Notes: generated by a model not told the origin, from the sequence alone. 64,000 nucleotides of DNA from Macrostomum lignano (GCA_002269645.1 NIVC01001150.1:287698-351697), one strand, 5' to 3'; shown: positions 1-64,000, numbered from the stretch's first letter. Numbers and translations are program-made.

Positions 1-1062
1 AATTATAACAATAGATAATAGACACAAATCTCATTTTTTCTTGAGATCTTGAAAGTAAGATAGATTGAGAAAAATTCCAAGATTTTGATAATCTAGATTA
101 AGATTACAATCTTATCAAGACTAATCCTGGACTCCAGATAGTATATATATATATACTAGAAAAGTCTAGTATATAGAGGAACCTGGAGTATACCATTGGC
201 ATATAACAATGCCTGGCATGCTCTCTTAGCATAAAGCTTGATATATAGAAATTGCCAAGATTATTGGAAAATAGGTGGGACTAAGTTCCAAGTCCAAACC
301 AATGTACAAATCATTTAGTGTACAAAAGCTAAGTTTAAATTTAGTGTAGTCTCCACATGCATGTAGTTAGAGTAGCTAAATTTTGATCAACAAAAATATC
401 AAAAAATTAATGAAAAAGAAATTAAAAAACTATATATTCCACTTTTTGAAAAAGTTAAAAGTTAAACAAAAATAATTAAAGAATATCAGTTTTTAGTTCA
501 AAAGAATATCAACCAGTTTTTATTTAGCTATTTTTGCAAAAAAAACATAAGCTTAGTTAAAATATAGTTTGTCATTTCTCATTTTTGTCTTGGCACATTT
601 TGTATGCAATATAAATCTGTTATATATATTGGCATATAGGAGCTAAGGAAACAAATTTTATTCTACCATACACTAGTATAGGATCCTGACACTAGGACTA
701 ATCTCTAATGAATTATAGTATACAAATTTTTCAATGCAATTACACCCACACAATCTCACAAGAATTTTGAGTTGAATAAAGCAAGTTTGAAAAAAATTGG
801 TTCAGGCATTCAGGCTGTAGACTGAAATACCGGTCAAACAAACCTTAGAGATTTAGTATATTGTGATAGTAAATAATATAAAATATGATACTAACTTACT
901 AAGCTAGAAGTTTTTAATTTTATGATTGATATTTCTATCGTATTGTATATTGGTTACTTGACTACTTTTAAACATTATACAATAGAAATAACTAGCAAAT
1001 TTTATAAGTTGTCAATATATGATAAATCAAACTTGTCTTTTAGGTCAAGATACTAGGATAAT

Positions 1063-2022
1063 ATGTGAGGGTTTCCCGACAGATATTCAGACAGATATTC
1101 AAAACGATCATCTACTACTTTTAACAAAATGGACCAAACGGAACCATATTTTTGGCAGATGTTTACGCATATGTTTGCAATCAAATGAGCCCAAATGTGT
1201 TTTATAAAATAAAAAACTTTACAAAGTGCATTGTTTCAAAGATTGCTTGGCAACACCATGATTCAGCATCTCTTCAATGTTTTCTGAAAATGATTCAATT
1301 TTTACATCCCATAAATGGGCGACGCCTGAGGTGTCATTTTAAAGCTGGGACGTGCGTAAAAGAGCGAGTTAAGTTTTATGTTTCGTAAGCAAAAAATGGT
1401 GTCACAATTTCTTGGCGTATATTTCGACATAAAACGTCAAGCGTTATTGACTCAAAAGCAAAGCACACTTTAGAGTCGAATATCTCAGGAAATACTGTTT
1501 CTTTTTCAGCTTCAATGGTGTCATTCTAAAGCTGGGATGTGCGTAAGAATGGAACTATAAATTCATTTAATTTGAGAGCGAAATGGAGTTCTAACATCAG
1601 CAAATATGTGCTGTTTCTTGACTTGCCTTCAAAAAAGCAAATCGCCAAGCACACTTTAAAAGAAAATAATTCAAGAAGTAAAGTATTTTATTAGACGCGT
1701 GATGCGGCATTTTACAGCTGAAACATGCGTAAGAGTTAGTCCACTGTCTTTTTAGGATACGGGGCACATTTATGGGATGTAAAAATTGAATCATTTTCAG
1801 AAAACGTTGAAGAGATGCTGAATCATGGTGTTGCCAAGCAATCTTTGAAACAATGCACTCTGTAAAGTTTTTTTATTTTATAAAACAAATTTGGGCTCAT
1901 TTGATTGCAAACACATGCATAAACATCTGCCAAAAATATGGTTCTGTTTGGTCCATTTTGTTAAAAGTAGTAGATGATCATTTTGAATATCTGTCTGAAT
2001 ATCTGTCGGGAAACCCTCACAT
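1063..2022. mobile_element. Non-autonomous Mutator-like (MULE) MITE, 960 bp
   Basis: ~255-bp terminal inverted repeats (1063-~1318 vs ~1763-2022, both reading ATGTGAGGGTTTCCCGAC inward). Flanked by an exact 9-bp direct repeat TAGGATAAT (1054-1062, 2023-2031). Long TIRs with a 9-bp TSD are typical of MULEs. No transposase ORF. Confidence 0.9.
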
Positions 2023-5000
2023 TAGGATAATTCCATAGTCTAGATAGATCATGCCTCATGCTAGGTATATGCCCAAACAAAAATTGAATAATTACAAATG
2101 CACATTGAAAAAAATTAAGTACATGCCTATTCTCAAAACTGTGTTGTGATAATGAATCACTTTTTTATATTGTGACAATAAATAACATCTTTTAAATTGC
2201 ATAATAGATGCATTTTAGCAAAAATTGGTTGATTTGTATGCTTTTTTGTAATACTATTTATAGTAGAAAATTAATACTTGCAAAGATTTGTTTAAATGCT
2301 TTATTATGGGCTTAAAAACACAGAAAGCTTGAAATTTATGCTTAAAATGAACTTTTTTTCATCTTTTTTCTATTTCACAATAACTCTTCTATGTGATTCT
2401 ATAAAGTGCATACTAGGTATGCATATATACTATTTTTTAGGAGTGATGCATGCCAACTATTACTTTTGGCATGCAAGACCAATGCATGTCCAAATTTTTG
2501 GGCATATACTACATGATCCAGAGTATAAGGATAATTATATAGGGAATAAGCTTTAGGCAATTCTAGTTTGAATTTTTGTTTGAATCTGAATTTCCAAACT
2601 TTAAAATTAATAATATTTATATACCTTATAGCTGCTTTCTAGGAGATACACATTAAACTTGGTTAGTTGACTGGTCTATTCAGCTTTATATATTTAAAGA
2701 TAAGTCTCTACTCTACTTTAGTCCACTACTAAGAGGTTACGATCATTTTAACAAAAAGTAATTTCAGGGAAAGTAATTTCAGCAAAATTCATTTTAGCAA
2801 AAAATTTAACCATATTTAGAAGGTGCTATATAGTTATAGGGTATTACCTCTTTGTTTATCAGTTGTTAATTGTGGTTTTTTGAATATTTAAAAAATGTAT
2901 ACTTATGGGCAAAAGAACTTAACTTTGATTCATAAAAATGTTTAGTGTAACACTAAATGAACAGTTTAATGTAGGTAAAAATGGAGAACCTTGAAAATTA
3001 GACATGTTTCAAGTAAGCCATAGTAACTTGTCTTTGACTTGATAAGTACAACATAAAAGTACAAAACTGTATAAGTACAAAGTTAAAACTACACAAAATA
3101 AGCTAAACCATCTAAGCTAAAAGTTAAACTAAAATTTTGACTACTCCTAATACAAGTCTTCACCCTTCACTTTACCTGATGCTACACTTTAGATGATACC
3201 ATTGCTGGCATTTATCACATTAAAGTGCTAATTGACATGCAGTTATTGCTTTGTTTTGGCTATTTTGGAATTCTCAAGCTAATTGTACATGTGTACACTA
3301 AGTGATGTCTATTTTTAGTAACACTCTCAAGGTTAGCCATTAGCCACACATTGGCTGAGTGGTAAGTAAAATTGGCACAGAAGATAGAATTATACCTTGC
3401 TAAATGATTCAGAAGACAGCAAGTTTTAAGAGTGCAATGCAAACATATCAACCGATTGCACACCATAGCAATCAATTGTTACTTATTTTGCTTCAAATTT
3501 TATGCACTTGTTGCACACACTTGTTGTATACAATATTACTGAAAAATTCCTCAAATTAACAATGTTTGAATTTTATATCACTAGAAAAACATTTGTTTCA
3601 TAACAAACTTAACTTGCACCATTTTACATGTATTAGTAAGTTTTTTGTTGAAATTACTTTTCTTAAATAGGCCTCTTGCCAAAATGACTTTTAGCCAAAA
3701 ATTGGCAAAATGATTTGCTAATGATTGGCCAAAATGATTGGCAATGATTGGTACCCCTACACCCACTGAGTTCTGGCAGAAGCTACTAGTACTAAGGGCC
3801 AATGCTGATCCCTGAACACAGGAACACTTAATAGATATCTAAAACAAAAAGATAAGAATCGAAACAACAATCTGAACTGATGTATGTCTGTATGATAGTC
3901 AGAATGCTTGATAGCAACAAAGAATTGTTAGGTTTTTTTACAATAGGCTACATCATAGATCTCTTAGGGTTCGGCCACTGCGGCGCGTCTAGGGTGTCTA
4001 GCTAGGGAGTAAGTCAGTGGCAACAGTGCGAGAGGCAGATTTAGAAATACAAAATGGGGGGCGAGCTTTAACCATCAGGCATCAGATCAGTGGGGGCGCC
4101 ATAATATACATACACTGGGCGATCCTGAAGATTCCCGCGTTTAATTATTTTACGGAATTATTTCGCCCTCTATTCAAGGGTGGTGGGGGGGTGGGGGTTA
4201 TAATTAAACGCGGGAAACTAAGAAATCGCCATACACTGCACTTGACTTAGAAGGGAGCCATAATACACTCGAGGGGCACCATACTGAGCACACTGAGTGC
4301 GGTGGGGACCTTTTTTAGGGCAAAGGAAAAAGGGCACCATCATCGCTAGACACAAGAGACACAGGATAATCCGCCACTGAACAGTCACACACACAGTGCT
4401 ACTAAACTACGACAACTGAATGAACGCGTACGTCTTACACTGAGTTCATGAATTCGTCGAAAATTTCAACACTTTAAAACCTTCTGTCCATTCAAACAAA
4501 ATCTATAGATTGCGGTAGAGATTCCGCAAGTTTTTAATTCAAATTTTAATTATACGTTAAAAAGTAGGAGCTGTGCTTTAGCAGAACAAAATTGGATCAT
4601 CAAAAAAGCAATCCAATAATTTTTGCAACCGCGAACATCGATTGCCTGATTATCTTATAGTACGAGCGTAAGTTGAAAATTTGTTGTGCATGATACCGTA
4701 AGCGCAGTGCTTCTGTAGCAAAGGACGCGCAGCACTAGTTATTTTAATAAATACACGGACTATTTACATGTAAATATTTATATAGTTTAGTTTTCTCTGT
4801 CCCTAGAGGATATTCTGTTTCTCAAACTTAGCAGATCTTGTCTCTGTGCCATTCTTAGCAGATCTTGTCAATCTGCTCGGTTCTTGCAGGATCTTCTAAG
4901 ATGGGAGGTACATTACTTTTTTTATTCATTTGGCTAAAGTGTTCTAGCTGAACTATATTTTGTTTTATGACAAGATGGGACAATAAATTTAAGAAAATAT

Positions 5001-5926
5001 GCGATTCGAAGCTATAAAAAGATATAAAAGATAAGATCTTGTACGATGTAGCAAGTCGCCCATATCTGGTAAGTTTACCTAAGTATTATTATAGTAAAGA
5101 TCTTGCACGTTCTTGCAAGTACTTGCGCAGCAACCCAAGAAGATAGATAAGATCTGCTAAGAATCAACAAATCAATTTCTTCTAGGGGTGCACAGCGGGG
5201 TTGCTAATCATGCAGTCACGGAGGATTCCTTTGCTACATGTACGTAAGGTTCAGTGTAAGCTATAAAGAGCTAAGCTATCAAGCGGCCATTAAATCCTTG
5301 TACAACTTTCCTTTTACAAAAAATAGCTAGGTAACACGTAACACGCATTTGATTACAGAGTGAATTAAGTCTTAAAAACTAAAAAGTGCATAAAATCGGC
5401 TGGATTCACTGCAGCTTGCATACAAGGACTACAAGGACTTAAGTTGTCCTTGCTTGCATATTGCTTGAGGGAAGTTGCATTAATGATTAAGATTTCGAGC
5501 GCAATAAGCGCGGCAATATTGACAAATCTGCTTGGCAAAGTTTGTATGTGTTATGGGTTGATATAGCTGAAAGTAATCAAACAATAACCCAAAGACTGGG
5601 TCCAATCCGACCTTACCCCCAGTTGGTCCTTTCATTTGCGAGCTTTTGAGAGTATAGTAACACAGGTTTGCCGCGAATGTGCGCACTTTCTAACCTATAA
5701 AATCTGCCTTTCTAGCTCTACCCACTGTATTCTATTCACTGGAGAGGTTGGCTGCCCCTTCAGTGTGCGCTCCGTTGAGCATCCAATAATCGAATAGCTG
5801 GGCAAGCAAGCTGCGCTCGCCACCCCATGCAGCTCTCACAGAGTGCTTTCTATTTTTTGTGTAGGTTTTGTGTAAATTTGCCCAGAGACGCTTGCAGTTG
5901 CCAGTTTTCTGCCAAGCTGGAAGGAA

Positions 5927-6595
5927 ATGGCAGCCTCAGGCGCAGTGTGTTGTATCTTGGCCATCACCTGCACCATCGCAGCGGTGGACCTGGGCCTGAG
6001 CATCGCCGAGATCGCCATGGGTTACATTCACCTTCAAGACTGTCCCGTGCAGGCGAAGATCCCCATCTACCTGGTGGTGGCGGGCTGCACCGGTCTCATA
6101 TTGGCCCTCGGAAACTTCGTTAAGGCAAAGAAGACCAAAGGCGACTCGCAGCGGAGGGAGGCTGCAGAGCAGAGCACGGCGTCGAATTGCGCGAACGGCA
6201 TCATCTCGCTGCTGTCTCTGTTTGCCTTCGTCTGGCTCATCTGTGGCACCGTCTGGGTATTCAGCACTTCGCCAACCTTCCAGCAGGCACAGGAGTTGAG
6301 CAACGCTACCACCAGCACCAGTGCTACCACAGCGCCTGCTTTAGTGACTGTCCCGGAAGCCAGTAACAGTATATCGCCAGTCAACACGTACTGCTACGAG
6401 CCCCTGTACAAGTTCGTCATGGCAACCGTCCTTCTGCGCTACGCAGTAATGGGTCTGTACCTCTGCCTCATTCTTTGCACCTGCTGCGCCTGCTGCGGCG
6501 CCATGTGCTGCGTAAAGTGCCTGGTGGACAAGGAAGACGGCGCATCCTCTGGCGAGCGGCAGGAGCAGGCCGTGAGCATGGTGGAGAAGAGCTGA
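5927..6595 (+). CDS. TMEM272: TMEM272-like multi-pass membrane protein, 222 aa, intronless
   Basis: ATG to TGA. Four hydrophobic segments, the motif CPVQAKIPIYLVVAG, 'FVWLICGTVWVF', 'YCYEPLYKF' and a Cys-rich C-terminal helix resemble the TMEM272 family. Confidence 0.7.
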   Translation: MAASGAVCCILAITCTIAAVDLGLSIAEIAMGYIHLQDCPVQAKIPIYLVVAGCTGLILALGNFVKAKKTKGDSQRREAAEQSTASNCANGIISLLSLFAFVWLICGTVWVFSTSPTFQQAQELSNATTSTSATTAPALVTVPEASNSISPVNTYCYEPLYKFVMATVLLRYAVMGLYLCLILCTCCACCGAMCCVKCLVDKEDGASSGERQEQAVSMVEKS

Positions 6596-7515
6596 GCAGC
6601 CGGGGCCAAAGCTTACAGGCTCTGCGCTTTTAACTGTCCCGAAATTGTGACTCGCACAGACGTGTCCACGTGTCATGTACAAAAATCGAACACTTTGTTG
6701 GGCTGGTCGATGAAGCTCTAATGAAAAATAAATACTTAAAGCTACCGTGTTTTTGTCGATTGACTCTCAGTCCTATGCTGAAGAAGTTGTGTCTAATCCT
6801 TGTAAAGAAAATATATATTAGGTTTGTAGAAAACTCACGAGGCGTTGCCGGCAAAAGTCCCTTGAAAAAAGAAGCTTTAGCTTTTCCCGGGTTTAAATTT
6901 TTTGAAAAAGTTGGTCGAATGAACCTCGAGATAAGATATAGACGAGCCGTTCAGGCGAACTCCTTTGAGTGCATCCTGATCCGCAACACCGAAAGGTGAG
7001 GCATCGAAATGGCCCGGATTCGCCAGGTTCATAAAACCCTTTCGAAAGTTGTATCAAAGCAGTACGCTTGAGGCGAAGCTCAGGTTCGACACTCCGGACG
7101 AATTGGCAGCCGGCACCAACTATTCAGAGTGCAGTGCAGCACGCACTCGGACTCGACGGCAGCGGTCGCGGGCTCCAGGCCAGACAGAGCACTCGGACAG
7201 GTGTTGGTCAGAAGCTCATACACTGCAGAGCATTGCTCGCATGCTACAGCTGGGTAGCACAAAAACAAAAGCGAAATTACACCAACTAACATTGCAAAAT
7301 ATGCTGCTGTTTTATCAGAACTTGCTGGGTGGCGCTCCCCTGCGTTATGCGAATATATATATATATATAGTGTCTTTTTGAAGCGCTGCAATCACCAATT
7401 ACACGCCAGCTCTTTTAGCCAGCATTTGTCTCATTAGCGGAACGGCCGGAGGGAGAGAGCAAAGGCAAGGATTGGAGAGCACGAGCAAAACATCCCAAAA
7501 ACCCGAACAAAGGGA

Positions 7516-8214
7516 TTAAAAAGTAGGGTACACGGCGACGGGGCGAGTCAGGCGAGCGCTAGGAGGTGCCGACAGCACACGGTTGACCATTGGGCGCAGG
7601 AGACGGAGGCAACCTCCCGACTGCGGCAGGTAGCGTGAAACGGCGCCGCTGCGCCAGCCGCCCAGCCGCTTGATCTGCTCCACGTCGAGGCCGCTGTCGA
7701 ACGCCAGACAGGCGCCACCCCGTCGTAGAGAGTGGCCTGAGAAAGCTGTCGCCGCCCAACCCGCATCTGTCAGAGCCCGAGCGAGGCGGCGGTCGAATTG
7801 ACGCGATGACATCGGGCACCAGCTTCCGGCGATGTGGACGCAAAACAGCCGAGTGAGCGCCGGCGCAGACCGCAGCTTGTTAGTCTGAAAATGCCGCCGC
7901 AGGGCTTGGACAGGGCATAGTGGGTGGCTTCCGAGCGCTGGCAGCACCGCCTCCTGGTGGTCTTGTCCGCATTGGTTGGTCTTCGACTGTCGAACTCGGA
8001 GTCTCCAGCACTGACTATCGGCCTGAGTGTCGCTGACGAGAATGGAGTGGCGCCCGCAGACATTTGCTTTCCTGAGAAGCGCCCAGAAGCAGCAGAGCAC
8101 GGCGGCCCAAAAGGCGGCGTCTGCAGGGTCTCTTGGGTTCACCTGGTTTGCCAGTGAAAGCAGAACAGCCGGGGTGATGGGGTCTTTCTGCTTGCACAGG
8201 AGTGTACAGCGGCC
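7516..8214 (-). pseudogene. Tyrosine recombinase catalytic domain of DIRS/Ngaro type, 5'-truncated
   Basis: Frame open from a TAA at 8217-8215 to a stop at 7516. Reads KQKDPITPAVLL..FWAAVLCCFWALLRKAN (R), SKTNQ (K), FSGHSLRRGG (HxxR), GGWRS (W), SRY (Y). No N-terminal core-binding domain, RT or LTRs nearby. Confidence 0.8.
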
Positions 8215-8705
8215 TTAAATGACGCTTCTATGATTTTATCATGACGCTGCATTTCAAGTCGAAAGAGCTGCTTGACCTTTGCAAAAAACATGTTTTTCGA
8301 ATATTTAATCCCTTTAGCATCGAGAAATTTCTTAGCCACGATGCATGTACCATCACGGAAAAATTTCTAAACGATCAGTGCAAGTTCGAAGAAAATCGAT
8401 TGAGCCGTTTTTTCTAAAATCGATCTCATACCTATCCACCGTACCGACAGACCATGTTTAGTTTAGCTCCTGACCTGACTTGCGCTTGGAATCAAGCCTG
8501 GGCCGCTGGCACGCCAGAGCATCGCGCTATACCATGCACTTGTTTTGAAATGGCCTTTACAAGCCATTGTTTGAAATTCTCTGACATGTAAGCAGAAGAT
8601 AATTGGAAAACAAAGACTTAAATTTGCTTTCCTGACCATCAGAATAAAGCCAGTTAGTGTTGCACAATGTCTGTGGGCTATAAAAAGAGTCCTTCAATGA
8701 GTTGT

Positions 8706-9860
8706 CTATCCATTCCTATCAAAGTATTGCAGATTGGCGATCAGAGTGGGCCGACTGCCGTAGACCTCCAGCTCTGCCGGCACATCGCAGGCGGTCATTG
8801 GCCGCGAATCTCGCCGTCTAACGCTGATGCTCACCATGAGCATCCTGGAGCAGCTCACAACGAAGTATTCGCCCTTGTCGATTGGCAAGCAGAAGCCCAT
8901 GTACCTGACGTTCCCTAATCTGCGCTCCACGGAGTCGAATGTGTAGTCATTGGGGTCGAAACTGCAGTCATTCCCTTTCCGCTTCCAGACTACGATCTTC
9001 TCCACAAACCTTTTTGTCGACAAGCTGCCAAAGTTGAATTGCAATGAGCTGCCGATGGTCATATTTGAGTTCTCGTCTGGACCGAAGTTGTCCTCACGGA
9101 TACCGTCAATGGCCTTCATGATGGTGGGATTGAAGATGCTCCTAGAGCTGTTGCTATCCCTGTCAATCATCGGGTTCATGTAGGAATCGCCCGTGAAGGC
9201 AGACAGAACCTCGAAAGCGTCTGCAAGATGCGTTGAGTTCAGTCAGACGAGTTTTCTATCGAAATTCGAAATAGAAAACAGGTATGAATTTCGTGCTACG
9301 ACCCCTGGTTTGACTACGTGCGTGACCAACATTCATTTGAGGCCTGTGCATGAAAGTTGGCTGGGGATTGACGCATTCACACCCATTAGGGCCAACCCCA
9401 TCTTATAGGTGATCAGCAATCAGCGGAATGGAGACAAAATTGCCGCATCGTTGTGGGACGTGGGCTGTTGTCGAAGGCGTGTTGTGCCAGGGAGCCCACA
9501 GCACTCCTGTGAACATTACTATCATCAATGCCTTATAAAAGAGAAGAGTTCATAGTGTTACGCGAGTACAGTAAACTTCAGCTTCAGCTGTGGAACTTGG
9601 TATGAAAAAATCGGACACAATCTGGATTAGGTCAAAATGCACGGTTAAGGACAGCGCAAGAGCTCCGTCATGTGCTCACCGTAGCAGTCTTTGTTAAGCG
9701 GCAGCCTGGCAAAGCCCCGCCCGGGACAGGGGACGCAGCCATCGCTGCTCACCATCTGGAACTCGGTGCATCCGTGCGTCCTCCGCAGCGACGCGGCGTC
9801 CTCTTGGGCAGCAACAGTCGCGACTGCGGCCAGCAATGCCAAGCTTGCAGAGAAAATCAT
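8706..9860 (-). CDS. Predicted secreted protein (~231 aa) with F-type-lectin/discoidin-like beta domain; exons 9860-9680 and 9220-8706
   Basis: Exon 1 has a signal peptide (MIFSASLALLAAVATVAA) and a phase-1 donor G|GTGAGC. A phase-1 acceptor TTGCAG|AC at 9221/9220 joins in frame. KAIDG, LQFNFG..VEKIVVWKR..DC and ELEVYG resemble FTP/F5-8C motifs. Confidence 0.55.
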
Positions 9861-11055
9861 TGCGTTAAGATTTCAGTGCAGGATTGAGCCCACATGCATT
9901 TCAGTTCGGGGTCGCACATTTGAAGCATTTATTTACCCGCGTCATAAACTTTCATCTGATAATTGGCTGCACGTTGCATGCAAACAACATGCAGCTACGT
10001 AGACTTTGGAATTTGAACTGAAGCGTCTTCTACCCTTAGTTTTAATTATTTATCTTATTCCGTTGCTAATTCTCTACTATCTAGACTTCGGTCATCTCCA
10101 AGCTGTTAACCTACCAGGCATGTCTTCTTCGTATTTTGCACCGAGCTGACCCGAGCAATCGTAAACAAACCGGCCAGAAGGGAGACGCCGAAGCCAAGAC
10201 AGGCACTTGGGGGCAAAGTTTTCTGTCAGCCATCGTGTCGTTCGTGGGTTCGTCGGTCTATTTGATGGCGATGTAAACAAGCCTTAAAGTACATCGCCTG
10301 AAGCAAATCGGATGAAAGGGGCTGAGGGAGCTGTTGTTGTTAAACGGGGGTGCCATCGAGTGCGAAATGCCCGTCTGACAGGGTCGAGCGTGAGATCAAT
10401 TTCGCCACCGGTGAACACTTGATCCCCCTGCCGTAAGCACGCGAGAGCCTGTCACTCATCTCCATTGCCTAGAATCGCGGTATCTGGTGGGTCACACTGT
10501 CAGGGTACCAATAACTTCTGGGGCTCATGCCTTCCAGGTGATCCATTTACCAGCTCCCTTCGCGGGTAGATTCACCTAGCGCAATGACAGCTCAAAGCAG
10601 CACAGAGCGCGGCACTCTTCCTGAAATACGAGCAGCTCAGCCGCCAAGTTCGTCAGCCAGCCCCGGTCAGACAAAAGTACCCTCCGGGCAGAGTGCACCC
10701 AAACACGCAATCGCGAGAGATCGTCTTTACGTCTCAATTGGCTGAGTTGCGGGGAAAATCTCCCATTTACTGGGGCAATTTACCGGACCACTGCAGACTA
10801 GCCATTGCGAATTTTTGGGCTCATTATTTATGGGCGAATAGCTAAAGAATCGAGCGCACTACTATAATTCATTGCATTCAGTAGTACGAACACCGACAGC
10901 ATTAATTCGTAAATAAAAATATTTGAGAGATTGGAGAAATGGCGAGCACTTATTATAATTTCTTCTTCACCGCAAACTCAGCCTTTCATCTGAATTGCAG
11001 TCGCCAGAACAAAACCAAAATGTGAGCTGCATTCATCCACTCTCCCATCCGTTGG

Positions 11056-11348
11056 CAGTCAGTCAGTTAGCCAGTCAGTCAGTCAGTCAGCCAGTCAGTC
11101 AGTCAGTCAGTCAGTCAGCCAGTCAGTCAGTCAGTCAGTCAGTCAGTCAGTCAGTCAGTCAGTCAGTCAGTCAGTCAGTCAGTCAGTCAGTCAGTCAGCC
11201 AGTCAGTCAGTCAGTCAGTCAGCCAGTCAGTCAGTCAGTCAGCCAGTCAGTCAGTCAGTCAGTCAGTCAGTCAGTCAGTCAGTCAGTCAGCCAGTCAGTC
11301 AGTCAGTCAGCCAGTCAGTCAGTCAGTCAGTCAGTCAGCCTGTCAGTC
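11056..11348. repeat. (CAGT)n tetranucleotide microsatellite
   Basis: ~70 near-perfect CAGT units with occasional CAGC interruptions. Confidence 0.97.
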
Positions 11349-11796
11349 GCTCGGCCACCGGCTGGTGCCGCCAATTCAAGCAGATTTAAATAAAAATTGC
11401 AGTTCCCGTGCGCGCGCCATAAAGCAAAATCATTGGTGATTTTGCCCCGGACAAAAAAGCCCCGGACAAAGGAGACGATGCAAAAGCGAAAAAGTTGGGC
11501 TGACTGGCTGCAGGAGGATTCGGGGTACTTAAAAAGCTCTTCAGCTTAATCGAATGACTAATGGTAAAATGCAAGAGCGATCACTGACTGGCTCTGTGTC
11601 TCAAAAATTCCGGTGCAGTGCCATCTCAAATGTGGGCTATAATTAAAGTAAAAAATCGCAAGCTTCATCATCCCCTCTCATCAGTTTCTCGATCAAGAAG
11701 CAAATTTAAAAGCTTTGCGATTCAATGAGAAACTGGCAATTCCAGGCTGACAGATCCGCCCACCTGCGGAGTGACGCGCTGACAACTTCAACAGTT

Positions 11797-11990
11797 GGAT
11801 GCTGGCTGTGTCAGCCGTGTCAGCTGTGTCAGCAGGACTAGAGGAAACTGTCAGCAGGGATGCTGGCTGTGTCAAACGTGTCAGCTGTGTCAGCAGGACT
11901 AGAGGAAACTGTCAGCAGGGATACTGGCTGTGTCAGCAGGACTAGAGGAAACTGTCAGCAGGGATGCTGGCTGTGTCAGCAGGACTATAG
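11797..11990. repeat. ~43-bp minisatellite, ~4 imperfect copies
   Basis: Unit GGGATGCTGGCTGTGTCAGCAGGACTAGAGGAAACTGTCAGCA with internal 10-bp TGTCAGC duplications. Confidence 0.85.
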
Positions 11991-13099
11991 GGAACAATTT
12001 AGCGCTGCACTGTCTCGCAAAAGCAATTTGACAATTTGCAAATGTTTTGCGGACTCCAACCAACTCGTCCGTCATACAGTCTGCCCCATTATAAAAAGCA
12101 ACTGGGCCCTAAAAATAGGCCGCCTGACAGCTCCACACGAGCTGTGACAAAAGCAAATTGGCAAGTCTGCTGCCACTAAAAGCAATCTCTCCTAGAGAAA
12201 AGTCCAAGCCAATTATCGCACCTGTGTAATGCCTCGCGCCAGTCTCAGACAGAAATGGCGTCTCCAGACTCATCAGTCATAAAAAACTGTTGCTGCCTGC
12301 AGGAGGGACACCGTAAAGAACGCAGCTTTTTAATCGCCGAGGGGCATCAGCGCCGAGTGCGACTCTAATGGTGGTCTGTGGGGCGAGTCGCAGCCCGTGT
12401 GATTGACAGCCCCGCTAATGCCTTCCTGGGCCCGGCCGGGTCTTGAGAGCGGCAGCGATGATGCCGTGCAGCATCAGTCAGTTTCTGATGGTGTAAAAAC
12501 AGCCCCGATGCCGGCTCTGCTTGCTGAGAGCAAACAGCCTCAGTGTCTCCCCCGCAGCAGCATTGTTGCCATTCGGTGAGCACAGGCAGCCTCTTGCTGG
12601 CGCGCCGAACCACTTTGCTCAGGTGGGCAGCTCAGGCAGTCCCGTGTTTGCCAAGGCCTGGTCAGGTGCGGGTGACTGCTGCTGTTTCTTGGAAGTCTAC
12701 CTAATCGCTTTGTGATCGATTGCCTATTTTTAAAACAATAAAAAATCCGAACGATGAAGGATTGAGGGAAGCTGAGACCTGCCTAAGCTGGGGGGGGGTA
12801 AGTGATGAGGCTCAATAATTCTGCAGCGGCGCGGGATGGCTGGCTTCAGCAGCAGGAAATCTATCTTCGGTCATTTGATGACGGACTGGAGGCCGCAGCT
12901 CAGACGAAGCTGGGACATTTTTGGATCTGCCTACGGCTTCTTTGGGAATAAAGAATCTCAAAGAGCCTCTGAAATAGCCGAAGAACTCCGCGGCACTGCA
13001 GCGGAGGCTCCCGTGTCAATCATAATTAGCTCCACTTCGGCTCACAGGGACTCACTAGGGGCCTTGCAACCTAATCGCGTCGCTTGCGCCCCCGTCAGT

Positions 13100-13163
<64 letters not shown>
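13100..13163. repeat. (TAAG)n microsatellite
   Basis: ~15 perfect TAAG units. Confidence 0.97.
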
Positions 13164-13265
13164 GGCACACTGTACTTTCAAGAAATAGGAAAAGGAAAAT
13201 CAGGACTAGCAAAATCATTGCTGGGAGAATTAAATTATATTGGCCTAAAGGAGTTACGAGCGTAT

Positions 13266-14050
13266 GTGTCTGCAGCTGACATGGCCGGAGATTGCAGGTG
13301 TCTGCAGCTGACATGGCCGGAGATTGCATGTGTCTGCAGCTGACATGGCCGGAGATTCCAGGTGTCTGCAGCTGACAAGGCCGGAGATTGCATGTGTCTG
13401 CAGCTGACATGGCCAGAGATTCCAGGTGTCTGCAGCTGACATGGCCGGAGATTGCATGTGTCTGCAGCTGACATGGCCGGAGATTGCATGTGTCTGCAGC
13501 TGACATGGCCGGAGATTGCAGGTGTCTGCAGCTGACATGGCCGGAGATTGCAGGTGTCTGCAGCTGACATGGCCGGAGATTGCAGGTGTCTGCAGCTGAC
13601 AAGGCCGGAGATTGCATGTGTCTGCAGCTGACATGGCCGGAGATTGCAGGTGTCTGCAGCTGACATGGCCGGAGATTGCAGGTGTCTGCAGCTGACATGG
13701 CCGGAGATTGCAGGTGTCTGCAGCTGACATGGCCGGAGATTGCAGGTGTCTGCAGCTGACATGGCCGGAGATTGCATGTGTCTGCAGCTGACATGGCCGG
13801 AGATTGCAGGTGTCTGCAGCTGACATGGCCGGAGATTGCATGTGTCTGCAGCTGACATGGCCGGAGATTGCAGGTGTCTGCAGCTGACATGGCCGGAGAT
13901 TGCAGGTGTCTGCAGCTGACATGGCCGGAGATTGCAGGTGTCTGCAGCTGACATGGCCGGAGATTGCATGTGTCTGCAGCTGACATGGCCGGAGATTGCA
14001 GGTGTCTGCAGCTGACATGGCCGGAGATTGGGCTGTCCGCAGCTGACATG
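13266..14050. repeat. 32-bp minisatellite, ~24 copies
   Basis: Unit GTGTCTGCAGCTGACATGGCCGGAGATTGCA(G/T). The 32-aa periodicity of the overlapping ORFs (3 x 32 nt) confirms the period. Confidence 0.95.
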
Positions 14051-14619
14051 CAGCTAATGTTTTTCAAAGTGACAATGTAAAAACTATTGCAATTGATCTC
14101 GCCAATCCAAACTAGACTGAGTGATGGCAAATAGCATTCAATTCTTTTGCATCTCAACGCAAGGACGGCTTACTTACAAATAAAATGCATTCTTAAGCCC
14201 ATAATAAAGTGTTTTAGCCGTCAGCGGTTTACAATGCTGCCCAAATTCAGGATAAAACACGAGTGATCGACAATATTGCAAGTACTCTGTGCATAGCTGC
14301 TCAGACTCACAAGTCTTATCTCGGGTAAGAGAATTTCGGGGTGGGCGCACCGCGCATTCAAGTGACGCGAACGGGCCAAGATTCGTCCAATGCACATTAA
14401 TTGTACGCTGCCACAAATGCAGTACGTACTCTCGTACACTCCAGCACGTTGCTATGGGAACACAAGAGAGACCATAGCGGGAGGAATTGTGCATTCGAAG
14501 GTAAAAATGATTCCCACGCTGGCTTGCCAGGGTTTAACTGAAAGCAATTAAAAACAGAAGCAGGCCTTTTAAATCTTTCTCAGGCCATCTCTGAGTCCGC
14601 CCAATTCAGCACCGCAACA

Positions 14620-16950
14620 ATGGACAGCGCGAGCAAGCAAGAGGATGGCAGCGCCAAGCAGCGGCTGCCCAGCGCGAGCAAGCAAGAGGATGGCAGCGCC
14701 AAGCAACGGCTGCCCAGCGCGAGCAAGCGAGAGGATGGCAGCGCCAAGCAACGGCTGCCCAGCGCGAGCAAGCAAGAGGATGGCAGCGCCAAGCAACGGC
14801 TGCCCAGCGCGAGCAAGCAAGAGAATGGCAGCGCCAAGCAACGGCTGCCCAGCGCGAGCAAGCAAGAGGATGGCAGCGCCAAGCAACGGCTGCCCAGCGC
14901 GAGCAAGCAAGAGGATGGCAGCGCCAAGCAACGGCTGCCCAGCGCGAGCAAGCAAGAGGATGGCAGCGCCAAGCAACGGCTGCCCAGCGCGAGCAAGCAA
15001 GAAGATGGTAGCGCCAAGCAGCGGCTGGCAGTGCTGGTGTGCGGACACTCCGCCAGTCGCCAGTGGCTGAACGCAGCATCTGAAAAGTTGCAGGCGGTCA
15101 GCGACAGACGTATCGAATGCCGTGAGGCCACAGAGGTGGCGCCTCGCAGCCTTCGCGCCCGCGCCCGCCTCGTACAGGCGAGCGGAGCGGCGCTGGTGCT
15201 GGCTGAGGCGCGACTACAGCGGAGTCCAATTCTAATGGAGCTGATCAACTTCATCCATGCCAGCGGCTTGCCAATCGCGGTGCTGCTGATGCAGAGCTTC
15301 TACGAGCCTAGTGGCGCCCTGGCCGCCATCGGCACCGCGCATGACTGCATCCTCAGTGGCGCCGGAGATCCAGCCTCCGACTGGGCCAGCCGGGCGGCCT
15401 CGCACCTGATGTCCCGCGCTAAGCCGGTGCGAGCCGCCGCGGCCGCTGGCGCAACTGACGACGCAGACGAGAAGCAGCTGGTTGGAGTGGAGGCGGCCAG
15501 CAAGGCGGGTGGGTCGGGGGTTTTCCTCTCCTACCAGCCAGACGGGGAAAAGGCGGTTGCACTGGTCCAGACCAGTCTTAGCACCGCCGTGCGCTGCAGA
15601 CCGGACCGCCGAAACCGGGAGGCCATCGAAGCGTGCCGTGTGTTCGTTGCCATAATGTCTCCCGGGTACGAGGCCAGTGCCGACTCGCTGCACGATCTTG
15701 ACTTCGCCCGCCTGCGCCGCAAAGAGGTGGTGCCGGTGAACGCCGTGCCGAAGGCGCAGAAGTGGCGACCCTCCGGCTGGCTGGCGCTGGCAGTGGCCGG
15801 CCGGCTGTACCACCGACTGTCGGACGAGGCGTCGGCGGCGGAGCAGCACTACGACTCCACACCGCTGAAAGACTTCGTTGCCGCTGTTCAAGCTGGCCTA
15901 CAGGACAGACCGACTGAGGAGGAAGCCGAGGCGGCCGAAGTTCGGGCCCTGACCGCTGAGGCGGAGGCCTGCAAGAAGGAGCTGCTTGACTTGGGAGGCA
16001 CTTGGCCGCCCGCTGAAAAGTCAACAGCGATGGAGCTTAGTCAGGCTTTTAAGCACTTGACGGTGGAGGAGAGCCAACCAAAGACGCAGGCCAACCTTCC
16101 CTACAACCTGATCCAATATAGCGTAACTCGAATGTCGCTGGAGCCGCCGAAGCCGCTGTTTGACGCCAGAGGCGTGCCGATCGTCCGCAGCTTTGACGCG
16201 ATGCTGTCCTACCAGTGGGCATCGCAGGACTTGGTGCGGACGTTTCGCGAGCAGCTCAGCGTGTACAATGTGGACGCCTGGATGGACATCTGGGGCGGCA
16301 TGCAGGGAAATGTCAACGACAGCATGGCTAGGGCGGTGGAGAGCTCCAGGATGATCGTCTGCTTCTTCACTGCTAAGTACCAGCAGTCAGCCAACTGTCT
16401 GCTGGAGCTGAAGTACGCGGTGCGTAGAGACCGGCCGCTTCTCTTCCTGCTGGTGGAGCCATCGACCCGGCCGCTGGACTGGGTGTCCGAGCTCATGGCC
16501 AAATCAGTTGTGATTCCCTTCACTGGGATGAGCGACGCTCCCAAGCTTGAAGACGGAATTCCCCGGTTGGTCCGCGTCATCGAGACGGTCAAGAAGGTCT
16601 CGGCTCATGAAGCGCTGCGACCGCGCAGGCGAGAAGACGTCAGCGAGGAGGTCTACCGGCTTGAGAGGCAGATCAGCGCCGCCAAGGACGCCGTCCACGA
16701 GCTGAAGGGCACTCAGCGGTTCAGCACCTGCAGTCGCTGCTCGGTGAAATACGACCCGACATCGGTGGGTTCCGATTCCTGTGCCAAGCACTCGGCCTAC
16801 TACATCGGGGGCAACATCATGGCTGGGCGGTGGGTCTGCTGCAGCCAGACGGACACGAAGGCGCCGGGCTGCAGCAAGGCGCCGCACATCAGCGAGCCCC
16901 GACAGTGGGCCACCATCACCGGCGGCGCCAAGAAGTGGCTTCCCGAGTAG
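14620..16950 (+). CDS. Intronless multi-TIR-domain protein (776 aa): 9 x 15-aa repeat, three TIR_2-like domains, coiled segments, C-terminal Cys/His finger
   Basis: TIR3 is clear: FDAMLSYQW..AWMDIW..SMARAVESS..FTAKYQQSANCLLELKYA. TIR2 reads FLSYQ..AIEACRVFVAIMSPGYEAS..DLDFA..WRPSGWL. TIR1 is degenerate (PILMELINF..FYEPSGAL). C-terminus CSRC..CAKH..RWVCC..PGC..H is BTK-motif-like. Confidence 0.85.
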   Translation: MDSASKQEDGSAKQRLPSASKQEDGSAKQRLPSASKREDGSAKQRLPSASKQEDGSAKQRLPSASKQENGSAKQRLPSASKQEDGSAKQRLPSASKQEDGSAKQRLPSASKQEDGSAKQRLPSASKQEDGSAKQRLAVLVCGHSASRQWLNAASEKLQAVSDRRIECREATEVAPRSLRARARLVQASGAALVLAEARLQRSPILMELINFIHASGLPIAVLLMQSFYEPSGALAAIGTAHDCILSGAGDPASDWASRAASHLMSRAKPVRAAAAAGATDDADEKQLVGVEAASKAGGSGVFLSYQPDGEKAVALVQTSLSTAVRCRPDRRNREAIEACRVFVAIMSPGYEASADSLHDLDFARLRRKEVVPVNAVPKAQKWRPSGWLALAVAGRLYHRLSDEASAAEQHYDSTPLKDFVAAVQAGLQDRPTEEEAEAAEVRALTAEAEACKKELLDLGGTWPPAEKSTAMELSQAFKHLTVEESQPKTQANLPYNLIQYSVTRMSLEPPKPLFDARGVPIVRSFDAMLSYQWASQDLVRTFREQLSVYNVDAWMDIWGGMQGNVNDSMARAVESSRMIVCFFTAKYQQSANCLLELKYAVRRDRPLLFLLVEPSTRPLDWVSELMAKSVVIPFTGMSDAPKLEDGIPRLVRVIETVKKVSAHEALRPRRREDVSEEVYRLERQISAAKDAVHELKGTQRFSTCSRCSVKYDPTSVGSDSCAKHSAYYIGGNIMAGRWVCCSQTDTKAPGCSKAPHISEPRQWATITGGAKKWLPE
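14626..15027 (+). repeat. Coding 45-bp tandem repeat, 9 copies (SASKQEDGSAKQRLP)
   Basis: Units start at 14626, 14671 ... 14986, in frame from the third codon of the TIR ORF. Confidence 0.95.
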
Positions 16951-18860
16951 CAACTGGCCGTCACAGTTGCTCTCTCCACTGAGTCAGGTCACCCCTCTGC
17001 ATGTCTAGTTTTAGAAGCTGCTCAACACCTGCTGGGATCATGCAGTTTTGCACTGGGCAGTTAACTTTGAACAAATTAGGAGTAATATTTTTGCACTGAC
17101 TCTGTTGAGTTGCATGCTATCTTCAAAACTGAAATTTACGTTTTCGATATCCAACAAAAAGACTTAAACAAAGATTTTTTTAATATAAAAGAAGGCTTAT
17201 TAAAAACCTTACTATGCGTTTCAATTGTTGAAAACAGTCTAATCACAGTGTCACGTTATTGGCGTAGCGGCCAGCTATGCGGTGACCCTTAAAAGGGCCG
17301 TTTCAGTCCCAAAATAAGTTGAAGTCAATTCTTGTAAAGCGGATTTTGTAGCGGAGCACTTGGCGATAAAGGCAGGAACTGCCGTAGTTGTCTTTATTAT
17401 CAATATAAATAGTAAGTTTGGTTGTTACTGGCAAATAACAAACTTTGGTTTCCTGGGCACTGGCGGCTGCAACAATGGTTTCTTTCAAGATAAATTGGAT
17501 GTGAGTTCAAGCGACAGACGAGTGATGTAATGGCGACGTGACGTGAGCAGTGGCTATGAGCACAGTGAAGGCAGTGAAACGTAGTGGCGAGTTTGGCGTC
17601 GGTCGTGGCGTGAGACAGTCAAGTGTGTGAGCAGGCTGGCCCAGACAGAAGGGCCGTGGTGAGAAATAAGGAGGCTCGAGGCAGCCAGACAAACAGATAA
17701 GACAGCTAAGAGGCAGCAGGGAAGGAAACAAGGAACAAGCGGAGTGCCGCCGCCAGGCGGGGGGGGTTAATAAAAGAGCGCAGAGGGGGGTAGCGCGAGC
17801 ACGAGTGATTTCATTGGCTGGCGAGAGAACTTAAAATTATCGATCGTGCCAATTTTATACGGTCGCGAGAGAGGATAGCAAAATATACAGTGAATTAGAA
17901 ATTGCCACAAAATCGTTGGGCACTACTACAAGTAAACGTCGCAATAAACGAATGGAAAAGTTTAGTTGAAACGGTGAAACTGAAGGGTTGAAACTATAGA
18001 GAAACAGCAGTCCAACGGCCCTTTTCGGGACCACCTTAAACTGACAACGTCACACACAGGATGTCTTTTTACACCTTTTTGCGTTCTATTTCGATAAAAC
18101 TGCATTCAAGTTCGGCAAACTGGCTTTCATTTTCGGCATCAGCTATGGCCGCAAATCCAAACTGCATTCGAATTCGACAAACCTAGAAACAATTTAGGCA
18201 AACTGCATTCAATTTCAGCATTGTATATTCAATTTCGACAGCCACCGCCTCAGACACAGACTGTCTATGGAAATAAGCGCATCTTAACCCAAAACTGATT
18301 TTCAATTTCGGCAAACTGCACTCAATTTCGACACGGAAAATATCGATCGAAGAGAGAGGTTAAAGAGAGGCATTTGGAGTACAGTGTAAACCGCAATAGC
18401 TGAAGAAACAATTAAACGCGAAGAAACAAAGCACATAGGAAGAAACGATTGCACACCGAGGAAATAATATCGAGGAAATATCGAAGAAATAACCTCGTGA
18501 ATTAAATAGCTCGTATAAGTCATGCAATATTTAAACCTCAAAGAATCGGTGATCCGTGTTGTAATACCGGCTAAAATGCGTGCCTCGCCCATAGATCTTA
18601 TATAAGATCTATATAAGATTTTTGCCTCGCCATCTACATGTATAGATTTGCGTCAGTGAGCAAGGACACCATCTGATCTTCCAGTAAAAACGGACATCCA
18701 CGGCAATCGATGTCGGTAGGTGCGTCCTGCTTCAAGCTGCTGCACGGCTTCGCCATTGCCTTCCTCATTATTCCGCCTGCATGGGCTTACTGGTGTTGAG
18801 ACTCTGGGTAATCCCTGCAAACACGGCGTCACGTACTGCACAACAGCAGGTGTTGCTGCA

Positions 18861-19147
18861 CACAGGGTGTCACTGCTGCATGACTAAGGCTGTCACTGCA
18901 CAGGATGTCACTGCATGACAAAGGGTGTCACTGCATGACAAAGGGTGTCACTGCACAGGGTGTCCCTGCATGACAAAGGGTGTTACTGCACAGGATGTCA
19001 CTGCATGACAAAGGGTGTCACTGCGTGAAAAAAGGGTGTCACTGCATGAAAAAGGGTGTCACTGCACAGGGTGTCGCTGCACAAGGTGTCACTGCACAGG
19101 GTGTCACTGCATGACAAAGGGTGTCACTGCACAGGGTGTCACTGCAC
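18861..19147. repeat. Composite 15/20-bp minisatellite (CAGGGTGTCACTGCA / TGACAAAGGGTGTCACTGCA)
   Basis: Repeated GGGTGTCACTGCA core with two alternating spacers. Confidence 0.9.
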
Positions 19148-19306
19148 ACAGCACCAAGCCACGCCGCTAAAGTTGGCTTCACTAAAGATGGCGCGCGCCA
19201 GCGAAAAAGTGACAACACACTGACGTGTCACTATTTTTTCACAAATCGATCGAGAACATCCTATAGCTATATACTAAAAATATTTCCAGTGACATTGACA
19301 TTAACT

Positions 19307-19464
19307 CTGTGATCAGAGTGGGTGAGCTAGCAGGCGGGCAGCTGTCTCTGTGATCAGAGTGGGTGAGCTGGCATGGTGGATAGCTGTCCCTGTGATCAGA
19401 GTGCATGGGTGAGCTGGCATGGTGGATAGCTGTCCCTGTGATCAGAGTGGGTGAGCTGGCAGGA
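19307..19464. repeat. ~41-bp minisatellite, ~4 copies
   Basis: CTGTGATCAGAGTGGGTGAGCTGGCA... repeated four times. Confidence 0.85.
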
Positions 19465-20362
19465 CTATTCAATCCTTTAAAAGCCGCGCTTTAATATCTA
19501 CCTTCATTCAGTCTTGAAATGAGCATATGCAAGCACAAGCTGTAAGAAATACTCATAAATTAAGGATTAATGAGAAAATTCAATTCTAAATATTTTGCTT
19601 GGATGATATTGATCGATATATTAAAACGAAATGATTCGGGATACACACAAATTTAAACATGGCAGCAAAGAAAGGAGAAGAGAACCAAAAAAGTAAATTA
19701 CTCATTTACAAATTTATTATTGTCTTCCAAGTTTCCTTTGCAAATGGATTAATATTTCGGTTTCATATGAGAAACCAAAGCGATCTCGAGAGACCAAGCA
19801 AAGCAAGTCGCACTGTGCATTTCCAGAGGTGGACATGTTTGACCACCCCAGATTTTCACCATAACCAATACATCACATTTGTCTGGAGAATCTGTCGACA
19901 GGTTGTTGAGAAACCATCGTTTTTTCTGATTTTCATTCTTTTTTATGCATTTTCTTTAACAGTATGCAATGAACATAAATATTTTGAATACCTTAAATTT
20001 TCCTTGGCAGTCATTCTCAAATTTGTCTAAATTTCCATTTTTTTAACTTTAACCGTCCGCGCCTTTCCTCGGATCGTTCTTTTTGTTATTTTCTGTCGAC
20101 TTTCTTGCTTTTAAAATCTACAAAGGCATTAATTTCCGTCACCTAGTAGAGAATTGGTAAAACAAAATTAAATAGGCATCTGCTTTCAAACCTCAGCACT
20201 AGATGCTTATCGCGTATCATTTACAGATTCTATGTAAAGTGCAAACGAGCGCAAAACTATACAAATTTCCCTAAAAGAATCAGGCTTTTAAGTAGAAAAA
20301 TGTGCAGTTAAAATCAAAATCTGAGTTAGTAGTCAGGTAGTCACGCAGTGAGCCTGCCCAGC

Positions 20363-23300
20363 TCAGTCCATGTTCACCAGCATTATGGCGCTGATGGGGC
20401 TGCGGCAGAGCGGGCACGTGTCCAGGTTTTTGGCACACCTGGAGCAGCAGCACAGATGATTGCAGTTTAACAATGTCACATTGATGATGCTGTCCATGCA
20501 CACTTTGCAGGCTCTCCAGTCCAGCTCCTCATCGCCCAGCGGCTTGGGCTCCCGGTTGCTGATCAGAGACTGGTCCCGCTGGGCCCGCTCGAAAAACTCG
20601 CGGCCGCTGAGTCCCTGCGAGTGGCGCTGCCTGAGCTGCGTCAGGGTGCTCTCCAGGAACAGCTCGCTGCTCTGAAAGTCGTCGCCGGCGGTCTTCAGCT
20701 GGAGGAACTGCGCAGTCTTGGCGTCATCGGGGTCGCAGCCCAGCTGCAGGAGGCCCAGCGCGGGCGGGAAGTCCTCGCGGGCCTTGAAGAAGCGCGGCTC
20801 GATGCGGTAGTCGACCAGAGAGGCGGTGGCGGACGGTGCCGACGGGTCCGCCGCGATTGGCGCCGTCTCGCTCGCGGCCGGCAGCGGCTGCAGCGGGTAG
20901 GGCGGGTGGCGGGCACGGCTGTACAGCACGAAGGCGTGCCCGCGCTCCAGCAGCAGGTGGCAGCAGCGCGGCGACCACCGGGCGTGCTCAACCCAGGGAT
21001 CGTCCTCCCCAGCCAAGTGCAGGACGCGCAGGCCGCACCAGTGGCAGGCGGTGGCGCCCAGCGGCTGGCCAGCCAGCGGGAAGAAGCCCGCATCGGCCAG
21101 CTGGTCGGCCGGCACCGGGCGAACGGAGCCGGACAGGCGGGCGAGCGCCTCCTGACGGCAGCGGCGGTCCCGCCAGGCGGGGTGGCACATGGGATGGTAG
21201 GTGGCGGCCTTACCACTGCCGGCAGCGATCTGCAGGCTGCGGGCCAGCAGTTCCAGATTTCCAGCAGCAGTCGGACTGCAGGCAGCAGCGGCTGTGGCTG
21301 AGGACACCGGCGGGCGCGGCCGCCTGCTGAGTTGGGCCTCGCGCTCCAGCTCCGAGTCGGCCTGCTGGAGTGGCGCAGCAATGGCGGACAGATTCTCAGC
21401 GGCAATGGCGGCAGTGCTGGCAGGCTGGCTGTCAAATTCGGCAGTGGCAGCCACAGGGACCACCTCGGCCTCGGTGCACTGGGTGGACAGCCTGACTTTG
21501 GCATCCTCGGGCTTCTGGATTGGCACATTGCCAACATCCAGGCTGAGCAGCATGGGGCAGGTGGCAAATCGCAGGCGGTGGGCTTCAGCCACATCCTCAT
21601 TTGGGTCCCAGTTGAACAGAGTGCCGAGGCAGAAAGCACATTTCACCCGATCCGATTCCTACATTGGATTAAGATTGTTAATGATGTGAATATAGCTAAA
21701 TATAGTGAGCAATTAGTTCTATGAAAAGATAGGCTTATTTGATACCATCTTTTTCCTTTGCAATAATTTATATCTAATTGACTCTGATCTATTAATTTTA
21801 ATGATATTATGCATTAAATTTGCTTTATCTGCATTAGCTCTTTATGCAATATCAGCCATGAGCTACACAAACAATAAGCACAATGTAGCAGACTATAAAT
21901 TAGACTTTTCAAGGGTTGGGGCAAATATGGTAGTTAAGCATTAGCCTAGTTATGGTAAATGGCATAGTAGTTAAGTATAAGCCAAGTTATTGCAAGAAAG
22001 CATTTATTGGGCTTATGCTCAACTACTATGCTATCTGCCCTAACTTCTGGAAAGTTGGTTCATATTCTAATAAATATTGATATATATATAAGAAATTTTA
22101 ATCTAGGCTAAACTAGAGGAATAGACTGGTTGGTATATATATATATATGTATATATATATTAATATATTATATATACATATATTAAATTAATAATTATTA
22201 AGTATTTATATATAATTAATATATAATAATTAATATATATTAAATGGAAATACTATACTTATATTATGCATAAATAAATAGGAATGTATGTTGGGCCCTA
22301 CTAATGAATAGTAAGAAATATTCAAACATTTATTGAGATATTCTAAGACTTATTAAAAAATAAATCTTTAGAATTTAGATTTAATTTGGTAATTTTTAGT
22401 TAAGAAGAGCCTTAACTTTGGTTTAGTAACAATAATACTATAGGATTAACTAAAGATCTTTACCATAATTTTTAATATCAGTAATATAAGTAATAATAAA
22501 TAAAAGAGTTCTAAAAACAATTGTTACTAAATAATATAACTTTTTATTTAGGCCTAAGTATTAAAAAGACATTGCTATATATTAATATTATTATCAAGTC
22601 ATAATATCTATAGTAAAGTCATAGCTAAAAAAATATTAGTTATAATATTGTAAAATTCTTATTATTTTAGGTTTATTTCTTATGATATGGGTTATATAAA
22701 AGATGTAACAAACTATATAACTATAACTAAGTCTATTATTAGTCAACTATACATATTTACAATAGATGATCTATTTATAACATTCAATATTTACCTGTAA
22801 GTAGAAAAAACCATTTGCTGCCAGTGTCTCTGGTTTTTGACCAGTCTTGAATTTAACTTGCTTGCCACTTAGGTTGAATGAAGATAAACGATTTACTTCA
22901 TATTTCATATTTGATTTTTCTATAGGAATACCAGCAGGTAGGTGGCTCATGTCAAATGGTCGATCTTTGAAATTCAAAATTTGTGGCTCACATTGGACTG
23001 ATGTAGACCTTCTAGGAGAAATCTGCTTGTAATGCTTTAGTTGAATACAAAGCTTATAAGCACTTACATAGCCTTTACTCACAACACTTTCTTGCAACTT
23101 CAGTAGTTTTTTATCACAATAGAATTTATAACCTCTGCTTAAAGCTGCTATGATACAGTCAAGAATTCCTATTGATTTGATAAGATCATCATCATTAGGT
23201 CTAGAAGAAGCCACAGACACGCTGATTTTACTTCTGGATAAGTAGTCCATTAACCGCTGTATTTCTGCGATATAAAATAGTAGGCAAATACATTTGTCAG

Positions 23301-23670
23301 AGCAGATAACTGTTTCAGGCGAGGATAGTTGGTGACATCGATCCTTTCCTACAAACTTTCGTTGTATCGATTGACAATTACCAGGTACTCGGCGTATGGG
23401 ATCAGCTTCATTTGCAGCACGTCTTTCCAGAACTCTTGGATGCGCCCGTTTGCCATGTTTTTCGACAGAGTTTGAGGCACTTTTATTATTTCCACATAAT
23501 TGACGCTGCTCAAGACTCAAATCTTGCTTGCGTTGCACTTGTGGTTGTGGAGACTTGTAATCATGATCGCTAAAATCGCTTGGTGCTGCTTTAATCCAAC
23601 CTTGTATTCTTCCATCATGACAGGCACCATGATTGGCATTATCGAATTGTAATGGAGCTCCGCTAGCCAT
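20363..23670 (-). CDS. Inhibitor of apoptosis (IAP/BIRC-like): N-terminal extension, BIR1, BIR2, possible UBA, RING; exons 23670-22795 and 21658-20363
   Basis: A phase-0 intron (CAG|GTAAAT at 22795/22794; TAG|GAA at 21659/21658) rebuilds BIR1: NRLSSF..LAANGFFYLQ|ESDRVKCAFC..WDPNEDVAEAHRLRFATC. BIR2: LADAGFF..CHWC..DDPWVEHARWSPRC. RING: CKVCMD..CNHLCCCSRC..CPLCR. Confidence 0.9.
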
Positions 23671-25069
23671 TGATTCCTTGATTGACGATGGCCTTTTAAT
23701 CCGTTTCTTTCCGAATCGTTTGATTTGTCCATGGAATTGCCGCGGAATATGGAACTAAACATTGCTATCTACGAAAATGCAGGGCATTCCATGGCAGTCC
23801 CACGGCAAGCCCGCATATATTTATTGCTGTACAGCGTACTACGATAAAACAAAAGCAAGAAATTTATTGATACACTGTGCAAGTAAAATAAACGAGTTTG
23901 ATATAAAACCAGTATAACGTACACTACACTAAAAACCGAACTTACAGTCATTCGAATAGATACTGGCGTACGATTATGTACTCGAGTAGGAAGGGCTGAC
24001 ATTGTGGATATGTTATATTGTGTACAGGCGAGGATTACGTACAGGAAAATTGGAGGGAGCAACCCTGCTGTACTAGCCGTTCCAAAAGTGTTACAGTAGG
24101 TCAGAAATCGTCAAAACGAGGCGAAAATATGTATTACAACTTTTTTCGGCCCCCAGCCGGATTAAGTAAGTGGTATACACTTGTACATGCGTAGAGTTTG
24201 GGCTGTATTAATTAGCGTACTTGATGATGATGCAAATTGCAATGATAGAGCTTATCAGCGTTCAAAACGCTGATATGCTATTACAAACTTATCATAGATA
24301 TTTAATGTTAGACCCACCCATTTGCCTGCACTAAAACAGCCACGCAGACCATGCGTGCCCTCTCCGTGTGTTAATTCATCTAACTAGCTAACTATGCAAA
24401 AAAGCGAATAAGATTGGGTGGGGCGGAAAAATATCACGCCACCACCCCAACGCTGCCCCCGAGCACAATGTCGAGCATTATAAATACAATGCAATTGAAA
24501 AAGCCGAGGCTAGCTCTCCACTGCCGAGTTTAGTAAAGTTTGAGCTCAAACCTAAGAAAAGGACTTGTCTCAGTTCTTCGAAGCTTCTGTCTGTCGTGGC
24601 AGAGGGGTAGCAGGCGTGTAAGGTAGTTGGCGTGAGAGGCCTTTCAGAGACTACCGATAAACGTGTGGACACAATCAGCATCCTTCATGTTAACTAGTTA
24701 AGTTTCAACTTGTTTACTATCGTTTTAGCTAGCTAAGAACAGATAGCTAAAAACTTCAGAAACTGTACAAAACATATACATTTTCACTCAAACAAGTCAT
24801 CATCTTTCTCTCCACATCTTCTTACATTGGCGAAAGGCGTGCGTACGACTATAGTCAGTCAGTATTTTGTCAGTCAGTAGTCTCGCTGCACCTTTTAATC
24901 AACAGCAAGATTTCGATAGCAACTTGTTCAATTTTCTTTACTTTCCTAAAGTTTTATTTATAAGCCTACACCAGCCTACTCAAACCTACACCAGCCTATG
25001 CTCATAAATCATGCATCTACCAGCTGTAGATTCCTAGAGAGCATGGGATCTTACTATTCTTTTAGTAAT

Positions 25070-25244
25070 TGTAATGAACGTGCAACCGAGAGAAAACGTG
25101 TATTATTCAAGAGTGCCAAAAAGCATATTATATAGAGGGGCGAGGGGGGCTGAGCAATCGATAGCAACGTACATGATTGGGGACGGGGCGGCTGGGGCGC
25201 AGATGTGCGTACAATAAATTATAGTTACAAGTGCATCACTGACA
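25070..25244 (-). repeat. 3' LTR (175 bp)
   Basis: Identical to the other LTR except one G fewer in TTGGGG(G)AC. Confidence 0.95.
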
Positions 25245-25365
25245 TCTCTCTTCTAATAGCAAAAATCGGGAGGAATTAAAATCAATGGCTCGAAGGAATT
25301 ATCGCTTCAAAAACATTTCATTATTTGCGCATTAGGCATGTGCGAAAACTCAAAAAATATTTCTT

Positions 25366-28300
25366 TTAAAACAAATGAAAAAAACTATTTTTTTCGATAT
25401 TTTTAGACAAAAAAATCAACAACGAAATTCGATTTAGATAAGGAATAAAAATATTTGGAATATTTTCTGGGGGCTCATTGTCACTGACCAGCTCTTCGAC
25501 GATACCGAACCTGGCGAACATCGACTTAATTCGAGCAATCACCAAGTCAGCTCCAGACTGTTGACCTAACTTTGCCAGTTCGATCCAGTTGCTGTAATAA
25601 CAGGTAACGATTAGCCACTTGTCACCATTGAAGTCCAGCAGATCACAACCAACCTTGGTCCATGGTGCATTCGGAATCTGATGGTTCAACAGCGGTTCCT
25701 TTCGGTTGGCCGGCTGAAACGTTTGACAAATGCTGCAGTTCTTCACGAAGTTCTTAATGTCCGCTGACATGCCTGGCCAGTACAGAATTTGACGAGCTCG
25801 GGCCTCCGTCTTGCCCGCGCCACCATGACCTTCGTGTAAAATTTGCAGAATCTTCTGCCGCAACGATGCTGGAACAATAACGCGGTCCAACTTCATCAGC
25901 ACGCCATCATTGTAGGTCAAGTCCTCCTTGAAGCTCCAATACGGACGGACAGAGTGGCAAATGTTCCGAAAGTTGCTTGGCCAACCCGTCTGAACAAACC
26001 GGGCTACAGAACTTAAGTCCGAATCTTTGCGGGTCTCGTCTCGGATTTCTTGCAAACGAATGGCAGAAATCGGGAGGCTCTTGCTCATTTGATGCACCTC
26101 CACCTCAATTTCGTCGTCTAGAGCAGCCTCGGCCTCCGGAAGGTAAGCTCTTGAAAGCGTATCGGCAATCAGCATCTTGGATCCCGGTGCCCAGGATACA
26201 CGCAGATTATATCTTTTGAGTTGGTAAAGCATTCGAGCAATGCGTGGCGGAAGATGCAGCAAGTCACGCTTAAAAATAACCTCCAGGGGCTTGTGGTCTG
26301 TAGTCACTCGTACTACTGGTAGGCCATAGATGTAGTCATGAAATTTCTTGCAAGCAATAACAACGGCCAGAGTCTCCTTCTCAATCTGAGCATAGTTCTT
26401 TTGCGTGTTGGTCAGCGCAGCCGATCCATACGCCACAGGCTGTCCATTCTGCAGCAAAACGCAACCAACTCCGACCGACGAACTGTCAACTTGAAGCTCA
26501 ACTTCCATATCGGCGTCAAACAACCTTAGCACAGGAGCGTCCGACAGAACATCTTTTAGCTTCTCAAAAGCTTGCTGCTGCTTCTCTTGCCAGTCAAAAA
26601 GCACCTCCTTCTTGAGCAGGGCACGAAGAGGTTCAGTGATGTCCGACGCATTCGGAATAAACTTGCCCAGGTACGTTGCCATGCCAAGCAGCCGCATCAC
26701 TGCCTGCTTATCACCTGGAACCGGAAGCTCTTGAATGGCTTTTACTTTAGCAGGATCTGGACGAACACCGTCAGATGAGATCACATGACCGACATAGTTT
26801 ACTGAAGAAACACCAACTTTCAATTTCTTGCGATTTAGCTTTAAATTCGACTGACGGGCCTCACTGAGCACCTTGAGTAGCTTCTGATCGTGCTCTTCGC
26901 GGGTCCGTCCCCAGACAAGCATATCATCAACAATTACCTCAGCCCAGCTGCTGAAAATTTTGCTTAGCTCACGTTGGTAGACTTCCGGTGCATCAATAGT
27001 TCCTGGGGGCAGGCGAACGAACTTGTATCTGCCCCACGGAGTGTTGAAAGTACAGAGCTGTGTACTTTCTTCGTCAAGTCTTATCTGCCAAAAACCAGTC
27101 TTTGCATCCAGCACGGTGAAGTACTTGGCACCTGGGATGCGCGCAACAACTTGCTCGACTGTTGTCATCGGGTAGTGAGCGCGCTTGATAGCTTTGTTGA
27201 GATGTGTCGGATCGATACACAGTCGCAGGCTGCCATCTGGCTTGTGCACAGTAACCAAAGAGTTTACCCAATCCGTTGGCTCAGAAACTTTAACGATGAC
27301 TCCGAGGGCCTCCATGCGCTTTAACTCCTCCTGAACTTTGCCTTGCAGCGCAAAGGGAATCTTTCTCGGAGCATTGACGACAGGAACAGCATGTTTATCA
27401 AGAGTAAACGAGTGCACGTAAGGCAAACAGCCAAGTTTGTCGTCAAACAGGTCACTAAATTCCTCTAGCACGAACTTTTCGTCAATCACTGGTGGCTGTC
27501 TAACGCTTTCAACTCGTCGAATTAGGTCCAGATCCTTTAGCGCTGGTAAACCAATGATTGCTTGTTGAACCTCTGAAACCATAAACTCTATCTCGCACGG
27601 CCGACCCTGCACCTTTACCTTCAAACGACACTTTCCAACGACAGGACTGCGAGCTCCTCCAAAGGCCGTCAACACAGTGTGAGTTTTTAGCAACTGCTCA
27701 CCGACTGGGAAATAATCTGCTGGCAACACGCTCACCTCTGCTCCGGTGTCTAGCTTGCATTGCAGCTTTTTACCATCTGGAAGCTGAACTTCTGCTAACC
27801 AACTGGAACCGTTATCAGTCTGCAGCGTTCCGATAAAATACACCTCTTCACCAGCACTAGCATCCTCACCTTCAGCTGCTGTTACAGTCATAACCCTCCG
27901 GTTATTGTTGCTTCGACATTGACTGCGAAAGTGGTTCAGGCGGCCACAGGACAGACACCGCTTACCAAAAGCCGGACACTTGCCATCACGATGACTGTAA
28001 CCGCCGTTGTGACAGCGACTTTCTCCAGGAAGGCGTCCCTGAAGTTGACTCGGGTTCGAATTTTGGCCAGGTTGGCCCTGCGCCGTCGACTGGGCCGCTG
28101 TACTCGACACTGGGCGCCCTGAGTTGCGGATTTGTTGCTGCCGAGGCGCTGCCGGAGCAGGTGACAACCTTACGACGTTTAGGCCTTTCTCGACTTCCTT
28201 TAGCTGATGTCGCGCGGACTCTGCAGCTCTGCACATGTCAATTGCCGTTCTCAGGTCCAAGTCCGGTTCTCGAAGTAGCCGCTCTCGCATTCGTGAGTCG

Positions 28301-28737
28301 TTGCACCCCAGGACAATCTTGTCTCGAATCATTTTCTCTTTTTGTGTTTCGAAATTGCACGTTCCAGCCAGACGTTTCAAATCAGTCACAAACAGGTCGA
28401 CTGGCTCAGAGTCCTTCTGGTCGCGTTCCCAGAACTTAAAACGCTCGAAGACTTCACTCGTACGCGGACTGAAGTGGTCATCGAATAGCTCCAGCAACTC
28501 GTCAAAAGCTATTGGTCGCCTTGCCGTTGCACCCTCCGCTGTTTCCTCTTCTATTTCTGTCTCCAGGGTGTTATAAATGTCAAGGCCATTGTCACCGATC
28601 AGGTGCAAAAACAAATTTATTCGACGCTCTTCGCCAACAATTCCAGTTGCCTTGAGGTATATCAAAAATCTCTGTCGCCAGCGTTTCCAAGACTCGTTGG
28701 AGTCCGTCTCCAACTCTTCGGGTGGCTTCAGGTCCAT
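25366..28737 (-). CDS. Single-frame gag-pol (gag, zinc knuckles, protease, RT, RNase H, partial integrase), 1123 aa
   Basis: CLSCGRLNHFRSQC knuckle; KLDTGAEV protease; LDAKTGFWQ and IVDD in RT; VDSS, EKE and TDHKPL in RNase H; HEGH..CSIC integrase zinc finger; GCDL and SDN (D,D), then the frame runs into unrelated AT-rich sequence. Confidence 0.95.
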   Translation of the reverse strand: MDLKPPEELETDSNESWKRWRQRFLIYLKATGIVGEERRINLFLHLIGDNGLDIYNTLETEIEEETAEGATARRPIAFDELLELFDDHFSPRTSEVFERFKFWERDQKDSEPVDLFVTDLKRLAGTCNFETQKEKMIRDKIVLGCNDSRMRERLLREPDLDLRTAIDMCRAAESARHQLKEVEKGLNVVRLSPAPAAPRQQQIRNSGRPVSSTAAQSTAQGQPGQNSNPSQLQGRLPGESRCHNGGYSHRDGKCPAFGKRCLSCGRLNHFRSQCRSNNNRRVMTVTAAEGEDASAGEEVYFIGTLQTDNGSSWLAEVQLPDGKKLQCKLDTGAEVSVLPADYFPVGEQLLKTHTVLTAFGGARSPVVGKCRLKVKVQGRPCEIEFMVSEVQQAIIGLPALKDLDLIRRVESVRQPPVIDEKFVLEEFSDLFDDKLGCLPYVHSFTLDKHAVPVVNAPRKIPFALQGKVQEELKRMEALGVIVKVSEPTDWVNSLVTVHKPDGSLRLCIDPTHLNKAIKRAHYPMTTVEQVVARIPGAKYFTVLDAKTGFWQIRLDEESTQLCTFNTPWGRYKFVRLPPGTIDAPEVYQRELSKIFSSWAEVIVDDMLVWGRTREEHDQKLLKVLSEARQSNLKLNRKKLKVGVSSVNYVGHVISSDGVRPDPAKVKAIQELPVPGDKQAVMRLLGMATYLGKFIPNASDITEPLRALLKKEVLFDWQEKQQQAFEKLKDVLSDAPVLRLFDADMEVELQVDSSSVGVGCVLLQNGQPVAYGSAALTNTQKNYAQIEKETLAVVIACKKFHDYIYGLPVVRVTTDHKPLEVIFKRDLLHLPPRIARMLYQLKRYNLRVSWAPGSKMLIADTLSRAYLPEAEAALDDEIEVEVHQMSKSLPISAIRLQEIRDETRKDSDLSSVARFVQTGWPSNFRNICHSVRPYWSFKEDLTYNDGVLMKLDRVIVPASLRQKILQILHEGHGGAGKTEARARQILYWPGMSADIKNFVKNCSICQTFQPANRKEPLLNHQIPNAPWTKVGCDLLDFNGDKWLIVTCYYSNWIELAKLGQQSGADLVIARIKSMFARFGIVEELVSDNEPPENIPNIFIPYLNRISLLIFLSKNIEKNSFFHLF

Positions 28738-28766
28738 GCTCTGAGGCTAGCTAGCTTGCGACGCCA

Positions 28767-28942
28767 TGTAATGAACGTGCAACCGAGAGAAAACGTGTAT
28801 TATTCAAGAGTGCCAAAAAGCATATTATATAGAGGGGCGAGGGGGGCTGAGCAATCGATAGCAACGTACATGATTGGGGGACGGGGCGGCTGGGGCGCAG
28901 ATGTGCGTACAATAAATTATAGTTACAAGTGCATCACTGACA
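28767..28942 (-). repeat. 5' LTR (176 bp)
   Basis: TGTAATGAAC...CACTGACA. Confidence 0.95.
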
Positions 28943-31374
28943 GTAATAAATTTTGAAACTGAAACTTAGCATGAAAAAAAACAAAAAAATCCACACTTGT
29001 GACTTTTCTCCATCTCCACGAAAAAAATTAAACTGTTTGCGACTTGCCATCGACATTACACTTCAGTAGCTAGCTTGTTAACTTTTTGACGGCAATGCTC
29101 AAGATTTTTTTCAAAGAAGGACAACAAAGCTTAAGTCTCCCAAGCTGCAAGGCCATGCATGCATTGCTGATTCATTCAGTGTGTGTGGGTAGGGCTCCAA
29201 ATGGATTACGCGTTACGAGTAATTATGCAATTACTAATGAAACAATTGGAATTACTAACAGACGAAACTAATTCCCTGGAAATTCATGCACATGCGCCAA
29301 CGAATAGCGTACAGTAACTGTGTGCTACAAAGTGTATATTATTTGTTAGAATGCACTAGCATTGCGAGTATAAATACCGCGCGCACTAGTTTGAATCTCC
29401 GCGCGCTTGTTGGCCCTAGATAGTCCGCTCTCGTTTGCCCGGACTGTGTGCTCCCAGTCTAGTTAAGTTTGGCTTGTGTAGGCCCGGCCTGTAGTGCCTA
29501 GTAACTTAGTTAATCAGTTAGTTATCAATACTCAGCATGAATCTTAGTGTTATTAAATTTTTAGTATATGGAAGTTCGTGCATATTGAGAATAGTTATTA
29601 GACTAGACCTAAATATTATTAGCTCTAACAGAAAGCATGTGTTGGTAAAGACACAGGAGGCCGAGCTTATATTTATGTGTCTTTGTTAATTATTTTTATG
29701 TCAAGTTTCTATCGTTAATTTACTGCTGGTGCGCTAGTTAATTTGTTTGTTCAAAAATTACATTTGTCAATATTAGTTCAAAGTTCAATTTGAGTTATTA
29801 CATTTAAGTTCAACTAATCAAATCTTTCTTTGAGGAACGGCTTGCCTCAGTCAATTTAATCATAGCTTCGATTGGTGGCAGCGAACTATCTTTCGTGATT
29901 TATGTAGCTTTGGGATTAATTATTGATCGACAAGGGAACGCAATTTAGCTCGTATTCAAGAAATTATCGGTCGCACTCTATCAGACCATCTCAGGGTAGC
30001 GCTCTTCGGCTGGTGCAGTATAAGTAGTATAGCTTTAGGCCCTATTATCGCAGCTACCGATAGTATAAGTTACTATTGTCAGCGGAAATAGAGAAACTAG
30101 TCACTCCGCCTGTTAAGAGTTCGCGGATGTTGAGCCCATTTCATCCGCGCCAGACGCTGAGTCATTACCGGTTAAAAGTCCGAGTGACTCACGGTCTGCA
30201 GTCAGACAAAGACCTAGAGAGACAGAGAGCCCACTGGAAATCTAGGAGTCTAGCGAGACGAAGAGACCAAGGAATTTATAGGGCGCGCGAGACAATAAGC
30301 CCATTCCGGCTTAGCGCTAGATTTCAGATCCGCGAGAGACTACTCGTTAGTAGCAGAGTTAGAACTAGGATTAATATTTTAACACCGTTACGTTTAATCA
30401 ATTTTACGCTTATTTCATTTGGTTCGCAGCGGTGGAATTTAATACTTAGCACCGTCAAGTTAATTTAATTTCAAACCCGTTACAGGTGTACTAATTAATT
30501 CAAAGCTGCGCGACGCTACCACGGAAAGTTACGCCAGCATTACTTTCCCTGCCTCGTCTAGTTGTGGAGAAAAAAACAGTTGAAAAGCAACCAGGGGGTG
30601 CCAAAAACTCCTCCAGTTGAACTCAAAGAAGCTCATAATCTTCAAATCGTATATTTATCTGTCATTCTGAAATCAGCTGCGCGTACATTTAAAAATTTAC
30701 TAAGTTTATAAAATTAGTCTTACTATTTCTGTCCATGAAACTATATACTGAAGTAAATATTGAAATTACTGAGAGTAGAGTAGTTTTTAAGCGTTTTTGC
30801 CCCATGCAATTTTTCTCTATCGTCATTTAATTTTGGAGTATTTATTCCTCCATGTTAGCTAGAACTGGGACGATCATTCTAAGTTCGAATGAGTATTGAG
30901 TGCCATTTTGGATTAATATGGATCGGCCAGCTTAATAGAACTCACATTCTACAGTATAGTTTAGAGCGATTCACACAGAGCCAGTCAGATTGCAGAATAT
31001 ACGAGCTACGCCTTCTGAGTGGGTAAGAGAGAAGACCAACATTGTCTTTGCGACATTTGAACTGATTCATCCTACGTGCCATGCTCTTATAGTGCAGGAC
31101 ACAGTGCCATAGTCATGGACAATGATGCCGGGGATCTAAGATAAAATTACGCGATAAACCTCCCATTTGTTACTATGGTACCGAAAAACCACAAAAAGCG
31201 TAGGGAAAGATGCGGAAGGCTAAAAATAGGCAATGCCAGCGTAAGCTGATTTGGTCTATGGTCTGAGACCCGAGCTTCTGCAGCCTTTCCCTCAAATTTC
31301 GCTTCTCATGCAAGTAGCATTGGAGCGCACGCACGCAAACAGAACCGTGCATGCAGAGTCGAGCGCAGTAGAAA

Positions 31375-32535
31375 TTGCAGACTCCAGCACCGCAGGGTGG
31401 CTCGGTTATGTCCAAGCCAAAAGATTCGAAGCAGTCGGATACCGGGTCAACCGACACTGCGGTGCAGAGGTCAATATTCGAGGCCGACCTGAAGCAGTTA
31501 GCGCTGCGGCTGATGAGCATGAACACCTCCAGCAGTCACAACCACGTGCAGCTGTCCTCTGCCGAGTGCCTCACCGTCTGCCACTTGGCTGTCGAGAGCA
31601 TGAAAACGAGAGACATCTGCCTTATGCTGCAGTCGCCTCTGAATGTGGTAGCGGATATTCACGGCCAGTTCCATGACCTGCTCCGAATATTTGACTCGCT
31701 CGGCAAGCCACCGGACTCAAAGTACCTGTTTCTCGGAGACTACGTGGACCGAGGCAAGTTCTCGCTGGAAGTGATTATGCTACTGTTTGTGCAGATGCTG
31801 ATGCACCCGAACTCCGTGTTCCTGCTGCGTGGCAACCATGAGACTGCCAGCGTCTGCTGCAGGTATGGCTTCAGAGCGGAAATTCAGCAGCGATTCTCCA
31901 AGATTCAGGCCAACCAGGTGCTTAGCGGCTTCATTCGCGCTTTCCATTGGATGCCGCTCTGCGCGATTGTCGACGGCCGAATCATCTGCTGCCACGGTGG
32001 CCTGTCGCCCTCGATGATGCTCAAGCCGTTCGACACAAATGGCAACCGACAGTTGAACCTGAATGCCCTCAGCAGCCAGCTGCACCGGCCTCTGGAACCC
32101 AAGCGATCGGGCCTGGCCATGGACCTCCTGTGGGCCGACCCGAATCCCGGCTCCACAATGGTCTACTTCAGCAACAGCAACGAGATGAAAGAGGCCAAGT
32201 GGGTGCACAGCGCGCGCCGCCAGTGCTCGTTCCTGTTCTCGGGCGCCGCCTTGCAGCAGGTGCTGCGAATGTTCCGCGTCAAGCTGCTAGTGCGAGGCCA
32301 CCAGATGGCGCAGGCCGGCTTTCGAGTGAGTCTGGATAGGCGCTGCATCACGCTGTTCAGCGCACCCGGCTACTGCGGCATCCAGACCAACAGTGGTGGA
32401 GTGCTGCAGATCATCCAGTCAAGCAAAGAGGCCCGAGAGGCTGGCACCTTCTTTGTGATGAAGCCATCCAAGTGGGAGCAGTCCGATTTGGAGCAGCTGT
32501 TCTGGACCGACATGACTGAAGGCCCTGGCGGATGA
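31375..32535 (+). CDS. Divergent PP1-like Ser/Thr phosphatase (PPP family), intronless, 386 aa
   Basis: ADIHGQ, GDYVDRG, LRGNHE, CCHGG, LLWADP, RGHQ and FSAPGYCG; all metal ligands are present. Confidence 0.93.
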   Translation: MQTPAPQGGSVMSKPKDSKQSDTGSTDTAVQRSIFEADLKQLALRLMSMNTSSSHNHVQLSSAECLTVCHLAVESMKTRDICLMLQSPLNVVADIHGQFHDLLRIFDSLGKPPDSKYLFLGDYVDRGKFSLEVIMLLFVQMLMHPNSVFLLRGNHETASVCCRYGFRAEIQQRFSKIQANQVLSGFIRAFHWMPLCAIVDGRIICCHGGLSPSMMLKPFDTNGNRQLNLNALSSQLHRPLEPKRSGLAMDLLWADPNPGSTMVYFSNSNEMKEAKWVHSARRQCSFLFSGAALQQVLRMFRVKLLVRGHQMAQAGFRVSLDRRCITLFSAPGYCGIQTNSGGVLQIIQSSKEAREAGTFFVMKPSKWEQSDLEQLFWTDMTEGPGG

Positions 32536-33380
32536 TTGGCGTTAACCATCCTCATTTTTTGTTTTTTTTGTATGCGGCTTATCACTTTGTACTTTTAAGG
32601 CGCAAAGCTGTGCGCTCAAACCATTTTTTTTGTAAAATACATAATGAGTTCTCTACTTTTCAAAAAATGATCCACGATTTTGTGGCGATTTCCCTGGTGA
32701 ATGAATGACTTTCAACTCTAATAGTTGCGCAGTTTGTCGATCGTGAAATCGAATCAAATCCAGCTGTTTATGGTTGTACAAGCCATGCTCGAAGTCCATA
32801 TAATATCGTAAAGCATTTAGGAAGCTGCGGCTCTGTCCAGTCAGTCAGGTTGAGTCCAAGTTGTAATTCAGTGTATTTTTTCAGTGACCCATAGTAAAAA
32901 TAATTTGCGAATAAAGCAGAGTGCAGTCAAGAAGCTACCAGCGGAGCGCGGACGGAAAGCATGCATGTGGCAGACTGTTTATACACTAAAATTCTGTTGT
33001 ATGGACTCGGTCCTCTTACTTCTATGTGATAATCAGGTAAATATAGGTCAAGAAATAAAAACAAAGAATACGAGGTGGCTATAATTCGGTAATAAGAGTA
33101 TTAAAATATTCATAAACAGCAGGGTTTCGTGCTCGGTCCCGGAAACAAGAAATAATGCAATAGAATATTCTGCAGGACAGGGAGCAGAGGTGCAGGTTCA
33201 CATCGAGAATACAACAGCTAATGCAACTATATGCTGCTGAAACTCTCCAGCTCGAACTCTTGTTCTGCCAACAACCTTAATTAGTCAGAAGTTCGGTCAG
33301 TATGATCAATCCAAGTTCAATAATCTTGTCATTTATGCGACGCTGAACTGCTCCATGCAGTCCATAGGCAGTCAGTTCAG

Positions 33381-33643
33381 TCATTTCCGCTGCTGACCGG
33401 AACTACCGGGCCGCGTCCTGGGCAACGCATGCGACTTGGTCGGCTCCGGCGTGCGAGGCAGCTTGGGCCGGCTGATGAAGGCTTCATCGGCTTTGCCTCC
33501 GCCGCCTCCACCGCCTTCGCCTCTGCCACCGCCGCCAGTGCCGGTCCGCGCCTTGCGGTCTCCCTGGCCAGTCCGTGGCCGGCTCTCCGTGCTGACCGGC
33601 CGCGAGTCACCGCCAGTCCGGGGTCTCCGGCCGGTGTCCTGCC

Positions 33644-33680
<37 letters not shown>

Positions 33681-36440
33681 TCCGGCCTCAAGCTCCTCCA
33701 TCTCCAGAGCCTGCAGACCCCCCGTCTTGCCCGCTCGGGTTGGAGGCCGATTGCCCGGCGTCACCGGACGCGTCAGCAGCTCGCCAGAGGTCGCAGCAGC
33801 GGACCCTGCCTCCTGCTGGGGCGAGTAGTTTCGAAGAAGGGCTTCACCCGATGGAGAATGCGCCACTGAGTCGTCTCTGTCGACATCAGGTTCTGTGGAT
33901 GGGGAAAATTTTCAGACGATGCAGTTTTTATGGATACTCGTAGGCTTTCCACTAAAGCAAAGTGGAATCGAAAATCTGAGTCCGTCAGTCAGCACTGTGG
34001 CAGCGCTCGCCAAGCACCCACCGATCACATCGGCTTCTTCGTCTTCGTCATCGTCAGGCTCGGCCTCGTCCTCGGAGTCGCGCAATTCGGCCTCCTCCTC
34101 GGAGTTGAGCTGTCGGATAATAAACTCCAGCTGCCGGTTCATGTCCGGCGAGTCCTCCTTGATGAAGCAGTTGAGCACAGCCTCCAGGTCCATGGCGCGG
34201 GCCTCAGCTCTGATGGCGGGCACAGCCAGGATGCTGTAGAGAGCGCCGTTTACGTACGGCAGAATGTCACGGTTCTCGTGACCGAGCAGGTCACTGAGTA
34301 CCTTCAGTACTTTTTTAGCCCGGGGCGGCGAGCAGTACTTCTTGCCGGCAGTGCGAAGGCAGAGGTTCATAAGCAGCGCCACCGTGTACTCGAGGCCGTA
34401 GTCGCTGAGGCCGTCGTGCTCAGCCAGCTGGTCGGCCAGCCAGTCGATGAGGTCCCGCCGGATCATGCCAGTCTGCATTCGACGGCGCAGGCTCAGCTTT
34501 TGTAGGGCGCCCACTAGTTGGTCGCGCACTGCCGGAGACCCTGTCTGGAGAGGACATGATATGCAGCAAACTTAACCTTAACTATAGTGTAGAGAGCGAA
34601 AGCTAGCAGCATGAAGGCAGGCGCATACGACCAGCTCCTCGCCAAAGAGGAATTAATCTAACAGGGCTTCAACTCCTAGAGTTCTACGCCTCTCCCAACG
34701 AATCTCGTGTAGCAACCTACCTGATCCTCCGGCGACTCTCTGCAGAGCTGCACCAGCGCCTGCAGCAGGCTGTCGCTGGCCTGGCCGGATGTCAGGTAGG
34801 TCCGGCCTCGGCACACGGATGCAAAAGCGTTTAGCAGCCGGCCGGCCGACTCCCGTACTCGCCGGTCATTGGAGCGCAGGCAGCCAAGCAGCAGCGGGGG
34901 CGGCTCCGCCTGCCCTGCCATGCCCAGGAGGTCGTGGGATACCCACTGGCCTACGCAGCGCTGCCTGGCCTCGCCCTCAGCCCTGGTGAGGCGCCATCGT
35001 AGCGCCTGGAGGAGGCCGGCGCGCAGAGCGTCGTCAGAGCTGGCAAGATCCCGTCGCAGTCGATCGTAGTCGGTGGCGCCCGCGGCGGCGGCAGCGGATG
35101 CGGAGGCCGCTCCAGCCGAGGCCGGGACGGCGTTGGCGGCTGCCTTGCCAGAGTCGCGGACGCTCTGCCTCAGCGCCTGGCCGGCAGAGCCCGGCCGAGT
35201 GAGGTCAAGGCTGCCCGTCTGCGCCTGAAACAGCCGCGCGCAGATCTGCTGCAGGAACTGCGGGTTCACCGGCCGGCCCTGCAGCGAGGCCTCGAGTGTG
35301 TCCACCAGCTCGGCAGTGATGCCGATGAGGTTGTGATAGTCCGCCTGCACCTTGTTGTGCCGTCTCACGTACTGCGTCGCCCGCCTCTCTGCCTCAACTA
35401 GTTGGGCCTGCGAATGCGCAGCAAAGGCAGGGCTAATAAACATGCCAGCTTAGCTGGTAACAGCTGGTTTAACATTGGATCTTGTAAGTTTCTAGACGAT
35501 GTAAAATATAGAATTCATTGTCTATTAATTCTTGTTGGGTGAGTAATAATTGACCTGAAAGGCCGTGGCACCCACCTGCAGATCGGTCGCGGAGCCGCCA
35601 GCAGAGCCGGAGCCGGCGCCCCGGTACAGCTCGAAGAGGCGGCACTGGTTCCGCTCCGAATCCAGTACCATGGCGAGGAACCGCTCCAGCCTCAGCTGCA
35701 GTTCCGGTACCCAGCGATCGCTGAAGACATCCCGAAAGCTCGGATGGCTGCGCGGATCAGGAACATAGGGCAGGGCGTAGAAAGGCAGGAACTCGGTCGT
35801 CTGGCTGAGCTGGGCGCCTTTTGTTTCTAGGAAGTGCCGAAAGTCGGACACGGCTTCATCGTCTGTGATGCCTTCGTGTCTCACCTGAAATTTAGGAGCA
35901 TAAAAAATAAAAATAAACGGGAGTCAGACAGTTTGAATTAATGCGAGACAGGTAGATATGTGACAGGGTGTGCGATTTCCACCGTGTCAAATCACCTATG
36001 GACAAGTGGCAACTGTACCTCTGACTGGTGGAGAGGTAAATAATTGGGACCCGGGGATTCTCTGTCATTTTCGACTCGTAATTTTGCGGCAAAAAGACAT
36101 TGATTACCGAGTACGTGGCGAAGTAGATGTGCAGGTAGAACTCCAGTTTCTGGGCCACTGAGTCTACCTGGCGCAGCTTGTGACTCAGCTGCTGCTCCCA
36201 CAGTTGGAAGAAGGCCTCTCTTTCTCCCTTGTGAAAGTGGCGCAGCATGGTCTTTTGCGCCGTAACGGACGCAGAGTTGGTGCGCAATGCGGCGGGAACG
36301 CTCGGTACCGGCTTGCTGCGCTCGGCGCATTCGCGATCAAATGCGGCTGACGTCTGGTCATAGCCCAGGCTCTCCAGGTACTCCTTCACTATGTTGTTCA
36401 GCTCCGTCTCATAGGCCACGGTTGATACAAAAGCTGACAT
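33381..36440 (-). CDS. ARMC9: LisH domain-containing protein ARMC9; exons 36440-36108, 35884-35576, 35407-34721, 34544-34022, 33892-33381
   Basis: LisH ([10 protein letters not shown]), [61 protein letters not shown] and C-terminal SRPKLPRTP. All four introns are GT-AG with compatible phases (0,0,0,1). Confidence 0.95.
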
Positions 36441-36591
36441 AGCTGCGAACGAGGCATGCAATTTAGTATTCGATTCATAAATTTTTGACACTGGAAAGTT
36501 TTTTTTTAACTTCTCTTATGAATTCATAATTGCTGCTGTCAATTGCAACATCGCGTGCATTGAAATCTGATAAACCAAAATAGACGAGTCT

Positions 36592-36773
36592 CAGGGGCGG
36601 ATCCAGGGGGGGGGGGGGCTGGCGCAAGGGGGCCATGAAGGGGGCTCGGCCGTGACCAAAAAGAATTGGGCCATACTTTTGTACTGTAACTATGCAATAT
36701 CTATTTTTTCAACATTAAGTTGTAGTGCTTGGTATAGCTTGCCCCCCTCGAAAATTTTCTGGATCCGCTCCTG
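36592..36773. mobile_element. Small hAT-like MITE (~182 bp)
   Basis: 15-bp TIR CAGGGGCGGATCCAG / CTGGATCCGCTCCTG with 1 mismatch. The 8-bp flanks ACGAGTCT / GTGAGTTT match at only 5 of 8 positions. Confidence 0.65.
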
Positions 36774-38869
36774 GTGAGTTTGGATAATTGGAGACAATTT
36801 CTCCCTAGAATTTCATAATTCTGAGAAGTTAAATAATGGAAAACTCAATATATATCATATTAATTACGAATATTAGTATTAGTACTTAAGATATTAAAAT
36901 TAGTTATTAAAATGAACGTTCCACAAATAATCTTTTATGATTTTATATCGGTATACGTGACTATACATCTTATCCAGTTAAAGCTATAACGATCAGATAC
37001 ATCAATAAAAATTCATTTTAAATATCTTTGAAGCTTTGTTCGTGTTTTCAAGCAGTCTAATCTAATTAAAGCCTTATAAATTGTCAGGATTTTCAGGAAT
37101 TTTCAGGATAAAATGTATTATTAATAAACATAGTGATTAAATCAGTTAAATGAAAAGGAGCTTAATGAATTACGTAAATAGTCATCATATAGTTAAGTAC
37201 GTATAAAAAATTATGCGCAGCAAGTTTCTTAAGTTTGGTAGTGACTTGCGAATTGTGAAACTTATCAAATCATTCAATTGTTTTTCATGCGAAGTTCTAG
37301 TAACAAAAAATAGTAAGAGCATTCCAAACTTGAACAGGTTATTGTTTGGTGAAACAAATTTAGACGATAACTTTATATTGCTATATATACAAATAAATAA
37401 GCTTAAAATGTTTTTAGAACTCTTTAAACGTATCAAATTTGTATAATAAACAATTAGACGCTGCTGTTTTGTTTGACGTATCTAATTCGAAAAATCAAAC
37501 CCGAAAATTTTAACTTATTCTCACGTGGAAGCTCGACGTAAAAATGCTTTCTTTAAGTAGGTCTAGGTCTGAAATATCACGCCAATATTTTAATTAAAAA
37601 ATAATAGCAAATAAAAATTCACACATCATTGCCATAAAAATGGCTGAGATTATTTTTCAGCGACAAATAAATAAGTTAAAAACAAATAAAAAACTTACAA
37701 AAAAATGTTTGTAGGCTTTAGTCAGTTTGATTTTCATAATTGTATTCAGATTTGAGAGTTGTCAATATTTTTGCTAAATTATTTCATTTGGTTGCTCAGA
37801 TTATTAACCAAATAACTAATCATTATTCATTGTTATTTGCTACTTTTATTTAACTTTTTATTCTAAGATGAGGGTAAAATCTGATTGTATAATTAATATT
37901 CTTTCATTAAAATTCTTCACTATTACAATAATAGGTCTGGACACAGGCATCGACACATAATTTAAATATAATTATAAATTTAAAACTGCTTAGTCTTTTT
38001 TATATCAAATAAATAATTATTATTATACTATTTTAGGTCATATTGATCTCACTAATGATATATTTTAGGCCTAGTTAAAGCTTTGTGATATTTTTATATA
38101 ACTTGATAAAAAATTACATTTTTACTTTTGAGTACTAATTCTGCTAGGCTTTTTGTATAATTTATATTATAAATTCATGGCTTTGATTTTATTATAGTTG
38201 GGAATGGGAATAAATTGATTCTATAATTCATTAAATAGGCCTAGGTCTACTATGCTTTTATAATTTATATTTATTCTGCTTGTAAATATGCTTTGACATA
38301 TAGAGTCCTCAATAATCAAGCCTAAGAGATGCTAGATCATTAGATAGATTTATTATTTGAATTATTGTAATATATTTTATTATTGTATTTTATATTTTTT
38401 TAGGATTTTTTGTTCATATTAGCATAATATTATTAAAAAGGAGAATATTATTATTCATTCCTACGATAAATTGAAGCTAAAGGCTTGTAGTGAATGCATA
38501 GGAAAGTTAAACGTGGAGAGCCAGTACACACAACTGGGCTCTTATATGACTTGTTTATTCTTATTCATCAACCCTAGGACTTAAAGAGGGTGGTTGGCCT
38601 GACTGCCCAGACCCCACCATGCTAGCCACGTGTAAAACGCAAACAACCCGATGCAGTGCACATGCACTAAAACACACTAGCCAATCAGTGCGCATGCAAA
38701 TACTAACTAACTAAGAATGCACAAAGCATAATATTGCAATAATAAAAATACACTAGCATATTGCCACAATGTCACAATTCCAGTGCAAAATTGCTGCCAT
38801 CCCATGGCTTTGCACACCAGAGCTGGAATTTCTACCAGCAAGAGCTTCAGCTGCCCAGCAAGAGTTTCC

Positions 38870-39841
38870 ATGATTTCTTTATTTCGGCAGCTGGCTACTG
38901 CAGGATCATCTGGCACTCCAGGTCCCAATAAAGGCAGGGGACTGCCACAGAAAAAGCCGATACCCAATGTGGACAAGATCCTGCTTGTGGGATCTGGAAA
39001 GGGAGGCGTTGGTCAGTGGCTCGATTCAGAAGCTGTTCTGTATTTCCACCTGTAACATTTTCGCCAGTTAATTATTTTCGTTTTTTTAGGCAAGTCGACC
39101 GTGTCGGTTAATCTAGCGGTCGCCATGGCAACAGCTGGCTATCGAGTGGGTCTGGCGGACGCGGACATCCAGGGGCCCTCGCTGGCCACCCTGCTGGGCC
39201 TGCGCGGCCGCCGCATGGAGGCCGAGGCACCGCCAGCTGCGGGAGGCGGCCGCCCGCGTCTCCTGCCTGTGGAGGCGCACGGCCTGCACTGCTCCTCCAT
39301 GTCGCTGCTGATTCCGGAGGGCCGGGCGCCGGTGTGGCGCGGCCACATGCTGACCAACGCCGTCTCCCAGCTGCTGTCTGGTGTAGCCTGGCCGCGGACG
39401 GACGTTCTGCTGGTGGACCTGCCGCCTGGCAGCGGCGACGTCCCGCTGTCCGTGGCGCAGAGCGTCCCGGCCGCCGCCTGCCTGCTGGTGGCCACCGCGC
39501 AACGAGTCGCCGTGGCAGATGTGGCACGGCACGTCGATATGATGGCCGCCCTGCGGGTGCCTGTCCTCGGCGTTGTGCACAACATGGCGGCCTTCCGCTG
39601 CCCCGCCTGCTCTGCCCGCCACCCGCTGTTCAACTCAGATGCCCTCGGCGACCTCATCAGGACGGCTGAGCTGAAGCTGCTGGCGGAGCTGGAGCTCGAG
39701 CCGGGCGACGCGCAGGCCTTGGACGACGGCCGGCCGAGCTTCTTGGCCTGTCCGAAGTCGCCCAACACCGCCGAGTTCGCCAGTCTGGCCGCCTCCGTGG
39801 CCCGCCTGCTGCAACTTCCGCCGCAGCCCGCCGCTGTCTGA
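38870..39841 (+). CDS. NUBPL: Mrp/NBP35-family Fe-S carrier ATPase NUBPL (Ind1); exons 38870-39011 and 39090-39841
   Basis: Walker A GKGGVG|KST is rebuilt across a phase-1 intron (G|GTCAGT...TTTTAG|GC). Also DADIQGPS, PVWRG, DLPPGSGD and CPAC. The short basic N-terminus resembles a presequence. Confidence 0.92.
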
Positions 39842-39920
39842 CCCGTCCGCTTGTGGAAATCGGCCGGATGACTGGCCGCTTGGCTGCATTCGTAGCTGCT
39901 CTGTTTTTTGCTGTGCTTAT

Positions 39921-40400
39921 CCTCCCCGATCGTCTCCGGTCCTCCACGAACTTCTCCAATCCTCCCCGATCGTCTCCGGTCCTCCACGAACTTCTCTAAT
40001 CCTCCCCGATCGTCTCCGGTCCTCCACGAACTTCTCTAATCCTCCCCGATCGTCTCCGGTCCTCCACGAACTTCTCTAATCCTCCCCGATCGTCTCCGGT
40101 CCTCCACGAACTTCTATAATCCTCCCCGATCGTCTCCGGTCCTGCACGAACTTCTCCAATCCTCCTTGATCGTCTCCGGTCCCCCACGAACTTCTCCAAT
40201 CCTCCCCGATAGTCTCCGGTCCTCCACGAACTTCTCCAATCCTCCCCGATCGTCTCCGGTCCTCCACGAACTTCTCCAATCCTCCCTGATCGTCTCCGGT
40301 CCTCCACGAACTTCTCCAATCCTCCCCGATCGTCTCCGGTCCTCCACGAACTTCTCCAATCCTCCCCGATCGTCTCCGGTCCTCCACGAACTTCTCTAAC
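39921..40400. repeat. 40-bp minisatellite, 12 copies
   Basis: Unit CCTCCCCGATCGTCTCCGGTCCTCCACGAACTTCTC(C/T)AAT, strongly pyrimidine-biased, starting 80 bp after the NUBPL stop. Confidence 0.95.
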
Positions 40401-41007
40401 CTTTCTAGATCCTCAATAATCCTTATAAGTCTTCTCTAATCCTTAATCCTTAGTGATCCTCTTTTATTTCTTAGTATCCTTAAATTACGAGTACGAGTAT
40501 CTTTATTAATCCTCTTTGATCCCTCTAAAGCCTTTAATCCTCTCTGACCCTTTAATCTACTCCGATTTATAAAATCACTTCGAATTCTCCTTAGACCTCT
40601 CGAATTATTTTTAATATTCTATGCTCCTAGTCTTCTTAAGCCTCTACGCCATCCGTTTTCTGGTGGTTAAACCCGTAAACCCCCATTCAGTCTTAGTGGC
40701 CCTTTTCCATTTTTCATAGTTCTAGCATTTTCGCTGACTTGCTTAATATGGTAGTTTTCAAGGCTCCTGCTACTTTTGTGTTTTTATTTGAATTATTATT
40801 TTCACACCTGTTTGTCCATTATGAATAAATTTCATACCATTTAACCCTTGAAATTCCTCATACCAGAACTGAGTAATCATTGGATTTTGTAAACTTGTAG
40901 GCAAATATGCTGTGTTGAATTGTCTATTTAAGTTTTATCTTCTCCTAATGAGAAGCTGAATAGGAAAATGACAGTAATACTCAAGACTGAATTTTCCCTG
41001 TCATGAG

Positions 41008-44000
41008 AGGGAGCTGCTGTCAAGACTATAACACACGGGCTTTGTCTCCACCAACCCCTGCTCAGTCGGGGGGGGGGGGAGCTGCTGTCAAGACTATAAC
41101 ACACGGGCTTTGTCTCCACCAACCCCTGCTCAGTCGGGGGGGGGGGAGCTGCTGTCAAGACTATAACACACGGGCTTTGTCTCCACCAACCCCTGCTCAG
41201 TCGGGGGGGGGGAGATGCTGTCAAGACTATAACACACGGGCTTTGTCTCCACCAACCCCTGCTCAGTCGGGGGGGGGAGATGCTGTCAAGACTATAACAC
41301 ACGGGCTTTGTCTCCACCAACCCCTGCTCAGTCGGGGGAGATGCTGTCAAGACTATAACACACGGGCTTTGTCTCCACCAACCCCTGCTCAGTCGGGGGG
41401 GGGGAGATGCTGTCAAGACTATAACACACGGGCTTTGTCTCCACCAACCCCTGCTCAGTCGGAGGGGGAGCTGCTGTCAAGACTATAACACACGGGCTTT
41501 GTCTCCACCAACCCCTGCTCAGTCGGGGGGGGGGAGATGCTGTCAAGACTATAACACACGGGCTTTGTCTCCACCAACCCCTGCTCAGTCGGAGGGGGAG
41601 CTGCTGTCAAGACTATAACACACGGGCTTTGTCTCCACCAACCCCTGCTCAGTCGGGGGGGAGATGCTGTCAAGACTATAACACACGGGCTTTGTCTCCA
41701 CCAACCCCTGCTCAGTCGGGGGGGGGAGCTGCTGTCAAGACTATAACACACGGGCTTTGTCTCCACCAACCCCTGCTCAGTCGGGGGGGGAGCTGCTGTC
41801 AAGACTATAACACACGGGCTTTGTCTCCACCAACCCCTGCTCAGTCGGGGGGGGAGCTGCTGTCAAGACTATAACACACGGGCTTTGTCTCCACCAACCC
41901 CTGCTCAGTCGGGGGGGGGAGCTGCTGTCAAGACTATAACACACGGGCTTTGTCTCCACCAACCCCTGCTCAGTCGGGGGGGAGCTGCTGTCAAGACTAT
42001 AACACACGGGCTTTGTCTCCACCAACCCCTGCTCAGTCGGGGGGGGAGCTGCTGTCAAGACTATAACACACGGGCTTTGTCTCCACCAACCCCTGCTCAG
42101 TCGGGGGGGAGCTGCTGTCAAGACTATAACACACGGGCTTTGTCTCCACCAACCCCTGCTCAGTCGGGGGGGGGAGCTGCTGTCAAGACTATAACACACG
42201 GGCTTTGTCTCCACCAACCCCTGCTCAGTCGGGGGGGGAGCTGCTGTCAAGACTATAACACACGGGCTTTGTCTCCACCAACCCCTGCTCAGTCGGGGGG
42301 GGGGGAGCTGCTGTCAAGACTATAACACACGGGCTTTGTCTCCACCAACCCCTGCTCAGTCGGGGGGGGGAGCTGCTGTCAAGACTATAACACACGGGCT
42401 TTGTCTCCACCAACCCCTGCTCAGTCGGGGGGGGGAGCTGCTGTCAAGACTATAACACACGGGCTTTGTCTCCACCAACCCCTGCTCAGTCGGGGGGGGG
42501 GAGCTGCTGTCAAGACTATAACACACGGGCTTTGTCTCCACCAACCCCTGCTCAGTCGGGGGGAGCTGCTGTCAAGACTATAACACACGGGCTTTGTCTC
42601 CACCAACCCCTGCTCAGTCGGGGGGGGGAGCTGCTGTCAAGACTATAACACACGGGCTTTGTCTCCACCAACCCCTGCTCAGTCGGGGGGAGCTGCTGTC
42701 AAGACTATAACACACGGGCTTTGTCTCCACCAACCCCTGCTCAGTCGGGGGGGGAGCTGCTGTCAAGACTATAACACACGGGCTTTGTCTCCACCAACCC
42801 CTGCTCAGTCGGGGGGGGAGCTGCTGTCAAGACTATAACACACGGGCTTTGTCTCCACCAACCCCTGCTCAGTCGGGGGGGGAGCTGCTGTCAAGACTAT
42901 AACACACGGGCTTTGTCTCCACCAACCCCTGCTCAGTCGGGGGGGGAGCTGCTGTCAAGACTATAACACACGGGCTTTGTCTCCACCAACCCCTGCTCAG
43001 TCGGGGGGGGAGCTGCTGTCAAGACTATAACACACGGGCTTTGTCTCCACCAACCCCTGCTCAGTCGGGGGGGAGCTGCTGTCAAGACTATAACACACGG
43101 GCTTTGTCTCCACCAACCCCTGCTCAGTCGGGGGGGGAGCTGCTGTCAAGACTATAACACACGGGCTTTGTCTCCACCAACCCCTGCTCAGTCGGGGGGG
43201 GAGCTGCTGTCAAGACTATAACACACGGGCTTTGTCTCCACCAACCCCTGCTCAGTCGGGGGGGGAGCTGCTGTCAAGACTATAACACACGGGCTTTGTC
43301 TCCACCAACCCCTGCTCAGTCGGGGGGGGAGCTGCTGTCAAGACTATAACACACGGGCTTTGTCTCCACCAACCCCTGCTCAGTCGGGGGGGGAGCTGCT
43401 GTCAAGACTATAACACACGGGCTTTGTCTCCACCAACCCCTGCTCAGTCGGGGGGGGAGCTGCTGTCAAGACTATAACACACGGGCTTTGTCTCCACCAA
43501 CCCCTGCTCAGTCGGGGGGGGAGCTGCTGTCAAGACTATAACACACGGGCTTTGTCTCCACCAACCCCTGCTCAGTCGGGGGGGGAGCTGCTGTCAAGAC
43601 TATAACACACGGGCTTTGTCTCCACCAACCCCTGCTCAGTCGGGGGGGGAGCTGCTGTCAAGACTATAACACACGGGCTTTGTCTCCACCAACCCCTGCT
43701 CAGTCGGGGGGGAGCTGCTGTCAAGACTATAACACACGGGCTTTGTCTCCACCAACCCCTGCTCAGTCGGGGGGGGAGCTGCTGTCAAGACTATAACACA
43801 CGGGCTTTGTCTCCACCAACCCCTGCTCAGTCGGGGGGGGAGCTGCTGTCAAGACTATAACACACGGGCTTTGTCTCCACCAACCCCTGCTCAGTCGGGG
43901 GGGGGAGCTGCTGTCAAGACTATAACACACGGGCTTTGTCTCCACCAACCCCTGCTCAGTCGGGGGGGGAGCTGCTGTCAAGACTATAACACACGGGCTT

Positions 44001-47000
44001 TGTCTCCACCAACCCCTGCTCAGTCGGGGGGGGAGCTGCTGTCAAGACTATAACACACGGGCTTTGTCTCCACCAACCCCTGCTCAGTCGGGGGGGAGCT
44101 GCTGTCAAGACTATAACACACGGGCTTTGTCTCCACCAACCCCTGCTCAGTCGGGGGGGGAGCTGCTGTCAAGACTATAACACACGGGCTTTGTCTCCAC
44201 CAACCCCTGCTCAGTCGGGGGGGAGCTGCTGTCAAGACTATAACACACGGGCTTTGTCTCCACCAACCCCTGCTCAGTCGGGGGGGAGCTGCTGTCAAGA
44301 CTATAACACACGGGCTTTGTCTCCACCAACCCCTGCTCAGTCGGGGGGGGAGCTGCTGTCAAGACTATAACACACGGGCTTTGTCTCCACCAACCCCTGC
44401 TCAGTCGGGGGGGAGCTGCTGTCAAGACTATAACACACGGGCTTTGTCTCCACCAACCCCTGCTCAGTCGGGGGGGAGCTGCTGTCAAGACTATAACACA
44501 CGGGCTTTGTCTCCACCAACCCCTGCTCAGTCGGGGGGGGAGCTGCTGTCAAGACTATAACACACGGGCTTTGTCTCCACCAACCCCTGCTCAGTCGGGG
44601 GGGGAGCTGCTGTCAAGACTATAACACACGGGCTTTGTCTCCACCAACCCCTGCTCAGTCGGGGGGGGAGCTGCTGTCAAGACTATAACACACGGGCTTT
44701 GTCTCCACCAACCCCTGCTCAGTCGGGGGGGGAGCTGCTGTCAAGACTATAACACACGGGCTTTGTCTCCACCAACCCCTGCTCAGTCGGGGGGGAGCTG
44801 CTGTCAAGACTATAACACACGGGCTTTGTCTCCACCAACCCCTGCTCAGTCGGGGGGGGAGCTGCTGTCAAGACTATAACACACGGGCTTTGTCTCCACC
44901 AACCCCTGCTCAGTCGGGGGGGGAGCTGCTGTCAAGACTATAACACACGGGCTTTGTCTCCACCAACCCCTGCTCAGTCGGGGGGGGAGCTGCTGTCAAG
45001 ACTATAACACACGGGCTTTGTCTCCACCAACCCCTGCTCAGTCGGGGGGGGAGCTGCTGTCAAGACTATAACACACGGGCTTTGTCTCCACCAACCCCTG
45101 CTCAGTCGGGGGGGGGAGCTGCTGTCAAGACTATAACACACGGGCTTTGTCTCCACCAACCCCTGCTCAGTCGGGGGGGGAGCTGCTGTCAAGACTATAA
45201 CACACGGGCTTTGTCTCCACCAACCCCTGCTCAGTCGGGGGGGGAGCTGCTGTCAAGACTATAACACACGGGCTTTGTCTCCACCAACCCCTGCTCAGTC
45301 GGGGGGGAGCTGCTGTCAAGACTATAACACACGGGCTTTGTCTCCACCAACCCCTGCTCAGTCGGGGGGGGGAGCTGCTGTCAAGACTATAACACACGGG
45401 CTTTGTCTCCACCAACCCCTGCTCAGTCGGGGGGAGCTGCTGTCAAGACTATAACACACGGGCTTTGTCTCCACCAACCCCTGCTCAGTCGGGGGGGAGC
45501 TGCTGTCAAGACTATAACACACGGGCTTTGTCTCCACCAACCCCTGCTCAGTCGGGGGGGGAGCTGCTGTCAAGACTATAACACACGGGCTTTGTCTCCA
45601 CCAACCCCTGCTCAGTCGGGGGGGAGCTGCTGTCAAGACTATAACACACGGGCTTTGTCTCCACCAACCCCTGCTCAGTCGGGGGGGAGCTGCTGTCAAG
45701 ACTATAACACACGGGCTTTGTCTCCACCAACCCCTGCTCAGTCGGGGGGGAGCTGCTGTCAAGACTATAACACACGGGCTTTGTCTCCACCAACCCCTGC
45801 TCAGTCGGGGGGGGGAGCTGCTGTCAAGACTATAACACACGGGCTTTGTCTCCACCAACCCCTGCTCAGTCGGGGGGGGAGCTGCTGTCAAGACTATAAC
45901 ACACGGGCTTTGTCTCCACCAACCCCTGCTCAGTCGGGGGGGGAGCTGCTGTCAAGACTATAACACACGGGCTTTGTCTCCACCAACCCCTGCTCAGTCG
46001 GGGGGGAGCTGCTGTCAAGACTATAACACACGGGCTTTGTCTCCACCAACCCCTGCTCAGTCGGGGGGGAGCTGCTGTCAAGACTATAACACACGGGCTT
46101 TGTCTCCACCAACCCCTGCTCAGTCGGGGGGGGAGCTGCTGTCAAGACTATAACACACGGGCTTTGTCTCCACCAACCCCTGCTCAGTCGGGGGGGAGCT
46201 GCTGTCAAGACTATAACACACGGGCTTTGTCTCCACCAACCCCTGCTCAGTCGGGGGGGGAGCTGCTGTCAAGACTATAACACACGGGCTTTGTCTCCAC
46301 CAACCCCTGCTCAGTCGGGGGGGAGCTGCTGTCAAGACTATAACACACGGGCTTTGTCTCCACCAACCCCTGCTCAGTCGGGGGGGAGCTGCTGTCAAGA
46401 CTATAACACACGGGCTTTGTCTCCACCAACCCCTGCTCAGTCGGGGGGGAGCTGCTGTCAAGACTATAACACACGGGCTTTGTCTCCACCAACCCCTGCT
46501 CAGTCGGGGGGGGAGCTGCTGTCAAGACTATAACACACGGGCTTTGTCTCCACCAACCCCTGCTCAGTCGGGGGGGGAGCTGCTGTCAAGACTATAACAC
46601 ACGGGCTTTGTCTCCACCAACCCCTGCTCAGTCGGGGGGGAGCTGCTGTCAAGACTATAACACACGGGCTTTGTCTCCACCAACCCCTGCTCAGTCGGGG
46701 GGGAGCTGCTGTCAAGACTATAACACACGGGCTTTGTCTCCACCAACCCCTGCTCAGTCGGGGGGGAGCTGCTGTCAAGACTATAACACACGGGCTTTGT
46801 CTCCACCAACCCCTGCTCAGTCGGGGGGGAGCTGCTGTCAAGACTATAACACACGGGCTTTGTCTCCACCAACCCCTGCTCAGTCGGGGGGGAGCTGCTG
46901 TCAAGACTATAACACACGGGCTTTGTCTCCACCAACCCCTGCTCAGTCGGGGGGGAGCTGCTGTCAAGACTATAACACACGGGCTTTGTCTCCACCAACC

Positions 47001-50000
47001 CCTGCTCAGTCGGGGGGGAGCTGCTGTCAAGACTATAACACACGGGCTTTGTCTCCACCAACCCCTGCTCAGTCGGGGGGGAGCTGCTGTCAAGACTATA
47101 ACACACGGGCTTTGTCTCCACCAACCCCTGCTCAGTCGGGGGGGAGCTGCTGTCAAGACTATAACACACGGGCTTTGTCTCCACCAACCCCTGCTCAGTC
47201 GGGGGGGAGCTGCTGTCAAGACTATAACACACGGGCTTTGTCTCCACCAACCCCTGCTCAGTCGGGGGGGAGCTGCTGTCAAGACTATAACACACGGGCT
47301 TTGTCTCCACCAACCCCTGCTCAGTCGGGGGGGAGCTGCTGTCAAGACTATAACACACGGGCTTTGTCTCCACCAACCCCTGCTCAGTCGGGGGGGAGCT
47401 GCTGTCAAGACTATAACACACGGGCTTTGTCTCCACCAACCCCTGCTCAGTCGGGGGGGAGCTGCTGTCAAGACTATAACACACGGGCTTTGTCTCCACC
47501 AACCCCTGCTCAGTCGGGGGGGGAGCTGCTGTCAAGACTATAACACACGGGCTTTGTCTCCACCAACCCCTGCTCAGTCGGGGGGGGAGCTGCTGTCAAG
47601 ACTATAACACACGGGCTTTGTCTCCACCAACCCCTGCTCAGTCGGGGGGGAGCTGCTGTCAAGACTATAACACACGGGCTTTGTCTCCACCAACCCCTGC
47701 TCAGTCGGGGGGGGAGCTGCTGTCAAGACTATAACACACGGGCTTTGTCTCCACCAACCCCTGCTCAGTCGGGGGGGGAGCTGCTGTCAAGACTATAACA
47801 CACGGGCTTTGTCTCCACCAACCCCTGCTCAGTCGGGGGGGGAGCTGCTGTCAAGACTATAACACACGGGCTTTGTCTCCACCAACCCCTGCTCAGTCGG
47901 GGGGGAGCTGCTGTCAAGACTATAACACACGGGCTTTGTCTCCACCAACCCCTGCTCAGTCGGGGGGGAGCTGCTGTCAAGACTATAACACACGGGCTTT
48001 GTCTCCACCAACCCCTGCTCAGTCGGGGGGGGAGCTGCTGTCAAGACTATAACACACGGGCTTTGTCTCCACCAACCCCTGCTCAGTCGGGGGGGGAGCT
48101 GCTGTCAAGACTATAACACACGGGCTTTGTCTCCACCAACCCCTGCTCAGTCGGGGGGGGAGCTGCTGTCAAGACTATAACACACGGGCTTTGTCTCCAC
48201 CAACCCCTGCTCAGTCGGGGGGGAGCTGCTGTCAAGACTATAACACACGGGCTTTGTCTCCACCAACCCCTGCTCAGTCGGGGGGGAGCTGCTGTCAAGA
48301 CTATAACACACGGGCTTTGTCTCCACCAACCCCTGCTCAGTCGGGGGGGAGCTGCTGTCAAGACTATAACACACGGGCTTTGTCTCCACCAACCCCTGCT
48401 CAGTCGGGGGGGAGCTGCTGTCAAGACTATAACACACGGGCTTTGTCTCCACCAACCCCTGCTCAGTCGGGGGGGAGCTGCTGTCAAGACTATAACACAC
48501 GGGCTTTGTCTCCACCAACCCCTGCTCAGTCGGGGGGGAGCTGCTGTCAAGACTATAACACACGGGCTTTGTCTCCACCAACCCCTGCTCAGTCGGGGGG
48601 GAGCTGCTGTCAAGACTATAACACACGGGCTTTGTCTCCACCAACCCCTGCTCAGTCGGGGGGGAGCTGCTGTCAAGACTATAACACACGGGCTTTGTCT
48701 CCACCAACCCCTGCTCAGTCGGGGGGGAGCTGCTGTCAAGACTATAACACACGGGCTTTGTCTCCACCAACCCCTGCTCAGTCGGGGGGGAGCTGCTGTC
48801 AAGACTATAACACACGGGCTTTGTCTCCACCAACCCCTGCTCAGTCGGGGGGGGAGCTGCTGTCAAGACTATAACACACGGGCTTTGTCTCCACCAACCC
48901 CTGCTCAGTCGGGGGGGGAGCTGCTGTCAAGACTATAACACACGGGCTTTGTCTCCACCAACCCCTGCTCAGTCGGGGGGGGAGCTGCTGTCAAGACTAT
49001 AACACACGGGCTTTGTCTCCACCAACCCCTGCTCAGTCGGGGGGGGAGCTGCTGTCAAGACTATAACACACGGGCTTTGTCTCCACCAACCCCTGCTCAG
49101 TCGGGGGGGGAGCTGCTGTCAAGACTATAACACACGGGCTTTGTCTCCACCAACCCCTGCTCAGTCGGGGGGGGAGCTGCTGTCAAGACTATAACACACG
49201 GGCTTTGTCTCCACCAACCCCTGCTCAGTCGGGGGGGAGCTGCTGTCAAGACTATAACACACGGGCTTTGTCTCCACCAACCCCTGCTCAGTCGGGGGGG
49301 GAGCTGCTGTCAAGACTATAACACACGGGCTTTGTCTCCACCAACCCCTGCTCAGTCGGGGGGGAGCTGCTGTCAAGACTATAACACACGGGCTTTGTCT
49401 CCACCAACCCCTGCTCAGTCGGGGGGGGAGCTGCTGTCAAGACTATAACACACGGGCTTTGTCTCCACCAACCCCTGCTCAGTCGGGGGGGAGCTGCTGT
49501 CAAGACTATAACACACGGGCTTTGTCTCCACCAACCCCTGCTCAGTCGGGGGGGAGCTGCTGTCAAGACTATAACACACGGGCTTTGTCTCCACCAACCC
49601 CTGCTCAGTCGGGGGGGAGCTGCTGTCAAGACTATAACACACGGGCTTTGTCTCCACCAACCCCTGCTCAGTCGGGGGGGAGCTGCTGTCAAGACTATAA
49701 CACACGGGCTTTGTCTCCACCAACCCCTGCTCAGTCGGGGGGGAGCTGCTGTCAAGACTATAACACACGGGCTTTGTCTCCACCAACCCCTGCTCAGTCG
49801 GGGGGGAGCTGCTGTCAAGACTATAACACACGGGCTTTGTCTCCACCAACCCCTGCTCAGTCGGGGGGGAGCTGCTGTCAAGACTATAACACACGGGCTT
49901 TGTCTCCACCAACCCCTGCTCAGTCGGGGGGGAGCTGCTGTCAAGACTATAACACACGGGCTTTGTCTCCACCAACCCCTGCTCAGTCGGGGGGGAGCTG

Positions 50001-52451
50001 CTGTCAAGACTATAACACACGGGCTTTGTCTCCACCAACCCCTGCTCAGTCGGGGGGGAGCTGCTGTCAAGACTATAACACACGGGCTTTGTCTCCACCA
50101 ACCCCTGCTCAGTCGGGGGGGAGCTGCTGTCAAGACTATAACACACGGGCTTTGTCTCCACCAACCCCTGCTCAGTCGGGGGGGGAGCTGCTGTCAAGAC
50201 TATAACACACGGGCTTTGTCTCCACCAACCCCTGCTCAGTCGGGGGGGAGCTGCTGTCAAGACTATAACACACGGGCTTTGTCTCCACCAACCCCTGCTC
50301 AGTCGGGGGGGAGCTGCTGTCAAGACTATAACACACGGGCTTTGTCTCCACCAACCCCTGCTCAGTCGGGGGGGAGCTGCTGTCAAGACTATAACACACG
50401 GGCTTTGTCTCCACCAACCCCTGCTCAGTCGGGGGGAGCTGCTGTCAAGACTATAACACACGGGCTTTGTCTCCACCAACCCCTGCTCAGTCGGGGGGGA
50501 GCTGCTGTCAAGACTATAACACACGGGCTTTGTCTCCACCAACCCCTGCTCAGTCGGGGGGGAGCTGCTGTCAAGACTATAACACACGGGCTTTGTCTCC
50601 ACCAACCCCTGCTCAGTCGGGGGGGAGCTGCTGTCAAGACTATAACACACGGGCTTTGTCTCCACCAACCCCTGCTCAGTCGGGGGGGGAGCTGCTGTCA
50701 AGACTATAACACACGGGCTTTGTCTCCACCAACCCCTGCTCAGTCGGGGGGGAGCTGCTGTCAAGACTATAACACACGGGCTTTGTCTCCACCAACCCCT
50801 GCTCAGTCGGGGGGGAGCTGCTGTCAAGACTATAACACACGGGCTTTGTCTCCACCAACCCCTGCTCAGTCGGGGGGGAGCTGCTGTCAAGACTATAACA
50901 CACGGGCTTTGTCTCCACCAACCCCTGCTCAGTCGGGGGGGAGCTGCTGTCAAGACTATAACACACGGGCTTTGTCTCCACCAACCCCTGCTCAGTCGGG
51001 GGGGAGCTGCTGTCAAGACTATAACACACGGGCTTTGTCTCCACCAACCCCTGCTCAGTCGGGGGGGAGCTGCTGTCAAGACTATAACACACGGGCTTTG
51101 TCTCCACCAACCCCTGCTCAGTCGGAGGGGGAGCTGCTGTCAAGACTATAACACACGGGCTTTGTCTCCACCAACCCCTGCTCAGTCGGGGGGGAGCTGC
51201 TGTCAAGACTATAACACACGGGCTTTGTCTCCACCAACCCCTGCTCAGTCGGGGGGGAGCTGCTGTCAAGACTATAACACACGGGCTTTGTCTCCACCAA
51301 CCCCTGCTCAGTCGGGGGGGAGCTGCTGTCAAGACTATAACACACGGGCTTTGTCTCCACCAACCCCTGCTCAGTCGGGGGGGAGCTGCTGTCAAGACTA
51401 TAACACACGGGCTTTGTCTCCACCAACCCCTGCTCAGTCGGGGGGGAGCTGCTGTCAAGACTATAACACACGGGCTTTGTCTCCACCAACCCCTGCTCAG
51501 TCGGGGGGGAGCTGCTGTCAAGACTATAACACACGGGCTTTGTCTCCACCAACCCCTGCTCAGTCGGGGGGGAGCTGCTGTCAAGACTATAACACACGGG
51601 CTTTGTCTCCACCAACCCCTGCTCAGTCGGGGGGGAGCTGCTGTCAAGACTATAACACACGGGCTTTGTCTCCACCAACCCCTGCTCAGTCGGGGGGGAG
51701 CTGCTGTCAAGACTATAACACACGGGCTTTGTCTCCACCAACCCCTGCTCAGTCGGGGGGGAGCTGCTGTCAAGACTATAACACACGGGCTTTGTCTCCA
51801 CCAACCCCTGCTCAGTCGGGGGGGAGCTGCTGTCAAGACTATAACACACGGGCTTTGTCTCCACCAACCCCTGCTCAGTCGGGGGGGAGCTGCTGTCAAG
51901 ACTATAACACACGGGCTTTGTCTCCACCAACCCCTGCTCAGTCGGGGGGGAGCTGCTGTCAAGACTATAACACACGGGCTTTGTCTCCACCAACCCCTGC
52001 TCAGTCGGGGGGAGCTGCTGTCAAGACTATAACACACGGGCTTTGTCTCCACCAACCCCTGCTCAGTCGGGGGGGAGCTGCTGTCAAGACTATAACACAC
52101 GGGCTTTGTCTCCACCAACCCCTGCTCAGTCGGGGGGGAGCTGCTGTCAAGACTATAACACACGGGCTTTGTCTCCACCAACCCCTGCTCAGTCGGGGGG
52201 GAGCTGCTGTCAAGACTATAACACACGGGCTTTGTCTCCACCAACCCCTGCTCAGTCGGGGGGGAGCTGCTGTCAAGACTATAACACACGGGCTTTGTCT
52301 CCACCAACCCCTGCTCAGTCGGGGGGGAGCTGCTGTCAAGACTATAACACACGGGCTTTGTCTCCACCAACCCCTGCTCAGTCGGGGGGGAGCTGCTGTC
52401 AAGACTATAACACACGGGCTTTGTCTCCACCAACCCCTGCTCAGTCGGGGG
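41008..52451. repeat. ~63-65-bp satellite, left block (~180 units)
   Basis: Unit (G)nAGCTGCTGTCAAGACTATAACACACGGGCTTTGTCTCCACCAACCCCTGCTCAGTC; variation lies almost only in G-run length. Confidence 0.99.
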
Positions 52452-52558
52452 CTGACCTTGACTTAGCTGCAGGGCGGTCCGAAGACGCAGCGGGGAGGCG
52501 AGCGTCGCCCATTCCGCTAATCCCTGAAAGACCCGCATAGGCTAGGGCGCGGGGCCGG

Positions 52559-55500
52559 TCAGGGAGGTCTGCCGGTCCTGTCTGCAGCGTTGTCTTCGGT
52601 GGGGAAGACGGAGGCTCGCTTGGTGGCCCGGAGGAACCGGATGAGCCGTGGGATGTTCTCGGGCCGGCAAACGTCGTCCAGGGACGGGTTGGGCCCGAGG
52701 TGGTTGAGCCGGTCTCGGTTGAAGGCCGGGCAGTAGCAGACGAAGTGCATGGCATCTTCATTCTCGAGGCTGCAGAAGGGGCAGAGTTCACTCCGGCGAA
52801 CACATCGGAGGAAGCAGTGCCTGGCAAAGCAACCGTGACCTGTGAAGGTCATAGTGAGAGCGCGGATATCTTTTCGATTTTGATTCAAAAGGATTCTCCG
52901 CAGCTTGAGGGACGGATTGGGCACTGCCGCACGAGATTGGCGGCAGTTGGAGATACCATCCCATCTGCGCAAGTGCAGGATGTCCGCCCAGTCGTTAATC
53001 TGACGATTAATGACTGTGGCGGGGATGGGGGCCAGGGGCACGGGGCCAAGGGGCGAGCCGGAACAGCCCGCCTTAGCGAGGGAGTCGGCGAGCTCGTTAC
53101 CTTTGAAGCCGGCGTGTCCTGGGATCCACGTGAGCCGGACGGTGTTCCTCCGAGCCAGCTTGTTGAGCTGCCCGATACAGTCGCGGACTGTTCGGGAGTT
53201 CGTAGTGGTGTGACACAGGGCCTGTAAAGCGGCCTGGCTGTCAGAGTGGAAGAAGATTCTTCTGTCCTTGAAGTCCTTGCGGTGGAGCTCAGCTGCACAG
53301 GAGCTGATGGCAAGGACTTCATTCTGGAAGACGCTGGAGAGTCTGCCAGTGTGTTGGGCGTGAGTAGCAATCACGCGGCCGTTGATAAGGATGCAGACTC
53401 CAAAGCCGGATAAACCGTCTTTGGAGGATCCGTCAGTGAAGCAGTGAACCTCCTGAGGGGCCCAGCTGTCGTTGGCGTTCTCCCTGGAGGGGATCGTGAC
53501 CTTGAAGCGTTGGTAGAGGTTGAGGGAGCGCGGTTCAGCGTCCGAAAGGACAGCCGCACTCCCACTCTCCTCCAGAACTTTAAGGCACAGGTCAGAGTGC
53601 GGCAGGAGCTTGCGCTTCGCCATCGCTCTTTGTGGCTTGAAGCTAACACCAGCCTCGATGAGCCGGCGGGTGGTTTTAGCAGCCTCGCGACGGACAAAGA
53701 TGTCCAGAGGCGGGAGGCAGAGAAAGGCGTTGAGGCCGTCAAAGGGAGCAGAGAGCGGGGCATTCAGGATCATGCGGCACGCACGTCCCTGCACCTTTTT
53801 GAGGGCTTCGTGGCAGGTTTTAATCTGCAAGGCGCTGGTCCAGACCAGGCCGGCGTATGTAACGGCCGGTCGGACCATTGCGGTATAGATCCACCAGAGA
53901 CGCTTTGGGGTGAGGCCCCAGGTGGTGCCGACGGCTCTGCGCAGCTGCGCAAGAATCGCGAGGGCTTTTTTGGTTTTGGCCTGGACGTGGGTGGACCAGC
54001 TCAGCCGGTGGTCCAGCGTAACGCCGAGACACTTGGTTTGCTTGCAGGATGGAATTTCCACCCCGTAAAGCTTTAGTGGGCGAATACGCCAGTTTACCCT
54101 GCTGGTGAACATGATCGCGACAGTTTTGGTCTCGGAGAGCCTGAGGCCGCACCTGTCCGCCCAACGTTCAGCAGAGCGAATGAAGTTTTGCAAAAGATCT
54201 CTAAGGGTTTCAGGTGACGGTCCGGATGCCACGGCTGTGACATCATCGGCGTAACCGACCTTGAGGATGGGGTCAAGATGGCTGTCCTGGAGGAGCTCAT
54301 CGATGACCATGTTCCAGAGAACTGGAGAGAGGACACCGCCCTGGGGGCTGCCTTTGCAGACGGTTACCGTCCGTTGGTGGCCCAACAGGTGTGCGGTGGC
54401 AGTACGGTGGCTGATCATATACATGATCCACCGGGTGAGGTGCGAGTGGGTTCCTCTAGCACGTAGAGCTCTGTCAAAGGCCTCAAAGAGGACATTATCG
54501 AAGGCTCCAACAATGTCGAGGAAGACAGCGAGAGCGTAGCCATTACCAAGAACGGCTTTCTCCAGCATGTCAACCAGAACGTGAAGCGCGCTCTCCGTGG
54601 ACCTGCCTGCCCGAAAGGCATGCTGGTTCTCACTGAGCGGCTTGTTCTTCAGTTCCACAGAGAGGAGGCGCCAGAGCACCAGTCTCTCTAACAGCTTCAC
54701 CAATGAGGAGGTGAGGCTAATTGGTCTGAAGGATTTAATGGACCGGTAGTCCGGTCGGCCAGGCTTGGGGATAAAGACCACCTTGGCCTCGGTCCAGGAT
54801 TTCGGAACAAAGCCGAGCACAATGCAGGCTTTCAGAAGCCGGCAAAGGTTCCGCAGGAAACCGGTGCATTTCACCGCCTCCCGCAGGAAGGCTGGCACAA
54901 CGCCGTCCGGTCCTGGGGATTTGAAGGGTTTGAAGGAGGAGACAGCTTTAGTAACGCGGTCCTCCGTGATGATTGAGTCAGCCAGTACGTGTCCGCCCAC
55001 TGAGTGGTCAGGGGGGCCGGGCCTAGCTGGCTCGTTCGGGAAAAACGCTGTTAGCATCGCTTCCAGTGTTTCTCCTGGGTTCTCAGTGAGCGAGCCGTCG
55101 GCTCTCTTGACTGAGGAGAGTTTGGACATTTTGTCCAGGGTGAGGGCTTTAACGATTCTGGAGGTGGGGCGGGAGCCCTCAAGTTCCTCACAGTATTCGC
55201 GCCACTTGTTGGTTTTGGCGTTCCTAACCTGCCTCTTGAACTCGTGGATAGAGTTCAGGTAGGCGGTTTGGTCGGCCGGGTTTTTAGTTTTTTGGGCCCT
55301 GCGGTGAAGCCTTTTGGCTCTGCGACGGAGGTCGCCAAGCTGCGGGTTCCACCATGGGGCCGACTGTTTGCCTTTATATGCCTTTAGTGGGCATGAGGCT
55401 TCGAAGGCAGCAGTGAGCGAGTCCGTAAGTGCGGCCGCAAATTCATCTGCTTCTTCGCAGGTGTTGATGGAGACTGGAGCGCTAGTGCAACGATAGGTCT

Positions 55501-56263
55501 CCTCCAGGGCAAGCCTGAAGGCGGTCCAGTCGGTATTCCTAGCATTCCGTTTCCAGTAAAGCTGGCCTGCGTTACGGGCGCTGGCCAGCGTGAAAGAGAT
55601 GAACTTGTGATCGGAGAGGGACGCCTCAGGAAGCACCCGCCATTCCCTAGTGCTCTGGAAGAGCCTGGGCGTGGCGAGGGTGGCATCCAGCACCTCCGAT
55701 CGGCGTCCGTTATTGAAGGTAGGGGTACTACCCGAGTTACAGAACTCAAGGGTTGTAGTAGCAATATAAGCCAGGAAGTCTTCACCTCTCTGGTTTATAT
55801 CAGAACTGCCCCAGTGGGTGTGGTGGGCATTGATGTCACCTGCCACGAGCAGCTCATAGTTTCTGGTGGAGCAGAGCTCGACCAGTGTGACAAGCTCTAC
55901 TGGGATCATCTCGCCGTCGCCCGGTAGGTAAACCGAGGCGATGAGGGTAGTCCTCCCAGGGAGTATGTCTTCAGACTGGATGACACAGATGTCCCTGGTG
56001 GACAGGTCTGATCTGAGCCATGCGTTAATAGAACTGGACACCATGATGCAGGATCTTGGTGCCAGGTTTCCCTCCCGGGTACCAGCGGTTAAACACTGGT
56101 AGCCGGTGGGGACATGTTGGGGGCTGCCCCTAAGCGTCCAAGGTTCCTGGATAAGGATAATCCCTGGCACGTATTGGTCAGTGTGCTTCAAGAGGTTGAC
56201 TGAAGCAGCAATGCTGTGCTGCAGGTTGACCTGCAAGCAGTGGATGCCCTGGGAGACAGTCAT
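52559..56263 (-). CDS. LINE ORF2: AP endonuclease, RT, RNase H, CCHC finger, 1234 aa, uninterrupted
   Basis: APE: QVNLQH, IQEPW, GDINAHH, LDATL, SDH. RT: FRPISL, FLDIVGAFD, GSPQGGVLSP, YADD. RNase H: FTDGS, E, SDSQ, GNELAD. Finger: CPFC..EDAMHFVCYC. Confidence 0.96.
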   Translation of the reverse strand: MTVSQGIHCLQVNLQHSIAASVNLLKHTDQYVPGIILIQEPWTLRGSPQHVPTGYQCLTAGTREGNLAPRSCIMVSSSINAWLRSDLSTRDICVIQSEDILPGRTTLIASVYLPGDGEMIPVELVTLVELCSTRNYELLVAGDINAHHTHWGSSDINQRGEDFLAYIATTTLEFCNSGSTPTFNNGRRSEVLDATLATPRLFQSTREWRVLPEASLSDHKFISFTLASARNAGQLYWKRNARNTDWTAFRLALEETYRCTSAPVSINTCEEADEFAAALTDSLTAAFEASCPLKAYKGKQSAPWWNPQLGDLRRRAKRLHRRAQKTKNPADQTAYLNSIHEFKRQVRNAKTNKWREYCEELEGSRPTSRIVKALTLDKMSKLSSVKRADGSLTENPGETLEAMLTAFFPNEPARPGPPDHSVGGHVLADSIITEDRVTKAVSSFKPFKSPGPDGVVPAFLREAVKCTGFLRNLCRLLKACIVLGFVPKSWTEAKVVFIPKPGRPDYRSIKSFRPISLTSSLVKLLERLVLWRLLSVELKNKPLSENQHAFRAGRSTESALHVLVDMLEKAVLGNGYALAVFLDIVGAFDNVLFEAFDRALRARGTHSHLTRWIMYMISHRTATAHLLGHQRTVTVCKGSPQGGVLSPVLWNMVIDELLQDSHLDPILKVGYADDVTAVASGPSPETLRDLLQNFIRSAERWADRCGLRLSETKTVAIMFTSRVNWRIRPLKLYGVEIPSCKQTKCLGVTLDHRLSWSTHVQAKTKKALAILAQLRRAVGTTWGLTPKRLWWIYTAMVRPAVTYAGLVWTSALQIKTCHEALKKVQGRACRMILNAPLSAPFDGLNAFLCLPPLDIFVRREAAKTTRRLIEAGVSFKPQRAMAKRKLLPHSDLCLKVLEESGSAAVLSDAEPRSLNLYQRFKVTIPSRENANDSWAPQEVHCFTDGSSKDGLSGFGVCILINGRVIATHAQHTGRLSSVFQNEVLAISSCAAELHRKDFKDRRIFFHSDSQAALQALCHTTTNSRTVRDCIGQLNKLARRNTVRLTWIPGHAGFKGNELADSLAKAGCSGSPLGPVPLAPIPATVINRQINDWADILHLRRWDGISNCRQSRAAVPNPSLKLRRILLNQNRKDIRALTMTFTGHGCFARHCFLRCVRRSELCPFCSLENEDAMHFVCYCPAFNRDRLNHLGPNPSLDDVCRPENIPRLIRFLRATKRASVFPTEDNAADRTGRPP

Positions 56264-56265
56264 GT

Positions 56266-57794
56266 CTACTGTCCAGGGGAGGAGAAAAGCAACTCATTCT
56301 CAGCCTCATCGGTGAGAGTTGAGTCGCCAATTTCCATTGGCTCAGGCTCAGCCGCCTCCCCAGCCGCCGCGGAGGCGGACACGGCGCCCACGGCAGGTGA
56401 GTCACCTAGCCGCGCTACACCGCCCTCCTCCCCAGCGACTGGGGTACGGCTGCTGCCTTCGCCTTGCGCCCCGCCGTCGGGAGTCTGAGCTCGGCCGGCA
56501 GCGTCCTCCTGGTGGTAATCCCACCAGTTGGAAGGCTGAGCCGTGCCGTCGTCCAGTTCCCTCGGCTGGCTTTCAGTGTTTTTTCGAGCGGCACGAGTCT
56601 GCTCGAGGTGAAGTCTCAGAGACTGAGCTTCGTCAAGTGCGCGCTGGATTAGACCGGACCGCCGGCTACTGCGGGCGGGTCTACGTCCGCGCGAGGCGGA
56701 CTCAGCAGCGCGAATAGCCTTGTTAGGCTCGGGATCGGGTTGCTGCTGCCGCTTGGCCGGCGGGGCATGAGCCCCAGCTCCGGGAGCGGCGCGCTTCCCG
56801 TCTTTCTTGGTCTCCACCTTGCCCTCCTCACAGCGGAGGATGGTCAGTTGATGGAGACCAAGGTGGAGGTTTGTGCCGTGCGGTAGCCGCTTGGCCCATC
56901 CCTCCGTCAGGCCGAGGATGACTGTGGCCCCGGTCGTGCCCTTGCGGACCGTGCTGTGGTACACAAGACCACTGGCGTCGAGATCCGGGTGCCGCTTGAG
57001 CAGGAGCTGCCGCAGCTGCTCCCCGGACTTGATTGCACTGTCGGCCGGGACCCAAATCCGATGGCGGATGGTCTTCGGCCGCTCGCTCTCCAAGGCGAAG
57101 GTCAGCTGGCCCAGGTCGCTGTGCCAGTCGAACTTGGGCAGCTGATCCCGCAGGAGCTGGGTGCTCTCCTCGGATTTGCACCACAGTAGGATGCACCCGT
57201 TCGCCTTGGTGGACTTGACGATGTCCACGAAGACGCCCTCCAGGGTTAGATTGAGCAAGCCCTCGTCGATGGTACGCCACGCGACGTCGAGCTGCTCGGG
57301 CGTCAGGTCGAAATCCCCGCCGAGGATCATCACGGCGGGTTGCAGCGGCTGCTTGACCTTGGACGCGTAGGACTCGGAGGTCTTGAGCGGGGCCGCTTTG
57401 TCTTTGGAAGGCGGTAGGCCGGCAGGGTTGCCCCCTGAGAGCCCGAGGACACGGCGGTTCCTGACGGCCCAGCCGCGCCACCGGACTCCCCAGAGGGCCT
57501 CCCCGCTGCGGTGGCTCCCGAAGGCCTCACCGCGGCTTGCGTGCCCTCCTCAGACGCAGCAGCAGCCCGCTTCTCCTGCCGCTTACGGTTGCGGCGGATG
57601 TTCCGCTGTCGTCGAGACTCGGCCGTGCGCGGTCGGCTAGACTGGCGGCCAGGGTGATCGGCGGCAGCGTCAGCTGGCCCGGTTGGACCAGGTTGGGCGT
57701 TGGTGCTACCAGTGGTAGCTACCGGAGCGGCTGATCCCGGTGAGCCAGAGGCGACCGGGTCAGTTTCTTTAGGGATGGTGGCGTTAGTGGCCAT
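56266..57794 (-). CDS. LINE ORF1 (DUF4780-like), split over two frames by a -1 shift near 57430
   Basis: Frame A runs 57794-57330. Frame B is open from ~57550 to 56266 and contains SYASKVK and GCILLWC..HRIWVP..LGL, resembling LOA-type ORF1. No CCHC knuckles. Confidence 0.75.
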
Positions 57795-58284
57795 AGCTGA
57801 AAAGCGGGGGAGGGCTACTCGTTATGCGAGTTGAGTACCCGACTGGCCGACACCTCAAGCCAGCCGGTTTGAAAAAAGGACCGCTAGCGACCGGACTACT
57901 CCCCGGCCTTCCAGCCCATCGGCACGGTCAAACACCTTAGGCATTAGAGGGTACGTTAAGCAGTACCACGGCCTGCAGGCTGGTGAGCCAGACCCGCATA
58001 CCCAAATTCGGCCGAAGCCACTGGATAGGGTCGCCAGCGCCGGAGCCCAGTCTGTCCAGCAGCCCTAGGGTCTGCCTTGAACACACGCGGGGACGAGTAC
58101 CCCTGGGTCGACTTGCGAGACAGCGTGGGGGAGTCTGCGGCTGCCAGAGGCAAATAGAGGGTGCAGACCTCCCACCAGCCTTGACCTGCTGAAGATGGGG
58201 GCAGGCGTGAAGCATCGCAGACCTTAGCTCGTAGGCCTAGTCTGTCTCATACTTCACTGGCATGCTGAATACGCCTTCGCGTGC

Positions 58285-61200
58285 GTCGGGGGGGGGAGCT
58301 GCTGTCAAGACTATAACACACGGGCTTTGTCTCCACCAACCCCTGCTCAGTCGGGGGGGGGAGCTGCTGTCAAGACTATAACACACGGGCTTTGTCTCCA
58401 CCAACCCCTGCTCAGTCGGGGGGGGGGGAGCTGCTGTCAAGACTATAACACACGGGCTTTGTCTCCACCAACCCCTGCTCAGTCGGGGGGGGGGAGCTGC
58501 TGTCAAGACTATAACACACGGGCTTTGTCTCCACCAACCCCTGCTCAGTCGGAGGGGAGCTGCTGTCAAGACTATAACACACGGGCTTTGTCTCCACCAA
58601 CCCCTGCTCAGTCGGGGGGGGGGGGGAGATGCTGTCAAGACTATAACACACGGGCTTTGTCTCCACCAACCCCTGCTCAGTCGGAGGGTGAGCTGCTGTC
58701 AAGACTATAACACACGGGCTTTGTCTCCACCAACCCCTGCTCAGTCGGAGGGGGAGCTGCTGTCAAGACTATAACACACGGGCTTTGTCTCCACCAACCC
58801 CTGCTCAGTCGGGGGGGGGGGGGAGATGCTGTCAAGACTATAACACACGGGCTTTGTCTCCACCAACCCCTGCTCAGTCGGAGGGGGAGCTGCTGTCAAG
58901 ACTATAACACACGGGCTTTGTCTCCACCAACCCCTGCTCAGTCGGAGGGGGAGATGCTGTCAAGACTATAACACACGGGCTTTGTCTCCACCAACCCCTG
59001 CTCAGTCGGAGGGGGAGCTGCTGTCAAGACTATAACACACGGGCTTTGTCTCCACCAACCCCTGCTCAGTCGGGGGGGGGGAGCTGCTGTCAAGACTATA
59101 ACACACGGGCTTTGTCTCCACCAACCCCTGCTCAGTCGGGGGGGGGAGCTGCTGTCAAGACTATAACACACGGGCTTTGTCTCCACCAACCCCTGCTCAG
59201 TCGGGGGGGGGAGCTGCTGTCAAGACTATAACACACGGGCTTTGTCTCCACCAACCCCTGCTCAGTCGGAGGGGGAGCTGCTGTCAAGACTATAACACAC
59301 GGCTTTGTCTCCACCAACCCCTGCTCAGTCGGGGGGGGGAGCTGCTGTCAAGACTATAACACACGGGCTTTGTCTCCACCAACCCCTGCTCAGTCGAAGG
59401 GGAGATGCTGTCAAGACTATAACACACGGGCTTTGTCTCCACCAACCCCTGCTCAGTCGGAGGGGGAGCTGCTGTCAAGACTATAACACACGGGCTTTGT
59501 CTCCACCAACCCCTGCTCAGTCGGGGGGAGCTGCTGTCAAGACTATAACACACGGGCTTTGTCTCCACCAACCCCTGCTCAGTCGGAGGGGAGATGCTGT
59601 CAAGACTATAACACACGGGCTTTGTCTCCACCAACCCCTGCTCAGTCGGAGGGGGAGCTGCTGTCAAGACTATAACACACGGGCTTTGTCTCCACCAACC
59701 CCTGCTCAGTCGGGGGGGGAGCTGCTGTCAAGACTATAACACACGGGCTTTGTCTCCACCAACCCCTGCTCAGTCGGGGGGGGGGGGAGATGCTGTCAAG
59801 ACTATAACACACGGGCTTTGTCTCCACCAACCCCTGCTCAGTCGGGGGGGGAGCTGCTGTCAAGACTATAACACACGGGCTTTGTCTCCACCAACCCCTG
59901 CTCAGTCGGAGGGGGAGATGCTGTCAAGACTATAACACACGGGCTTTGTCTCCACCAACCCCTGCTCAGTCGGAGGGGAGCTGCTGTCAAGACTATAACA
60001 CACGGGCTTTGTCTCCACCAACCCCTGCTCAGTCGGGGGGGGGGAGCTGCTGTCAAGACTATAACACACGGGCTTTGTCTCCACCAACCCCTGCTCAGTC
60101 GGAGGGGGAGATGCTGTCAAGACTATAACACACGGGCTTTGTCTCCACCAACCCTGCTCAGTCGGAGGGGGAGCTGCTGTCAAGACTATAACACACGGGC
60201 TTTGTCTCCACCAACCCCTGCTCAGTCGGGGGGGGGGAGATGCTGTCAAGACTATAACACACGGGCTTTGTCTCCACCAACCCCTGCTCAGTCGGGGGGG
60301 AGCTGCTGTCAAGACTATAACACACGGCTTTGTCTCCACCAACCCCTGCTCAGTCGGAGGGGGAGATGCTGTCAAGACTATAACACACGGGCTTTGTCTC
60401 ACCAACCCCTGCTCAGTCGGAGGGGAGCTGCTGTCAAGACTATAACACACGGGCTTTGTCTCCACCAACCCTGCTCAGTCGGGGGGGGGGGAGGTGCTGT
60501 CAAGACTATAACACACGGGCTTTGTCTCCACCAACCCCTGCTCAGTCGGAGGGGGAGCTGCTGTCAAGACTATAACACACGGGCTTTGTCTCCACCAACC
60601 CCTGCTCAGTCGGGGGGGGGAGCTGCTGTCAAGACTATAACACACGGGCTTTGTCTCCACCAACCCCTGCTCAGTCGAAGGGGAGATGCTGTCAAGACTA
60701 TAACACACGGGCTTTGTCTCCACCAACCCCTGCTCAGTCGGAGGGGAGCTGCTGTCAAGACTATAACACACGGGCTTTGTCTCCACCAACCCCTGCTCAG
60801 TCGGGGGGGGGAGCTGCTGTCAAGACTATAACACACGGGCTTTGTCTCCACCAACCCCTGCTCAGTCGGGGGGGGAGATGCTGTCAAGACTATAACACAC
60901 GGGCTTTGTCTCCACCAACCCCTGCTCAGTCGGAGGGGAGCTGCTGTCAAGACTATAACACACGGGCTTTGTCTCCACCAACCCCTGCTCAGTCGGGGGG
61001 GGGAGCTGCTGTCAAGACTATAACACACGGGCTTTGTCTCCACCAACCCCTGCTCAGTCGGAGGGGAGATGCTGTCAAGACTATAACACACGGGCTTTGT
61101 CTCCACCAACCCCTGCTCAGTCGGAGGGGGAGCTGCTGTCAAGACTATAACACACGGGCTTTGTCTCCACCAACCCCTGCTCAGTCGGAGGGGGAGATGC

Positions 61201-61543
61201 TGTCAAGACTATAACACACGGGCTTTGTCTCCACCAACCCCTGCTCAGTCGGAGGGGGAGCTGCTGTCAAGACTATAACACACGGGCTTTGTCTCCACCA
61301 ACCCCTGCTCAGTCGGAGGGGGAGATGCTGTCAAGACTATAACACACGGGCTTTGTCTCCACCAACCCCTGCTCAGTCGGGGGGGGGGAGCTGCTGTCAA
61401 GACTATAACACACGGGCTTTGTCTCCACCAACCCCTGCTCAGTCGGGGGGGGAGCTGCTGTCAAGACTATAACACACGGGCTTTGTCTCCACCAACCCCT
61501 GCTCAGTCGGGGGGGGGAGCTGCTGTCAAGACTATAACACACG
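58285..61543. repeat. ~63-68-bp satellite, right block (~50 units)
   Basis: Same unit but more heterogeneous: GGAGGGGG, GAAGGGG and GAGATGCTG variants and 1-bp deletions. Confidence 0.99.
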
Positions 61544-61612
61544 AACTCCGAAATCTACATGTACTTGCAGTTGTCTGATCCCTCCAAGTCAGATTCCTAG
61601 CTGATCCCAATT

Positions 61613-62039
61613 CTAATCCCTCAGTGCCACTATCTGTGCTAATCCCTCAGTGCCACTATCTGTGCTAATCCCTCAGTGCCACTATCTGTGCTAATCCCTC
61701 AGTGCCACTATCTGCTAATCCCTCAGTGCCACTGTCTGTGCTAATCCCTCAGTGCCACTATCTGCTAATCCTTCAGCGCCACTATCTGTGCTAATCCCTC
61801 AGCGCCACTATCTGTGCTAATCCCTCAGTGCCACTATCTGTCTAATCCTCAGAGCCACTGCCTGTGCTAATTCCTCAGTGCCACTATCTGTGCTAATCCC
61901 TCAGTGCCACTATCTGTGCTAATCCCTCAGCGCCACTATCTGTGCTAATCCCTCAGTGCCACTATCTGTGCTAATCCCTGCAGTGCCACTATCTGTGCTA
62001 ATCCCTCAGTGCCACTATCTGTGCTAATCTCTCAGCGCC
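61613..62039. repeat. 26-bp minisatellite, ~16 copies
   Basis: Unit CTAATCCCTCAGTGCCACTATCTGTG with 24-bp deletion variants. Confidence 0.93.
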
Positions 62040-62450
62040 TTAATCCCCCACAGCGCTGCAATATACCTGACCATTAAAGGCTGTCAACGGTCATTACAGC
62101 TCAAATTTTCACAAAATCAACGCAATGAATTGTATTAGCTCCGGTTAGGAAGAGAAGATGCCAAAGTCCTGTACGAATAGCATGCGGAAGGCGAGACGAG
62201 TGTTTGTGTTTAAATTACGCATATGAACTGAAATTCTGTCGCCAACTCAAGCTCAGTGGCGGGTGGTTTGGATAAAAAAGTAGATGGGAATGCTTAGCAA
62301 GCTCAAGCACACAAAAACGCATTGCCTGCATTGAAGCTGACTGATGAAAATATTTCGCACAAAATGCTATATACGTCTGCTTCTATCGAGTCTTTCTTGC
62401 TGGCCAGTTGAGGCACTGAAAAACAAAGTGCTGCTGCCGGCTGGAGGCCG

Positions 62451-64000
62451 CTAGTCGCCGGCAAACAGCGGCTCGGCGCCGAGCTTGCGCTGCTTCACGC
62501 GGGTGCTGCGCTCCAGGTTGTTCTTCTTCTCGATTTCCAGCGCCAGGTCGCCGGCCTGCTCCCACTTGCAGGACTCGTCCATGAAGCTGCATTTTCTCCG
62601 AACCCCACTCTGGGTACACGTGCTCCACCGAGATGGCCATAGGCAGGTTCCTGGGCTCCAAGATGCCCTGCAGCAGCCGCGGGTTGGATTGCTTCCACTG
62701 TGTGGTCTCGATGGGCCTGGCCGGGTTCTTGCGAACGGCGACTGCATGCGCAAGTCGCCCACCTTGGAGCAGGTTGGGCCGGTGCGCTGGTAGTTGAAGT
62801 ACAGGTCCGAGTTGTCCGGGTAGGACTCCTTCACGAATAGGGCCACTTGGGCTGCTTCCGGGTACGGCTTGCGTATCTTGTAGGGTGGGAACATTTTCAC
62901 CATGAGACGGTCGCACTGGTCAATGGCCACCAGGTGCGGGCCCCGCAGCGTCACCACAAGGTACTTCACCCAGCGGTACATGCCGATGCGCCGGTTCAGG
63001 ATCCGTCTCGTCACCTCGATCTCGCAGCCGGTCCTCTTGGCGATGGACCGAAACTGCCCTGGGTCCACGAGGAAGGCCTCGACCACCTGGTCAGTGAGCA
63101 GCACAATGTACTCCTTGCGGGATACGTCAGCAAACACGTTCATGCAGCCGATCACAATGCCCTCCTTGTCCAGATGGCCCATGTTCAGCTTCTTCTTGTC
63201 CGTTTTATCCGCTTTTTTTCCTCCCCGGTGCGGGCAGGTCCTCAGCTGGCTCCCGTCTTCCGCATCGCCTTCGCCATCTCCTTCGCCGCCTTCGTCGCCA
63301 CCTTCACCGCCGGCAGCGTCTTCACCAGCTGAGGTGCCGGCGTCTCCTGTTGGTCGGCCTCATCATCTTCTGTGGAGCTGCCGCCGCGCCGCCGCCGCCG
63401 CCGCCATCGTCAGCGATGTCCTCGTTATCGGTGGAGCTCACACCGGCTCCGCTGCCTTCGGCGCCCTCCTTGCTGGTGCTGGTGGTGCCACCGTCGTCAC
63501 TGGATTCGCGTCTGCATCGGTGATGGCGGAAAGGAGTCAGGTGATATAGTTCGAAATGGCAGTGTATACTCTAAACTGGAGCTTAGGCTTAGCTAGAATA
63601 GCAAACTATGATTGGGTGTGCGGCGCTTATCATCAGCTGGGCACTCACGCATTGGACACATTGGACTCGCTGTCCATGATAATATTGATGTCCACCATGC
63701 CGTCCTTGTTTTTCTCTGCAGCCTTGAACTGCGTGATGATGGTGGTTTGCTTGCCCTCTGCGCTGTGCCGCTGAATGTCCCGCAGTCCGCCGCCTTGGAC
63801 TGGCCGAACGGGTTCTTGTTGTTGGTGTTGGAGTCGGAGCGTCGTCGCTCTAGCTCAGCTGCTTGCTGCCGCTCCTGCCGGCTCAGCAGCTCGTGGGCAG
63901 CCGGCGGCTTTGGTTGTCACGGCAACCGCGTCCATAGTCCGCGGAAGAGATGCTTTGTGGATTATCGCGGGCGCGGCTGCTTGCTGGACTCGGCCGTCTC
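62451..64000 (-). CDS. Partial multi-exon gene with acidic/Gly-rich linker and KH-like domain; 5' end outside the window, apparent frameshifts
   Basis: A phase-2 intron 63648-63512 (GC|GTGAGT...GCAG|A) joins ...SESNVSN(A) to RESSDDGG. The terminal ORF contains PGQFRSIAKRTGCEIEV, which is KH-like. The reading frame changes within the GC-rich 63350-63420 tract. Confidence 0.5.

Follow-up and report, generated by a model that had tools for sequence, protein, structure and literature searches.

A full-length I-group LINE lying within a 63-bp satellite array of the flatworm Macrostomum lignano

The window analysed here, a 64,000-nucleotide stretch of the Macrostomum lignano genome (GCA_002269645.1 NIVC01001150.1:287698-351697), carries a tandem satellite array which is interrupted by a full-length non-LTR retrotransposon on the minus strand. 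TRF reported a 63-bp unit repeated 180 times at 41009-52451 with 98% matches and a 64-bp unit repeated 50.5 times at 58292-61543. The features of the locus are as follows, with the basis of each call in brackets.

41009-52451, no strand: satellite array, left part, about 180 monomers (TRF, monomer typing, G-run table)
52444-52451, plus strand: target-site duplication copy on the 3' side of the element, GTCGGGGG (sequence, two copies identical)
52452-58284, minus strand: full-length non-LTR retrotransposon, 5,833 bp, 60% GC (junctions and contig ends of the relatives L001 and L016)
52452-52558, minus strand: 3' UTR, 107 nt, without poly(A) (conserved terminal motif and stem-loop)
52559-56263, minus strand: ORF2, 1234 aa, open, catalytic motifs intact
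52730-52783, minus strand: C-terminal Cys/His motif CPFCSLENEDAMHFVCYC, ORF2 residues 1161-1178 (regex on the ORF2 translation)
53063-53455, minus strand: RNase H domain, ORF2 residues 937-1067 (Pfam RNase_H)
54014-54772, minus strand: reverse transcriptase domain, ORF2 residues 498-750, with YADD at 54242-54253 (Pfam RVT_1, motif positions)
55586-56239, minus strand: APE-type endonuclease domain, ORF2 residues 9-226 (Pfam Exo_endo_phos_2 and Exo_endo_phos, solved-structure matches)
56266-57794, minus strand: ORF1, about 509 codons, interrupted, stop TAG at 56266-56268
56791-57378, minus strand: ORF1 central domain, DUF4780-related, predicted RRM-like (hhalign, AlphaFold, Foldseek)
57795-58284, minus strand: 5' UTR, 490 nt, the first ~80 nt conserved with L001
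58285-58292, plus strand: target-site duplication copy on the 5' side of the element, GTCGGGGG (sequence, two copies identical)
58285-61543, no strand: satellite array, right part, same satellite, about 50 monomers (TRF, monomer typing, G-run table)

Monomer typing of the left part shows an invariant 56-bp body followed by a run of mostly 7-8 G, while the right part is more heterogeneous, with G-runs of 9-13 alternating with interrupted GTCGGAGGGG or GAGATG variants to give units of ~127-130 bp. The G-run is the sole hypervariable stretch of the monomer and ranges in length from 1 to 13; its fluctuation between 7 and 8 could partly represent homopolymer errors. No Rfam family was matched by the satellite or the element (E<=1) and a tRNA search of the window returned zero, and the satellite therefore does not have the look of an RNA-gene derivative. 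Simple and tandem repeats have been reported to make up 15% of the M. lignano genome (PMC5730564), and our literature search returned no description of the 63-bp satellite in this species.

The boundaries of the element are well delimited. A preliminary description of this DNA had placed an antisense element inside the tandem array, which is borne out by TRF and the position of ORF2, and the satellite motif it saw duplicated at both junctions corresponds to the two identical copies listed above. This 8-bp duplication is located in the satellite G-run, with the monomer phase continuous across the element, and its length is an upper estimate because G-runs vary from 1 to 13 between monomers. On its sense strand the element terminates in ...CCCTGCAGCTAAGTCAAGGTCAG and runs directly into CCCCCGAC. 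Independent support for the termini comes from relatives: the contig of L001 (60% identical) starts at the position homologous to 58284 and that of L016 (44% identical) finishes in ...CCCTGCAGATAAGTCAAGTCAA, the same terminal motif. Neither LTRs nor repeats of element sequence were found elsewhere in the window. The absence of a poly(A) tail noted earlier is correct, but the further statement that there is no simple-repeat tail needs amending, as the last bases resemble a short repeat present in two degenerate copies (GTCAAG GTCAG in this element, GTCAAGTCAA in L016). Similarly the element had been called intact, and while it is full-length with an open ORF2, its ORF1 is split by a 1-bp deletion.

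ORF2 matches Exo_endo_phos_2 (2.8e-20), RVT_1 (2.3e-34) and RNase_H (1.9e-12) in Pfam and retains the catalytic motifs IQEP, GDINA, SDH, YADD and TDGS. Among solved structures its APE domain is closest to the endonucleases of TRAS1 (3e-11) and R1Bm (2e-3), with no match to that of L1. As judged from its sequence the element, which represents a previously undescribed LINE family, would fall in the I group of the APE-type non-LTR retrotransposons, a placement based on the RNase H downstream of the reverse transcriptase and on an endonuclease matching TRAS1 and R1Bm rather than L1. The earlier label of LOA/R1-group is supported at the level of the group, LOA, Nimb, I or a new clade being candidate placements within it. 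The I group comprises Ingi, I, Nimb and Loa together with R1, Tad1, Loner and Outcast, and RNase H is described for I-group clades with R1 listed among them (PMC4640811). The nearest named relatives of ORF2 are unclassified insect predictions.

Only 2 nt separate the ORF1 stop TAG from the ORF2 ATG. The deletion in ORF1 falls in a G-run, with GGGGG in the window at ~57434-57438 versus the GGGGGG implied by a near-identical copy behind the protein P0003, and divides the frame into 57330-57794 and 56266-57444; either a genuine mutation or an assembly error in the homopolymer could explain it. The suggestion that ORF1 is DUF4780-like is upheld as remote homology. A profile of six ORF1 sequences aligned with the DUF4780 segments of the arthropod proteins P0054 and P0062 in hhalign (96.7%, E 4e-10, 145 columns), but Pfam gave no match for the ORF1 of this family or of L001 even at E<=10, the gathering threshold of DUF4780 (PF16012; 24.5 bits) was not reached, and BLASTP of ORF1 with a DUF4780 protein from an insect gave nothing significant. 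AlphaFold, run on an alignment from which the L001 and L016 rows were left out, predicted two beta-alpha-beta-beta-alpha-beta (RRM-like) units in the central domain with a mean pLDDT of 80.7. The top Foldseek matches of this model were the tandem-RRM proteins IMP3, U2AF65 and HuR (E 1e-4 to 3e-3) at low TM-scores of 0.29-0.36, and the predicted fold resembles a tandem RRM. The CCHC knuckle (CX2CX4HX4C) is absent from ORF1, which has 3 Cys in 500 aa.

The 3' UTR ends in the conserved motif CCCTGCAG(C/A)TAAGTCAA and its conservation spans relatives at 44-60% amino-acid identity. An alifold alignment of the window element, L001 and L016 contains a conserved stem-loop with 6 pairs showing double changes among only three sequences; the minimum free energy of the 3' UTR fold is not significant (z = -0.46), and the support for the stem-loop is its conservation in these three. 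The relatives compared (L001, L016, L017, L018, L019, L020 and L021) belong to other families in other organisms and serve to fix the termini and to show varied tails, L020 for instance ending in (ACAAT)4 followed by unrelated flank. Searching JGI metagenomes with the conserved 3' end CTGCAGCTAAGTCAARGT gave 14 loci, which were rejected as chance matches since none had ORF2 homology, and the exact 3' end and satellite core had 0 matches in GTDB genomes and IMG/VR. R2, Baggins, RTE and other LINEs are processed by an HDV-like ribozyme at their 5' end, a nested double pseudoknot beginning with the element's first nucleotide. At the 5' end of the present element no HDV-like ribozyme was matched in Rfam (E<=1), and a loose ribozyme descriptor, crude enough to make this a weak negative, found nothing at the 5' terminus or at homologous positions of the window and L001.

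The R1-clade LINEs, which insert into 28S rDNA (R1Bm), telomeric repeats (TRAS1, SART1) or microsatellites (Waldo, Mino), share with the element the two-ORF layout, an APE endonuclease, a short defined duplication and a tandemly repeated target. They differ in their targets, which are RNA genes, telomeric repeats or microsatellites, whereas the target of the flatworm element would be a complex 63-bp satellite, where one insertion is known. Classical R1-clade ORF1 proteins also carry CCHC zinc knuckles, which the flatworm ORF1 lacks, and this absence equally separates it from LOA and the other RNase H-bearing I-group clades. The LOA clade (LOA, Bilbo, Lian, Baggins), together with I, Nimb, Ingi, Tad1 and Outcast, has the same APE-RT-RNase H order in ORF2, and these clades are generally dispersed and not site-specific, which is consistent with a chance insertion. 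LOA is known mainly from insects and the host here is a flatworm. The arthropod DUF4780 LINEs P0054 (Linepithema humile) and P0062 (Nesidiocoris tenuis), both automated gene predictions, have an ORF2 35-37% identical to that of the flatworm element and a central ORF1 domain homologous by profile-profile comparison, while the flatworm ORF1 falls below the Pfam threshold. That the preferred targets of a non-LTR retrotransposon can include a satellite is known from YURE and Utopia, elements occasionally inserted in U2_sat, a satellite derived from U2 snRNA (Kojima and Jurka 2015, PMC4640811); these have a restriction-like endonuclease and an RNA-gene-derived satellite, in contrast to the APE-type flatworm element and its satellite without Rfam or tRNA match.

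The second copy of the family, P0003, is 98-100% identical at the protein level, which together with the intact ORF2 points to an apparently recent activity of the family. Its gene model joins it to a kinase of the NDR type which does not occur in the window, and no satellite-derived 7-mer occurs in P0003 in any frame; the model could splice across a satellite array. At least 8 further lineages, diverged at 51-75% identity, occur in the same genome in fusion with unrelated genes of the host, namely LRR, ankyrin/integrase, SAM/WD40, neuropeptide-precursor, fibrinogen and subtilase genes. The one relative whose 3' flank is readable, L001, at 60% identity and with the same UTR motifs, is set in non-repetitive DNA (520 bp) and has at most CC at the junction. 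In the more distant L017 (42%) a poly(A) tail is followed by CCCCCTCC, and a flanking duplication was sought for it and none found; the flank of L020 reads GTTGAAG. The window element and L017 both run directly into C5 on the sense strand, which hints at some nick-site preference. Junction-spanning and satellite-encoded peptides, as a composite of three, had no match at E<=0.001 among 5.8 billion proteins, and exact look-ups of the window ORF2 and of P0003 in an assembly index gave no record. Satellite-embedded copies would be under-represented in older assemblies and gene models, which would bias such indirect evidence towards a dispersed distribution.

Taken together we favour the explanation that this young, full-length copy of a new LINE family probably came to lie in the 63-bp satellite by chance, combined with the tolerance of non-coding tandem DNA for insertions, and that dedicated satellite targeting is most likely absent. 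The endonuclease would have nicked the window plus strand inside the G-run after the fifth G (GTCGGGGG^GGGG), and target-primed reverse transcription would then have set out from the conserved 3' end of the element itself, for whose recognition the 3' UTR, and not a poly(A) tail, is presumably responsible. The 8-bp duplication would be due to a second nick at a distance of 8 bp, at GAC^TGA on the element sense strand. With tandem repeats at 15% of the genome at least one of ~11 random insertions is expected to fall in a tandem repeat (probability ~0.83). The position within the monomer carries no statistical weight, as the G-run takes up ~1/8 of the monomer and the insertion is a single one; the earlier description had itself cautioned that specificity is not provable from one insertion, and this still holds. 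The lack of poly(A), the precise duplication and an APE domain nearest the TRAS1 and R1Bm endonucleases would all fit a target-specific element.

These same features form the case for a true satellite specialist, a family inserting preferentially or exclusively at the satellite G-run through an APE that recognises the monomer, to which can be added the clean placement at a defined monomer position and a 3' UTR whose structure is conserved, as is typical of LINEs recognising their own 3' end. Satellite copies would moreover escape gene models and short-read contigs, which makes their absence from protein collections uninformative. Under this explanation read-through transcripts ending in ...GGUCAG-CCCCCGACUGAGC would anneal to the nicked G-run, as has been described for R1Bm and R2. 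However only 1 of ~230 monomers is occupied and neither truncated copies nor other element fragments were found in the 14.7 kb of array, the near-identical second copy sits beside a kinase gene without satellite peptide, the flank of the closest relative that has one is non-repetitive, the sister lineages are dispersed, the position has a prior chance of ~1/8, and tandem DNA makes up 15% of the genome. The evidence, which is indirect, leans against strict satellite specificity, and we regard the specialist as distinctly unlikely; the fuller proposal of an RNase H-bearing flatworm I-group LINE that nicks the satellite G-run and uses satellite sequence from read-through for priming is very doubtful.

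A looser nick-site preference, in which the endonuclease favours the 3' side of G-runs or the runs are fragile or structured, is possible but on balance unlikely. It would mean that G-run-rich DNA is struck more often, this satellite among it with a run every 63 bp, and it draws on the fact that nothing in the monomer but the G-run is hypervariable and on the putative nick after GGGGG both in the window and, from its flank, on the primed strand of L017. These are two cases only, the L017 boundary is without a confirming duplication, and neither the L001 junction nor the L020 flank conforms. That a chimeric join put the element in the array, or that the array collapsed around it, seems extremely improbable: long homogeneous arrays are error-prone, the 7/8 G fluctuation is open to the same doubt and the ORF1 frameshift also falls in a homopolymer, but an 8-bp duplication that is exact, with the monomer phase continuing across the element, is the mark of real retrotransposition and not of a misjoin.

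M. lignano is a regeneration model in which non-LTR elements were undescribed in the literature searched, and the present value of the finding is a modest one, namely an I-group LINE with clear boundaries, apparent recent activity and a conserved 3' end motif. Its ORF1 also ties the orphan Pfam family DUF4780 to a predicted tandem RRM-like fold. Were the element satellite-specific, the few APE-type LINEs with site specificity would gain both a host phylum and a class of target, the complex non-genic satellite, that are new to them, and it would be the first among APE-type LINEs with such a satellite as its demonstrated dedicated safe harbour. Site-specific LINEs of this type are natural models for programmable, safe-harbour gene insertion.

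Analysis with TRF placed the LINE within a single large satellite array, which it divides into two parts and which is one among many tandem arrays in the window.

Tandem arrays, ORFs and element features in the window
11056-11348: (CAGT)73 tandem array
13266-14050: array of a 32-bp unit x24.6, just upstream of the TIR ORF
14620-16950, plus strand: 776-aa ORF, TIR domain plus BTK zinc motif; a 45-bp x9 tandem repeat (14625-15027) overlaps its 5' part
20363-21646, minus strand: ORF with BIR and RING domains (IAP-like)
25366-28737, minus strand: 1123-aa pol ORF of Ty3/gypsy type (LTR retrotransposon), with RVT_1, RT_RNaseH and Integrase_H2C2
31375-32535, plus strand: calcineurin-like metallophosphatase ORF
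39919-40396: array of a 40-bp unit x12
41009-52451: left part of the satellite, 63-bp unit x ~180, 98% matches
52559-56263, minus strand: ORF2 of the LINE, 1234 aa
57795-58284, minus strand: 5' UTR of the LINE
58292-61543: right part of the satellite, 64-bp unit x ~50, 95% matches
61613-62039: array of a 26-bp unit x16.6, starting ~70 bp to the right of the 63-bp satellite

The window is very rich in tandem DNA, in agreement with the 15% of the M. lignano genome made up of simple and tandem repeats (PMC5730564). In the DV1 line of this flatworm the genome is present in around three paralogous copies (PMC10733133). Around the satellite lie the Ty3/gypsy-type pol and ordinary genes, represented by the TIR-domain, BIR/RING and metallophosphatase ORFs; with the last two nearby, the satellite therefore lies in a gene-containing region and not in a gene desert. 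Its 56-bp monomer body is essentially invariant, one type accounting for 169 of the 173 units on the left and 14 of the 34 on the right, and variation is confined to the G-run, which holds 1 to 13 G and includes GGAGGGG and GAGATG variants. The left array is almost perfectly homogeneous while the right consists of alternating variants in units of ~127-130 bp, so the LINE is the border between two homogenisation domains of the satellite; the three monomers immediately to its right are of the type found in the left array. Neither satellite nor element matched Rfam families or tRNAs.

The sequence between the two parts is 5.8 kb long, non-repetitive and 60% GC, with every long ORF on the minus strand. 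Read on the plus strand, the junctions are ...CTCAGTCGGGGG|CTGACCTTGACTTAGCTGCAG on the left and ...CGCGTGC|GTCGGGGGGGGGAGCTG on the right, and an 8-bp duplication, GTCGGGGG, has its copies at 52444-52451 and 58285-58292, therefore the element proper occupies 52452-58284 (5,833 bp). The GTC ahead of the right-hand G-run indicates that satellite sequence was genuinely duplicated, more than just split. The preliminary description had reported a satellite motif duplicated at both junctions and no poly(A) or simple-repeat tail; the flanking copies of GTCGGGGG and the junction sequence bear out the duplication and the lack of poly(A), whereas the last point needs qualifying as the final bases resemble a degenerate two-copy short repeat. 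Judging from the junctions, the first-strand nick would have been made in the plus strand, just past the fifth G (GTCGGGGG^GGGG), and the other, at a distance of 8 bp, in the sense strand of the element (GAC^TGA).

Sequence comparison with two independent relatives, both on Logan contigs, confirmed the termini. One, L001 (ORF2 60% identical), starts at the position homologous to 58284 and has in common with the 5' end of the element GC..GC.A.GGC, after which nucleotides 33-78 are strongly conserved as a block; the other, L016 (44% identical), ends ...CCCTGCAGATAAGTCAAGTCAA, the window element ending ...CCCTGCAGCTAAGTCAAGGTCAG. Tail type is variable within the lineage, given that a more distant relative on contig L020 ends in (ACAAT)4 (~6196-6216) and one on contig L017 has an A14 tail (4222-4236) followed by CCCCCTCC. 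The start of L017 (1-95) holds a 27-bp x3.5 repeat, and the 3' region of the relative on contig L018 (4843-5121) a hairpin-containing 67-bp x2.9 repeat and then a 24-bp GC-rich repeat.

ORF2 contains the Pfam domains Exo_endo_phos_2 (2.8e-20), RVT_1 (2.3e-34) and RNase_H (1.9e-12), with the catalytic motifs IQEP, GDINA, SDH, FLDI, QGGVLSP, YADD and TDGS intact and a CPFC...H...C motif at the C-terminus. These three domains, with the minus-strand ORFs, agree with its earlier reading as an APE-RT-RNH element lying antisense in the array. Among solved structures the APE domain matched TRAS1 EN (3e-11) and R1Bm EN (2e-3) and did not match L1 EN, which supports placement in the I group, at group level only.

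The ORF1 stop codon, TAG, lies two nt upstream of the ORF2 ATG. P0003, a UniProt M. lignano gene model which in its LINE-derived parts shares 98-100% identity with the window, reads without break through ...SGSQGGNPAGLPPSK..., and in comparison with the G6 of that near-identical copy the window ORF1 is one G short (GGGGG, ~57434-57438, minus strand) and frameshifted. ORF1 of this copy can thus no longer be called intact, as the element had been, and the frameshift may be a genuine inactivating mutation or else an assembly error in the homopolymer, as from long reads; with this exception the earlier reading is good and the insertion in the satellite is real. The description of ORF1 as DUF4780-like stands on profile alignment but not on Pfam, where nothing matched at E<=10: a six-sequence profile of the central domain aligned with DUF4780 segments of two insect elements over 145 columns (96.7% probability, E 4e-10). 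An AlphaFold model of this domain (mean pLDDT 80.7) contains two beta-alpha-beta-beta-alpha-beta units, and its best Foldseek matches were the tandem-RRM proteins IMP3, U2AF65 and HuR (E 1e-4 to 3e-3); global TM-scores were low (0.29-0.36), which is to be expected if the two domains lie at a different angle to each other. No CCHC knuckle was found in ORF1, which has three cysteines in all.

Comparison of the 5' UTR with L001 (1-547) showed the first ~80 nt to be conserved at the DNA level, e.g. GTATGAGA...GCTAAGGTCT.CGATGC, across families with ORF2 merely 60% identical, which suggests a function for this start, for example as a promoter or RNA structure. The conserved start matched no known ribozyme, and a search of the element for a 5' HDV-like ribozyme found none. 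The 3' UTR carries an invariant terminal motif, CCCTGCAG(C/A)TAAGTCAA, and a stem-loop with several compensatory changes among the three relatives compared; the MFE z-score of the 3' UTR fold was not significant, and conservation of the stem-loop, at three sequences, is suggestive only. The pattern fits that of 'stringent' LINEs, in which the RT recognises its own 3' end.

Searches with ORF2 returned ten UniProt M. lignano models (51-100% identity) together with Logan and metagenome contigs (29-60%), and by these sequences the M. lignano genome holds eight or more divergent lineages belonging to this group of LINEs. Every M. lignano match is a chimeric gene model in which LINE pieces are joined to other genes.

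Partners of LINE pieces in chimeric M. lignano gene models
P0003: NDR-type kinase
P0007, P0011: LRR proteins
P0009: ankyrin/integrase
P0010: SAM/WD40
P0012: GYARFGKR-repeat neuropeptide precursor
P0015: fibrinogen-domain protein
P0035: subtilase

Residues 1-185 of P0012 comprise a signal peptide and then many GYARFGKR repeats, and this N-terminal part looks like an RFamide-type neuropeptide precursor, which gene prediction has fused to a LINE of the group. Satellite-derived 7-mers, in any frame, were absent from the chimeric models.

That this LINE family targets the 63-bp satellite, as had been proposed, is on indirect evidence quite unlikely. A site-specific element would be expected to have a clean duplication, an R1-like endonuclease, a conserved 3' UTR and no poly(A), as this one does, and copies embedded in satellites are just the kind missing from short-read contigs and gene models. 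However, ~230 monomers hold one insertion, and truncated copies are absent from the 14.7 kb of array, whereas dense target occupancy is typical of rDNA and telomere specialists. Elsewhere, in the gene model P0003 the second copy is joined to kinase 5' exons from ORF2 codon 1217, the kinase being absent from the 64-kb window; of the close relatives L001 alone comes with a 3' flank, 520 bp of non-repetitive DNA; and sister lineages are scattered beside many genes. Moreover ~11 random insertions would place at least one in tandem DNA with a probability of 0.83, insertions there are likelier to be retained, and the position of this one carries no weight because the G-run is ~1/8 of the monomer. 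Junction and satellite peptides matched none of 5.8 billion proteins, and DNA pattern scans of JGI metagenomes, GTDB genomes and IMG/VR gave chance matches or nothing.

Somewhat more plausible, if still doubtful, is a weak preference for nicking at G-runs, since a C5 run directly follows both the window element and L017 on the sense strand, but this run is not common to L001 or L020. The element itself is a new I-group LINE in a flatworm, of a kind already known.
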